Shown piece by piece: positions 1-64,000 of a stretch of DNA of 64,000 bases (position 1 is the stretch's first letter; every line of letters begins with the position of its first letter). The notes under the pieces are model-generated. The model did not search any database and was not told where the DNA came from. It saw nothing but the letters and a program-made list of their open reading frames with translations. Source of the stretch: Orbicella franksi (taxonomy: Eukaryota); contig OZ116699.1 of NCBI GenBank assembly GCA_964199315.1, positions 2,046,001 to 2,110,000 on the forward strand, written 5' to 3'. Both the position numbers and the translations under genes were made by a program.

Positions 1-199
1 CTACAAACTAAAATGTTTAATAAGAGATTTACCATCCAAAGCCGATTTCGAACTTTGAGCCATGTTTTGTATTGCGCATGCTCAGAAGAACAAAGACGTC
101 CAGTTAAACTGATTTCCTGTGTAATGAAGGAGAGAGGGCAGAACTGATGATAAGTATTATTCTAAGATGTTCACGTGGTTTGTTTATCAATTGTTACAG

Positions 200-3100
200 C
201 AAGTTGTATTGGTGAGCCTATACTTTTGCAACAATATGTCGTACTCAAGAATTATCAGAAACAATACCATAGCGACATTAGTCTTACTAAAGGACATACA
301 GTGGGCGTTATTGAAAAGCACGAGAGTGGTAAGTACATAGTTGAAGTAAGACACTTGGAACGATCGAGTAAAGATATTGTTTCTCCCGAATCTTTAGTTG
401 ACATAATAAGAAACGAGATACCTAATTCAAGCATGGTCAAAGTTTTGATCGAGACCGTGGATTTGAACTTCCGGCCCTATACGGGGATGTTTTGGCAAGT
501 GACTTGTTCACCCAAGCTCATGTGACAAATAGATTCCCGCCACATTCAGTTGAGAGAGATGCTGTGACAGCCTCGAAAGCTTGTGATCGCTAAAACATTG
601 ACTCTGCTTCGGGATCTCGCAGTTTGCTATTCCACTAAAAAGATGATTTATAATTAACCCAAGTTGGTTGCATAAGGAGCAGCTGTAACAAATTACGTTC
701 AATCTTGTCTTCTCTGAAACAGCTGTAACTTTGGTCAGCACCAAACTCACTGGTAGGCTCTGGAGACGAAATTATCGAAATACCCGAAATTGTTTGCGTC
801 GTTGTACGATTGGTTCGCGAACGATGAAAACCTTTTGCAGTATTGAAAACAAAAAGATTTGTCCAAAGAAGAATTTCCGCATTACGTATAGACTCTGATT
901 CTTTGTTCTCGGTTACTTACACGAGAAAGGGACATGCATCAAAATCGGCGGATCCTGAATGAAACGTGATCATAGGTCCGCCTTGCGTACAAAATCCCAG
1001 GCTCAAAGAAACAACATGATGAAAATAAGACGCGCTTATCAAAACACTCTCCCTGTTTTCTTCTTTTTCTTTTCTGTTGTCAGGGTGGTGGCATGTGGAT
1101 TGTGAAGGTGACATTGGCTGGGTACCAGCATCCTATATCAAGCCTTTATATGATGATGATGGTGATAGCATTGTTACCGAGAGTTTTATTGCTGGAAAAG
1201 GTAAGAACTCATCATCTCCGCTGAAGCAAACAAAGCTGAAGAACTACCAAAAGTCTTTAATCGCCTACAATTAAGGCTCTAGATACCTTACTGTTCCTTT
1301 GTCTTCTACACTGAGAACAATAATTATCTTGATCGTATTACCTTGATGTAAGTAGTTTTTCAGAACTGGCATTGAAAGGTATGTATGTCTGTCTGTCTGG
1401 CTCTCTGCATTTCTTGCTTGACGTTGAAGGATTACTGATCTCTTTTCTGTCTTGTCTTAATTTTACAGAAGAAATTTACATGACAACAAATTCCTACAAG
1501 GCAAAGAAGGAGGACGAAATCAGCTTTGACATCGGTGTCAATCTTCACGTGATAGAGAAAACTCTAGATGGATGGTGGCGAGTGGTGTAAGTTTTTTACT
1601 TTTACATACGAAATTTCAGTGTGGAGGAAGAAAGCCCCAAAGTCTGACGAGGGTTCGTTGCTATAGAACGAAAGATCTCGTAAATAAAGGCTTGACACAT
1701 AAAAGTGTTTCCCGTAAAATCAATGGCTAATTTGAGCAACGCTTTTGAAGTTAAACAAAGTTTTAAATCCGCGCGAGCACTTTTCCTTTCCTCCCTCCAA
1801 TCGCTAGAGATACTTTGCTTCTTTAGAGATTTTTTCAGTTGTTGTGTTTCACTGTCAGCTTTTATCTTGTATCTGTCCTATTATGTCCGACAAGAATTTT
1901 TACTGAAATTCTTGCATCTCTATGTAACGTGGCTTCTTTTGCTGTTTGCACACAGCGTAATATGAAACACAATACATGCCATTGTAAAGTTGCAATGTTG
2001 CAATAAATCGCTCAGCCAATAAAGCAGTGAATCAGTACTGTATAACGTATGGCTGCAGCTATTTAAACTGTCTCGACCTTTTTTATTAGATATATGAACA
2101 AAGAGGGCTGGGCTCCAGCGGTCTTCCTTAAGAGGGTTGGTGTCGCAACTGGCAACTCTCCAGCAATTTTAAAACGTTTGCCAATGATGGGCATGCAGCT
2201 GAGAGACAAAGCAAGTGACACTGAAGAAATTCTAAAGACAACAGTCCAAGATGAAGAGTGCTCTCGTAAGTAACACATGATTTATGTTGAGCTACCTTTC
2301 TCATAACCACTGACAGTGATGGCCGCCAAGTAGTTGTCACGAGATTAAGAGTTTTGATAAGTTTGGAAACGTCCTTGGAGATTTCGAGTTTCGTTTAGTA
2401 TATTTCGCGGCCACTTCTTTTTTTGCTTACGTGAAATGCTTCAATTTGCATTACAATAATGAGCGTCACACTACAGCCGCTCGATAGAAAGTTTGCTCAA
2501 AAAGTATAAATAAAACTGGTCAAACAACTGCTGTTAGAGTGAAATACGCTTTTGTAACTGTAGTTGTCGAAGCTGTTGGAGTGGAATCTCGATTTTTTTG
2601 AACCATCTATGGAAACGGAAATTAGTGCCAAAAATCGAGGGTTCGATTGTAAACCAGTGTTCGTTACATCATCGCTTGGCTGATCAAAAGTCACTCTCGC
2701 AGCGGAAGCAAAGGAAACTTCATTTGGCTAAGGGACTGAAACTTAGTGCAAGGTTTGATGTTGAAATCCTCACTCCGAGCCCTTAGGCACGCGCAAACAC
2801 CGTGCGTTCATAGCACTGAGAATTGATAAGATAAGAAGCAAAATGCTGGGGGAAGAGGTGGGGGTTGGGGCGGAGGTAACTAGTTTTCTAACTTGGCTGT
2901 GCAGCACTAACTCGTGTCCATGTAGGTCTACGCGATGGAAATTTAACTTTCGCGTCAAATGTGTGTACAGATAATTCCAGTTTTATTACAATAATAAGAT
3001 GTATACGAACTGTATTTTCAGTTTTGACGCCTGTTTGGAACACACACAGGCGACACAGTGCTAGCGAGGTATGTTCTGTATTTAATTGATATTTAAAAAG

Positions 3101-6100
3101 ATATGTATATTTGGACATCCTGAAAATGAACATTTACCTTAAAGCAGGAGATTCATGTGTAAGGTATTGTTTATGTTCGAGGGAAATAAGAGGAACCTTA
3201 TTTGAGAGGTAAGGATCAAGCCCAGGAATTGCGATGTGGCAATATTCATATCTGGAAACTTTAAATTTGCTTAAATCCAATCTTCAAAACAAAAGCAGCT
3301 CATAAATGATTCAATAATAAAACAGAGTTTGAATAGTATGATACCTTTATTAGGTTGGGTTTAGCAAAAGACGCAACTAGAAGGAAATATTTTGGCGCGA
3401 TAACAGGTGGTTTTTAAAAGAGACAGATGGCCACTTTGATGAAGAAGACAGACTTAGAAGAAAGTAATAAGAAATTCCTTGATTTCGTTCAGACTCTAAG
3501 CTCCTTACGTTAACAGGTTGAAAAATCTCAGTTGAAAACAGAAAGCCAGGAGAGCCAATTACCAAGTCTTCGATCTATCTGGGGATCTACGGGAGATCTT
3601 CGAGACGCTCTACGAAACCGCAGACGATCGATCTCGGAATTTGAACTTGGACTAACACATCAAAGAAAAGAAGAACCTATAGCCCCTGAGACATTGAGAC
3701 AAAATTGCTCGTTCAGTTTCCCCAACCACATGAAGGAAATTTTTGGGAAAAAGAATGTGTTGGAAAATCTGTCATCGGAAGATGTTCAAACATCTGTAAA
3801 TGTGACCTCTTCACCATCGTCGAGATTGAGATCCTTTTCTGATATTCCTGACCTCTCAAGCTTTACTACGGGAAAGTTTCAACCAAGTGTAAGTAAAAGG
3901 CTGCGTCACCAGAGGGAACTCAGAAGTTCGCTGCCATCAATTTGTATTACTCCGTCCACCAGTGATGCAGAACATTCGCCTTTCTTATCAAGGAAACTGA
4001 GCACCTCAGTGCGGAATGTTGAAAATCGCGGAGGAAATGAAAGTCGAAATTTCAACATTAATCCAGGGGGTCAAAAGAACGGGACCGAAGAAGAGGAAAA
4101 GGAGAAAGGAAAACACCAGCCACAAGGAATAGAGAAGGAAAAAGATCTCATGTACCAGAGACGGGTCGGTGTCGTAGCTGTTACTTCACAAGCAGGTTTG
4201 AAAGACTTTACAGCGATGGACAAACCGTTGAGAAATGAGACGAGAGTCTTCGAGGGGGTGATGAATACCGAAGTTCAAAATGGGGAGTCTTCCCGTAAGT
4301 AGCTTGTAACCTTTAACGTGCGATCCAGTGGTGGCAGTAAGACCCCTATGGTCCATCGGCAAATACAGGTCCTATTCTGTTCTGTTGTACTTACCTGATC
4401 AACCAAATGGTACTACTTCGACATCTATCCCTCTCGCCCTTTTAACTGTCCGTCGCCATTTTTGTAGTCGGCTTCTTTCTGTAGTTCGTGTTAGAGCTGA
4501 GACATTTTTCTCTGGCTTGTCTGAGAATTAGTCTGACAGTGAAACCGATGTCTTTGTCACAATCTCTTACATTAGTGGGGGTGGGTTAGAGTGAACCAGA
4601 GAAAAGTTAGCCAACTATTTTCCATGTGGTCCCTTGATTTTGATTTGTTTGAATCGCCTACAAGTGATGAATCGGGATATAAAGAGCTTGCTCGAAACCA
4701 ACCTAACAGGCGAATTTTTTTCTTTCAGACAGTAAGGGCAGCTTTTGACACGCTCGGTGAAGGGTGGTCCAAGGAAGAGAGTAACCTAGCTTTCCTCTAG
4801 GGACAACTTAGTTCCTTATAAATGGGAAAGGAAAACATACCCAAAAGGGCAGCCATCCATTTTTTTCATAAGCACCATGCAGACCCTTGAATTGCACTTA
4901 CTCCCATACACCACTTCTTACGAGTTTCTCTTTATTCAGAGAGGAAGTACATTCTAGAGAATTGTCACGACAACATAACAGGAAATCCTTTTGACATATG
5001 ATTTTGGCTACATCTGGCTTATCTAAGATATCATTAGTATCGATAAGCCGGCGGTAATGGATAAAAACGATTTCGCAATTCCCTCGACTTATCTTTTCAG
5101 TTTTGATGTCTAGTCCCACGCATCGGAGACACAGCACCAGTGAGGTAAATTTTAATTGGTAGTTTATACTATTTTAAAAATACCCTTTGACGGAATAAGT
5201 CCAATTTCCATTTTGGAAACTTGATAAATGAAGACTTGAATAAAATCGAGTAAAAGAATCGTGCTGCTTGTGCCGCTGGAATTTGTCCCTAATATATCCC
5301 TAAATCTTCAAGTAGGTCTCCCAAAGAAATAAATAAAATATGTTATCGGATATCTCTCAGTCTTGTAAGCGAGGAGGTACCGAGACTCCGATCCCTTGGG
5401 CTTTTATTACTCGGACTTCTGTCTTGCACTTTCTTCGTCTAACGTCTACTGCTGCTTCTACTACTAAAGGTTCTATTGCTTGACTAAGAAATGCACTGGC
5501 ACTTAAATAGCCTATCGGTAGCCATATGTGGGCCACACGGGACGAGCTGACCTTGAAGGATTAAACACTCCTTTACAGTACTAACCCAAACACGAATTTC
5601 AGAAGCGGGCTTCACAGTTCTTGAAACAACCAATAGAAACTCAAGTTTAGAGAACAAGAAACCTAAACAGGATCTTTGTGGGAGATTCAGAGCAAGGCCA
5701 GTAGACAAACCCAAACATGACTATCGATGGGCCTTGTTCGGAGCTTAAGTACTCTTGATAAACTAAGATAAACAAGTTGAAGTCATGAGACTCACCGTGT
5801 GGGCAGTCGGGTCGTAGACTAATGTGGTAACTACCAAATGATAAACAATCGGTGATCACATATAAAAATGCTTAATTCTATACAAGTTTTTGAATATTAC
5901 ATTCACAATTTGAAAGGGTGGGGAGGGGGAAGAGGTGAATGTTATTCTAGGAGATCGCTGTCTGGAGGAGGCAATGGATGTAAGTGGAAAGCGTAAATCT
6001 AACACCATCTTACAAACTAATCCTAGAGAAAAGTTTGAAAAGGGACTAGTGTAGTGAAAAAGAACTACAGAAAGAATGGCAGAATTGCAAGAGCAGGGCC

Positions 6101-9100
6101 TTAGACGTAGCTAAAAGGTATCGAAAGTAAGGTAAGAGATATTTTTGTTTAACTCTTTTACAGCTTGGAGTACCTCCATTGAGGACAGAGAGCCAGAGCA
6201 GCACCTTATCAAGTCATCGATCACAGAGCATGCGTTGTTCCAATAGAGATCTTAGGGACGCGCTTCCAGACCGCGGACTATCTATCTCGGAACTTGATCT
6301 TCGATTAGCAATTCGTAAAGAAGAAGAGCGCTTGGCCGAGGAGGCAAAGAAGCGGAATCGCTCTTCCAGTTTCTCCAGCAACCTCAAGGAATTTTTTGGA
6401 AAAACGAATTCGGCAGAAAGTGAGTCATCGAAAAATGTCCGTGCACCATTGCTGCGACTAAAAGCCTTTTCGAAAAGTCTTGACTCTTCAAGATCACTTG
6501 CGGGTAAATTAAAAGACACTGAGAAAGAAAATTCGTTAAGCGGGCGGGAATCGAGAGCTTCACTGCCATCAATTTGCATCACACCTCCAGTTAGTGATAT
6601 AGAACACTCACCTCGCTTATCAAGGAAACTGGGCTCCATACCAGCGAATGTTCAGGCTCTTGGTGGAAGTGAATATGTAGCTAACAAATTCAATCAGCTG
6701 GGACAAACGATAAAGACAAGCGGACAAGAAGATAATCAATTTCCAACGGAAGAGGGGATACCAAACGCATTTGACGAAAGCAAGTGCGTAACGAAACACC
6801 AGAAACGGGGAGAAAATAAACAGCAAGAACAACAAGCCGGGAGCGACAGGGTCTGTTACTACACCGAGGAGAGCGTCCACCTCGGACAAACTAAACGAGA
6901 ACGAGACAGCAAAACTGAAAAACATGGAATAGGCAATACGGAAGCAAAGAAAGAAGGGCTTGACGACAGAGTGCTTGCTGAAGAAGAACAAGAAAGTTAT
7001 CATTCAATAATTTGTAGGGGGACAGATACTGACAATTTCTTTGCTGTTTGCACTTATCAAGCCAGTGGAGATGGCGAGATGACGGTGTACGAAGGAGATG
7101 AAGTTGAAGTGCTCACTAAAGCTCCTAATGGATGGTGGATGGTCTGCATTGACGATGATGTAGGATGGGTGCCTTCAAATTTTCTGGTCGCAGAGGGGGG
7201 ACAGGAAGACGAGGCCAGTCAAGATAGTCTTGAGTCAGCAGAGGATCAAGAAAATGAGAGACTTTCTTCCGACGATTACGATGGTGACGACGATGAACAA
7301 GAGTGCGAAGACGCTGACGAGCATGGAATTGATAATGGCGAGGAGGAGTACTTTGATATGGTATCTGGAGTAGATGAGGGTGAGGTTTTCATTAAAAACC
7401 TTCAAGCCTTGTTAATTGTACTAGTGTCTCAATGCAACAAACACTACCCTTACAAACCTTTGACTATTGTTTATATAAGCCTAGACGCTTAAGCAGAAGC
7501 GTGAAGCGCCTTTCAAGTAAAACTACGGTGCTGTCAGCATGTGCTTAAAAATCAGTTCCAAGACACCTTTGAGGCATTGCAAAGTGCTTGTAGCTTGTAT
7601 ACGTAGCGACAAAGGTCTGCCTCGGGTTATAAGCTAAGCACTGATGAATTCTTATCATTTTTTATAGGTCAATCTGTAATTTGGGTGCAGCCAGACCAAT
7701 CTCAGCAACGTTGCAACTCGAGCGACGAGATCGACGATAAAAAGAACGAGGTATATATAATTTTGCAGCCCATTGAATTACTCAGACGGAGTCAAGTTTC
7801 TTGTAATAGTTTGTTCCATTGTCGTTCTATATTTTTCAACGTCAGACGCGCATGTGACGACGGTGACTATTTAACGTCGTACCCAGTTATGTGTCAAAAA
7901 AACCTTCCTAGCACTCCCCTTGTCAGCTGACGGCTCGACTTGGGTTCTGATTCCGCTGCGTGTTTACCGTAGTTTTGTTCTGTTTTTGCTTTTGTTGGCT
8001 CATTCTTCAACGTACAAAAGTCCTCTGACGAACAAAAAGCGACTATTTAAGAAATAATAATAATAATGATGATGATGATAATAATAATAATAATGGTTTA
8101 TTAGCAGAGTATCCACACAAAAAAAAATGACTGCTCCTCTATTACTAATTAATAAATTACAAAACCCACTATGACTAAATCTGACGAACGAATAAATAGA
8201 AGAAAGGGTGATTACGTGTAGACACTAAATGTATCGACAAAGTTGAAAATATTATAGTTAAAATGTATAAAAGGTGATGTGTCTCGTAGAAATATTTAAA
8301 AGAATTTTCATTTAATTAAGATAAAGCAGGCAATGTTAAGAATTTATGTAATTTACAGTTAAAAATGTAATAATCACTACAAGTCTTAATATGGTTTGGA
8401 AGACTGTTAAATAGAGACGCAGTATTATCCTCGAAGGTTGCATTTTCATTGGGGACTATACGCGTGGTAGTGTTTAGCCTGCGTAGCAAGCGTTTCCGTG
8501 GGGTTTGGAGGCAAAGAAAGACCGAGGAACGGGATTTTCGGTGTTTTGTCTGCGCGGAAAATGGAGCGAGAACCAAACAAAAAAAAAGAAAGAGGGGGGT
8601 GGGAGAGGGGAAGGAAGGAAACCTTCCCCTCCCCCTCCCCCCTCTTTTACTCGCTCAATTTTTCGCGCTGTAGTTCTTTACTCCCGAACCCCACAGAAAC
8701 GCTTGCTACGCAGGCTAGGTAGTGTTACTACAGCGTAGTTGTCTAGTGACAGTTGCTCATTGTAAAGACAAATAGGACGCCGGGAAGGATCATAAAGTGC
8801 TTTAAATGTTAATTGAAGTGTTGTTCCCACTTTAAATTTCTCGCATAATGACACCCAGAAGCTTTGTATGGGTGATTCTTTCAAGATAGTAATTAGAAAT
8901 TTTGGCAAGCCTAAATTCTTCTCTTTGAGGTTATGGACCCGGGCCATTTGAGGGTGGTTGACGGCAGCACTGATTTAGTTTTTACTCGGTTAAGAGCAAG
9001 AATCAAGACTGTGTACCTAAATCATGAAGGGTCGAGTTCAGGTCAAAAGTTCTTACTGATAGTTCTTTTACCGAGCAGTGTTTTTAAACGGTCGTGTCGT

Positions 9101-10731
9101 CAGCATATTGATAGCATACGGTGGAATCACCGAGGTTGTCGCTGAAGTCGGAGACGTAGGTATCAAAGAGCAGAGGGCCTAAAATAGAGCCTTGCGGCAC
9201 ACCAAAATAAGGTTGGACAAGTGCTGAGTTCCTGTAATCAATTTGAACGTATTGGTTACCGTTAGATAAATAGCTTGTCATCCAGTGAAGAAAATGGTCC
9301 ATGTTTCAGCTGACATGTCATTTGTGAACACAGAAAGCAGGGAAAACACAAAGTCTAAAAACTGAAGAAAGAAGCGTTTTCAGTAGTTTAGAGCAACTCT
9401 AGCTTCTCGAGTCCTCTCCAAACTAAATACTTCCACAATATGATAAACTTGCTCATGCATATGGCGTAAGCATTGACCGTTTCGTTATAATTCAGCTAGT
9501 GGGAAAAACATCAAACAAACTACATTCTCTGAATGGAAACTTCATAGGGAATTCAAAAGCCTAGCCAAACCTATGATTTTTGTTTTTAATTTTAAAAGTG
9601 TTTCATTATAGAATGCCGAGCTTTAAATCATAGTCGGTTGATTTCTTAAATCAAAAGTATAGTGGCAGGTTTTTCAAAAGGTTTTGTGGTTTTGTGACCC
9701 TTGTTTACTTTGTTTCCATTCCTTTTATTTTGAAGCGTGTTCATAACAAGAGGTGCCATTACAAAGGATCACCACGGCTTAGCTGGAACGAGTGCTGGTT
9801 TGACCCTGCAGACGCCATTAGACAATCAAGCGAGATTTGGTCAAACAGCAGCACGGGGACAAACTCATCTAACAGCGACAAGCCGCCGAGATATGAAAGA
9901 AGCAGGAGAAAGAGAAATGAAAAGAAGGCATTTATTAACGACAAGCAAGCTTACAGCACAGAAAGAGGATATAACATGGTGCACCGCATCAAAGCCCCGA
10001 GCAGTAGTAAGGAAGCAGTATGCAGACAACAAAAATGGCACAAAAGATTTGAGGCGATGAATGGTGTTCGTTGCTTGTCAAAGGAGCATCATTCTCTCCC
10101 CACAGGAAGCCGCAGAATGTCACCAGCAAAACATAAAAATGTAGTATCTTATGATTCTGGGTTTCCCGAAGATGAGAGAACAAACGCTATTCGGAGGATG
10201 AGAAAGCCCATGTCGGTGCCTGATAGCAGAGCGAATTACCACAATCGGCTGTCACATACGAGTTACCACTCACAATTTGACGACGGCTACGTTCTTAGAA
10301 ATCTGCTGCAGTACAGGCCTGACAGAGCACCTTTAAATGTATTTCATGAAGATAACTCGTCCGACAGTGAAGTGTTTCAAAAGAAGAACAATCGCAATGT
10401 ATACGAAGGTTCATCTTGTGATAATTTGGCAGTTCACTCGTATATCCGGCGGCCAAGGAAGAAAACAAATCGAAGCAAACTACCCAAATGCTCAATTCAG
10501 AAAGATGCTCCCTACAGCCGACACCCATCGGGAGGCCATAGCTCAAAATTGGCCTATCAAGCCATCGCCTCTTACCGGGCTTCAGCGGACGACACAATTG
10601 ATCTGTACGAGGGGGACAAAGTTCAAGTCATTCGGAAAAGTGAAGGAGGATGGTGGCTCGTGAAAATTGACGACGAAGAAGGATGGGCGCCTTCTAACTA
10701 TCTTGAGCCAATAACGTGCTTTGATGGATGA
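200..10731 (+). CDS. SH3PXD2-like: Gene 1: SH3PXD2/Tks-like multi-SH3 adaptor, 5'-truncated (PX exons presumably upstream of the window); 4 SH3 domains visible, ~1230 aa visible
   Basis: Phase-consistent GT-AG exons: 200-328, 1084-1200, 1469-1586, 2090-2265, 3022-3068, 3517-4294, 5101-5144, 6164-7379, 7668-7750, 9736-10731 (stop). Tandem SH3s ([35 protein letters not shown]...GWVPASY; YMTTNSYKAKKEDEISF...DGWWRVV...EGWAPAVFL) plus SH3s at ~7030-7190 (GWWMV...GWVPSNFL) and ~10555-10710 (GGWWLV...GWAPSNYL). Exon sizes 117 and 118 nt match the paralogs in this window. Confidence 0.85.
1632..1693 (+). ncRNA. Candidate degenerate minimal hammerhead-like motif (Penelope pLTR type) in a gene 1 intron
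   Basis: CTGACGA (1644-1650), GTTC/GAAC stem, GAA followed by palindromic AGATCT-C, distal AAGCC/GGCTT pairing. Proximal stem I is poor and two extra G's precede stem II. Confidence 0.3.
8052..8092. repeat. (AAT)n/(GAT)n microsatellite
   Basis: aataataataataatgatgatgatgataataataataataat read directly. Confidence 0.9.
8475..8717. mobile_element. MITE with terminal inverted repeats and a 9-bp flanking direct repeat
   Basis: TIR TAGCCTGCGTAGCAAGCGTTTC / GAAACGCTTGCTACGCAGGCTA. GGTAGTGTT occurs at 8466-8474 and 8718-8726. Internal purine/pyrimidine hairpin. The overlapping ORFs are artefacts of the palindrome. Confidence 0.85.
8790..9302 (-). mobile_element. Degenerate non-LTR retrotransposon (CR1/L2/Jockey-type) reverse transcriptase fragment
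   Basis: WMTSYLSNGNQYVQI...GVPQGSILGPLLF...YQYADDTTV (YADD at 9096-9107). Downstream, after stops and frameshifts, KLLGVIM...LKWEQH. Confidence 0.9.
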
Positions 10732-11765
10732 ACTTGTAGCGCAGTTTATAAGCTATAGAAGAGCGAATATTGCCATCAGCCTGCACATATATACTGATTC
10801 AAAGTTTTCATTTTGCACTATTTATGATAGCCAAATCAGCTATTTGTGTATTAATATTTACATTTTATCTTCACGATTTTACATTCGTTATGGAATATTT
10901 ATCGTTCATTTTAAGTTCATTTTACATTAAGCTTAAGACGACTTTTTAGCATGCATACTTTACAAAAGAACTTCGGAAACTTTGATCATAGTCTGCTGAC
11001 AAAAGTAAGCGCTATTCTGATTTATCCCATGGAATTTGAAAAGGTTGCTGTAAGTAACTCGAAAGTTTGATGGAATTGCGGAATCTTGTTCAATATGAAA
11101 ATGAGACTCATTTAGTTTACGGCGGTCTTTTTGGTAACGTAACATAGTGAAGTATAGGATTCATAATACAATCTTTGAAGTGTAGACTTCAGCAACTAAT
11201 TATGACTATAGCCTAAGTAAAGTACGTTTTCCAAATAAATTAGCATCATTTCTTGTAGTATGCTTAAATCTGAAGGCAAAATAGCGTAATAAAGACAAAG
11301 TACTCCCTCTTAGTTCATCTACTGTTGTAGATCGTTTCCTTTATAAATCAAATTCATGAAGCTCCCTTTAGTATTCTTGGTTACGGTGTCATTATATGTG
11401 CTTTGTGATAAACAATTAAGCTGCATCACCCAAGGAATTAGGCGAAAACACCTCTTTTGATTCACCCACTCCTCTCGAGAAGCAATATTGAACCTGTGGG
11501 GGAGGGGTGGGAGAGTAAGACCCAAGTTTAACTTAATTTTCGTTTTAACAAAAGAGAGTTAATAATTAACTTGAACATCCTGGTTTTACGTTTGAAAAGC
11601 GTCTTGTCATATTCAACGTGGAGGTAAAATGATTTCCTCGCCGAGAGAGTAGTTTAAATTTTATTGACAACGTCAGCCTGCATTGTACTGGGCAGGAATT
11701 TTCTTAATTGGTCACGCGTCCATTACCTCACGGATATAAATTATGCGAGTAGCGGACGGCTTTTT

Positions 11766-11801
11766 TACCCTGAAGATGACGTTATGTCGTAAACGTTTGG
11801 T
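11766..11801 (+). ncRNA. Degenerate hammerhead-like motif in a probable Penelope-type repeat end
   Basis: CTGAAGA-T-GAC-GTTAT-GTC-G(T)AAACGTT-TGGT: core, stem II and palindromic AACGTT are present, but GAAA is interrupted by a T. Confidence 0.4.
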
Positions 11802-12659
11802 TTTTTCACTTTTAGCCATTTTAAAAAACATTTTAGCCTTGTTAAATATTTTTTCATTTGCATTAGTGTTCAAGTACAATTCTACTAATAGACAATATGA
11901 CAGACCTAAGATATTTCATGAACTGTAAGTAAGTGTCCTGAGAACAACGGACATTCGCGTTGAATATTCCTCCTCTGCTGTAGAATCTTAGAAATCTAGC
12001 AAAGCACTTGTGAGTTACGACCTCCTTTCCTATATTTGGCATTTGATTTGAAAGGATTCTCTTATCAGTCTGCTTTAGTTCTTATTATAAAGGAGGGCGA
12101 CACGCAAACATAGTTAGAATTGCGTGACGCAAAAGGACTACCGCCGACGCAAAAGCTTTTGGAATGTGCGTGTCGATCAGTCGCAAACAACAATGTCCAT
12201 TTCTCGCGACATAGCTCAAGGCTAAAATCGCGGTTTGGCATGATAAAAACCTAAAACGAACGAATAGTGGCTGGTTTTATGCGTCAATTTAGTGCGGAAC
12301 ATGAAACTGGTCTTATAATGCGATCAAATCGCAATCAAAGGTGCATACAGCCATTTTCTCATACATCCCATGGGCACTACACTTGCTATTTAAACTTGAT
12401 AAGTCCAGCCAGTGTTTTCATAGTTTTTACTGGTTGCAAAAATGAACTGGATATTTCACTAATGTATCAAAGACAAATAAATGTATGTGTAAGTGTTGTT
12501 TCATTACAATCAAAGACGGGCATTACATTGCAATTATTCTTTGATAAAAATGCTAACTCGCTGAACTAATTGCGTGCGATTCATCTTTCACTTTCACAAA
12601 TCTTAAGCTTTTGTGCAGAATGGAACTCAGTAAAGGTAATTATTATTCTATTATCATTC

Positions 12660-13175
12660 TTAATGAAAGTATGCGTGACTGACTTGCTTGGCTCTTAGTC
12701 GATATGATTGATAACACTTTTCATGAAAAGACTGAGCACATTCAGAGCAGAAAAAGTTAGATTCACACTTACATGCAACGCATATTATCGCACATTTAGT
12801 TCCAATATGTTTTCCAAAGATATCTCTATCTACTTTGTTGGCGTAAATCACGGTTTGTTTGCGTGCGTGCGGATATTGTATTTGTGGGCTTGTACCCTAA
12901 GGGTAGTGAATCTCATTTTGTGTACGTACACCAGAGAGAGAAGAGTGTGGGTTATTGAATCTTACTTGTCATCTTGTTCCATTTTCAGAAAAGGTACACA
13001 TTAACGCCATCCCCATTTTTTATTTTGGCTGTAAACAGTGCACATTTACTTTGTTATATATGCTGTTTGCACACTTTCAGGACATTTTCACCATTCCATA
13101 GCACGTCACAACATATATTGTCTTTTTGTCGGAATTTTATTATCATCTTGGCTAACCAAGCATTAAGCAACGAGT
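12660..13175 (-). mobile_element. piggyBac-like transposase relic (C-terminal cysteine-rich domain)
   Basis: CVACKCESNFFCSECAQSFHEKCYQSY fits the CxxC..CxxC..HxxC C-terminal domain of piggyBac/PGBD proteins. An upstream broken frame contains LLNAWL. TIRs not located. Confidence 0.55.
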
Positions 13176-13355
13176 GGACTTCCTTTGATAAAAATAACAA
13201 TACCCGTCAAGCCAGTGCTACAAATGCTAATAGGCTTTCCGCGTTGTTATGTAGGATATTGTGTAGGGATTTGGTGGTTGTTACAATATTTGGAAGAGTG
13301 TCGTTTTTAAGCGCTTGTTCCGTAAAACTTGCTGGATGATCAAAGTGCCTTGGCC

Positions 13356-16300
13356 ATGGAGAATCGAACTGTGAAAGAGGCATCTGTTGAGGGAGTCCAG
13401 CGACGGACCCACCCCAAGAAACATTTTGTAAGTCTGTCACATCGACGCAATGCGTAGATGATTATTTCTTGCTAGAGAAATGGCTTGTTTTTACTTAACA
13501 AGTAATTTAAAAAATAGATAAGTAAAGAGCCTTTCTTTTTCTTGTCGAATGTCAACCGTTTGGATGGGAAACAAGACGGGAACTACCACTATTCGCGTAC
13601 AGATTATTTCTGGGTTCGGTTGCTTCACAAAGATCCGTAGTAGCAGTTGTTACGATCTCTGCTATGCATGGTATTTGCTTTTTCAACATGGACACAAGTA
13701 ATACACGAAAAATTCACATATGCAAATAATGTATTACTGTTCCTTAACAAAAGATAATGAGATAGCTAAACGAACAAAATGGACCCCTAACTGTAATTTC
13801 TTTAGTTAAAAATTCTTGCGATGGTCGGTCGCTTAAGGCTAGTGAACGCTAACGCACGTAGAATTGCGTGGTAGCTTCTAATGTTAATTTCTGGTCTTGC
13901 TTAGTCGAATTATTCAGGGAAAATTACGTATGTCTTTCAATTACAGAAACTTCTATCAGAATGTCCGTCAATTTTGGATTTTAACAGGCTTTTATAGCGA
14001 TAAAAAACAATATTTTAAACATATGAAGGCTCTCACTTGTAAGAGGTAAATATGTAAACATACGTGTGGTATGAAATCGTGTTTCCGGATTTAAAGTATA
14101 CATACTTCAGCGAATCTATCGGTATTACTAGCACTAGAATAACACTACCCACCGAATTCCATAACTCTAAAAAGCAAAGTCAAAGAACTTGCTAGGTTTA
14201 GGAACTTCTGGGAAAAATGTCAAATAAAAAATAATAATAATAAAAAACATTTCTTGAAACTCGATTTATTTATTTATCCTAAGACCCCTATTTACTGTAT
14301 TTGTGTCAACGGGGTTAAGTTGTAGTAAGATTTCTTGCAGTTATGATTCTTTAGATTTTGTAATTTATTTAATGGCTATTTTATTGAGGCCGTTTGCCTT
14401 TCATTTTGTGCAGATGTTTTGCATCAAGGTTTCATGGTCCGATGGCACTGTGAATCTAGTTTACAGGAGATACAGCGAGTTTCTACATCTACAGGTATGT
14501 AGACAAAATCATTGTGATATTCCTGAATTACATCCCATGATAACAAGGAAACTAAAATTTAAAATGATTGTCAAATGATTGTCAATCAATTATGGCGACG
14601 CACGAAGGAAAAAAACACTGATGTCAAATCTGTAAGACAAGGAATGTTTTTATCACACTGGATATCCTTAATGGTAGACTTGGTAGCCCTATTCATTTCC
14701 GCGCAAAATGTTGCAAAGAGTGCTTATGTATCGTTTTTGATAGAGAAGTTCCGGGAAAAACCCCTTCATCAATCGCAAATGATAGGCGAAAGTGTCTTAT
14801 GGTGTAGGTGCGCCTGAAAATGCTACACGTGCGCGTGCGGTTTTTTATTGAAACAGTCTGTTTCTTTTATTTTGGACAGAAAACGTAGTTAAGAAACCTC
14901 TGCTTTTAAGTTCTCATTAACCATAGTTTTGTGTATAAGAAGTTTTGAATTTATTTTCCTTTTTATCGCGAAGTCAAATACGCAAATTTTTAAAAATTAA
15001 TACATTTCGTTTATTTGACAATAACTTTAGTAAGCTTAAAATCAGAGGAAAGGAACCACCCGAATACAGCCGTTTTTTCTGCGCAGCAAAACCGTGGAGG
15101 GAGATCCCAGTAAATGTATCTAGGCCCGAAATTTAGTTCTTGCCATGCATAAATTATCGATCAACTTCAATCTGCTCACTAGAATAAGTTCTCACGGTTC
15201 AGAAGGCATTACCGCCTTATTGCTCGCCCCATCATGTGATAATTGATGCTGTGTTGTTTCATTTAAGCAAATGGCTGTAATACTGGTGCATAGTTTTCAC
15301 ATCAAGTGTATTTTGCACGTTTAGTAAAAACGAGCCATTTTGTTTTTCTGTTATAAAATGTGCATTCTGCTTTCCTTGCATTAGAACTTGATTTTTTTCT
15401 TTTGCTCCAAATTAAGTTAACACATTTAATTCAAATTAGCAAGCATAGGTTATGAATGTTTGCTGCACTGATTTGTTGTGATCACGGGCTCCAAAGAGTG
15501 AAGATCTTTTTTTATTTCCCTCTCAAAACCTGACTACACAAAGACAAATGTTAACAAAACCTTGAAAACCTTTTTCTCGTCATGTGCTAACTGGTACCTA
15601 TTCCGGAGACTAGCTTTTATCCGAAACGAACATCCACATCAGTTTGATATATTTGGTAACAGCCTGAACTAAAATAATGAATATATCTGACTGGTAAAAT
15701 AATGTTGTTGTGTCTGTAAATTCCCAAAACTTACACTGCAAGAGATGTATAGAAGTCATTAAAGAGAAAGGAAACTTCTATCTTCTAGATTACCCGAGGC
15801 ATGCATGAATCTTTGCACGTCTGAATCAAAACACCCAAAATGTTAAACACGTTCAAATCCGAGACATTTTGCACCAGGAAGAATCGAGGGCATTGTTTCT
15901 GAAATGCTCCCCTGTCGGTTTATTTAAATCAACTTTGCATTAATACATTAAAAACACAGAATTGCTCAATAAACGCTATTCTGAGACATGTCGGCGTTAT
16001 TTCGTCGCCATTGTCAAATGCAAATTTGTAAGTCTTACGTTTTGCGTTTGATAATTGCAACAAAATGACGCCCAAACGTCATGAACCAACGTTTGTATTT
16101 CTTTTAAAATGTTTTTATATGTACCCTTTGCATTTATACTTTTAAACAATTAGTAAGCTCAGCTCATACACCCTGCTGTTTCGTAGGATAGTTTTATTAA
16201 TAAACATTCCAATGACCAATTGTCTTGCCCGTCGAGGGCTGTTTTACATAACTATCAAATTCTAATTATAACTTTGTATAAGCTAATAAGGAACAGTGTA

Positions 16301-19300
16301 AGCCACGCTAGTCCGTGAATCACGTTTTGACTGGCCATCTCGATTACAAGACAGCAATACCCTTTGTTCTAAGTTTTGTAAACTTGTTCAGCGGCGCGTA
16401 ACAGGCTTCATGAAAAACAAAAAAAAAATACCATCTATTATCTCAAATCAAGGAACATTTAAATTTAGATCGATCACACGGTTAACGAGGGGGTGTGTGA
16501 GGGGCATCAAGAGGGGTGGGGGCAATTAAAAAAACAGCCTGAATTGCCACTGGAAAAGAGAAATATACTGTCAAAGTCTGTTTTAATGTGAGGATCATTC
16601 CGAAAAAATTGTATTGATTGTACAATAGGCTGCTTTGCTCTGAGCCCCTCACCCTCACACATATTAAGCAATGTGTGATAAATAGACCTGGTTTATGGCT
16701 AAAACGTGATTTACACTTCTAACACGTGCGATCTATAAACCATTATAATTTATATGCTGCCACTGTGAAATCTTATGAATTTTTGTACTTTCAATGAATT
16801 TTATTAAATTTTTTTGCAGTCACTTTACTTCTTTAGATATTTTTTTGACCAGTTTTGACTATTTCTAATCATTTTTGGTGGAATTTCGCTTTATAAAAAC
16901 AATTAAGTTCGAGAAGGCGGCTGCTGATAAATAATGGCGTAATTTATTCGTTAAATGACGTCATCGTTTCTTGTTATACACACACCCACACCTTGGAGGG
17001 AAATATTTTTAGATGTGTCACAAATCATCCAAGTATTACCGCCATAGCTGTAAAGGATAGGAAAGTATCACTTAAATCAACTTGCTACAAGTACTTAAAA
17101 ATATGAAATATGAAAAGAATCAAAAACTCGTTCGCGTAATATCATATGTGACAAATTACTCCTTAATAGACCGTTTTCGTATTCTCGGTATCGAACTGAA
17201 ACTAGCTTGCAACTGAGACTAATGCGGGGAGTCTTTTCAACTGCAAATGACCTTGATCTCTTTTTAATGACATTTCCCCGCATGAGTCTCCATACAGAGA
17301 ATACCAAAATGGTCTATTCTGGAGCGAAATTACAGCGCTAATTTATAAATTTACGTGTGAAATTACAAATTTTCCATGGCAACCGGTTTGGCACGAGATT
17401 TCTCGATGCAATAAACAAGTCAAAACCCCAGATTGTAAGAGCAGTTTTTCACTCACGATATTAAAAGGTAATCAAATGGCATTCTTGTGAGCGTTTCTAC
17501 AAATATCACGTAAAACCGCCTAAATGTCTTTCCGGAAATTCTCAAAAAAAAAGTCGAAATATCACAATTTTTTTCTTAAATATCTCGAAAAACCCTCTAA
17601 ATATCTCGTATTTTTTTTTGGTAAAAATACACTGAATTTGAGTCACGTAGGCCAAAATTTTCAAAAATGTTCTTGCAGTAGTCGGAGTTGAGGAAGAAGA
17701 TTCAGGCATGTCGATGTTATCAACATCCGCCATTTTGGAAAATTGCTGCTTTAGCGCTTTTAGTGATATGAAATACATCTTTTTGAGTGGGAAATCGTTG
17801 AGCTGGATTGTTTCTGGCATAGAACTAAGTATTGTTTCAAGAAAATAGCAAGGAAAACGCAGGGCTAGGCCAAAAACAGCTATAAATATTTCTAAATGTC
17901 TGGTTAAATTTTCTAAATATCTTAATATTTTCTACATATCTCGCAAACTTCTAAAGATCCCAAGAAATATCCCCATATTTGTGGAAGCGGGCCTACATAC
18001 TCGTGAAATAAGGAAATAATTTCATTAAGCTTTGTCAAAATTCTAATAATTTCCGTCGCCTGAAGGCTCAGGAAATTATAAGAAATTATTTCCTTATCTC
18101 ACTCGACCATCGGATCACCCATACTAATACAGACTGTTTGCGTTAGTAACTGTGAAGTGTTGTGGTAACTACTTCACCTTTACGTCATTGGTCTATAATT
18201 GCCGAAACCCTTTAGCTGAAGGAAATGGAAACTCGATATAATTGAAACTGGTATTTTTATAACTGAAACGTCAAAGGTTACCTAGGAGTATAGTATTAAT
18301 TCATTTCCTTTTATTAAACACGTCCGTGATTGAAACGTGACGATGCCACAAATTTCCTTTTGAGATAAAATTAACATTTTCCTGTCTAGTAAATTTCATA
18401 ACAAAAATACAAGTACCCCTCGACTTTACTGCAAATCATGATAAGCGGTGTATTCTAAGAAAGTTTAGCCATAACTTGAATATGTGTCTACAGACATTGG
18501 TCTGGTAGACTAACAAATACTGAAGTAGCTGATCATGCCAATTCAGCTATGGGCCATAAAAGGTCGGTAGGGAACTTCTTTGGTGTTTTTAACTTCCCAT
18601 CAATTGAAATCAACAGTTGTATACTTTTTGCTATTGTTATTTTAGCGGTGTTTCCTAATAAATGCGTCATAAAACTGACAGCAGAATTTTATTTTTCCTC
18701 TCTAACTAAAATAATGCATAATTTTGAACGAGTGTGTTGAGATAAATAATAATAATAATAATAATAATAAACTTTATTGCGTACCTTTTCATACAAACTT
18801 GAATGTTACATGTATCTAGTAAAAAAATTCAAAATTCTGGTGTTCCTTAATTTTTTCCCTAAAATAATTCTTGTAAAACAATTTCAATAGCCTACCTACA
18901 TAATTATACTCTGTAAGCATTTACAACCATTATAAGTGGCTATGCACACAAGTGAAGGTAAATAATAATAATTAGTATATAGCACACAAGTGAATAGTGC
19001 TTTTCGCGCGCTCTGATTGGTTAACTCGGAGGTGATTAGCAAGTACTACTCACCTCCGAGCGGCCGGCGCGAGAGATTTTAAATTTCCGATCGCTTGTCA
19101 CACATAAAATAACGGTTTGGTCCGCTAATTATTCAGCTTGTGTGGTATATACTAAAACAATTATTCACCTCAGTGTCGGTGAAAGTGATGACCACCACTA
19201 TTCACCTCCACTTCGGTAAATAATTGTTAATTATTATTATGAAATAAAACTCGAATCTTACATTTATATGGTAAAAAAAAAAAAAAAAACCCAGAAATTC

Positions 19301-22300
19301 TATTGTTCCTTAATTTTTTTCCCCTAAAATAATTCCTGTAAAAGTTGCAATAGCCTACCTACATAATTACACTCTGTAAGCATTGAATTGAAAAGGCTCG
19401 ATTTGTTCAAATGATATGAATATTTGAATTATCAATTTTCAACCACTTTTGTTACTATTTTTAGGAGTTGTGCAAATTTCAAGATGCGATATCTTTTAAC
19501 TTAAAAATGCTTTGAAAATACCTAATGGATTAGAATTGTGTATCATGTGGTAAAGTTTGAGCTCCACTGGATTAAAAACACAAAAGTAATGACTAATATC
19601 CCTTTTTAGCTAACAGCTGAACCAGCTCAATAAATAACTTTCTCACGTTGTAGAACATTTGGAATTTAAAATAGCAGAATCTCCTGGAATACGTTGCTTT
19701 TTTGCTTTTAAAAGAGAATGTATGAGTCCACAATGTAACCAGCTCCCAGTTGGCTTGATAGCTCAGTTGGTAGAGCACTGTACCCGTATCGCAAAAGTCG
19801 TGGGTTCGAATCCCGTTCAGGCCTGATTTTGTATTTTCAGGCTTTAATTTCACAACTGCTTAAGTTGTGTGTATAACTGCGATGATCATGATCAATCATA
19901 TCTTCATTTTTTGCTTTTGTAACTTTTCTTTTTGTTTTCTTTGTTCCTGCTTTCAGACAATTTTATTCCAGGCATTCCCTGGCTCGCTTGGCAGGCCGGG
20001 TACCAAACGAAAGTTCATTACACCCCTTCCTGGTGAGTCACTTGTTCTGCTTAACTGTACTATACTTAAATTTATTTATTTTTTGCCAAGATTTTGCTCT
20101 AGAATGTGATTTCTAACATAAAAAAGATAAATGTAGAGAGGTGAGGTAATAAATTTTGATTTGGATGCTTTTTTTTTTCCAGATTCGCTTGCAACACGCA
20201 TGAATGTTGGTGAAACAATATTCAGAAGAATGGAACAGGTCAACTTTTTTCTTAAGGTTAGTTTCTTAGCTATTCGTGGATAGATAGGCTAAAATGCAAT
20301 ACAATTGCGATAGACTAAAATTCAATAAGACGGAATGAAAATACTAAAATCACTTCATACCAATTCAGGAGTCGATCGGTTTGAGTTTTATAAACTTCAC
20401 CACACAATCCTAAGTCTTAGATTTGGTGGACGAAAGTGGTATGAGCACGAGAACACGCTCTCGAGGGATTTGCGCTCCATCTGTGGCTCTTCCTTTTGGC
20501 ATATTTTCACATCGACAAAAGTTAACAGCCCGTAAATTGTTTAGGATATTATAGCTCAAGGAATAATCTCGGCTGCTGCAGCTGTGTCTTTTGTTAGTAT
20601 TCTAGATCAGAACAATACCATTTAGCGATTCTCTCTTTACAGGAAATTTTGTCTCTTGAGCACAAGGTTTCACAGTCACAACACATCAGGCGGTTTTTGA
20701 CTCCAACGCAAGAGGACTTAGAACCGTTACAAGTGCCAAAGTAAGAGCAAAACACAACACAACTTATCATATTATAAATACGTCTTGGTGATCCACGATA
20801 TGGTATTACCATTTTTTACTAACATAAGAGTAACCAGAAAATATTTCCATAACTAAAACCAGTTGGTTCTCTATCCTGCTCGAAATGGAATTTGGAGTTG
20901 TTGGTTTTTTTTGGAGGGAGGAAAACCGGAGAACCAAAAGAAAAAGCCTCAGAGCAAGGCGAAGAACCAACAGCAAACTCGGCCCGACCGGGCCACATTG
21001 CGCCAACCCTGCTCCCCAGAACAATTTGTTTTACAACATGGCAACTAAATTTACGGAACCATTAGTTCAGGGAGAAGGTCACATAATCCCATAGTTAACT
21101 CGAAATTATCCGGCAATAACTAACGCCGTTTCTTGAGCGTTGAATAAGACAACCTGGGGACTTTCAAACGATAACATCGAAATTTTCGATATCGTTCGAA
21201 ATGTTGTGAAGTCCTGTCTTTGGGTAAATTTCTTCTTGAGACTGACGATTTTAAACTTGAACTACTGATGGCATAATAAGCAACTAACTTAACTTGGTAA
21301 AATGCAGGAAACTAAAGATTAAATTTTCCACTCAGGAGGGTACGATTTAAGAAGAGAAATGGCAGACGAAGAAGTAGTAACTTTACACAGACGGTGAGAA
21401 AGCTGAAGTTTGGAAAGACCAGAGTATGTAAGTAATGGCGAGACGTTGCTGCTAATTAGAATCACATCATACCTTGCAATCGAAGTTCTACATTTTGCTA
21501 CAATGATGTGGGTCAATGCACTTGTAAGTAAATGAACTGTCCCGGTTTTTTATATACTGCGTATTAGCAAAATAGAATTTATATAAAGTCTCTTAAAGTA
21601 TCAAAACTAGCTAATACTCTAGAAACTTTACACCGAGTGACAGATCGATATCCAGAGGTTTTCTTAATTTAGCTTACTTAAATTTATTCTCTTTTATAGT
21701 TGGTAACAAAATAAGTTCACCAATAGTACTAGAACACTTTGTGGTTATGGACGATTACAACAAGCAGGCTAAAAGTGATATTAACTTGAAGAAAGGGCGA
21801 ACTGTTGACGTTATCGAAAAGAGAGAATGCGGTAAGTGTAAAAAGATTAAGTTTGACCTCAAAACGGTTTCCTGTTGCTAAGCAATGCCGATTATTCAGA
21901 AGCAAACTTCGCGAAATGAAGAGGAACACACTTTGAACTGAAACTGCTTTTAGAAAATCGACACCCTCACCCGAGTTAAACGAGTAAACGTTCGTCTGTT
22001 TTTGCGCGTTTAATCCTTTTCCCGCACGAGAGGTGTCTAAGATTCGACCCAGAAACTTCCAAACTGATGACGGTTACAACTATAAACGATAACAACTAAT
22101 TGGGGATGCTATCGAAACATTTCATGACGTGCCTAACTAAAACCATATTACAGGTTGGTGGCTGGTTGAGTGTGACGGGGAAGTGGGCTGGGCTCCAGCT
22201 TTGTATCTTGAGCCCGCTGACGAGATGGCAGATGCTTCTAATGCACAGAAATTCGCTGTTGGTAGAGGTAGGATTGTAAACTTTCCTTTGTTTGAATTAC

Positions 22301-25300
22301 GTATACCAGCCGGTTTTAAGCTATGGTTAACAACTGTTGGGTTTCGACGCCATGATTATCATGTCCATTGCTAATTATTGTTCTGTTATGCAGGTGAGAT
22401 CTATGTCACATCTAAACGTTACGTTGCTGTTGAGGGAGACGAATTGAGCTTTGAAATCGGAGTCAACCTGCAGATTTTGGAAAAAAACTATGATGGATGG
22501 TGGAAAGCCTCGTGAGTATCTGAAGTTATGTGATCTAAAGTAAAGATCGCTATGATATGATATCAAATTGCACACATCGATTGCAAAAATTATCTTTACA
22601 AGTCATATTTGTGTTATCACCCCCAAAATGGTCAGGTTATGCTTAAGATTGATAACATAAGCTTTTAATTTTCTATGCAAATGCGTAGTAAGTGTCTAAA
22701 GTGAATAAAGCGTTGCTGTTGGGATTCACTGAACAGCTTACATGGACTACTCATTCATGTAAGGTTTCATCTTCACACACTCCAACTGTTTTAATGTAGT
22801 ACCAGACTACTTCATCTGGGGCTGATACTGTAAAAGGGTAAATAAGGAAAATCTCGAGTGATGATTACATCATCATGACGACGACGAAAATGATGATGAT
22901 GATGATGATGATGACGATCTTGTTAGCGGTGACCACGGGTCAAAGGTGTAAGTCTCATTCCAACCGTCTATGGTCATAAGGCGGGATACCTCTTAAACTG
23001 CCTTGTTCGCTTTTGTGTCAATTTTCCGCCACGTTTTTGGCTAATTATGATTTTTAATTTTGCGCTCAGATATCTTGGGAAAGAAGGCTTGGTACCTGCT
23101 ATGTACTTGAAAAAGTTGGGAAATGATAGAAGGAAATCATTGGGAGGAAGAAGGAAATCAAGACTTTTTTCTTCAAATGAACTCAGGGGGGAAAGTGACG
23201 ATGACGATGAAGTTATTTCAGGTAAGAAGCGAGGCAGTTACTGCGTTGTTTGGTATTGCTAGAAATGACGCACCTATTATATCATAAAGAGACTTAAGCC
23301 AAAACTATTCTAATCTTGCTACAAAATCGACAAAAATTAAATCGCTCTAAGACCTCAAGTGGGCTAAACTTATGAAAGTACTAATGACTGGTAAAACCTC
23401 GAGTAGAGACGGAGAGGGAATGCTGGACCCCTTAAGATATCAATAAAAAAGATATACACAAAGAGCTGCAGGAACGTAAATTACAGCAAAAACCATTTCA
23501 TCGAAATATTTCACCTACAAAGAAATTTTTTCATCTCTGATCGATCCAATTACTACCTTAATAGGTAGAAATAAGAACTTTCTGTCCTGAACTCCCAAAG
23601 TGGCACCAAAATCTAGGAATTAAACCCCAAGAAAGGCTAAACACGTTCCAGTCCGTTTCATGTTGGCGACCTCCCCAGAGATACAAGAGACCGTCCAAGG
23701 GATTTTGCTGTATTCATGACCTGAGTGTAGATTGTCTGACAGATCAATCACCTAAATCACGAACTGATCTTGATATTATAGTGTTTTTTAAACATATAAT
23801 GACCTTTTGTCTCAAGGTTTGTAACTGCCAGTCGTCATATCCTAATTTAAAATATCTACACCTCGGCGAGCTGTTTCTACCAGCTACCTCCGACAACCAC
23901 TTGTGGAGTTCCCTAGAATTCTATCAACTATTTCTCATTATTAAAGAAAATAAAATGATAATTTACGTTTATTCTTACAGAAATACCTGAAGAAGAGAAA
24001 GACGAAAATAACAAGGTGAGACTGCTGGCTGACTAAATATTTGGATAGGGCCAATAACAAAATTTAAATGTTATAAAATTTAAATGTTAGTTACATGATG
24101 GAAGCTACCTAATTATTTTACTTCAAATGGAAGAAAATCTAAGACACTTTCATGTATGGTGGTTAATCGGAGTGTCCTGGTGTTGTATTCAAAACTAGTA
24201 ACATTTTCAATTTTTTTTAGGATCGGAAGACGTCTATGCCGAAAAAGATTTCACAACAAATGATGTCAGCAATCGGTAGAAAGACCTCCAAAGAGGCGGA
24301 GACTTTCCAAGATGCTGTAGATGGTGGCAGCGACAGTATATCCAAAGGTGACCGTAGAACTATAGACACAATGGTTGAAATGAGTACCGAGTTCTTACAG
24401 TTGCGAAAGAAAGACTCGAATCCAAAGCCGGACCCAGGAATCCCAGAAAAATCCCAAACGCTGCCAGCAACGAGGAGCCCAAGACCCACCCTACAGCGTA
24501 AAGCCATCAGCACACTGGCGGCTTATTCCTTTGGTCTTGGATCATCAGGAGAGGGCGTTAAAGAAGGTTCTAAGGACGACATGTCCCTGGGGATTCCACG
24601 AAGTCGAAGTATGGATTCAGTGCCTACCTCCCATTTGAAGCAGAACGTCAACAAGCAGTTGGATTCAAAATGGAAGCCTGAAACCAAGAATGCGTTATCG
24701 TCATCGCTCAAATGCGTCAATGAGATTCCTGAACCAGATCGAGATAAAGGCGAAAACGATAAAACAGATTCAGGCCCTCAGTCAACAAACGTGCTCAACG
24801 ATCTTTCCCTCACCAACTCAAATTCGACTTCAGAGAACGAGAAGGACTCCGTTAGTTTGAAAAACGAAGGAGATAATGACTTAAATGACATAGACACATG
24901 TGACATAAGATCCGAAAGCACTTCATCTACAGAGCTTACCCAAAGTCCAGAAGTGTGCGAGCAGCCAATTGACCTATCGAGGTATTTTCAGACAATTTCA
25001 CTGGGTGGCGACTCACCCCGACTTCATTCACCAAACAGAGTCCCTCCTGTACCTTCCTTGATACCTCAGAGCTTACATAGTGACCCACCGAGGTCTCCAG
25101 CGCCTAGCAGGATTGCTCCCGTGCCCAGTGGTATCAGTACTTTTCCCAAAAGAGCAGATGCCGCATTCAAACCACAGGGAACCCACAGAAATCCGCAGTC
25201 AATCGACCGAAAAATTATCCGGCAGGCATCGTTTGAAAAAGAAACAGCTGTGGAACTTAATGAAGAAATTCAATATTGGAGCTCAAGTGAAGAATCAGAA

Positions 25301-25380
25301 CCTGAGTTGTTGCAGTTGTCTGTTAACAGCAAAGGTTCGCCCGCTATCGTGGTTGATAACGCAGAGGAGAGTTCTACAGA

Positions 25381-25416
<36 letters not shown>

Positions 25417-26023
25417 GGAAGAGGAAGAAGAAGAAGAGGGAGAGGAAGAAATGGATAAGCATCCCAATGGAACCCAAGATCTCAATCTTAAAAGTAGCAT
25501 CAACTCTACTGAAAGCCTAAAAATTCAGATAGGAACCCCGTCAATTGAAGATGAAAACTCCAATGACATCTATTGCGCATTTGAAGCGTGTGAAATTGAC
25601 AGCGAAATGAACCTATCCAAAGGTGACTACGTGCAAGTTTTAGAGAAAGCATCAACCGGATGGTGGCTGGTAAAGAACGAGGCAGGTCTGAAAGGTTGGG
25701 CCCCGTCTAACTCTCTCTGCCCTGCGCCCCAAGCCCATGGGAATACAGAATGCCCTGTCTTACCAGAGGAAGGAGTATGTGTCATCGAGAAGGAGTGTAA
25801 GCCCCAGATGTCATGCCGTGTTATTGAGGATTACAAGGGTGATCCATACAACCAAGAAATAGATCTCCGCAAGGGAGAGTTTGCGCATATTTTGCACAAG
25901 AGCGAAAGCGGATGGTGGTGTGTACAGGATGAAGACGGGGAGATAGGATGGGCTCCTTCAAACTACCTGGAAGTGTTCGAAGATGAGAATGCTCATAAAT
26001 ACGTAAATCATGTTGGACATTGA
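13356..26023 (+). CDS. SH3PXD2-like: Gene 2: complete PX + 4 SH3 adaptor (Tks4/SH3PXD2B-like architecture; p47phox family), ~948 aa
   Basis: Exons 13356-13427 (MENRTVKEASVEGVQRRTHPKKHF), 14414-14494 (MFCIKVSWSDGTVNLVYRRYSEFLHLQ), 19957-20032, 20183-20256, 20643-20740, 21336-21427, 21700-21831, 22154-22267, 22394-22511, 23070-23221, 23981-24015, 24221-26023. Sum 2847 nt, open to the stop. PX RRYSEF motif. SH3B GEIYVTSKRYVAVEGDELSF resembles p47phox GEPYVAIKAYTAVEGDEVS. Two C-terminal SH3s in the last exon. The 72/81/76-nt first exons match the exon sizes I recall for NCF1/SH3PXD2. Confidence 0.9.
17165..17318. mobile_element. Short MITE-like element
   Basis: Inverted termini AATAGACCGTTTTCGTATTCTC / GAGAATACCAAAATGGTCTATT. 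Confidence 0.7.
18831..19384. repeat. ~90-bp direct repeat pair (about 18831-18921 and 19294-19384) enclosing an inverted-repeat element (about 18970-19233)
   Basis: TGTTCCTTAATTTTTTCCC...TAGCCTACCTACATAATTA..CTCTGTAAGCATT occurs twice. Between the copies, TTAGTATATAGCACACAAGTGAATA pairs with TATTCAGCTTGTGTGGTATATACTAA. Confidence 0.7.
19720..19905 (+). mobile_element. tRNA-derived SINE / pseudo-tRNA (tRNA-like part 19752-19823)
   Basis: GGCTTGA..TCAGGCC acceptor stem, GCTCAGTTGGTAGAGC D-arm (A box) and GGTTCGAATCC T-loop (B box). The anticodon stem is mispaired and a non-tRNA tail follows (TTTCAGGCTTTAATTTCACAACTGC...). Confidence 0.75.
20862..21017 (-). mobile_element. Internally deleted SINE-like repeat
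   Basis: GAGGGAGGAAAACCGGAGAAC...GAGCAAGGCGAAGAACCAACAGCAAACTC...GGGCCACATTGCGCCAACCCTGCTCCC, recalled as a common coral tRNA-derived repeat with most of the tRNA head missing. The family assignment is from memory. Confidence 0.55.
22889..22915. repeat. (GAT)n microsatellite in a gene 2 intron
   Basis: atgatgatgatgatgatgatgatgacg read directly. Confidence 0.85.
25378..25450 (+). repeat. Coding GAA/GAG repeat encoding a ~20-residue poly-Glu tract in gene 2
   Basis: [27 protein letters not shown] in the last exon of gene 2. Confidence 0.9.
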
Positions 26024-27587
26024 ACTGTGCGTTCGTCAGCGTCATACAGAACAATACTGCTGGGGCAAGCAGTGTCATGCTTTAAGAGGACAACTAGACT
26101 TGCTGAGAGACTGATAAACTATAACCACGATGTTTGACAGAAAGTAAATAATAGTTGCGCTTTGCTTTAATTTACTGATTCGAAATGTTCTCGAGGAGCA
26201 ATTGCACCATACATTAAGTACGTTTTCTGCGTGCTACTTTGTCTTCAGACCAAAAACATGTCGCGGAAAATAATGGAGACGAAAAAAGAAGTGAAGGAGT
26301 CAGAAAAGTGCCACGAAAATAATTATAAACCTAAAATGAAAGAGTATGATTTAGGCTGGGGGAGACTGGGGGAGACCAGTTAGTCGGATTAGGTAGGCGG
26401 CAAGTTTGGAAAGCATCAACAACCAAAACACAACTAGAATGTTTGAAGACTCGCCATTCATGACGTCACCAAGCTCTTTTTTAATCTTAGAGTGTTTCGT
26501 CGCAATTAGCACGGACATCTGCATTAAATCTTGTGAAATCTATCAATTCAAGGCAATGAGTTTCTAGCACATGGACATTTTTACCGATGCCACAAAATAT
26601 AAACAATTTTTCGTATTTTTCAAATAAGCCAAAAACCACCTTCATAGTTCAATTTATCATGCCCAATTTACAAAAGACACGAAGTTTGATAAGAATTCGT
26701 TGCAAATTTACAAAAATATGGGACGCCAAACTTACAAAGAAATGTATGCCAAGGGGCAACACGTGCCCCGTGGCACACCTTTCTTTTCTTTTTCTTGATA
26801 AATCGAGTGGTGTAGTTTATTTTCTGAATGAAAATAAAAAAAGCGGAGAAAAATGACATCGGTAATAAGGTCCATTGCTTTTCTACAACAGCCTGTGAAC
26901 AGGCTCGTCGCTCATCAATGCTTAACATTAGATATACAAGTTATGAGGTAGCACGAAACAGGCCGAGTGCTAGTTATCAGTAGGTTTTGGCAAATATTCA
27001 CTGACTAACATTAAATGTTACGAAGTACCAAGCAAGGGATATGCCACCTTCTAAAACTTTTATACAACATTAATACTACCATAATGGTACTCAGTACAGT
27101 GGCTGTGCCATCTTTGGGTATTCGCTAACCAATAACCCTGGATTTAAAAATTCACCCCTTTTTTCCACTTCGTTTGGAAAACTATATAAATTCAAGGGGC
27201 ATTTCAAGGAGTTTACAACATAAACAAACGTTTTTTTAGAAGAGACAATCAACTTGATTGTCGACTAATGCCATTTTTATGCTTATTAAAGTTTTCGAGG
27301 GATGAAATAAGGTTTTGTGACATTTGCAGTTAATTGAAGAGTGAGGAAAAATAGCGGCTTATAAAACATTTATAGTTGCAGGGCAGTTATTTTTTTAATA
27401 TTTAAACAAGTTGCTAACTTTGCAACTTTTGACCTGATAGCATTGAACTAAGAAAATTGAAAATGGAACGGAATTACGTTGGACAGTACTTAAACATATG
27501 AAAAACTAAAAGGAAGAAAGTAGAAATTAAAAGGTCATTTTGGAGTGAAGTTATTAGCAAAAGAACAAGAATTAGTTGTAGCCTTCA

Positions 27588-27811
27588 GGGCCGGGTTGTT
27601 CAAAACCCGATAAAGCTAAACCAGCATTGGCGAGAATTTTGATTTGAGTTTTGCAACTTGTTGACAGTTTATATTTTTTGTCTATTTGTTTTGAGTTTGA
27701 ATAATCTCAAACTACACAAGCCATTAGCAGTGAAAAACATTTTTGTACAAGAAAAGTTAATACTTTAGTTATCCTGGGTTAGCGTTAACCGACTTTCGAA
27801 CAACCCGGCCC
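27588..27811. mobile_element. MITE with terminal inverted repeats between genes 2 and 3
   Basis: GGGCCGGGTTGTTC(A)AAA / TTTCGAACAACCCGGCCC termini. Confidence 0.75.
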
Positions 27812-29072
27812 AGATTTCTTTCTAGTTTTCCGCTAGTCTTACAGTTTAAATTGTAACAGATTTTGTTTTAACATTTTAAGCCCTTTTGTAGACTCTGGAG
27901 AACTATAACCTTTTCTACAAGTCTGGAATTGACTAAGAGAATCAACAATATACTCTTGCAAGGAAATTTGAGGTTTCTTTATTGCATTTATAGCTGTTAT
28001 AAAGAATTGAAGCATATATAGTATAAGTAAATGTAACCTTAAATTGATAAAGATAATAGGACCTTTATGTTTTCAGTACAATCAACAATAAAGGTCATTT
28101 ATTCTCTATAACCTAAGCTTTGATATGATCTTTTTCTGTATTTACGACTTATAAGTGAATATTTTTACCCATAATTACTTTACAATAACGTACATTTTAC
28201 AAATGTGACCGATTTTCAAAAAGGAAACAATTTCTTTTTCATTTTTCATTTTTGAAACTTGCTGTTGCTCTGCTGTTTTTACGGCCGTTTGTAACCGATT
28301 TTCTAAGGAAATCATGCGCGTTGCTGGTTGTTTTCTATGTTCAAGGAACGCAAGCTTTGCAAGCCAAGGCAAAATAGTAATGAAAGTCAAACCCCCCTCC
28401 CCCCCAGTCCCCAACATTTACACCATGCTCTACTTGTATGTAACTCATCTAACTGGAATACCCAGATAAAGGAAATTTTTGGAACATTTTATTGCCCTGC
28501 AGTCACTGTATATAGCTCTGACAACTACCGATCGCGATTTTTTCTCAAGGCCTTTGGTCATGTCAATCGGCTAAGATATCATCTTTAACGTATGGATAAT
28601 TGAAGGCAAACAAATTTATAACAATGGATACTATGTTTTAACAATATACAGCTAGGATAATATAATGTTAAACCGTATTTTATCTAGCAAATTGGCATTT
28701 TTTATAACTTTTTCTTAAGTTAAATCTGCATCGGATTTAAATACTTCACAATTTATGGTGCAAAGAAAGATCTCTCCAAAGACGTTACAAACAAGTGGTA
28801 TTGTCATAGACTAAAAGAGAAATTCAGAGCTTAAACTTGAGAAAAGTTGAAATTTCCTTGCAGCACAGCTCAGGAAAAACTGCCTTCTGTTCGAAATTAA
28901 AAGCCTTATTTCCTCCGTGTAACAAGCAGTTTAAGTACAACTTGTACAGCACAACCTGGCGTTTTACACCTAGTACCGACAAGTTAAAAGTTTTATGTGT
29001 ATCGGAAAGTTCTGAGACTTCCTTTCTGTTAGCTTCTCTGTTTCCTTTAATAAAAAGACAGATATGCAAAAT

Positions 29073-32000
29073 CTAGTATACCAGAGACTGTAGAAAATTA
29101 GAAGGTCCCCATCCAAGTTCCTCTGATGTTCGTACGAGCCACCAGCCATTCTCGCTTTTCTGGATCACTTCTACTTCATCTCCCTCATTGAAGGTAACTT
29201 CACCATCGTCTTGAGAGATGTAAGTGTGCATTGCTCTGTACAGCCTCGAGTTAACGATATTTTCCTCGTTCTCTATCTCCGAACTGGATTCTCTGGGAGA
29301 CATCTTAGAGGGGGATATAGATCCAGAATCGCGACCTTTTGGAGGTGAACCTGCCAATGGGCTCCTTCTGTTTGTGGAAATCTTTCTTTTTGAAGGAATA
29401 GGGCTGCTTCTGCCCGAACTAGATTTTTTACCTGTCGAGGAGATGCCATTCAAGCTCAACTCCATTTCATTCTTGTAGTGTTCCATAGAGGTGACAGATT
29501 TTGAGCGAGGCATCCCTGGAGAGGGTTGCGACACTGGCATGTTGTCTTCAATATTGTCAAACCGAGGAAGTGTTGCACACTTCTTGATGCCATTAGTAGA
29601 CTGTTCCTCGGCGAAAACATCAGACGACACAAGGGACGAAAGGCTTCCATTTGGAGAGCTTTCATACCCACTACTTGAAATGGAGAATTGACGAGATTGG
29701 GATGGGTTGTCCAATTCTCCTTGACTAAACTCGCTGGATCGGGGCCGCCGGGGCGAGGATCTTGGCGAGGACAAACCTTTGGAGCGGGGTGAAAGCTTCC
29801 TATTCACGGGCGGGGTATACACTGGCGCTGGTACTGAAATTGATCGGCTGTTTTTCGCGACGGGGTTGTCGCTGGTCTTACTTTCGCCATTTTCTCCCTC
29901 TGATATTGCATTAAGTTCAATGGAGTTTCGCTTTGGTTTTTTTCGAATTGTTCTTTGAACCTTTAAATAATAAAAGGAAAGAAAGCCAGATAAGTTTCCA
30001 AAATTATGAAGTGGCACACTAAGACGTTAAGGTCAAATGGACTTGCATGTTGAGACATTATTTCCATCATAATCTTTGGTGGCTCACAATGCTTTTTAGT
30101 CTTACATCAATAGGGTTCATTAATAACTTTCATCGTAGGTTTGTAGGGTTTCCAGGACATTTCAATTCCCCGTATTTAACAGCCTATTCCAGCTAGGAAG
30201 AGCCACTTTGAACTTATGGAAAATAAGGTAACTCTGTATCTTGCCAGCACATGAAGAATTCATTGATTACGATTACATTTCTATTTTCGCAAATAAGGAG
30301 TTCAATACACAAACGTAATGGAACGTTAAGGCACACTGAGAACTTTAACAAATGTAAAAGGGTTAGGACAAGCTCACGAGAACTCACCATGCTTCGCCTT
30401 GTAGGAGGTGTGCGTGAGAACCCATTGCTATCGCCATCTTCAGAATCTGCGAAGAGGAAAACAATCATCAGTTTTCAAATAGATCATCCTTCGTGTAACG
30501 TTCTTGTTACTACTGAGTACTTTAACGATATCCTGCCAAGAAAAATTGCAGCTCTTGGGAGATTAAAATGAACAAATCCTCTACCTCAAAAGAATAGTTG
30601 CAAGCTACTGTGTTACATAGCTGCTATACGAAATTGCAAACAAGGAAATTAAATTTTACATAACGTAAATGGGTGTTGTTTGACTTTGCAAATCAGCTTT
30701 TACTCTATTCAAACCAGCGACCCATTTTTACTGATGAGCAGCCTGCTGATCTCTCAAATCATTCGTCCTATACATATGTACAACAATTCGAGGAAGCTCA
30801 ACCAACATTATGACATGTATTCAGTCAACAGTAGCGTACCTCCATTGAAAGAAACAATATCCAATGTATCCATTTTTCTGGACGTTGAAGTAGAAGACTC
30901 ATCAGAATCAACTCTTTTTAGGAACATGGCAGGAGCCCAGCCTTCATCTCCTTGATACCTGGTGAAATAATGTTAATAATGTATGAGCATGCGCCCTGTC
31001 ATCTAAGAAACTTACCATGAAAATTTGACATAAATATAAAAGTTAAAAAGCGCGTTGGAACCTTTAAAAAAATTCTATTCCGACAGTAATAAGAACAACA
31101 CTAACAAACGACAAGCAAAAACAAAAATAAACAGACAACAACAAACGCGACAAGCAACAACAGCTGCAACAATATAGATGAAAGTTATCTTAAGCTTTGG
31201 ATTCTTTTGTTTACCTTACAAGCCACCATCCATCTAAAGTCTTCTCCACCACTTTAAGCATAACGTCAGCATCAAAAGACAGCTCATCGTCAGCTTGAGC
31301 TTGATAGCTTTTTATGGAGATGTATATCTCCTCTGTTGAATTAAAACAGACAATAAATCATCTCTTCATTCCAGGCAGGTTGGTGGAGGCCTAACTCTGG
31401 ATTTTGATATGGAGCGACACATTTGGGTGAAAGTAGTTGGACAGTATTTCAAGTACGCTACCAAATATTTTCCTTGAGTTGTTTACTCTGTGATTCCAAT
31501 TGGCATTATTAAATGGAAGCTCACCTTTTCCAGGTGCAAAGACTTTTGATGTGGTGACTTCCGATCCGTCGTCTGATGGCTCAAGATGAGAAGCTGGAGC
31601 CCAACCCAACTCTCCTTCCCGGTCAACAAGCCACCAGCCTTACAGAGAAAAAATAGCACGAGAAATTAAAAAATTGAAGGGAATAATCATTTTTACTAGA
31701 CAATCAACAAACTAATCCTGGCGATGCAACTCTGAACACATGGAGGAAATTATTAATTCATCGGAGAATATCAATGACCTTCGACAGACTTCTATACGTA
31801 AAAGGCACTTAGCCCTTCAAATAATTCAAGAAATGAATACTTTACCATAGTCGTTCCTTTCGATGACGTCAACAAGGTCACCAGCTGTCAGGGAAATATC
31901 ATTCTTGTTTTTCTTCTGGTAGTCAGCTGTCACTACGTATTGCTCAAACACTACTGGCCCAGAGATCTGCACATTGTCATCATCGTCATCTACAATAAGA

Positions 32001-34541
32001 ATATGAAGATTTAGTTTCCATTTTACAAAGAAAGAATTTCAAATAAAAAATATTTGAATACGCCAACAAGTCAGATGAAAAATCAGCTTAGTAGACTTAC
32101 TCTCTGCAATCTTCCCGTCCGTCTTTGCAGACCTGAGAGCGAAAAAAGAAAATGGAAAAAATGTCATATAAAAAGAGTATTTGAAGAACCATTTTAAAAC
32201 GACAGTGAAGAATGTGCATAATAATGACAATAAGCCATTTGCAATTTTGCAAAATGAAATCAGATCCTTTTAACAATTCCTTCCTCTTTCATGTAACATA
32301 TATAGGGACATTCAGAATTAAGTCCATGATCATGAAAAGATTTTTGTTTTAGACAATTTTTATTACTCACTCTCCATGAGGATGGACATCACTGGCACGA
32401 GACCTGCAGAAGTCCATAACAACTTTGCTTTTTGAGATGTTGTCAGGTGCATTGATTAGTTCCTGAAAACAAAATAAAAAGACTTAGAGAAACCCATGCC
32501 TTGTTACCTTGACAACTTTCTGTGCTGGCGCCTTTTTTTCTTTAATGCACTTCTCTTTAGCAGTTGGACTAAATCTTGCAACAATAACCTCACATCATTA
32601 TTACTTACGTGGCAAAATTGGTTCATAAACTTCTGGCGCTTGCATTTTCCGTCTTTGAAACAAAACTGACAGTTTTCAGAAAATTTTCGTCCTAGGGAAA
32701 AAAATAAATACAAATTTTGAATAACGACTAGGCAGTGTTGATTGCTCTTGAAAGAGAAAGAACTGATAAAATATGATTGAGTGCTATTTTTTGGAACATT
32801 TTGTTACCTTTGAGTGCAGGGATTTCCTTTCCAATGGCGGATGGAAATTCCTTTCTGAGGTTTTCCTAGAAAACCAAAACAGAGACTTTCAAAAACCTTA
32901 TTTTGTGTAAAGTGCTACAAAAAAACCATCTCCCATGATGACTCTTTACTATGATGATGCACTTGTATTTCAGTCTTTTGTTAAGCTAATGTTGCTTTTT
33001 GAACAAACGAACGAACAAAAAATCAAACAAAAAACATACAAACAAAGACAAACAAACTTTTCAGTTTTAAAATTAACTCATTATCTTCTCAAGTTTTAAG
33101 TTTGTCCTAAATAAATTGTTGTGTTGTGAATGACGCTCTGCTCAAAGCTTAACTAGCAGTAATAACTGTTTTAATGACTGACCCTGGAGAACTGGTACAC
33201 CGACTAAGAGGAATCACCTCTTGACAAATTACAAACGACTTATTTATGACATAAACAGAGCCGAAGGACGGACTTCGAACATAATGATCGATGCCTTACT
33301 TATAAAATAAGTTCTCCCCGCCCTTATTGACGCCATATGCACGTGCAAATCACACGATCATGACACAACAGATTGCCCTTACGGGTGATTGCTAATAAAG
33401 GATGACATTGCAAAATTCGGTACTTGAGATAATGAGACATTTAACCCGCAAACTGGGGAACACATTGAATGCGTTGGGTGGAAACACGCATCGCCGTTAT
33501 ATTGATCTGTTTTCAGCGAACAAAAGACCGCAATCAACACAAGTGGAATATTTGTTTTTAACTTGTAAAGACCTCATATGTTGCAATATCCTTAATGACT
33601 CAGCCTACAATACAATGACGTCAATGTGCGTGACAAAGAAACCGCGCCAATGGAAACTCAATGAGAATTGTTCAATTGGCATTATCTTAATTTTCATGGT
33701 TTTTACCTGAAGGAAAAAAAAATCACTGCATGTCCTGTAGATGATGTTAATATTTCCATCTGACCACACCACTTTGAGAATATAAACCTGAAGAAGAGAG
33801 AATTAAAAGCACATGTATAAGAAATTGGGCAATTTCTGGCATAAAAACGTTACGTTTAGTCAAGTAACATGTTACGAAATTAACTGATAAATACAATAAT
33901 TTGAGATACAATAGAGAACCTTGATAGCTGCTATCACGAACACAAAATATGTACTACACACATACACGGGTTGTGTTTTCTTAAGTAGTTCTCTTCTACT
34001 TAAATTGTTTCATTTAATTGAGGGCATAAACCAAGACAACTATGATCTTACGAATTTAGTATTTTTTAGAGAAAATGTTTGAAAACTGAAATTTTAGTAC
34101 CGCCTGTTTTCGAAGTTTCCTGCCAGCTTTTCTCAATGTTCAAATGTAAATTGAAACTTTTCTATCTTAATCATCAATAACTCGTAAAACATAGCGAGAG
34201 ACAGAACAAAACGACGGGGAATTAAATATATTTCGATATATGAATCAAAACGACTTTTAAATGTCTTCTTTTAAATTATGCTTTATTTTGTTTTATTATT
34301 CGCTAAGTAAGAACTTAATTATCAAGTATTTTGAGAATTTTTTTTGGTCTAAGATGTCACTGGTCATGTAAGATATACATCACATTGCAACGAATCGAAT
34401 CTCAAAAGCCTTTAAGCGATGTCTGAAGTGTTATATTTTGATTAGTCAAGCGAGATCTATCAGTTTACTTACATAGTTTTTATCGGGATTCTTCCTCTTT
34501 TGAATTCCTTCTACCGTTAGGAACTTGGGTCGTCGGTTCAT
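29073..34541 (-). CDS. SH3PXD2-like: Gene 3: PX + 3 SH3 adaptor (p47phox/Tks family), ~618 aa from the ATG at 34541; may instead be the 3' half of a fusion with gene 4
   Basis: Minus-strand exons 34473-34541 (MNRRPKFLTVEGIQKRKNPDKNY), 33707-33787 (VYILKVVWSDGNINIIYRTCSDFFFLQ), 32808-32865, 32609-32691, 32371-32462, 32101-32132, 31846-31989, 31525-31638, 31215-31332, 30840-30958, 30388-30446, 29073-29960. Sum 1857 nt, phases consistent. Tandem SH3 GWW motifs and a C-terminal SH3 (ENGWWLV...GWGPSNFL). Confidence 0.88.
33145..33290 (+). mobile_element. Penelope-like element relic (3' end of the ORF, GIY-YIG side) in a gene 3 intron
   Basis: A broken frame gives ...LTLENWYTD*EESPLD... and YKRLIYDINR, resembling the LESWxTNLEQTPLN...YKRL C-terminus I recall for cnidarian Penelope elements. 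Confidence 0.45.
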
Positions 34542-35701
34542 TTCGGTTGTTATCGTCTGAGCTCCTCTTGCAACGTCTCGATCCACAGTCTGTGAAAAGG
34601 AAAATGGCAGAGTCCGTCTTATATGATGTCGTCTAAGCTTCCTTGATCGATTTAAACCGCAGCCCACTCCATGGAAGGAAATGGCGTCAGTCCAGTTACG
34701 TATATTCCTCTCTCGGTGTTATAATTAAATGCTTACTTATTTTCGTTTTGTTTGTTTTCATGATGGTGGCAACCGTTGCCAATCATAAAACTGGCCGTTC
34801 AAAGTCAGGAAATTTTCAGTTTTGTGCCAGATAACTGGAACAGTTTGACTTAATCCATTTGACCAGTTAAGTGGTTTTCGAAAACATCCTAACAAAACAC
34901 GTTGCTGACCTTTGAAGGAAATAGCATTTTAAAGCATAATTATTACATTAACCTTTAAGAAGATTTTTTAATCGTCTTGGCGTTAGCCTATTTGTTCATT
35001 CACCCAGAAAAACGATTTCTAAATGCATTCCCCCTTTTAGTGAAACAGTCATGAAAGTTTGGGACAAGGTTTCTAGTCTGACATAGAATGTATTTTGGCA
35101 TTTTGGTAATTTTTTTATTTAAAACAACTGTCATATCATATTGATCGGTTGCGGTCACGATTATTTTTTGATGACATACCTAAATATATAAATTCTCTAA
35201 TATCAGCTAGAAGAATCATTTGTAGTAAAATATATAAGGTGCTTGTGTCTAAGTCGAGCTTCTACAGATGAGAACAATTCGGTGATTAGAATCTGTAGCA
35301 TTCATTCAAAAGATTCGAACACTTCGGCAATCCCTAGTCTTGTGCCTTTGTAATTATTTTAATAATGAATAACACAAAAGAATGCATGCTCTCGTACAAT
35401 ATTAAGCTCGGTATCTTTCAAAGGACATTAAGAATCAGCCCCCCTTGGAAAGACAATAGCCTTTCCGGTGACTAAGCATATGTTTTTATCCTTTTTGTTG
35501 GAATTAACCCACCACACACACTCACGTGTCTTGCTTTTCACCAATAGATGAAAGAGCTTTTGAAGTTGGTTTTGCAAACAATAACAATGAAATTAAAATA
35601 AGAAAAAAGAAAAAATTCGATCCCGTGTCGTAAAGGAAACAATTGTTACGAAGTGCTTAAACCTTCTCGATCTGGCTGTTCTAGATTCAATGTTAGCAAT
35701 C

Positions 35702-38700
35702 CTACATGTACCAAATAAGCAATTTTAAGTCAAATCTGTCACTAATGAAAATAATAGCTACCTTCTCTGTTCTTGGAGGGACGAATTTTCTTTCCTTCAC
35801 GCCTTCCTCTTTGGGACAGGTTTCCAAATTTTCTTTGATTTGGCAAGACTCTTCCTGGCCGTCTGAAACTTGCGGCTCATTTGGCGTCTCTGGAGATGGG
35901 GACCTGGATCTGGCAGGTGCTAGAAAAGCACTTGGTGCCCACCCCTCACAGAAATCATTCTTGACGTACCACCAACCGCTAGACTCCTTCTGTAGCACTT
36001 CAACCTCCTCGCCTTCCTCCACCGACACCTCACCGCTTTCTTCGGCAAAGAATGACGAAATAACGACATACTTAGCCTTATTGGGGGTCATTCTCGCCAG
36101 GCTGTTTCTTGCACTAGATTGAGTTGAGATCTTCCTGGAGCGAGTCTCCTCCACCTCGGAGTACTCAGAGTCGATGGCTGAACTCTCCGTCTGTGCTGAA
36201 AGACTCTCATCTCCATCACTCTCAGACTGTTGTTGGCTTAACTCTTGTTCAGGCTTCTCTTCGTTCAACATCTTTTCGGTTTGCTTGCCCAAGTCAGCGA
36301 TACCGACAGCAACACTGAATGGTCTCCTCCTTAAACCTGGCCTCTGAGGTGCCACTTTTTTGTCTAAGTCGTCATCAGTGACTGAAGTCGCTCTCGGCTT
36401 ACCAGGAATCATTGGGATGTCTTTACTTGGCCGTCGTTCATTCAACCTGTTCAGCTTGTGGTAAAGATGATCTCTTGCTTCCTCGCTGAGGACGTGCAGG
36501 TCCTCTGGAATCCAGGCCGAACTATACTTTGGCTTTCGCTTTACCAATGGACTTTGTTGAGGTATATCTCTGAGCGGATCTCGACCTAAAGAAAAGAGTT
36601 TTATTCGGAATCAAAATGATTTTAGATTTTTCCTTTGCACAAGAAAGTTTAATCCTTGATTTGCTTTTAAATCTGTCAAAAATCTAGTTTGATGAGTTCT
36701 TGTTTAGAGAGTTACTAGCAGTGCAATGCTGCTTACTTTTATTCTCCTTCAAGGTAGAAAAATGTATGTTTTGTCTTTTGTTATTATTGTTTGAAGTATT
36801 TTTTCCCTTACCACTTAACATTTCGGCCACTTTAGTGACTTTTTTCAGTTTTTCTTCCTCGGAGGACCTGCAGGGAAAGAATTCAGGTCAGCGCCTTATA
36901 GTTTAGATGAATTTAAAAACTTGGCGGCACTTAATAGTCTTACCTTTCAATGGTTCCATTTTGTCCATTCAAAGCACCGAAAAAATCCATTACAATTTCA
37001 GACTTTCGCACCATAGCCGGAAGAGTTAACAGTTCCTGTAATTAAAAAAAAATCCAAATTAGTATTTAGTTTGTGGAATTTGCATTGTGAGCTGTAAGAT
37101 AACAGCTTTTGCCACCTGAATACTAAGATTGTTTAAGTCTCAAGAAAATACCTTGATAAACTCATCCATTCTTGCCATCTTTTTCAAATCGCTGTCTTTA
37201 AAGAGAATGCGGGATAGTGCCGAGTTGTTTTCTGCAAAGTAAACTCTTCTGATCAGTTAATGAATTCAAAGCTCACCAGGTAGGTCTTGACATTACCTAA
37301 GATTGTCATGCAGAGCATGTTACATCGATAAAAAGTCACTCAAACTTCAATCATAGCTGTACACTTCCAGCTTTCTCGATTGGAGACTGACGAATTCCTG
37401 TCATAATTTGACCATTAAAATGTAAGTAATTGACTATTATATGAATAATATATAAATTATGTAGTCTTTCATACTGTTCGTTGCTGAAAAGAACTGAATT
37501 TTTTTGAGAACATCCTTGTCAGACATCCACCTAATTAATGAGGATTTTAGAACCTCGATCAGGGACACTAAACATCGATAAACAATGAGTTATAGAGGGC
37601 GAAGTCGTTTTGTATGATCAAGTGTTCTGAAATAACGTACCTGGCAAGCTGGAAATAAGAGTTCTTGAAGTCTTTCTGGAATAGCCACCCTTTTGCTTGA
37701 GTAACTCGTAAATCTTAACCTAAGGTTGATAGAAAATATGAGTTTCTGTTCTTTTCTTTAACTTACGGGAGCCATGTCACGATTTTAGCATCTTGAAAAT
37801 CTTAGCCTACATGTAAATCTACTTTGCCTAACGTTTGTCTTTTGCAGTCACTCTTAAACCTCTCTATCCTTGACCATCTTCAGTGCTCGTTCGTTTTTGT
37901 TTATTCAACCTCCCCCCTTTTGTCGTTTTTCTTCCTTAGCAAGCTACCATTTCGACAGTTTTTTTTAATTCGAAGATGTCTCCAAAATGACTCAAACTAT
38001 TCCGTCATTCTAAACTGGGTAAGACTATCGAGACATGGTCATTATTACAGGGGACCGAGGAAGTAACATCAAGTTGGTTATAAATATCATACGATGTTTT
38101 TCCTGTAGAATCTTTTTTCAGCTATAAATGTTTATCCTTTCTCCTTTATTGCAATGCACGTCATCCAATATAGTGAGCTGAAACGGGCTGACACTAACAC
38201 CGTATGCTATAACTAGTGTCTCGATCTATCCGCTTGACGCAGACAGGGCGGAGCTTTCTTATCAACCTGCCACGCCATATTAAATCTTGTCTTCCTCTGT
38301 TTCTTGGAACATTTTACGGAATGTTTATTTAAGCAGAAACAACGATGATCACAGAAGTAGCTCCAAGGCCAAAATTTAAAATATTTAGTTCCATGCAAAG
38401 GAATTTGTTTGCCCTTAATCGTTGTAACAATGAGCCCAGCTTTGCTGTGGGCTATTTTGTCAACAAGACAATTGAACAGGAACAAACTTCTAAATTAATC
38501 TCATCGGAAAACTTACTTGTAAGTCAACAAATTCCTCATATTTCTTTCGAAGTACAGACTTGCTGCCGTCGCCATAAACAACGGTAATCTTGTAGGTCTG
38601 TAAGATTTAACGAAAGTTAAAAGTTAATTAATAGTTTACTTGCTTTCAAGAATAGCCTTCACTGTATTTGTTATGTTACCGTTTCAGTTCATCAACGAAG

Positions 38701-39472
38701 CAGTGCTAAGACAGTCCTATTGTTACCAAATCCACGTGTAACTCCGCAGGTGTGCATGTGATATGCGGAACAAATGATGGTCAAAAGTCAATCCTTAACT
38801 CGCACCCATTCTACACTGACTATGAAATTGGCATCGCAGCTCAAAAGAAAATCCACCATTCGAAAACTTTGAAAACGTGCTAGAGACTACGAGATGTCAG
38901 TAATTCTATGACAATTTTCCAAATTTCAGCTCATCGGCACCCTTCAAATTCAAACGCTGACATATTTACATACTTTAAGTATTTCAGAAATATTTTTCTT
39001 TCCTCATCCGGTTTTCCTTGCGTATAACAATATCGCTTGCAGGCATTTCAGAAATGCTCGATGGATTTGGCCACAAACTGGTCTATAAATATAATCGACT
39101 TCCTCTCGCCGGCACTCTTTGGAGTGTACGAAATTAAGAATGTTTTCCAGTGGATTAAAACCAAGGCTAGACTCTTACTTTTATAACACCACAACCAAAG
39201 TTGTTTTTCTTTAGTGTTAAATGTTTTTGCATGACTTTCCTTTGGTGTTGTGTTTGATTTGTAATCCCCCATTATAAACATCCAATACGGCACGCCAGCA
39301 ACAGAAACACTTTGGAAACAGTTGCATCAATTTATTGCCGTATTCTCACACACAGTGATCTGAAGCGAGGTAGTAAATAAAGAAAATATTGACAACTAAC
39401 CTCAGGGTCTTTTTCATCTTTTGGAGTCACTGTTCCACTTACAGAGGCACGCAGAACTGATTTTCCCTCCAT
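35702..39472 (-). CDS. Gene 4: divergent PX + single SH3 protein (~445 aa if it reads to the stop at 35702; otherwise spliced at 35762 into gene 3)
   Basis: Minus-strand exons 39401-39472 (MEGKSVLRASVSGTVTPKDEKDPE, 72 nt), 38517-38597 (TYKITVVYGDGSKSVLRKKYEEFVDLQ, 81 nt), 37641-37713, 37152-37231, 36944-37035 (ELLTLPAMVRKSEIVMDFF, 92 nt), 36812-36867, 35762(or 35702)-36585 containing an SH3 (YVVISSFFAEESGEVSVEEGEEVEVLQKESSGWWYV...GWAPSAFL). Intron positions and phases match the PX exons of genes 2 and 3. Confidence 0.8.
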
Positions 39473-41892
39473 GGTGCCAAATCGCAAATGATATGAAGCA
39501 GGCTTCGTTACCTTATAAAGCTTCTGTACTAACGTGGGAGTTCAGCTTACGTCAATTGAAATAATTATATCTGTTTCTGCTTGACTAATGTTTTGCATAA
39601 TTAGCTATAATTCCGTGATTGAAGACTGTTAATATCAACAGGTGATCGCAATATCAGGCAAGAGAACTGAACTGTGAAGACTATATGTGCAAATAAATCA
39701 CGATAGATGAAATAACTAGCAAACAGAATCACTACGACTACGTAAAATACTAAATAACATTGTCCAACTTGAAGTTGTTTTGTGAAATAGTCCTTGAATG
39801 CACTCGCATATGACTTATTTGAAATTTTCTTAAGCCGCGCGACGGAACGTTCTTTCAAAATTAGATATATTAAAAAAAAATTAATAAGATTTTGCTTCTT
39901 AGCTTAAACTGTATGTAGAATGTCTTAGGTGTTCTTTATATCAAAAATCTGTCGCAGAGTGGAGTATTACGAAAGTAAGTGAAGTGCTTTGTGAAATGTT
40001 GTTCCTGTTACGTGGTAAGTTCGGTGAAGCAGACATCCTGTTCTTTTGTGACGCGTAAAAAACAAAAAACACGTTAGGTGTGTATCCAAACGGACACGCT
40101 TTCTTAAATGTTTCAATGAGCATTTGTCACTCTCACTACAATTTGTTTGCGTCAAACTAATGCCCGTTTACCACGTAAGAAAATTTGGTACTGTATACAA
40201 TCCATAACAAATATACCATAGTTACTTTTTCGCAGAGGTTTGAACCCTAGAACATACACATTCCTTCAGCGACCTCCATTTAGCGGTTATTAACATAGCC
40301 CTTATTCATTTCGCCATCTCAAGCTTAACGAAATCGTTAAATCGAGTTTTACGATCTTCACATGACCTTTTGGTCGTCGAAGAGAGTTGCGAAGGAAAAG
40401 TTAACTTGAAATTCCTTTCTAACTGAAACTTTTTGGAATGATTTCTTGACTAATTTGAAAATGTTTGAGCGAATTTCTACCATAATTAAGAGTTAAATCA
40501 AGTCAGTGCAAAAGTAATTATTCAGATATTAAAACAGGTCAAGTCGCAAACGGTCACGCCAGTATAATAGATAGATAAGCTTTCAGAAAAAATTCACCGG
40601 CTGATTCAATTTCAAAATATACAAATTTTTCATTTACTTTAAGATACGTCACTAGCTAACCAGCTTCAACGTATGGTGCTGTAGTTGACGGTGAAGAGGA
40701 AAATTGAGCCCGAAGCGAAGCAGACACCATAATGAACAACTGAAGCAATATCGGGTTGTAAATGAGACACTGCGGTAAAGTTATCAAACGCAAACTAATC
40801 CGTTATTTTTCGCTGAAGTTTGGTTTTGCGTGAATCATGTGAGAAGGAATCACTATGCATTTGAAAAGATTCATTTTAATTTAGCACGTTGTTTGGCCAG
40901 TATGGAACAAGCTGTACAGACAAAGACGTTTTATGGTTGATTTTCTGTTAGAACAATGAACAATATCAGTAGAATTTGTTGACGCTCTCGAGGTCGACAG
41001 TTTGATTAGCGTTACAATCAAAAAAGTCATATTTAGCTAGCACCCAACTGGGATTATTTCCTGAATAGATTTGAGAGGACTTAAATATGAGAAATGGGCT
41101 GTCAGTAATTATTAATAACAATTTTTTTTAGGAAAACAAGCATGACTATAAGCACGCGTAACGTTATTAAGGATCAATAATTTATTAAAAATAATTTTTT
41201 GTTTCTGCCCAAGAAAAACTTTTCTTCGGGTATCTAAACATTGTGTATCAGTTAAAGAGTGTTTTGGAAACCTCAATGCAAGCAGAAGGTTTTCTCCCAC
41301 TTGATACTCAATGCAAAAACATACCCGGTTATGATAATTTGAGTGACGTCATGTAAATACTTCCCAAAAACGTGACTAAAAGTTTTCCACGTGTGCCTTC
41401 ATCTTCATTTAGCTGATTTAGCTAACGGCAGCTTTGCAAAAACGTTTTCAGCTATTAATATCACAGAAATGGCCACATCATAAAACAAACAATGATGCTT
41501 TGTCATAATTGCATCCCACCACAGTGAACAATAATTTAGTTTCTGGCATTTTTTAAAATTTTCTACCTCTATTTTTCCCATAAAGGAAATTCCCATAAAC
41601 TGTAATACCGGCAGTTCAAATTTGTGTGCGCCTCTGCAGCCAATCATTTATATTGTTTTAAGAAACATTAATACATTTGTCTTCATTTTCTTCTTCATTT
41701 TCAAAACACTAAAAAAGTAAACAATCAAACAAATAAACAAACATGACTATGGAACTTCACGCCTCAGTTTTCATCAGATTATTTGTTTATATCGTTTTTG
41801 GGCGATCTGTTAAAAGCGAATACCGCTTTATCGCTTTGTTACCCAACAAAGTGAAGTGAGATTCATTACGAATCGATCACTCTCCAGTTGTA

Positions 41893-44800
41893 AACGCAAT
41901 ATAAGTTATGTTGCCTCTACAAAATGTTCAGGTTTTCCTACTAAAGTAACAGAACTCAAGTACATGTCCAAATTAGGATGTCACGTGATATCCATCTCAT
42001 GACATGAGCACGTGTTAGATGGTGTCATATGCTCGGTAACATTCTCTTTGGCTTTCGAATATTAATATTTATTTATCGTTGACAAACAGATCTGTTGATC
42101 CATAACCAAATATTGCAAAGCGAAGAAACTAGAACTGAACTTTGTAACTATTTATGACTGTATACGTCAGCTCCTTTGAAATAGATAACGTTTCTTAAAG
42201 GTGTCCATGGTTTGTCGCATCCAGGAGAAGTCCTGAGTCACGCCGGATGAAAGAAATATTCAGTTTAATTGCTATAACTAAAGTTATCCGTATTGCAGGG
42301 CATAACTCAAGAAAGGTACATTTTTTGCGGTATAATCAAGCTTCAATGAGCTTACTAGAATTTGTGTAAATTCATCATCTTTTTAAGGCTTTGAAAAATT
42401 CTAAATGTTATTTTGCAAAACTTTGTCAAAGGAACGTGATCTTAGTTCATAATTTTTGAATAGTTTCATGCTGGTGTTCAATTTACTTGCCGAGAACCAC
42501 GAAGTCAAAACCAATGGAATGCACTGCTCAATAGATCTCATTTTCATGTTAAACACAAATGTTTCATCGAAAGCAATAAAAGTTAGACAACTTTGAAAGC
42601 AGAATTGGAACATACAATTCACATGAAAGTACTACCGGCCCAATATCACTCTGGGTGCCCGGTAAAACTCTCATTGACATTTCGTTCACAGAGTAAAAAA
42701 GCTTAAGTAAACTGGCTCACAGTCTGAAGTTTGGTGAAATGAAAATGTCATCTTTAAAGAAGGCAACTTGTATAACCTTTCTCTTCATGAGTCTTTCGAT
42801 AGCCTTCAGTTCTGGAATTTTTGCCTGGCATTATATCGTTTTTGATGATAGCTCGATTCCGAGGAGGAAGATCGACAAAGTAGTCTTGTTTTCTTTCAAA
42901 CACTGAAAAGTAGACACGGGAGCACGACAAGTAGCGACATATTTGTTTTATAAGAATCATCCCAATAAAGACGTTTTCATGATATTTTTCTGAATAATTT
43001 CCTAAGGAAGGTTGCCGTTGGCAGCAGTCTCTATGACACAGCTCTATTCACAAGCTATCTAGTATACTAAATAAAAAAATAAATACGAGCAAAAACGCGC
43101 AAATAAATTGAATAGACAACGGAAGGCAAAATGACCGACAGCTATGAATGGTAATGAAAACACCTGACTCATTACTTTGTTTTATCTACATTTGGATAAG
43201 GCAAGCGGTCGGTTAATAAGTTTCTTTCTTCCTGTGGTGGGAATTGATTTCATCTTGGTTGTATAGTTCGTCCATCCTTTTATCGATTACAAACCTGCAT
43301 TTATTCAGTTATATTGTAGTGTATTGTGGTGGATCTGTGCTTTCGCCGCGCATGCGCTGAACGGTCTGATTATGAAGGTAGTCGTTTGTTTTGGCTTCAT
43401 TTGAAAAACTTGCACGATCGATAGCGATGCCTAAAATTCGATATATGTATACGTTTCCCTTTTTGGTTTTGTCAAACCGTGCTATTTTTATGTGTTTTGG
43501 CGGCAAAATGTCTCGTTTATAGTAATGTGTGAATTGAATGGTGTAAAAATCCGCTGTGACCAGAAATAACAACAAAATGTGCCGACTCATTGCTCGCGGT
43601 TATCAGCAAATGTGGCAAGTTTTGTTTCCTCAAGGCCAGTCCTCGAATGCTGTGCACGTGATTTTCTTGAAAAAAAAAAGGGATTCGATTTGGTTCAACT
43701 CTTATCGAGTGCTTTTGTCTAACCTCAAAGATCCTAAAAGCGAACTCGGTAATTTTCAGAGTAACGAATGCATATATTACAACACGCTTGCGTATCAGTA
43801 GGGCTTGGGTGGGTTTGTTGTTCTCCAGTGCTTTCAAAGTTAAATGAGTTTGAATCGATAATTGTATAGCCATTTTTGTGATATGATTAAACTTTTGATT
43901 CTGGAACGACGAGAAAGCATCAAAATGTAATGTATTGTTGTTTTCTTTTCCATTTTCTTTGGACCTGACGACGATAGGATCGAACTTATAAAGAATTTCG
44001 CTCCACTGACATCGCAAAATAAGTGGTTGGCCACAAAGAATGAAAAAAAAAAAAAAACAAAAACAATGTAACCTGAAATAATTTAGTTTCATGATACATC
44101 TCTATACCTTTTGTATGTTGCAAAATACTTTCCTTTAGGGGTTCTTTAAAGTTCCTAGCTGAGAACAGTTTGGAAGAGAAATAGCATGTACAAATAGTGC
44201 AGAATTTGACCAGTGGGCTCGCTAACATGTCGATAGTAACAACTTCAATTTATTCTAATAAGGCTGTGCATGCAGACAACAGTGGAACATTGATAGAACT
44301 AAAATATACATGAATCATGCAAATAAAGTACAAAATTATGACTTAAGAATAAAAAACAAATATCAAATGCTTTTAAAAGATGTTCTTCTATTCTCGTCTA
44401 GTCTGTTCACGAATTTTCTCTACATTCTATGTTAAGCATTCTATATTCAGACTATTCATACTCCATTACTGTCGCCGACAGCTCAAACAAAATGAAAATC
44501 ACCAGAGCCTGAAGAAATAAAACAAGAGACGGGGGAGAAATTGACCAGAAAAAACAGGCGACTGAAGGCAAACTAATATACGTAATTTACGCCATCCTTT
44601 AGACGATCCACTACTCTTAAAAAGGCATCGACGGTCGAAGATAACTGGCACAATATCAGCTTTCCGCTAATCGAGTAAAGAAATCCTACAATGGTGGACT
44701 TGATGTTAGAAATAAAGAATGAAACAGTTCTTTATCAACTGTCACCTTTTAGAAACTTTCTATGCTGATTGAAATGTGACTGCCAGACGTAGAACCCGTC

Positions 44801-47800
44801 TAAAAAATCGCTGCTAAAAGAAATTCTTTGTTTCATTGGTCTGCAGTAGTGTGATATGAATGAAATGCAAGACTGACTTGAGCTGCCAGGAACCTGTCCT
44901 GACAGAAGATTAATCACAAACAGAACAAAAGGAAGGCTGATAAAAAGAAATGGCCCACAAACCAGTCACCAGCCATGCTTTAATTAATTACAGGGCACAC
45001 CTTAATCGTCAATTAAATGGTTGACGTCATGGATCATTTCAACCGATCACATGCTCAGTAATTACTAATGATTATCAAAGTTTCATATAAGCCCTTGTTT
45101 TAACAAGGACCTAGCTAACCAAATAAAGAAAATAAGACGAGGGCTAAATTAACAGGCATTAATGTGAAGGGATCGAGCAAATTTAAGGTCAGTTTAACTT
45201 TTATGAGTCGGTGATTATCACGAAAGCGCGCGAACGGATACGGATATTGCAAGCTACAATCTTTACGCAATGTGTCGAGAGAGGAAAACAAAGGCTTTGG
45301 TTCAAACAATTATAAATTAACGTCCTTTATCACTAAGAATCCTACCATTCTTGGATGGTCTTTAAAAACAGAGAATGTCTTACATCCAGGGTATAAACTG
45401 CCTCATTTATGTATACTTAATGATGAATGGCTGAGAATGAATTCTTTTGAGCATAATGGTATTATCGTATAACCTTCTCTTGTACAGTAGTGAACAAACT
45501 GCAAAAATCAGCTGACTCACCGCTGGTGGTTTTCTCAGTATTTGCGTGCGAGCCCTTATTGTTTTCTCGTCGCCCACAGACATACCTTCTGGCAACTACT
45601 GATGAATAATTTCCGTGGATTATCTCTGTATCACATGATTTTGGCCTGAAACCAAACTGCTTTTAAAGAAAGGAAGGACAGTGATGAAGTAAGGAAGAGC
45701 AAGACAAAACAATGAGATAAAAGTATGCATACATGAACACTGACAAAGTTCGTCGCGACTCTTTTGAATCTTGTCTAAACTTTCCCAGTTTATTGATTAG
45801 ATTTTAATTTCCTTTTTGTGGGTCACTTCTGGGACTGACAAAATGTGTTCGCTATAACGAGGTTTCGTCGTATCGAGGCTTTTTCCATATATTTTACCAT
45901 TAATTGGGTTAAGAAAATCGTTATTTAAATCGAGGACTTCGTTATTTAGAGGTTCGTTAAATCGAAGTTCTACTGTAAATTGAAAAACGGTGAAGAGATG
46001 CACTAAATAAGTCACACGCAGAAAGTAATACATTACGATACAGTTCTCCAAAATATGTATCAAATACATTATATATGAAAGGCAAATACACTCGAAAATT
46101 AGGATTTGAAATAGTTTTTACAAACGAATAAGGGATCAATTTCAATTTGACACCAACTCGAGTGCAAGTTTTATAATTTTGTCAGGCCTAAAGTAAAAGT
46201 GTTTTGGAACAGCATACTCTAAAATAATTTGGTGGCAGGCTGTTACGTCATATTCCCCGACAACCGCCGAGTGTGTCTGAAGTCGTAATGACAAGGAGGC
46301 GTCTCAGTGAATTGGCTTCGCTGTAAAATCGCAATGAATGTAGATAAGTTATCAATAGCTAGGGAGGCCACCAATTGTTGTAAAAATTCCTCAGGCCAGC
46401 AAGCACTTTCGAGAGTCGCTTCATTCAGGAGCGTTAATCTCAGGACTTTTTTGGACGTCATACAAATTTGTTTTATTCTCCAGCTATTTCGATTGTACTT
46501 GTCTAAGATGAATTTAATTGTTTCAGTTATTCCTTGTAGGTGTTTTAGGCTTTAGGACGGAAGCGGTTGTCCTTGTAGCAAGAAGGAAAACAAATGTCTC
46601 AAATATCTCTACGTAAGGCTTACATCATTGAAACTGCATAAAACGGTATTGATAACAAATACTACAGTTTTCTAAGAATATGAAGGTTTATAATAACTGC
46701 TTGTCCTATTTCGGATATTAAATCTTGGAGGCAAGGAGGAAACAGTTTTGAGGAGGACTGTATCACGCTAGCTAGCATTTGACCACTAGAGCCAAAAGTG
46801 GATGTAACTACACTAACCAGAGTCAATTTAGCTTTCAGCACGTTGGTCGTTTAATGCGTTTAATTACCACGATGGACAACTACAACCCTTTAACGATATC
46901 AATACGGATAACTAGGAAATTCACTGGATTTGATAGGAAATTTTTTTGTTTGGAATGTTATTCCAATGTTGATATCTCTGAGAGAAATTCTCTTAGATAA
47001 AATTCAAATTATTGACCGTAAGTCTGCCGCAACCTTGAAGAGACATGTCCTCATGCACGTCCAAACTGGTTATATTGCACAAGGAAAACACTTTAATCTA
47101 ACAACGCTTTGGTTCCATATTATATCGGCCTTCCTTACATGAATAGCTCTGATTGTAAGGCCCGGGTTCGAATTCGCAGTAATTAACCTATGTTAACCCC
47201 ATCTAAATTTATGCCATCTTCAGAAGAGTAATCAAGTAGATTGTTCAGAATTGCCCATCGAGCACATCGAACATACACGGCAAATACCCTCAAAAACTTG
47301 TGAATGGTTCAAGACACGTTGAATCTCTTTTCTTTACAACTTCTAATTTATATTTCATTTTGCTTTTGTTAAGTTATCGTTAACTTTGAATCCTTCTTTT
47401 TGAAGAATGATTTTCAGCACGTTATCAGTTGGTGTTACAAGATCTATGTCGTCATACTACCGTAAAACTCGACACTTACGATGTAAGGTACAGTGCGCCC
47501 AGCAATTGCTTAAAATACTTAATGAAACACAAGATAGCTACCCTGTTAGTAAATGATGTTTCGACAAACTGGGCGGAAGTCATCTTCAGTGTCAAGTGCA
47601 TAGTGTTTGACAATCGATAGTGTTACAAGTCCGGTTCTTTGAAACTGATTGGTCCTTTTAGCTGGGATGGTATTAGCTGTACGCGTTAAAAATCATCAAC
47701 AGTCATTAGTCAATTCTATAAGTCTTGATTCGTCTATTTTCAGTCAAATTAAGTCGTTTCCTTTTACGTGACTTCCTCGGTCTTGTTTATGTTTCCAATA

Positions 47801-50800
47801 AGAAAAATATTAAGGACATTCGAGGTACTTCTCTCGAATAGTTGGACACGGCCACATGAAAGCTTACTTAACGTATTTTATTAAAAAGAAATGGGATTTC
47901 ATTTTTTTTCCCTTGCCGTATATTATGTTTGTGATCATTAACCTCTCCTGTGGCTGAAGCTGTCCTTTTAAGCGACAAAGGACAATGGAGGAATAATAAG
48001 ATTATAGAGTTTTAGAATATTGTTCGTAAAATGTAAGGGAAATTTGGTTTATTCCGTTACGTTTGCAAACGGTGTACTGACCGGAAGGCAGCTTTATGCT
48101 GTCAAGCCAGGGCGGAAACCTGCTGACGAGAATGATTTGTTCCCTTTGAACAAGAAGACAACTAAGAGAAAAACTATGCTCACCACAACCGGGAAAGTAA
48201 CGGCATCCGGGAACATTGAGAACACAAAGACTATGTTGATGTAATGAACAATGAGTCAGGATTAAAAGAAAGTCCGTGGTAAGGAGGACTGGGGACTAAT
48301 CCAAGTTCAAAATAGAAAATCCAACAGTGAGTCAGGAGTTTTGATAGCAAATAATTGTTCAACATAATTAAGGTGGGCAAGCTCTGAGTGTCGCTTCTAT
48401 CCATCGTCGCACCCTTTGGACAACTGTTGATGAATAATTTCCGTAGATTATCTCTGTATCGCATGGTTTTGGCCTGAAACCGAAGAGCATCTTAAAAAAG
48501 GAAGCACGGTAGCGAAGTGAGGAAGAGCAAGACAGTAAAGTGAGATACTTTTATCGCTAGCGGGAAAAATTAAAAAATAATGAGGATGCCGGCATACACG
48601 AGGCTCGCCTCGACATCTTGTGAGTCTTTGCAAAACTTTCCCAGTTTGTTGATTATATTTTATTTTCCTGTTGGTGGGTCTCATCAATTTTGTATTAGCG
48701 ATCGTAGATTTCTTGAACTTTTTATTTCCCACAAGAAAAGCGCAGTAATAAAATCTCGTCAATAGCAATCTTCAAATATCAATTACAAACACACACACAC
48801 AAAAAAAATAATATTATTATATTTACATGCTTTTCGTGGCTGGAGTAAGCCAAATACTGAGTTTGATTGATAAACTGAAAAACGGTGGCGAAGGGATCCA
48901 CCAAATAGCTACTACGCAGAAATTACTAGAAAATATCCACTAAATACTTTATGAAAGGCAGATACACTGGAAAATTGGGATTTGAAATAGCTTTTACGAA
49001 CGAATATGCCATGCGATTTTAAATCTGCACCAACTCGAGTGCAAGGCTTGTCATCTTTTTGGATTTAAAGTAAGAAATGTTTTGGAACAATATACTCGAA
49101 AATAATTTGGTGGCACCGACGTTGCGCGCAACACCAGGTAGTGACGTCATATTACCCGTCAACCGCGGAGTAAAGTGTCTGAAGTGTGTCTGAAATCGTG
49201 ATAACAAAGAGGCCTCTCAGTGGATTGTCTTCGCTGTAAAACGCAATGAATGTAGATAGGTTATCAATAGCTAGGGAGGCCACCAACTGTTCTAAAAATT
49301 CCTCACGCATGCACTTTCAAGAGTCGTGTCCTTTAGAACAGTTCATCCCAGGCATTTATGGACGTCATAATGTTTGACCAGTTTATTCTCCAGCTATTCC
49401 GGTTCCACTTGTCCGAGATGAATCTAACTGTTTCACATATTCCTTGTAGGTGTTTCAGGCTCTGAGAAGGAAAGTGTTGTCCTTGTAGCAAGAAGGAAAA
49501 CTTTTGAAAAGTCTTACGTATCTCTACTTCGCGCTTACGTCATTGAAACTGCATAAAACGGAATTGATAACAAATACTGCAGTTTTATAAGAATATGAAG
49601 GTTTATAATACCTGCTTGTGTTATTTCTGATTGCATCTTAGACGCAAGGAAGAAATAGTTTTGTGGAGCACCGTATCATTCTAGCTAGCATTTGACAACT
49701 ATAGCCAATAGTGGCTGTATCTTTTTCTAGAGAAATATAACGCAATATAAGTTATGTTGCCTCTACAAAATGTTCAGGTTCTCCTACTAAAGTAACAGAA
49801 CTCAAGTACATGTCCAAATTAGGATGTCACGTGATATCCATCTCATGACATGAGCACATGTTGGATGGTGTCATATGCTCGGTAACATTCTCTTTGGCTT
49901 TCGAATATTAATATTTATTTATCGTTGACAAACAAATCTGTTGATCCATAACCAAACATTGCAAAGCGAAGAAACTAGAACTGAACTTTGTAACTGTTTA
50001 TGACTGTATACGTCAGTTCCTTTGAAATAGATAACGGTTCTGAAAGGTGTCCATGGTTTGTCGCATCCAGGAGAAGTCCTGAGTCACGCCGGATGAAAGA
50101 AATATTCAGTTTAATTACTATAACTAAAGTTATCCGCATTGCAGTGCATAACTCAAGAAGGTTGCATTTTTTGCGGTATAATCAAGCTTCAATGAGCTTA
50201 CTAGAATTTGTGTAAATTCATCTTTTTAAGGCTTTGAAAAATTCTAAATGTTATTTTGCAAAACTTTGTCAAAGGAACGTGATCTTAGTTAATAATTTTT
50301 GAATAGTTTCATTCTGGTGTTCAATTTACTTGCCGAGAACCACGAAATCAAAACCAATTGAATGCACTGCTCAATAGATCTCATTTTCATGGTTAAACAC
50401 GAGTGTTTCATCGAAAGCAATAAAAGTTAGACAACTTTGAAAGCAGAATTGGAACATACAATTCACATGAAAGTACTACCGGCCCAATATCACTCTGGGT
50501 GCACGGTAAAACTCTCATTGACATTTCGTTCACAGAGTAAAAAAGCTTAAGTAAATTGGCTCACAGTCTGAAGTTTAGTGAAATGAAAATGTCATCTTTA
50601 AAGAAGGCAACTTGTATAACCTTTCTCTTCATGAGTCTTTCGATAGCCTTCAGTTCTGGAATTTTTGCCTGGCATTATATCGTTTTGATGATAGCTCGAT
50701 TCAGAGGAGGAAGATCGACAAAGTAGTCTTGTTTTCTTTCAAACACTGAAAAGTAGACACGGGAGCACGACAAGTAGCGACATATTTGTTTTATAAGAAT

Positions 50801-53800
50801 CATCCCAATAAAGACGTTTCCATGATATTTTTCTGAATAATTTCCTAAGGAAGGTTGCCGTTGGCAGCAATCTCTATGACACAGCTCTATTCACAAGCTA
50901 TCTAGTATACTAAATAAAAAAATAAATACGAGCAAAAACGCGCAAATAATTTGAATAGACAACGGAAGGCAAAATGACCGACAGCTATGAATGGTAATGA
51001 AAACACCTGACTCATTACTTTGTTTTATCTACATTTGGATAAGGCAAGCGGTCGGTTAATAAGTTTCTTTCTTCCTGTGGTGGGAATTGATTTCATCTTG
51101 GTTGTATAGTTCGTCCATCCTTTTATCGATTACAAACCTGCATTTATTCAGTTATATTGTAGTGTATTGTGGTGGATCTGTGCTTTCGCCGCGCATGCGC
51201 TGAACGGTCTGATTATGAAGGTAGTCGTTTGTTTTGGCTTCATTTGAAAAACTTGCACGATCGATAGCGATGCCTAAAATTCGATATATGTATACGTTTC
51301 CCTCTTTGGTTTTGTCAAACCGTGCTATTTTTATGTGTTTTGGCGGCAAAATGTCTCGTTTATAGTAATGTGTGAATTGAATGGTGTAAAAATCCGCTGT
51401 GACCAGAAATAACAACAAAATGTGCCGACTCATTGCTCGCGGTTATCAGCAAATGTGGCAAGTTCTGTTTCCTCAAGGCCAGTCCTCGAATGCTGTGCAC
51501 GTGATTTTCTTGAAAAAAAAAAGGGATTCGATTTGGTTCAACTCTTGTCGAGTGCTTTTGTCTAACCTCAAAGATCCTAAAAGCGAACTCGGTAACGAAT
51601 GCATATATTACAACACGCTTGCGTATCAGTAGAGCTTGGGTGGGTTTGTTGTTCTCCAGTGCTTTCAAAGTTAAATGAGTTTGAATCGATAATTGTATAG
51701 CTATTTTTATGACATGATTAAACTTTTGATTCCGGGACGACGAGAAAGCATCAAAATGCAATGTATTGTTGTTTTCTTTTCCATTTTCTTTGGACCTGAC
51801 GACGATAGGATCGAACTTATAAAGAATTTCGCTCCACTGACATCGCAAAATAAGTGGTTGGCCACAAAGAATGAAAAAAAAACAAAAAACAATGTAACCT
51901 GAAATAATTTAGTTTCATGATACATCTCTTTACCTTTTGTATGTTGCAAAATACTTTCCTTTAGGGGCTCTATAAAGTTCCTAGCTGAGAACAGTTTGGA
52001 AGAGAAATAGCATGTACAAATAGTGCAGAATTTGATCAGTGGGCTCGCTAACATGTCGATATTAACAACTTCAATTTATTCTAATAAGGCTGTGCATGCA
52101 GACAACAGTGGAACATTGATAGAACTAAAATGTACATGAATCATGCAAATAAAGTACAAAATTATGACTTAAGAATAAAAAACAAATATCAAATGCTTTT
52201 AAAAGATGTTCTTCTATTCTCGTCTAGTCTGTTCACGAATTTTCTCTACATTCTATGTTAAGCATTCTATATTCAGACTATTCATACTCCATTACCGTCG
52301 CCGACAGCTCAAACAAAATGAAAATCACCAGAGCCTGAAGAAATAAAACAAGAGACGGGGGAGAAATTGACCAGAAAAAACAGGCGACTGAAGGCAAACT
52401 AATATACGTAATTTACGCCATCCTTTAGACGATCCACTACTCTTAAAAAGGCATCGACGGTCGAAGATAACTGGCACAATATCAGCTTTCCGCTAATCGA
52501 GTAAAGAAATCCTGCAATGGTGGACTTGATGTTAGAAATAAAGAATGAAACAGTTCTTTATCAACTGTCACCTTTTAGAAACTTTCTATGCTGATTGAAA
52601 TGTGACTGCCAGACGTAGAACCCATCTAAAAAATCGCTGCTAAAAGAAATTCTTTGTTTCATTGGTCTGCAGTAGTGTGATATGAATGAAATGCAAGACT
52701 GACTTGAGCTGCCAGGAACCTGTCCTGACAGAAGATTAATCACAAACAGAACAAAAGGAAGGCTGATAAAAAGAAATGGCCCACAAACCAGTCACCAGCC
52801 ATGCTTTAATTAATTACAGGGCACACCTTAATCGTCAATTAAATGGTTGACGTCATGGATCATTTCAACCGATCACATGCTCAGTAATTACTAATGATTA
52901 TCAAAGTTTCATATAAGCCCTTGTTTTAACAAGGACCTAGCTAACCAAATAAAGAAAATAAGACGAGGGCTAAATTAACAGGCATTAATGTGAAGGGATC
53001 GAGCAAATTTAAGGTCAATTTAACTTTTATGAGTCGGTGATTATCACGAAAGCGCGCGAACGGATACGGATATTGCAAGCTACAATCTTTACGCAATGTG
53101 TCGAGGGAGGAAAACAAAGGCTTTGGTTCAAACAATTATAAATTAACGTCCTTTATCACTAAGAATCCTACCATTCTTGGATGGTCTTTAAAAACAGAGA
53201 ATGTCTTACATCCAGGGTATAAACTGCCTCATTTATGTATACTTAATGATGAATGGCTGAGAATGAATTCTTTTGAGCATAATGGTATTATCGTATAACC
53301 TTCTCTTGTACAGTAATGAACAAACTGCAAAAATCAGCTGACTCACCGCTGGTGGTTTTCTCAGTATTTGCGTGCGAGCCCTTATTGTTTTCTCGTCGCC
53401 CACAGACATACCTTCTGGCAACTACTGATGAATAATTTCCGTGGATTATCTCTGTATCACATGATTTTGGCCTGAAACCAAACTGCTTTTAAAGAAAGGA
53501 AGGACAGTGATGAAATAAGGAAGAGCAAGACAAAACAATGAGATAAAAGTATGCATACATGAACACTGACAAAGTTCGTCGCGACTCTTTTGAATCTTGT
53601 CTAAACTTTCCCAGTTTATTGATTAGATTTTAATTTCCTTTTTGTGGGTCACTTCTGGGACTGACAAAATGTGTTCGCTATAACGAGGTTTCGTCGTATC
53701 GAGGCTTTTTCCATATATTTTACCATTAATTGGGTTAAGAAAATCGTTATTTAAATCGAGGACTTCGTTATTTAGAGGTTCGTTAAATCGAAGTTCTACT

Positions 53801-56800
53801 GTAAATTGAAAAACGGTGAAGAGATGCACTAAATAAGTCACACGCAGAAAGTAATACATTACGATACAGTTCTCCAAAATATGTATCAAATACATTATAT
53901 ATGAAAGGCAAATACACTCGAAAATTAGGATTTGAAATAGTTTTTACAAACGAATAAGGGATCAATTTCAATTTGACACCAACTCGAGTGCAAGTTTTAT
54001 AATTTTGTCAGGCCTAAAGTAAAAGTGTTTTGGAACAGCATACTCTAAAATAATTTGGTGGCAGGCTGTTACGTCATATTCCCCGACAACCGCCGAGTGT
54101 GTCTGAAGTCGTAATGACAAGGAGGCGTCTCAGTGAATTGGCTTCGCTGTAAAATCGCAATGAATGTAGATAAGTTATCAATAGCTAGGGAGGCCACCAA
54201 TTGTTGTAAAAATTCCTCAGGCCAGCAAGCACTTTCGAGAGTCGCTTCATTCAGGAGCGTTAATCTCAGGACTTTTTTGGACGTCATACAAATTTGTTTT
54301 ATTCTCCAGCTATTTCGATTGTACTTGTCTAAGATGAATTTAATTGTTTCAGTTATTCCTTGTAGGTGTTTTAGGCTTTAGGACGGAAGCGGTTGTCCTT
54401 GTAGCAAGAAGGAAAACAAATGTCTCAAATATCTCTACGTAAGGCTTACATCATTGAAACTGCATAAAACGGTATTGATAACAAATACTACAGTTTTCTA
54501 AGAATATGAAGGTTTATAATAACTGCTTGTCCTATTTCGGATATTAAATCTTGGAGGCAAGGAGGAAACAGTTTTGAGGAGGACTGTATCACGCTAGCTA
54601 GCATTTGACCACTAGAGCCAAAAGTGGATGTAACTACACTAACCAGAGTCAATTTAGCTTTCAGCACGTTGGTCGTTTAATGCGTTTAATTACCACGATG
54701 GACAACTACAACCCTTTAACGATATCAATACGGATAACTAGGAAATTCACTGGATTTGATAGGAAATTTTTTTGTTTGGAATGTTATTCCAATGTTGATA
54801 TCTCTGAGAGAAATTCTCTTAGATAAAATTCAAATTATTGACCGTAAGTCTGCCGCAACCTTGAAGAGACATGTCCTCATGCACGTCCAAACTGGTTATA
54901 TTGCACAAGGAAAACACTTTAATCTAACAACGCTTTGGTTCCATATTATATCGGCCTTCCTTACATGAATAGCTCTGATTGTAAGGCCCGGGTTCGAATT
55001 CGCAGTAATTAACCTATGTTAACCCCATCTAAATTTATGCCATCTTCAGAAGAGTAATCAAGTAGATTGTTCAGAATTGCCCATCGAGCACATCGAACAT
55101 ACACGGCAAATACCCTCAAAAACTTGTGAATGGTTCAAGACACGTTGAATCTCTTTTCTTTACAACTTCTAATTTATATTTCATTTTGCTTTTGTTAAGT
55201 TATCGTTAACTTTGAATCCTTCTTTTTGAAGAATGATTTTCAGCACGTTATCAGTTGGTGTTACAAGATCTATGTCGTCATACTACCGTAAAACTCGACA
55301 CTTACGATGTAAGGTACAGTGCGCCCAGCAATTGCTTAAAATACTTAATGAAACACAAGATAGCTACCCTGTTAGTAAATGATGTTTCGACAAACTGGGC
55401 GGAAGTCATCTTCAGTGTCAAGTGCATAGTGTTTGACAATCGATAGTGTTACAAGTCCGGTTCTTTGAAACTGATTGGTCCTTTTAGCTGGGATGGTATT
55501 AGCTGTACGCGTTAAAAATCATCAACAGTCATTAGTCAATTCTATAAGTCTTGATTCGTCTATTTTCAGTCAAATTAAGTCGTTTCCTTTTACGTGACTT
55601 CCTCGGTCTTGTTTATGTCTCCAATAACAAAAATATTAAGGACATTCGAGGTACTTCTCTCGAATAGTTGGACACGGCCACATGAAAGCTTACTTAACGT
55701 ATTTTATTAAAAAGAAATGGGATTTCATTTTTTTTCCCTTGCCATATATTATGTTTGTGATCATTAACCTCTCCTGTGGCTGAAGCTGTCCTTTTAAGCG
55801 ACAAAGGACAATGGAGGAATAATAAGATTATAGAGTTTTAGAATATTGTTCGTAAAATGTAAGGGAAATTTGGTTTATTCCGTTACGTTTGCAAACGGTG
55901 TACTGACCGGAAGGCAGCTTTATGCTGTCAAGCCAGGGCGGAAACCTGCTGACGAGAATGATTTGTTCCCTTTGAACAAGAAGACAACTAAGAGAAAAAC
56001 TATGCTCACCACAACCGGGAAAGTAACGGCATCCGGGAACATTGAGAACACAAAGACTATGTTGATGTAATGAACAATGAGTCAGGATTAAAAGAAAGTC
56101 CGTGGTAAGGAGGACTGGGGACTAATCCAAGTTCAAAATAGAAAATCCAACAGTGAGTCAGGAGTTTTGATAGCAAATAATTGTTCAACATAATTAAGGT
56201 GGGCAAGCTCTGAGTGTCGCTTCTATCCATCGTCGCACCCTTTGGACAACTGTTGATGAATAATTTCCGTAGATTATCTCTGTATCGCATGGTTTTGGCC
56301 TGAAACCGAAGAGCATCTTAAAAAAGGAAGCACGGTAGCGAAGTGAGGAAGAGCAAGACAGTAAAGTGAGATACTTTTATCGCTAGCGGGAAAAATTAAA
56401 AGATAATGAGGATGCCGGCATACACGAGGCTCGCCTCGACATCTTGTGAGTCTTTGCAAAACTTTCCCAGTTTGTTGATTATATTTTATTTTCCTGTTGG
56501 TGGGTCTCATCAATTTTGTATTAGCGATCGTAGATTTCTTGAACTTTTTATTTCCCACAAGAAAAGCGCAGTAATAAAATCTCGTCAATAGCAATCTTCA
56601 AATATCAATTACAAACACACACACACACAAAATAATATTATTATATTTACATACTTTTCGTGGCTGGAGTAAGCCAAATACTGAGTTTGATTGATAAACT
56701 GAAAAACGGTGGCGAAGGGATCCACCAAATAGCTACTACGCAGAAATTACTAGAAAATATCCACTAAATACATTATGAAAGGCAGATACACTGAAAAATT

Positions 56801-57560
56801 GGGATTTGAAATAGCTTTTACGAACGAATATGCCATGCGATTTTAAATCTACACCAACTCGAGTGCAAGGCTTGTCATCTTTTTGGATTTAAAGTAAGAA
56901 ATGTTTTGGAACAATATACTCGAAAATAATTTGGTGGCACCGACGTTGCGCGCAACACCAGGTAGTGACGTCATATTACCCGTCAACCGCGGAGTAAAGT
57001 GTCTGAAGTGTGTCTGAAATCGTGATAACAAAGAGGCCTCTCAGTGGATTGTCTTCGCTGTAAAACGCAATGAATGTAGATAGGTTATCAATAGCTAGGG
57101 AGGCCACCAACTGTTCTAAAAATTCCTCACGCATGCACTTTCAAGAGTCGTGTCCTTTAGAACAGTTCATCCCAGGCATTTATGGACGTCATAATGTTTG
57201 ACCAGTTTATTCTCCAGCTATTCCGGTTCCACTTGTCCGAGATGAATCTAACTGTTTCACATATTCCTTGTAGGTGTTTCAGGCTCTGAGAAGGAAAGTG
57301 TTGTCCTTGTAGCAAGAAGGAAAACTTTTGAAAAGTCTTACGTATCTCTACTTCGCGCTTACGTCATTGAAACTGCATAAAACGGAATTGATAACAAATA
57401 CTGCAGTTTTATAAGAATATGAGGGTTTATAATACCTGCTTGTGTTATTTCTGATTGCATCTTAGACGCAAGGAAGAAATAGTTTTGTAGAGCACCGTAT
57501 CATTCTAGCTAGCATTTGACAACTATAGCCAATAGTGGCTGTATCTTTTTCTAGAGAAAT
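41893..57560. repeat. Near-identical tandem duplication of ~7.83 kb (copy A 41893-49736, copy B 49739-57560)
   Basis: The ORF track repeats with offsets of 7826-7843 (e.g. 44735/52561, 48020/55846). The junction reads ...CTTTTTCTAGAGAAAT-AT-AACGCAATATAAG. The same AACGCAATATAAG starts at 41893 and the same CTAGAGAAAT ends at 57560. Confidence 0.95.
47554..47594 (-). mobile_element. Penelope-type pLTR relic with a decayed hammerhead core (further copies at 55380-55420, 58375-58418, 60489-60534)
   Basis: The minus strand reads GACA-CTGAAGA-T-GAC-TTCCGCCCAGTTT-GTC-GAAACATC. The other copies carry core mutations (CTGAAGG, CCGAAGG, GGAA). Confidence 0.6.
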
Positions 57561-60500
57561 CATTGCTAAAATTTTTCTAGCTTTCATTCGCATTCGTTCT
57601 TAGTAAGTTGGGCATGAGATGCGCATCAATCCTGATTAATTCACAACTACAATTTTTTGATAAGTTAATAAAGATGGTGAATTTTACAATTTTTTGTTAC
57701 GAAATCAATACAGATAACCGGGCAAATCACTTGATTTAATACGATTTTGGGGGGCTCCTTAACTTGTATTTAATGTTGAATGTTAATCCAATGTTGATAT
57801 CTCTGCGTGAACGTCTTTTAGATAAAATTCCAATTATTGACCGTAAGTCTGCCACAATCTTAAAGACACATGTCTTCATACACGTCGAAACTGGTTATAT
57901 TGCATAAGGAAAAACACTTTAATCTAACAACGCTTTGGTTTAATGTTATATCGGCCTTCCCTACATAAATAGTTCTGATTGTAAGGCCCGGCTTTGAAAT
58001 TGCAGTAATTAGCCCATTTTAACGCCATCTAAATTTATGCCATCTTCAGGAGAGTAATCAAGTAGATTGTTCAGAATTGTCTATCATTGAGCACATCGAT
58101 CATACATGGTAAATACCCTCAAAAATTTGTGAATGGATCGAGACACGTTAAATTTCTTTTTTTTTCCAACTTCTAAGTTATATTTTAAGTTGTTATTTTC
58201 ACATTACTATTAACTTTGAAGTCTCGTTTTTGAAGAATGATTTTCAGCACGTTATCAATTGATGTTACAAGATCTATGACGTCGTACTACCGTAAGATTT
58301 GAAACTCACAATAAAAGGTGTGCCCAATAATTGCTTAAAAATACTTAATTAAACACAAAATAGTTATCGTTGGTAACTGATGTTCCGACATCCAGGGCGG
58401 ACGTAACCTTCAGTGTCAAGTGTATAGTGTCTGACAATCGTTAGTGTATGTCATAAGTCCGGTTCTTTGGAACCACCCTGATTGGTCAGTTTAGCCGTCA
58501 TGGTTTTGCTGTAAAATACTCATGTTTGTCAATAGTGATTAGTCGGCTCTATAATTCTCGATTCGTTTATTTTTAGCCTTTGAGGTCCCTTCGTTGGTCT
58601 TGTTTATGTCTCCAATAAGAAAAATTTAAATAAATTCAAGGTACTTTACTTGAGCAGTTGGATGGCCAAATGCAAAGCTTACTCGACAGTCTGGTCGACA
58701 GTTTGGTTAGTGTTACGGTCCAAATAGTCATATTTAGCTGGCAATCAACTGGTATTAATTCCTGAATGGATTTGGGAGAACTTAAATTACGAGAAATGGA
58801 CTGTCAGTAATTATAACTTTATTTTTAGGAAAACGAGCATGACTAAAAGCACGCGTAACATTATTAAGGATCAATAATTTAAGTAAGAAGACAATTTTGC
58901 ATCTGCCACAGGAATACGTTTTCTTCTAGAACATAGTGTATTAGTGAAAGCGTTTTTTTTCGAAACCTCAATGCAACCAGAGGAAGGTTTCTCCCACGTG
59001 ATATTCAATACAAAAATATACCCAGTTATGATACTTTGATTGACGTCATGTAAATACTTCTCAAAAACGTGACTAAAAGTTTTCCACATGTGCCTTCATG
59101 TTCATTCAGATGACGGCAGCTTTGCAAAACTGTTGACAGCTATTAATATCACAGAAATGGCTACATCATGAAACAAACGATAATGCTTTGTCATAATTGC
59201 ATCCCACCACAGTGAACAGTTAACGTTATAAGCTTTTTGACGATATTTTAATTTTCTACATTTAGTTTTCCCATAAAGTAAATTCCCATAAAATGTAATA
59301 ACTGCAATTCAAGTTTGTGTGCACTTCTTTAGCCTATACTATATCTTATGTCCAGAAACATTATTGACGTTGTCTACAAAACAAAAGTAGCCAATTTCCT
59401 TCTCATCATAAAGCACGTTTTATCATTTTCAAAACAGACACTAAAAAAGCAATAAAACAAATAAACAAACAAACAAACACGATCATGGAACTTATCAGAT
59501 TGTTTGTTTACATCTGTTAAAAGCAAATACCGCTTTATTGCTTTGTTACCCAACAAAGTGAGGTGAATCGAAATTCATTACGAATCGATCACTCTCCAGT
59601 TATTAAGGCGATATAGTTTATGTTGCTTCCATATAACGTTCAGGTTCTCCTGCCAAAGTAACAGAACTCAAGCGCCTGTCCTTATTAGGATGTCACGTGA
59701 TATTCATCCCAAAGGCACGTATTTGAACTGTTAACTTGGATGGTGGCATATGTTCTTAGGCTTTGGAATATTTGTTTATTGTTGACAAGCATATCTGTTG
59801 ATCCATAACCAAATATTGCAAAGCCAAAAAAACTAAAACTAAACTTTGTAACTGTTTACGACTGGTTACGTCAGTTCCTTTGAACTAAATCACGGTTCTG
59901 AAAGGTGTCCATGGCATGTCGCATCTAGGACAAGAAGTCCTGCCGGATGAAAGAAATATTCAGGTTAACTGCTACAACTTAAAGTTATCTGAATTGCAGG
60001 GCATAATACAAGAAAGTTTTTTCTCGGGAGGACGCCTTGGTCCTATGTTATATCGGCCTTCCTTACATGGATGGTTCTGATTGTAAGGCCCGACTTTGAA
60101 TTTGCAGTAAGTAACCCGGATTTAGAAGACATAATGTTCACGCTATCTAAATTTATGCCATCTTCAGGAGAGTAATCAAGAAGATTGTTCAGAATTGCCT
60201 ATCAATGAGCACATCGATCATACATGGTAAATACCCTCAAAAATTGTGAATGGATCGAGACACGTTGAATTTCTTTTCTTTCCAACTTCTAATTTATATT
60301 TTGTGTTGCTATTTTTACATAATTATTAACTTTGAAGTCTTCTTCTTGAAGAATGATTTAAGCACGTTTCAGTAGGTGTTACAAGATCTATGACGTCATA
60401 CTACTGTGATTCTCGAAACTCACAATAGAAGGTGTGCTTAGTAATTGCGTAAAAATACTCAATTAAACACAAAATAATTATCGTTGGTAACTGATGTTTC

Positions 60501-62282
60501 GACAACCCGGGCGGAAGTCACCTTCGGTGTCAAGTGTTCAGTGACAGACAATCGATAGTGATATAGGTCCGGTTCTTTGAAACTGATTGGTCAGTTAAGC
60601 CGTGATGGTATTAGCTGTAGAACTCGTTAAGTTTGTCAACAGTGATTAGTCAGCTCTATAAGTTTCGATTCGTCTATTTTTAGTTAAATTAAATCGTTTT
60701 GTTGGTCTACTCTGTGTCCCGAGTAGGAATGTATTAAAATCGTTCAAAGTATTTTACTCGAGCAGTTAGAAAGGGCCATTTGCAAAGCTTATCAGCTAAA
60801 CGTATTTATTAAAAAAATGGGGTTTCATTATAATTCCCTTCCCCCACTGGTATGATGCGGAGTGATATTGAACCTCTCTCGTGCCTACAGCTGACCCGGA
60901 AAGTGACAAAGAGCAACGAAATAAAAATAAAATAAGATTACAGGTTCTAACTTAGAATATTCGTAAAATAAGAGTGGAATGTGGTTAATGCTCTGAGACG
61001 TTTTAACTCGTGATTTTCGCAGGATACGTTTGCAAACGGTGTACAACGGATTCTCAGATTTCCGATTTTTTATTACTTTGCACTACTCCCTCTATTGTTA
61101 TCGGAAGGCAGCTTTCTGCTGTCTAGCCAGGGCGGATATTTGCTGACGAGGATGATTTGTTCGCTTTGAACAACAATGCAACCAAAGGCAAAGCTATGCT
61201 TACCACAACCGGGAAAATAACAGTATCCGGGAACAATGAACCCACAAAAATTGTGTTGATCTAATGAACAATAAGTCAGGATTAAAAACAATCCATGGGG
61301 ACGATGACTGGGGACAAATCCAAGTTCAAAATAGAAAATCCAACAGTGAGTCAGGAGTTTTGATGGAAAACCTCGCTCAACATAATTAAACTGGGTCATT
61401 ACTTTACCATTATAGTTAACCGCAACATCGAAAAAGGCCGCACTATTACAGGTAATGAGTCAGGAAAATGAAACGAGAGTGAAGCAAATGTTATCGGCCA
61501 AATAAAGGAGTTTCAAGAAGTTGCACGAAGTACGTATCTTTTTAGGTTAAACCAAAGTTACCGTATCTGTTAGGTTCAACTTAACGAAGTCATCACCATA
61601 AGTTAACCGAAATTTTGGCTAGACCGCTTAGGAGGTTACCCGAATATCTCGAAGAAAAACGAACTTTTCGGATAGCTTTCATGCTGTGGAAAATGAGGCA
61701 GTAAACGGCCGTCCTCGATCTTTTGACCCTGGTCAGTTTCCTCTGACAACGACTCTGTTTTTGTTATACTTATGAAAGCTCCGGATACGTTGATCTTAAT
61801 CTAAGGACCAAACAGTGCATGCAGCTGAGTTTCGATACCCCACTGATTGCGATATACAAAGCGTTTGATTAAGAAAAACTCGGAAAATAAACAAATTAAA
61901 ATCTAGTCACAACGAGATTCGGATCACATTATCCTTCCTATGACAACGCAAAGTTGATAACTATAACTAATAATTAATGCTGGTCACAGAGTTATGTTCA
62001 ACCGGCTAGTCACCTAACCTGGCGTAGATTATTCTCTATCAAATCAAAATCTAAAACCAGAACATGTATCTACAATGGTTTCTAGCCTTTGAAATGATTA
62101 CTTCTGCAAACGGAATAACAAAAATGATAACGCCAGACTTCAAAGCTTTTAACTTTGCTAAAGAAACAAGAGGAAGAAGACTCAATGGAAGCGTTATTAG
62201 AGAAATGGAAGTGGAAGTGGATTCGGAAGGTTCTTAAATTTGGACAGGTTTAAATTTGCGAAACATGTTGGACAGGTTAAAA

Positions 62283-62329
62283 TTTGCAAAACCTGTTTCG
62301 GATGACCAACATCCATCTTCAGTTGCAAA
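62283..62329 (-). ncRNA. Minimal type I hammerhead ribozyme motif, minus-strand copy
   Basis: The minus strand reads TTTGCAA-CTGAAGA-T-GGATG-TTGGT-CATCC-GAA-ACAGGT-T-TTGCAAA: perfect 7-bp stem I, perfect 5-bp stem II and intact core. Confidence 0.65.
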
Positions 62330-62462
62330 TACAAATGAACCGCTAGTCGGTGTGATATAAAAGCGAACTTTCATAGAAAATATGAATACTAAATAACAAC
62401 ATAAATATGAAGAACTAGAAAATACAATGGTTTTTTATCACACCGTCTAGCTGTTCATTTGT

Positions 62463-62509
62463 ATTACAACTGAAGATGGATGTTGGTCATCCGAAACATG
62501 TTTTGCAAA
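62463..62509 (+). ncRNA. Minimal type I hammerhead ribozyme motif, plus-strand copy
   Basis: ATTACAA-CTGAAGA(62470-62476)-T-GGATG-TTGGT-CATCC-GAA-ACATGT-T-TTGCAAA: intact core, perfect stem II, palindromic ACATGT in place of stem III and one mismatch in stem I. Confidence 0.65.
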
Positions 62510-62548
62510 TTTAAACCTGTGTGTTTTTATCTCAAAATTTTATTTTAG

Positions 62549-62763
62549 TGGTATGCAGTTTTCTACGAATGATAACGACAATGACGAAAAGTCGGCTGGC
62601 AGCTGTGCACAATATCACAGAGGAGCTTGGTGGTACAGAAGTTGCCACCGGTCAAATCTTAACGGTTAACACCTGAACGGACCACATTCTTCCCGTGCTG
62701 AGGCTTTCGAGGCTTCAGGTATTAACTAAAACGTACTGAGATGAAGGTTAACACCAAATCATG
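62549..62763 (+). pseudogene. Pseudogenised terminal exon of a fibrinogen-related domain (FReD; ficolin/MFAP4/angiopoietin-like)
   Basis: After a TTTTAG acceptor: GMQFSTNDNDNDEKSAGSCAQYHRGAWWYRSCHRSNLNG*HLNGPHSSRA, then a frameshifting deletion, then FRGFRY*LKRTEMKV. The FST.D.DND, C..GAWWY..CH.SNLNG and EMK motifs are diagnostic. Two premature stops. Confidence 0.85.
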
Positions 62764-64000
62764 AATCTCTGGATCTAGGATCATCCAACATCCCGACAAG
62801 GAAACATCATGTACAACTGTGAAATCAACCGCAAATGCGTTCAAATTGACACCGTCAGTAAATATATAAATAAAAGTGACACCTTTAAAAACAGCACTCT
62901 TTTTAAGGGGTTCAGTGAAAGATGGACTTACTCTTTGTGACAAGTGTCTAGAAGTTACATTTCACAACTGTGGTAAAATGTGCTCTCGCTTATTTCTTAC
63001 ATTATTTATAACATTTGTTTACAAAAAACCAAACAAAAATCAAAAAGTAGTAGAAGACAGAAACGAGTGTTATGTTCGTGGGAATAGGAGGTGTAGCGAG
63101 ATGTAAGCTGGAGGGATTGTTTTCTATTTCTTTTATAAATCACTTAGAGGAGATCTAGAAGAAATGAGAATTACTCCTTTGTTGTGATTATCAACGAAAC
63201 TCTTGCATGATCAGCTCAACATAATTTCTCCTCTGTTTAGTGCATGTATCAGTGTGATCTCGAGATGTCTTTGAGGTGGTTGTCATGAGGTTACACTCAT
63301 AACTTGAAGATTTTGCTGAATTTTTAGCTCTTGAGTGGAATTCACAGAGCCAAAAAATTAAACCATATCTGAAGTATAAGATATAAAAGGCACACTAGCC
63401 TCATTAATTACCAGTTGATCTCAAACACACCCAGAGTACTTTGTAGTCTTATGTGCAACATCTTGGAGCATTATCTACCTTTCTGTGTCAATTCTGTCTC
63501 AGGGGAGAAGAAATGCAATATTTATCAAACGTAATTTTAAAAAAATGTCAGGTAAATATATAGTTCTGTGGTAGTGCAGTATTTTATACATGTAATAGTT
63601 GTGCCACACCTTATTTTAGATCAAGAGCTATTTAGCTCGATTATGACATAAAAACTGCGGCGCAACATGATTCTAAAGAAATAAATTCCAGTGATACTTG
63701 GCTGTTTTCCCCCAGGGGAGGGAAAGGGAACACTCTCATGTAGCCCCCACCCCCCCTCCCCCCATTAGACTAACCTGGCCGATGTTTGACATCATTCTCT
63801 TTTTCACCAGTGTAAAAGATGGGATTCTACCATCGAGAGATGAGGTTTTACGTTACAGTTTTATGTATTGATATCCACACAAAAACTACCAAGCTACCAC
63901 AAAAAAAAATTATTAGACCGGAAAAATCATGATTGCACTCCTTTCAAGATGGCGGCCATATTAGACTTACATGGCTGTTGTTTGACATCAACCTCTTTTC

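Follow-up and report, generated by a model that had tools for sequence, protein, structure and literature searches.

Introduction

The defining feature of p47phox/NOXO1/Tks family organizers is a single PX domain at the N-terminus, which directs a group of SH3 domains to membranes. p47phox (NCF1) and NOXO1 are NADPH oxidase organizers, and Tks5 and Tks4 (SH3PXD2A and SH3PXD2B) serve as scaffolds of invadopodia and podosomes as well as NOX organizers. A cnidarian p47phox-like protein has been described that carries a PX, a bis-SH3, a polybasic region and extra SH3 domains, and stands nearer to SH3PXD2 (Kawahara and Lambeth, PMC2121648). Two non-identical PX domains occur naturally in one chain in the PX-PX proteins of Trypanosoma (kinetoplastid subfamily B; PMC10380299); these come from an unrelated lineage, lack SH3 domains and have adjacent PX domains, whereas those of the coral protein described here are separated by an SH3 module.

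Here we analyse a window of 64,000 nucleotides from Orbicella franksi (contig OZ116699.1, positions 2,046,001 to 2,110,000; all coordinates below are those of the window). Its preliminary description listed two neighbouring genes of the family, 'gene 4' (PX-SH3) and 'gene 3' (PX-SH3-SH3-SH3), possibly joined by read-through. We conclude with high confidence that they are one gene: the intron that separates the SH3 exon of 'gene 4' from the first PX exon of 'gene 3' is removed constitutively, and the predicted product is a p47phox/NOXO1/Tks (SH3PXD2) family protein of 1062 aa that carries an additional PX-SH3 module at its N-terminus. A literature search turned up no account of a family member with two PX domains; two-PX protein models are already present in RefSeq and UniProt.

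Results

Gene model

The exon model comprises 19 exons on the minus strand (39472-29073), with a CDS of 3189 nt including the stop and a translation of 1062 aa (Table 1). A joined ORF of about 1060 aa thus exists as originally proposed, its length being 3189 nt instead of the 3183 nt first given. GT/AG borders are found at 18 of the 18 introns. The protein reads PX1, linker, SH3, 16-residue joint, PX2, SH3, SH3, polybasic Ser/Pro-rich linker, SH3; matches to Pfam and to a Tks-family profile bear out the PX-SH3-PX-SH3-SH3-SH3 order announced earlier. Joints of exons 1-9 were taken from RNA-seq; exons 10-19 were modelled and then confirmed by collinear alignment to the ortholog P0329, an ORF from another coral's transcript contig that crosses the exon 7-8 joint too. 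Residues 275-1058 are 65% identical to P0329, and none of the inferred exon boundaries coincides with an indel.

The start codon was assigned to Met1 because this residue is conserved in orthologs; in-frame stops precede it in the transcripts L018 and L020. At the 5' end reads stop at 39466/39467, with one past 39479, which may be an edge effect, as the segment used for read alignment reached just 7 nt beyond the ATG. An alignment of the window with the 5'UTR of a transcript from another coral gave nothing usable for the transcription start. Linker 1 in exon 7 holds the conserved motifs RRPSK and RPGLRRRPFS, and this exon has more than 60 ortholog clusters; when protein representatives were searched with it, single-exon ORF fragments and canonical Tks proteins were returned, and no full-length ortholog.

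Table 1. Features of the two-PX organizer gene (positions in the window)
Feature	Position	Strand	Basis
Whole coding span, PX1-SH3-PX2-SH3-SH3-SH3	29073..39472	-	exon model, RNA-seq, P0329 alignment
Exon 1, 72 nt, ATG 39472, PX1 start	39401..39472	-	RNA-seq joint 38597^39401
Exon 2, 81 nt, PX1 strands beta2-beta3, motif LRKKYEEF	38517..38597	-	RNA-seq joints, alignments
Exon 3, 79 nt, PX1	37641..37719	-	RNA-seq joints
Exon 4, 80 nt, PX1	37152..37231	-	RNA-seq joints
Exon 5, 92 nt, PX1 end	36944..37035	-	RNA-seq joints
Exon 6, 56 nt	36812..36867	-	RNA-seq joints
Exon 7, 824 nt: linker 1, SH3-1 (36076-35912), acidic tail	35762..36585	-	Pfam SH3_1 36.7 bits, RNA-seq joints
Intron 7, 1172 nt, GT..AG, former 'intergenic' gap between gene 4 and gene 3	34590..35761	-	junction reads, depth
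Exon 8, 117 nt: 16-codon joint linker (34589-34542), conserved Met445 (34541), PX2 start	34473..34589	-	RNA-seq joints
Exon 9, 81 nt, PX2, motif IIYRTCSDFFFLQ	33707..33787	-	RNA-seq joint 33785^34471, loose end 33702->32860
Exons 10-12 (32865-32808, 32691-32609, 32462-32371): remaining PX2 including Cys-rich stretch	32371..32865	-	canonical GT/AG, phase continuity, P0329
Exons 13-18 (32132-32101, 31989-31846, 31638-31525, 31332-31215, 30958-30840, 30446-30388): tandem SH3-2 and SH3-3	30388..32132	-	Pfam SH3 matches on exon ORFs, P0329
Exon 19, 888 nt: polybasic RTIRKKPKR, Ser/Pro-rich linker 2, SH3-4 (29246-29082), stop 29075-29073	29073..29960	-	Pfam SH3_1 37.1 bits

Joint between exons 7 and 8

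Sequence inspection placed the donor and the acceptor where the preliminary description had them. The phase-0 donor ends exon 7 in GAG AAG (last base 35762), with GTAGCT opening the intron. The exon begins at 34589, directly after the acceptor CCATTTTCCTTTTCACAG; the ATG at 34541 lies 48 nt further on, and the frame leading to it is open, reading TVDRDVARGAQTITTE-MNRRPK. Junction reads over 35762^34589, suggested as a check on in-frame splicing, were found in both poly(A) RNA-seq runs: 84 reads with 54 start places in run X23 and 31 in run X24. One Logan contig from another study (X1) also spans the joint. Flanking joints carry 45-119 reads in X23 and 18-46 in X24, so that joint 7-8 is used as often as its neighbours. 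Depth over 34680-35679 is 0-0.5 in the poly(A) runs, against 60-100 in exons, and these runs show no clusters of read starts or ends near 35700 or 34600. In X1, shallow coverage extends over all of intron 7, a pattern that unspliced RNA or DNA would give. The raw-read basis is two poly(A) runs from one study plus this contig set; a further run, X21, gave no aligned reads and is not counted.

Equal joint usage and near-zero intron depth imply that there is neither a 'gene 4' terminal exon between 35761 and 34590, in agreement with the earlier reading, nor a separate 'gene 3' 5' exon. The joint is constitutive in poly(A) RNA of the Orbicella franksi samples examined.

Conservation across corals and paralogs

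The same in-frame joint recurs in two further paralogs about 70-100 kb away in the same genome, and in three other genome assemblies. Six genomic loci keep the phase-0 donor and acceptor together with an open linker of 13-17 codons, and among them the linker before Met445 differs in length by whole codons only. A search for PX-SH3-PX-SH3 proteins in other cnidarians, also proposed at the outset, found them in Stylophora, Pocillopora and Porites; with Orbicella, these genera provide full-length annotated or transcript-derived proteins of 1047-1076 aa. Models that cross the joint include the NCBI Orbicella protein P0167, the Logan transcript ORFs P0356, P0400 and P0405, and models from Porites lobata and P. 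evermanni. Four full-length proteins also cross it, from Stylophora pistillata (XP_022796983.1, PFX21586.1), Pocillopora verrucosa (XP_058973776.1) and P. meandrina (CAH3139586.1). These four share the whole architecture, with two family-profile PX matches each and 73-91% domain identity, but are automatic annotations only and are named as ordinary Tks-like proteins.

Compared with the window protein, PX1 is 73-79% identical, SH3-1 78-82% and PX2 83-91%, but the joint linker just 27-47%. Across six full-length proteins (Orbicella-, Stylophora- and Pocillopora-type plus two further corals), 77 of 121 positions in PX1 and 34 of 55 in SH3-1 are invariant. Three other genomic loci, among them a Porites-type one, retain the PX1 exons as well (52-93% identity), and neither the three paralogs nor the other loci examined contain stops or frameshifts. 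In copy A, a single tblastn alignment made exons 7-8 seem intronless; this was rejected, as inspection revealed a short intron with a stop. As judged from these sequence comparisons, the fusion is old and not a recent read-through, because it is common to three paralogs and to both major stony-coral clades.

Identity and predicted fold of the two PX domains

A profile was built from 166 PX domains of the Tks family. In the window protein it gives PX1 (aa 5-125) 55.3 bits and PX2 (aa 452-568) 91.0 bits, and in each of the six full-length proteins it finds two PX domains. Pfam PX (PF00787; gathering score 21.6 bits) was scored on orthologs, not on the spliced window protein. It gives 29.4 (P0178), 23.1 (P0356) and 22.5 (P0344) bits for PX1, two of the three being marginal, and 27.3-30.5 bits for PX2, all above the threshold. 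An AlphaFold model of the ortholog PX1 (P0356, residues 1-140; mean pLDDT 67) places strands at 6-15, 25-32 and 37-43, followed by helices; confidence is moderate, and the underlying alignment contained canonical PX sequences. The top Foldseek matches of this model in the PDB are all PX domains: Bem1p, p47phox (1o7k, TM 0.67-0.77), p40phox and NOXO1. With three predicted beta-strands, a helical subdomain and PX domains as nearest solved structures, PX1 probably adopts a PX fold.

PX1 and PX2 are 26% identical. Their modules share exon sizes and phases, and each matches the Tks-family profile, which makes an origin by duplication of a Tks/p47phox-type unit plausible. The tandem duplication proposed earlier is in keeping with this exon structure, but the identity is low, and in a PX-only tree the two domains sit on long, fully supported stems from an unresolved backbone and are not resolved as sisters. 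The PX1 and PX2 subtrees have matching topologies.

Canonical PtdIns3P-binding PX domains have an Arg with Tyr/Phe at the beta3/alpha1 junction, a Lys in the PxxPxK loop and an Arg in alpha2 (PMC6449406). In our alignment, Tks PX domains read RRY...PFLPGK...KR. PX1 instead has K(K/T)Y, no loop Lys, and a Lys at the alpha2 Arg position. PX2 has R(T/Q)C, with loss of the 3-phosphate Arg and the aromatic residue, an Arg at the loop Lys position, and the KR kept. From the aligned residues, the PtdIns3P set thus appears incomplete in both domains. PX2 additionally contains a conserved cysteine cluster, CxxCx5C...CH with two more Cys.

Relation to Tks and p47phox

As in p47phox, a PX is directly followed by tandem SH3 domains (PX2 452-568, SH3-2 598-652, SH3-3 671-725). 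A polybasic stretch comes next, RTIRKKPKR, which on sequence resembles the autoinhibitory region. The PX1 model likewise superposes best on the p47phox PX (the 1o7k match above). The coral protein differs from p47phox and NOXO1 by its two PX domains, its C-terminal SH3 and a much longer chain.

Against Tks of Nematostella, Actinia, the sponge Sycon and a sea urchin, single BLAST alignments span PX2 and the tandem SH3 pair, with a length of about 270-330 residues, 36-42% identity and scores of up to 231 bits. The coral protein resembles Tks also in having further SH3 domains separated by long Ser/Pro-rich linkers, and in NCBI the coral orthologs go under 'SH3 and PX domain-containing protein 2A-like'. 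It differs in the extra PX-SH3 module in front, in having four SH3 domains against 5-6 in the anemone and vertebrate Tks compared, and in the altered RRY, PxxPxK and Arg residues of both PX domains. In all 166 canonical relatives of the profile the PX lies within the first ~130 residues, and the canonical relatives aligned by BLAST show a match in that region alone; instead of that single N-terminal PX, the window protein has two.

A canonical single-PX Tks gene is found elsewhere in the genome (G000:C2:12476749-12486803), with 59-89% identity per exon to Nematostella Tks (P0277). P0277 is only about 36% identical to the PX2-SH3-SH3 core of the window protein. Since the canonical locus is far closer to Nematostella Tks, the window gene is not the Tks4/Tks5 ortholog. 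A profile query headed by hagfish Tks5 was dominated by vertebrate Tks5; beyond these it returned only the canonical anemone and sponge Tks, which have a single PX.

Discussion

One could still regard the locus as two independent genes, PX-SH3 and PX-SH3-SH3-SH3, whose separate mRNAs are the main products and which are occasionally conjoined by read-through. If the 35762 donor is not used, the frame closes 20 codons later, where a PX1-SH3 protein could terminate; a conserved methionine, Met445 (MNRR), stands at the start of PX2; and among Logan contigs of other corals, L018 runs from exon 7 into the intron and L019 starts in the intron before exon 8. Conjoined genes, however, have parent transcripts with their own ends and a minor chimera, and here the poly(A) reads reveal no such ends, no intron depth and a joint as frequent as its neighbours. 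The linker before Met445 would also have to stay open, in frame and altered by whole codons in six loci, and independent full-length annotations and transcript ORFs exist in four genera. For the samples examined the two-gene reading is largely refuted, and we consider it extremely improbable; the read-through fusion first suggested, taken as coexisting with two separate genes, is given up in favour of an ancient fusion. Much the same slight chance is left to the idea that the PX1-SH3 half is a decaying remnant, translated as a functionless leader of the only part that matters, PX2-SH3-SH3-SH3. PX1 is indeed further than PX2 from the canonical Tks PX (55 vs 91 bits), has Lys for canonical Arg residues, lacks the PPK-loop Lys and is marginal in Pfam. 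Against decay speak the invariant positions of PX1 and SH3-1, between flanking linkers that vary freely, the retention of PX1 exons in three other loci, the intact frames of paralogs and other loci, and the PX fold predicted for PX1.

Unlikely, in our estimate, is a variant in which the gene is single but PX2-SH3-SH3-SH3 (~618 aa) and/or PX1-SH3 (~448 aa) also arise, through an internal promoter within intron 7 or through its retention, beside the full-length protein in some tissues, stages or species. The Stylophora-type Logan contigs P0346, P0347 and P0352 hold ORFs of 616-631 aa, L019 has 117 nt of intron directly upstream of exon 8, and L018 extends into intron 7 for about 100 nt, closing with a stop. 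The exon 8-9 joint is also somewhat more frequent than joint 7-8 (99 vs 84 and 46 vs 31 reads), but technical effects make the counts along the gene vary between 45 and 119, and depth in bin 34680-34879 is at most 0.1. Splice sites are points at which Logan contigs break or branch, and such contigs can contain pre-mRNA; the whole-intron coverage in X1 has the low level expected from unspliced RNA or DNA. The shorter separate products once envisaged are hinted at only by intron sequence beside exons 7 and 8 in contigs of other corals, which may be pre-mRNA.

Taking the locus as one gene with a constitutive joint, its product may act, by analogy with Tks and p47phox, as a membrane-recruited SH3 scaffold. 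PX2 and the tandem SH3 pair would form the ancestral organizer core, and PX1-SH3 would bring in a further contact, of another kind, with a membrane or ligand, working through avidity, coincidence detection or autoinhibition. Because both PX domains lack part of the PtdIns3P residue set, lipid binding by each alone is expected to be non-canonical and weak, and linking two would then be useful. An artificial tandem PX-PX of SNX25 reaches the yeast plasma membrane, and the single domain does not (PMC6449406). We also put forward, as a long shot that is very probably wrong, a bolder scheme. In it the protein would be an innovation of stony corals, without a classical PtdIns3P reader in either PX; the PX2 cysteine cluster would have replaced part of the lipid pocket, and PX1-SH3 would provide the second membrane or protein contact. 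The whole would be a redox- or metal-sensitive two-point membrane switch coupling NOX-derived oxidants to scaffold localisation, e.g. at phagosomes or symbiosomes.

Stony corals keep, and have multiplied, an organizer with two different PX domains in one chain. It offers a natural system for the cooperation of two weak or non-canonical lipid modules, and an uncharacterised, lineage-specific component added to coral NOX/ROS and cell-adhesion signalling.

In annotation, both halves should be treated as one gene. In several public models of the coral two-PX family, assembly gaps have divided the gene (Orbicella) or tandem copies have been run together (Porites). The Orbicella faveolata locus L001, which contains gaps and a duplicated block, was rejected as the ortholog, being 97% identical to paralog B and not to the window gene. 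A copy in this draft is divided at assembly gaps into partial models of 479 and 800 aa, and one Porites evermanni model merges two tandem copies into 1769 aa.

One transcription unit across the SH3-to-PX2 joint

The preliminary description had proposed that gene 4 splices in frame into gene 3, and its donor, acceptor and open frame are accurate on the window sequence. Base 35762 is the last of the large SH3 exon (minus strand), at the donor GAG AAG|GTAGCT; if this donor is ignored, a stop is reached 20 codons further on. The acceptor CCATTTTCCTTTTCACAG leads into an exon starting at 34589, and the frame is open over the 48 nt down to the ATG at 34541. The window contains 0 N bases.

RNA was examined over 33480-39479 in two poly(A) raw-read runs from one study (X23 and X24) and one contig set from another (X1). 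The joint 34589^35762, a GT..AG junction on the minus strand skipping 1172 nt, is crossed by 84 X23 reads with 54 distinct starts, by 31 X24 reads and by one X1 contig; the remaining joints of the gene are covered by 45-119 and 18-46 reads in the two runs, respectively. As the paralogs are only ~56% identical to the window gene on the exon-7 side, that side is copy-specific and cross-mapping cannot account for the joint. Poly(A) depth is 0-0.5 over 34680-35679 versus 60-100 in exons, and no clusters of read starts or read ends were reported near 35700 or 34600. The in-frame splice is thus borne out by the junction reads, and the division into two separate genes is contradicted by the empty intron and the lack of internal ends: the samples show a single transcription unit, in which gene 4 has no 3' end and gene 3 no 5' end of its own.

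No shorter products were seen in poly(A) RNA of O. franksi. Elsewhere, one Logan contig from another coral (L018) continues from exon 7 for ~100 nt into the intron and then stops, and several from other corals (L019) start with 117 nt of intron sequence immediately before exon 8 and give 616-631-aa ORFs. These contigs may be pre-mRNA or minor isoforms from an internal start; we consider real additional isoforms anywhere improbable.

For the full-length transcript, exons 1-9 come directly from RNA-seq joints. A loose end from exon 9 to exon 10 (78 + 37 reads) lands at 32860, and exons 10-19 were placed by canonical splice sites and phase continuity. The resulting model has 19 exons, GT/AG at 18/18 introns and a CDS of 3189 nt, encoding 1062 aa. 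Its inferred exons are validated by alignment with P0329, a 792-aa ORF on a 5088-nt transcript contig from another coral, which is 65% identical to aa 275-1058, shows no indel where an exon boundary was inferred, and itself spans the SH3-to-PX2 joint. At the other end, Met1 is backed by conservation and by in-frame stops that precede it in another coral's transcripts. Many reads end at 39466/39467, 5-6 nt within the ORF, and just one extends beyond 39479, the edge of the examined stretch; this pile-up probably reflects an edge effect together with a nearby variant. Clustered differences at 36343-36413, 35981, 36074-36090 and 33710-33716 occur at ~40-70% frequency in both RNA runs; seen in RNA only, they look like allelic SNPs, with a haplotype block in exon 7, and not like editing.

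Domain organization

The predicted protein consists of PX1, a linker, SH3-1, the 16-residue joint, PX2, SH3-2, SH3-3, a polybasic Ser/Pro-rich linker and SH3-4. Pfam recognizes the SH3 domains in exon ORFs, and searching the window protein with a profile made from 166 PX domains of the Tks family gives two PX hits, at aa 5-125 (55.3 bits) and aa 452-568 (91.0 bits). Pfam PX scores, taken on orthologs and not on the spliced window protein, are 29.4, 23.1 and 22.5 bits for PX1 and 27.3-30.5 bits for PX2, at a threshold of 21.6. The AlphaFold model of an ortholog's PX1 has a mean pLDDT of 67 and the beta-beta-beta-helices order of a PX domain; its PDB matches are PX structures only, p47phox among them (TM 0.67-0.77).

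Linker 1 carries the strongly conserved basic motifs ERRPSK(D/E)IP and (S/Q)(P/R)RPGL(R/K)RRPFSVAVG, both kept in most exon-7 orthologs. They fit the basophilic kinase consensus (RRxS, RxRxxS) and may serve as a candidate SH3 ligand as well.

Location of the clustered genes and of sequence motifs in the window gene
Feature	Position	Strand	Remarks
Copy A	G000:C2:1975822-1987477	+	complete double-PX paralog; loci L013+L015
Copy B	G000:C2:1996293-2006279	+	complete double-PX paralog; loci L014+L016
Window gene	G000:C2 about 2075073-2085472	-	double-PX gene
Gene 1	window 208-10716	+	SH3 exons; SH3-rich relative; start probably before the window
Gene 2	window 13362-25972	+	single canonical PX (VYRRYSEF, RRY intact), then SH3 exons
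Linker-1 basic motifs	window 36460-36428; 36361-36320	-	exon 7
PX2 cysteines	window 32691-32609; also 33787-33707 and 32462-32371	-	exon 11 (first interval)

Conservation of the fusion

Three double-PX genes lie within a stretch of ~110 kb on contig C2. Copies A and B, 70-100 kb from the window gene, have an identical exon order with the exon 7-exon 8 joint in frame, intron 7 of copy A being only ~125 nt long. The splice sites agree between these three copies and loci L002-L004 of three further genome assemblies: the SH3 exon finishes at a phase-0 donor after ...EK or ...QK, and the following exon has a phase-0 acceptor, an open linker of 13-17 codons and then a conserved Met-(Asn/Asp/Ser)-Arg-Arg; linker lengths among these six loci differ by whole codons.

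The joint is also spanned by proteins of Orbicella faveolata (P0167, from NCBI, 97% identical to copy B), Stylophora pistillata (XP_022796983.1, 1074 aa; PFX21586.1, 1047 aa), Pocillopora meandrina (1076 aa), P. verrucosa (1072 aa), Porites lobata (partial) and Porites evermanni (two tandem copies merged, 1769 aa), and by three full-length Logan transcript ORFs of 1054-1076 aa. Of these genera, Porites is placed in the "complex" clade of stony corals and the other three in the "robust" clade; the presence of the joint in both indicates that the fusion is older than their split. Six full-length proteins are 73-79% identical to the window protein over PX1, 78-82% over SH3-1, 83-91% over PX2 and 27-47% over the joint linker, and the PX1 and PX2 subtrees have an identical branching order. 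Both results fit a single protein kept by purifying selection, its interdomain linker being free to vary.

Relatives and origin

In its PX2-SH3-SH3 core the window protein matches Tks (SH3PXD2) proteins of Nematostella, Actinia, the sponge Sycon and a sea urchin at 36-42% identity; each of those has one N-terminal PX, and the window protein has two. The Tks ortholog of this genome is another gene: ~10 Mb along the same contig is a canonical Tks gene whose exons are 59-89% identical to Nematostella. Kawahara and Lambeth (PMC2121648) reported a p47phox-like protein of cnidarians that combines PX, bis-SH3, a polybasic region and further SH3 domains and is nearer to SH3PXD2 than to vertebrate p47phox; that description fits the second half of the window protein. 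The window gene, genes 1 and 2 and copies A and B make up a local group of five or more genes of p47phox/Tks type.

The proposed origin by duplication and fusion is upheld in part. The exons of the first and second PX modules have similar sizes (72/69 coding nt, 81/81, 79/58, 80/83, 92/92 and 56/32 nt) and equal phases, the Tks-family profile matches both PX domains, and SH3-1 and the linker before it resemble the C-terminal SH3-4 and its own linker most (60 bits versus 46-47 for the other SH3 domains). From these likenesses, a reasonable though not proven history is that a Tks/p47-type unit was duplicated, the upstream copy lost the tandem SH3 pair, and fusion followed. It is limited by the 26% identity between PX1 and PX2 and by a tree in which they are not resolved as sisters.

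Lipid pocket and proposed mechanism

Four side chains are required for a PX domain to bind PtdIns3P in the canonical way, and domains without any one of them fail to bind PtdIns3P (Chandra et al., PMC6449406). Where Tks has RRY, PFLPGK and KR, PX1 shows K(K/T)Y, lacks the loop Lys and carries Lys at the alpha2 Arg position; in PX2 the first motif is R(T/Q)C, Arg takes the place of the loop Lys, and KR is retained. Given these altered residues, membrane binding of each PX is expected to be non-canonical and individually weak. An artificial PX-PX tandem of SNX25 reaches the plasma membrane, and the single domain does not (PMC6449406). In the mechanism we prefer, an SH3 scaffold would be recruited to the membrane at two points: its ancestral organizer core would consist of PX2, the tandem SH3 pair and the polybasic region, and PX1-SH3 would contribute avidity, another specificity or a contact for autoinhibition.

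PX2 also contains cysteines absent from canonical Tks PX domains, in ENCQFCFKDG(K/T)CKRQKFMNQFCH, YR(T/Q)C and DFC(R/K), at the usual place of the lipid-binding loop and helix alpha2. Apart from the His, which is Phe in one ortholog (P0356, FCF), the cluster is intact across six full-length orthologs and five genomic loci. The cysteines could be a candidate metal or redox site.

Existing records and annotation of relatives

Full-length models are already in RefSeq and UniProt under ordinary Tks-like names. In our full-text searches, two-PX proteins were described from Trypanosoma only, with passing mention of a few other organisms (PMC10380299); no description of a p47phox/Tks-family member with two PX domains, or of these coral proteins, was found.

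The O. faveolata locus L001 (GCA_002042975.1, MZGG01000845.1:829599-852687) contains N gaps and a block, 10425-13086, duplicated at 16780-19441, and because of these the NCBI annotation is broken up into partial models (479 and 800 aa). The first exons of L001 are 97-100% identical to the window gene and the remainder matches copy B, which suggests a chimeric scaffold. The Porites evermanni model CAH3015480.1 merges two tandem double-PX genes, and Stylophora PFX21586.1 lacks the 27-residue exon 9 of PX2 that is present in the NCBI model.
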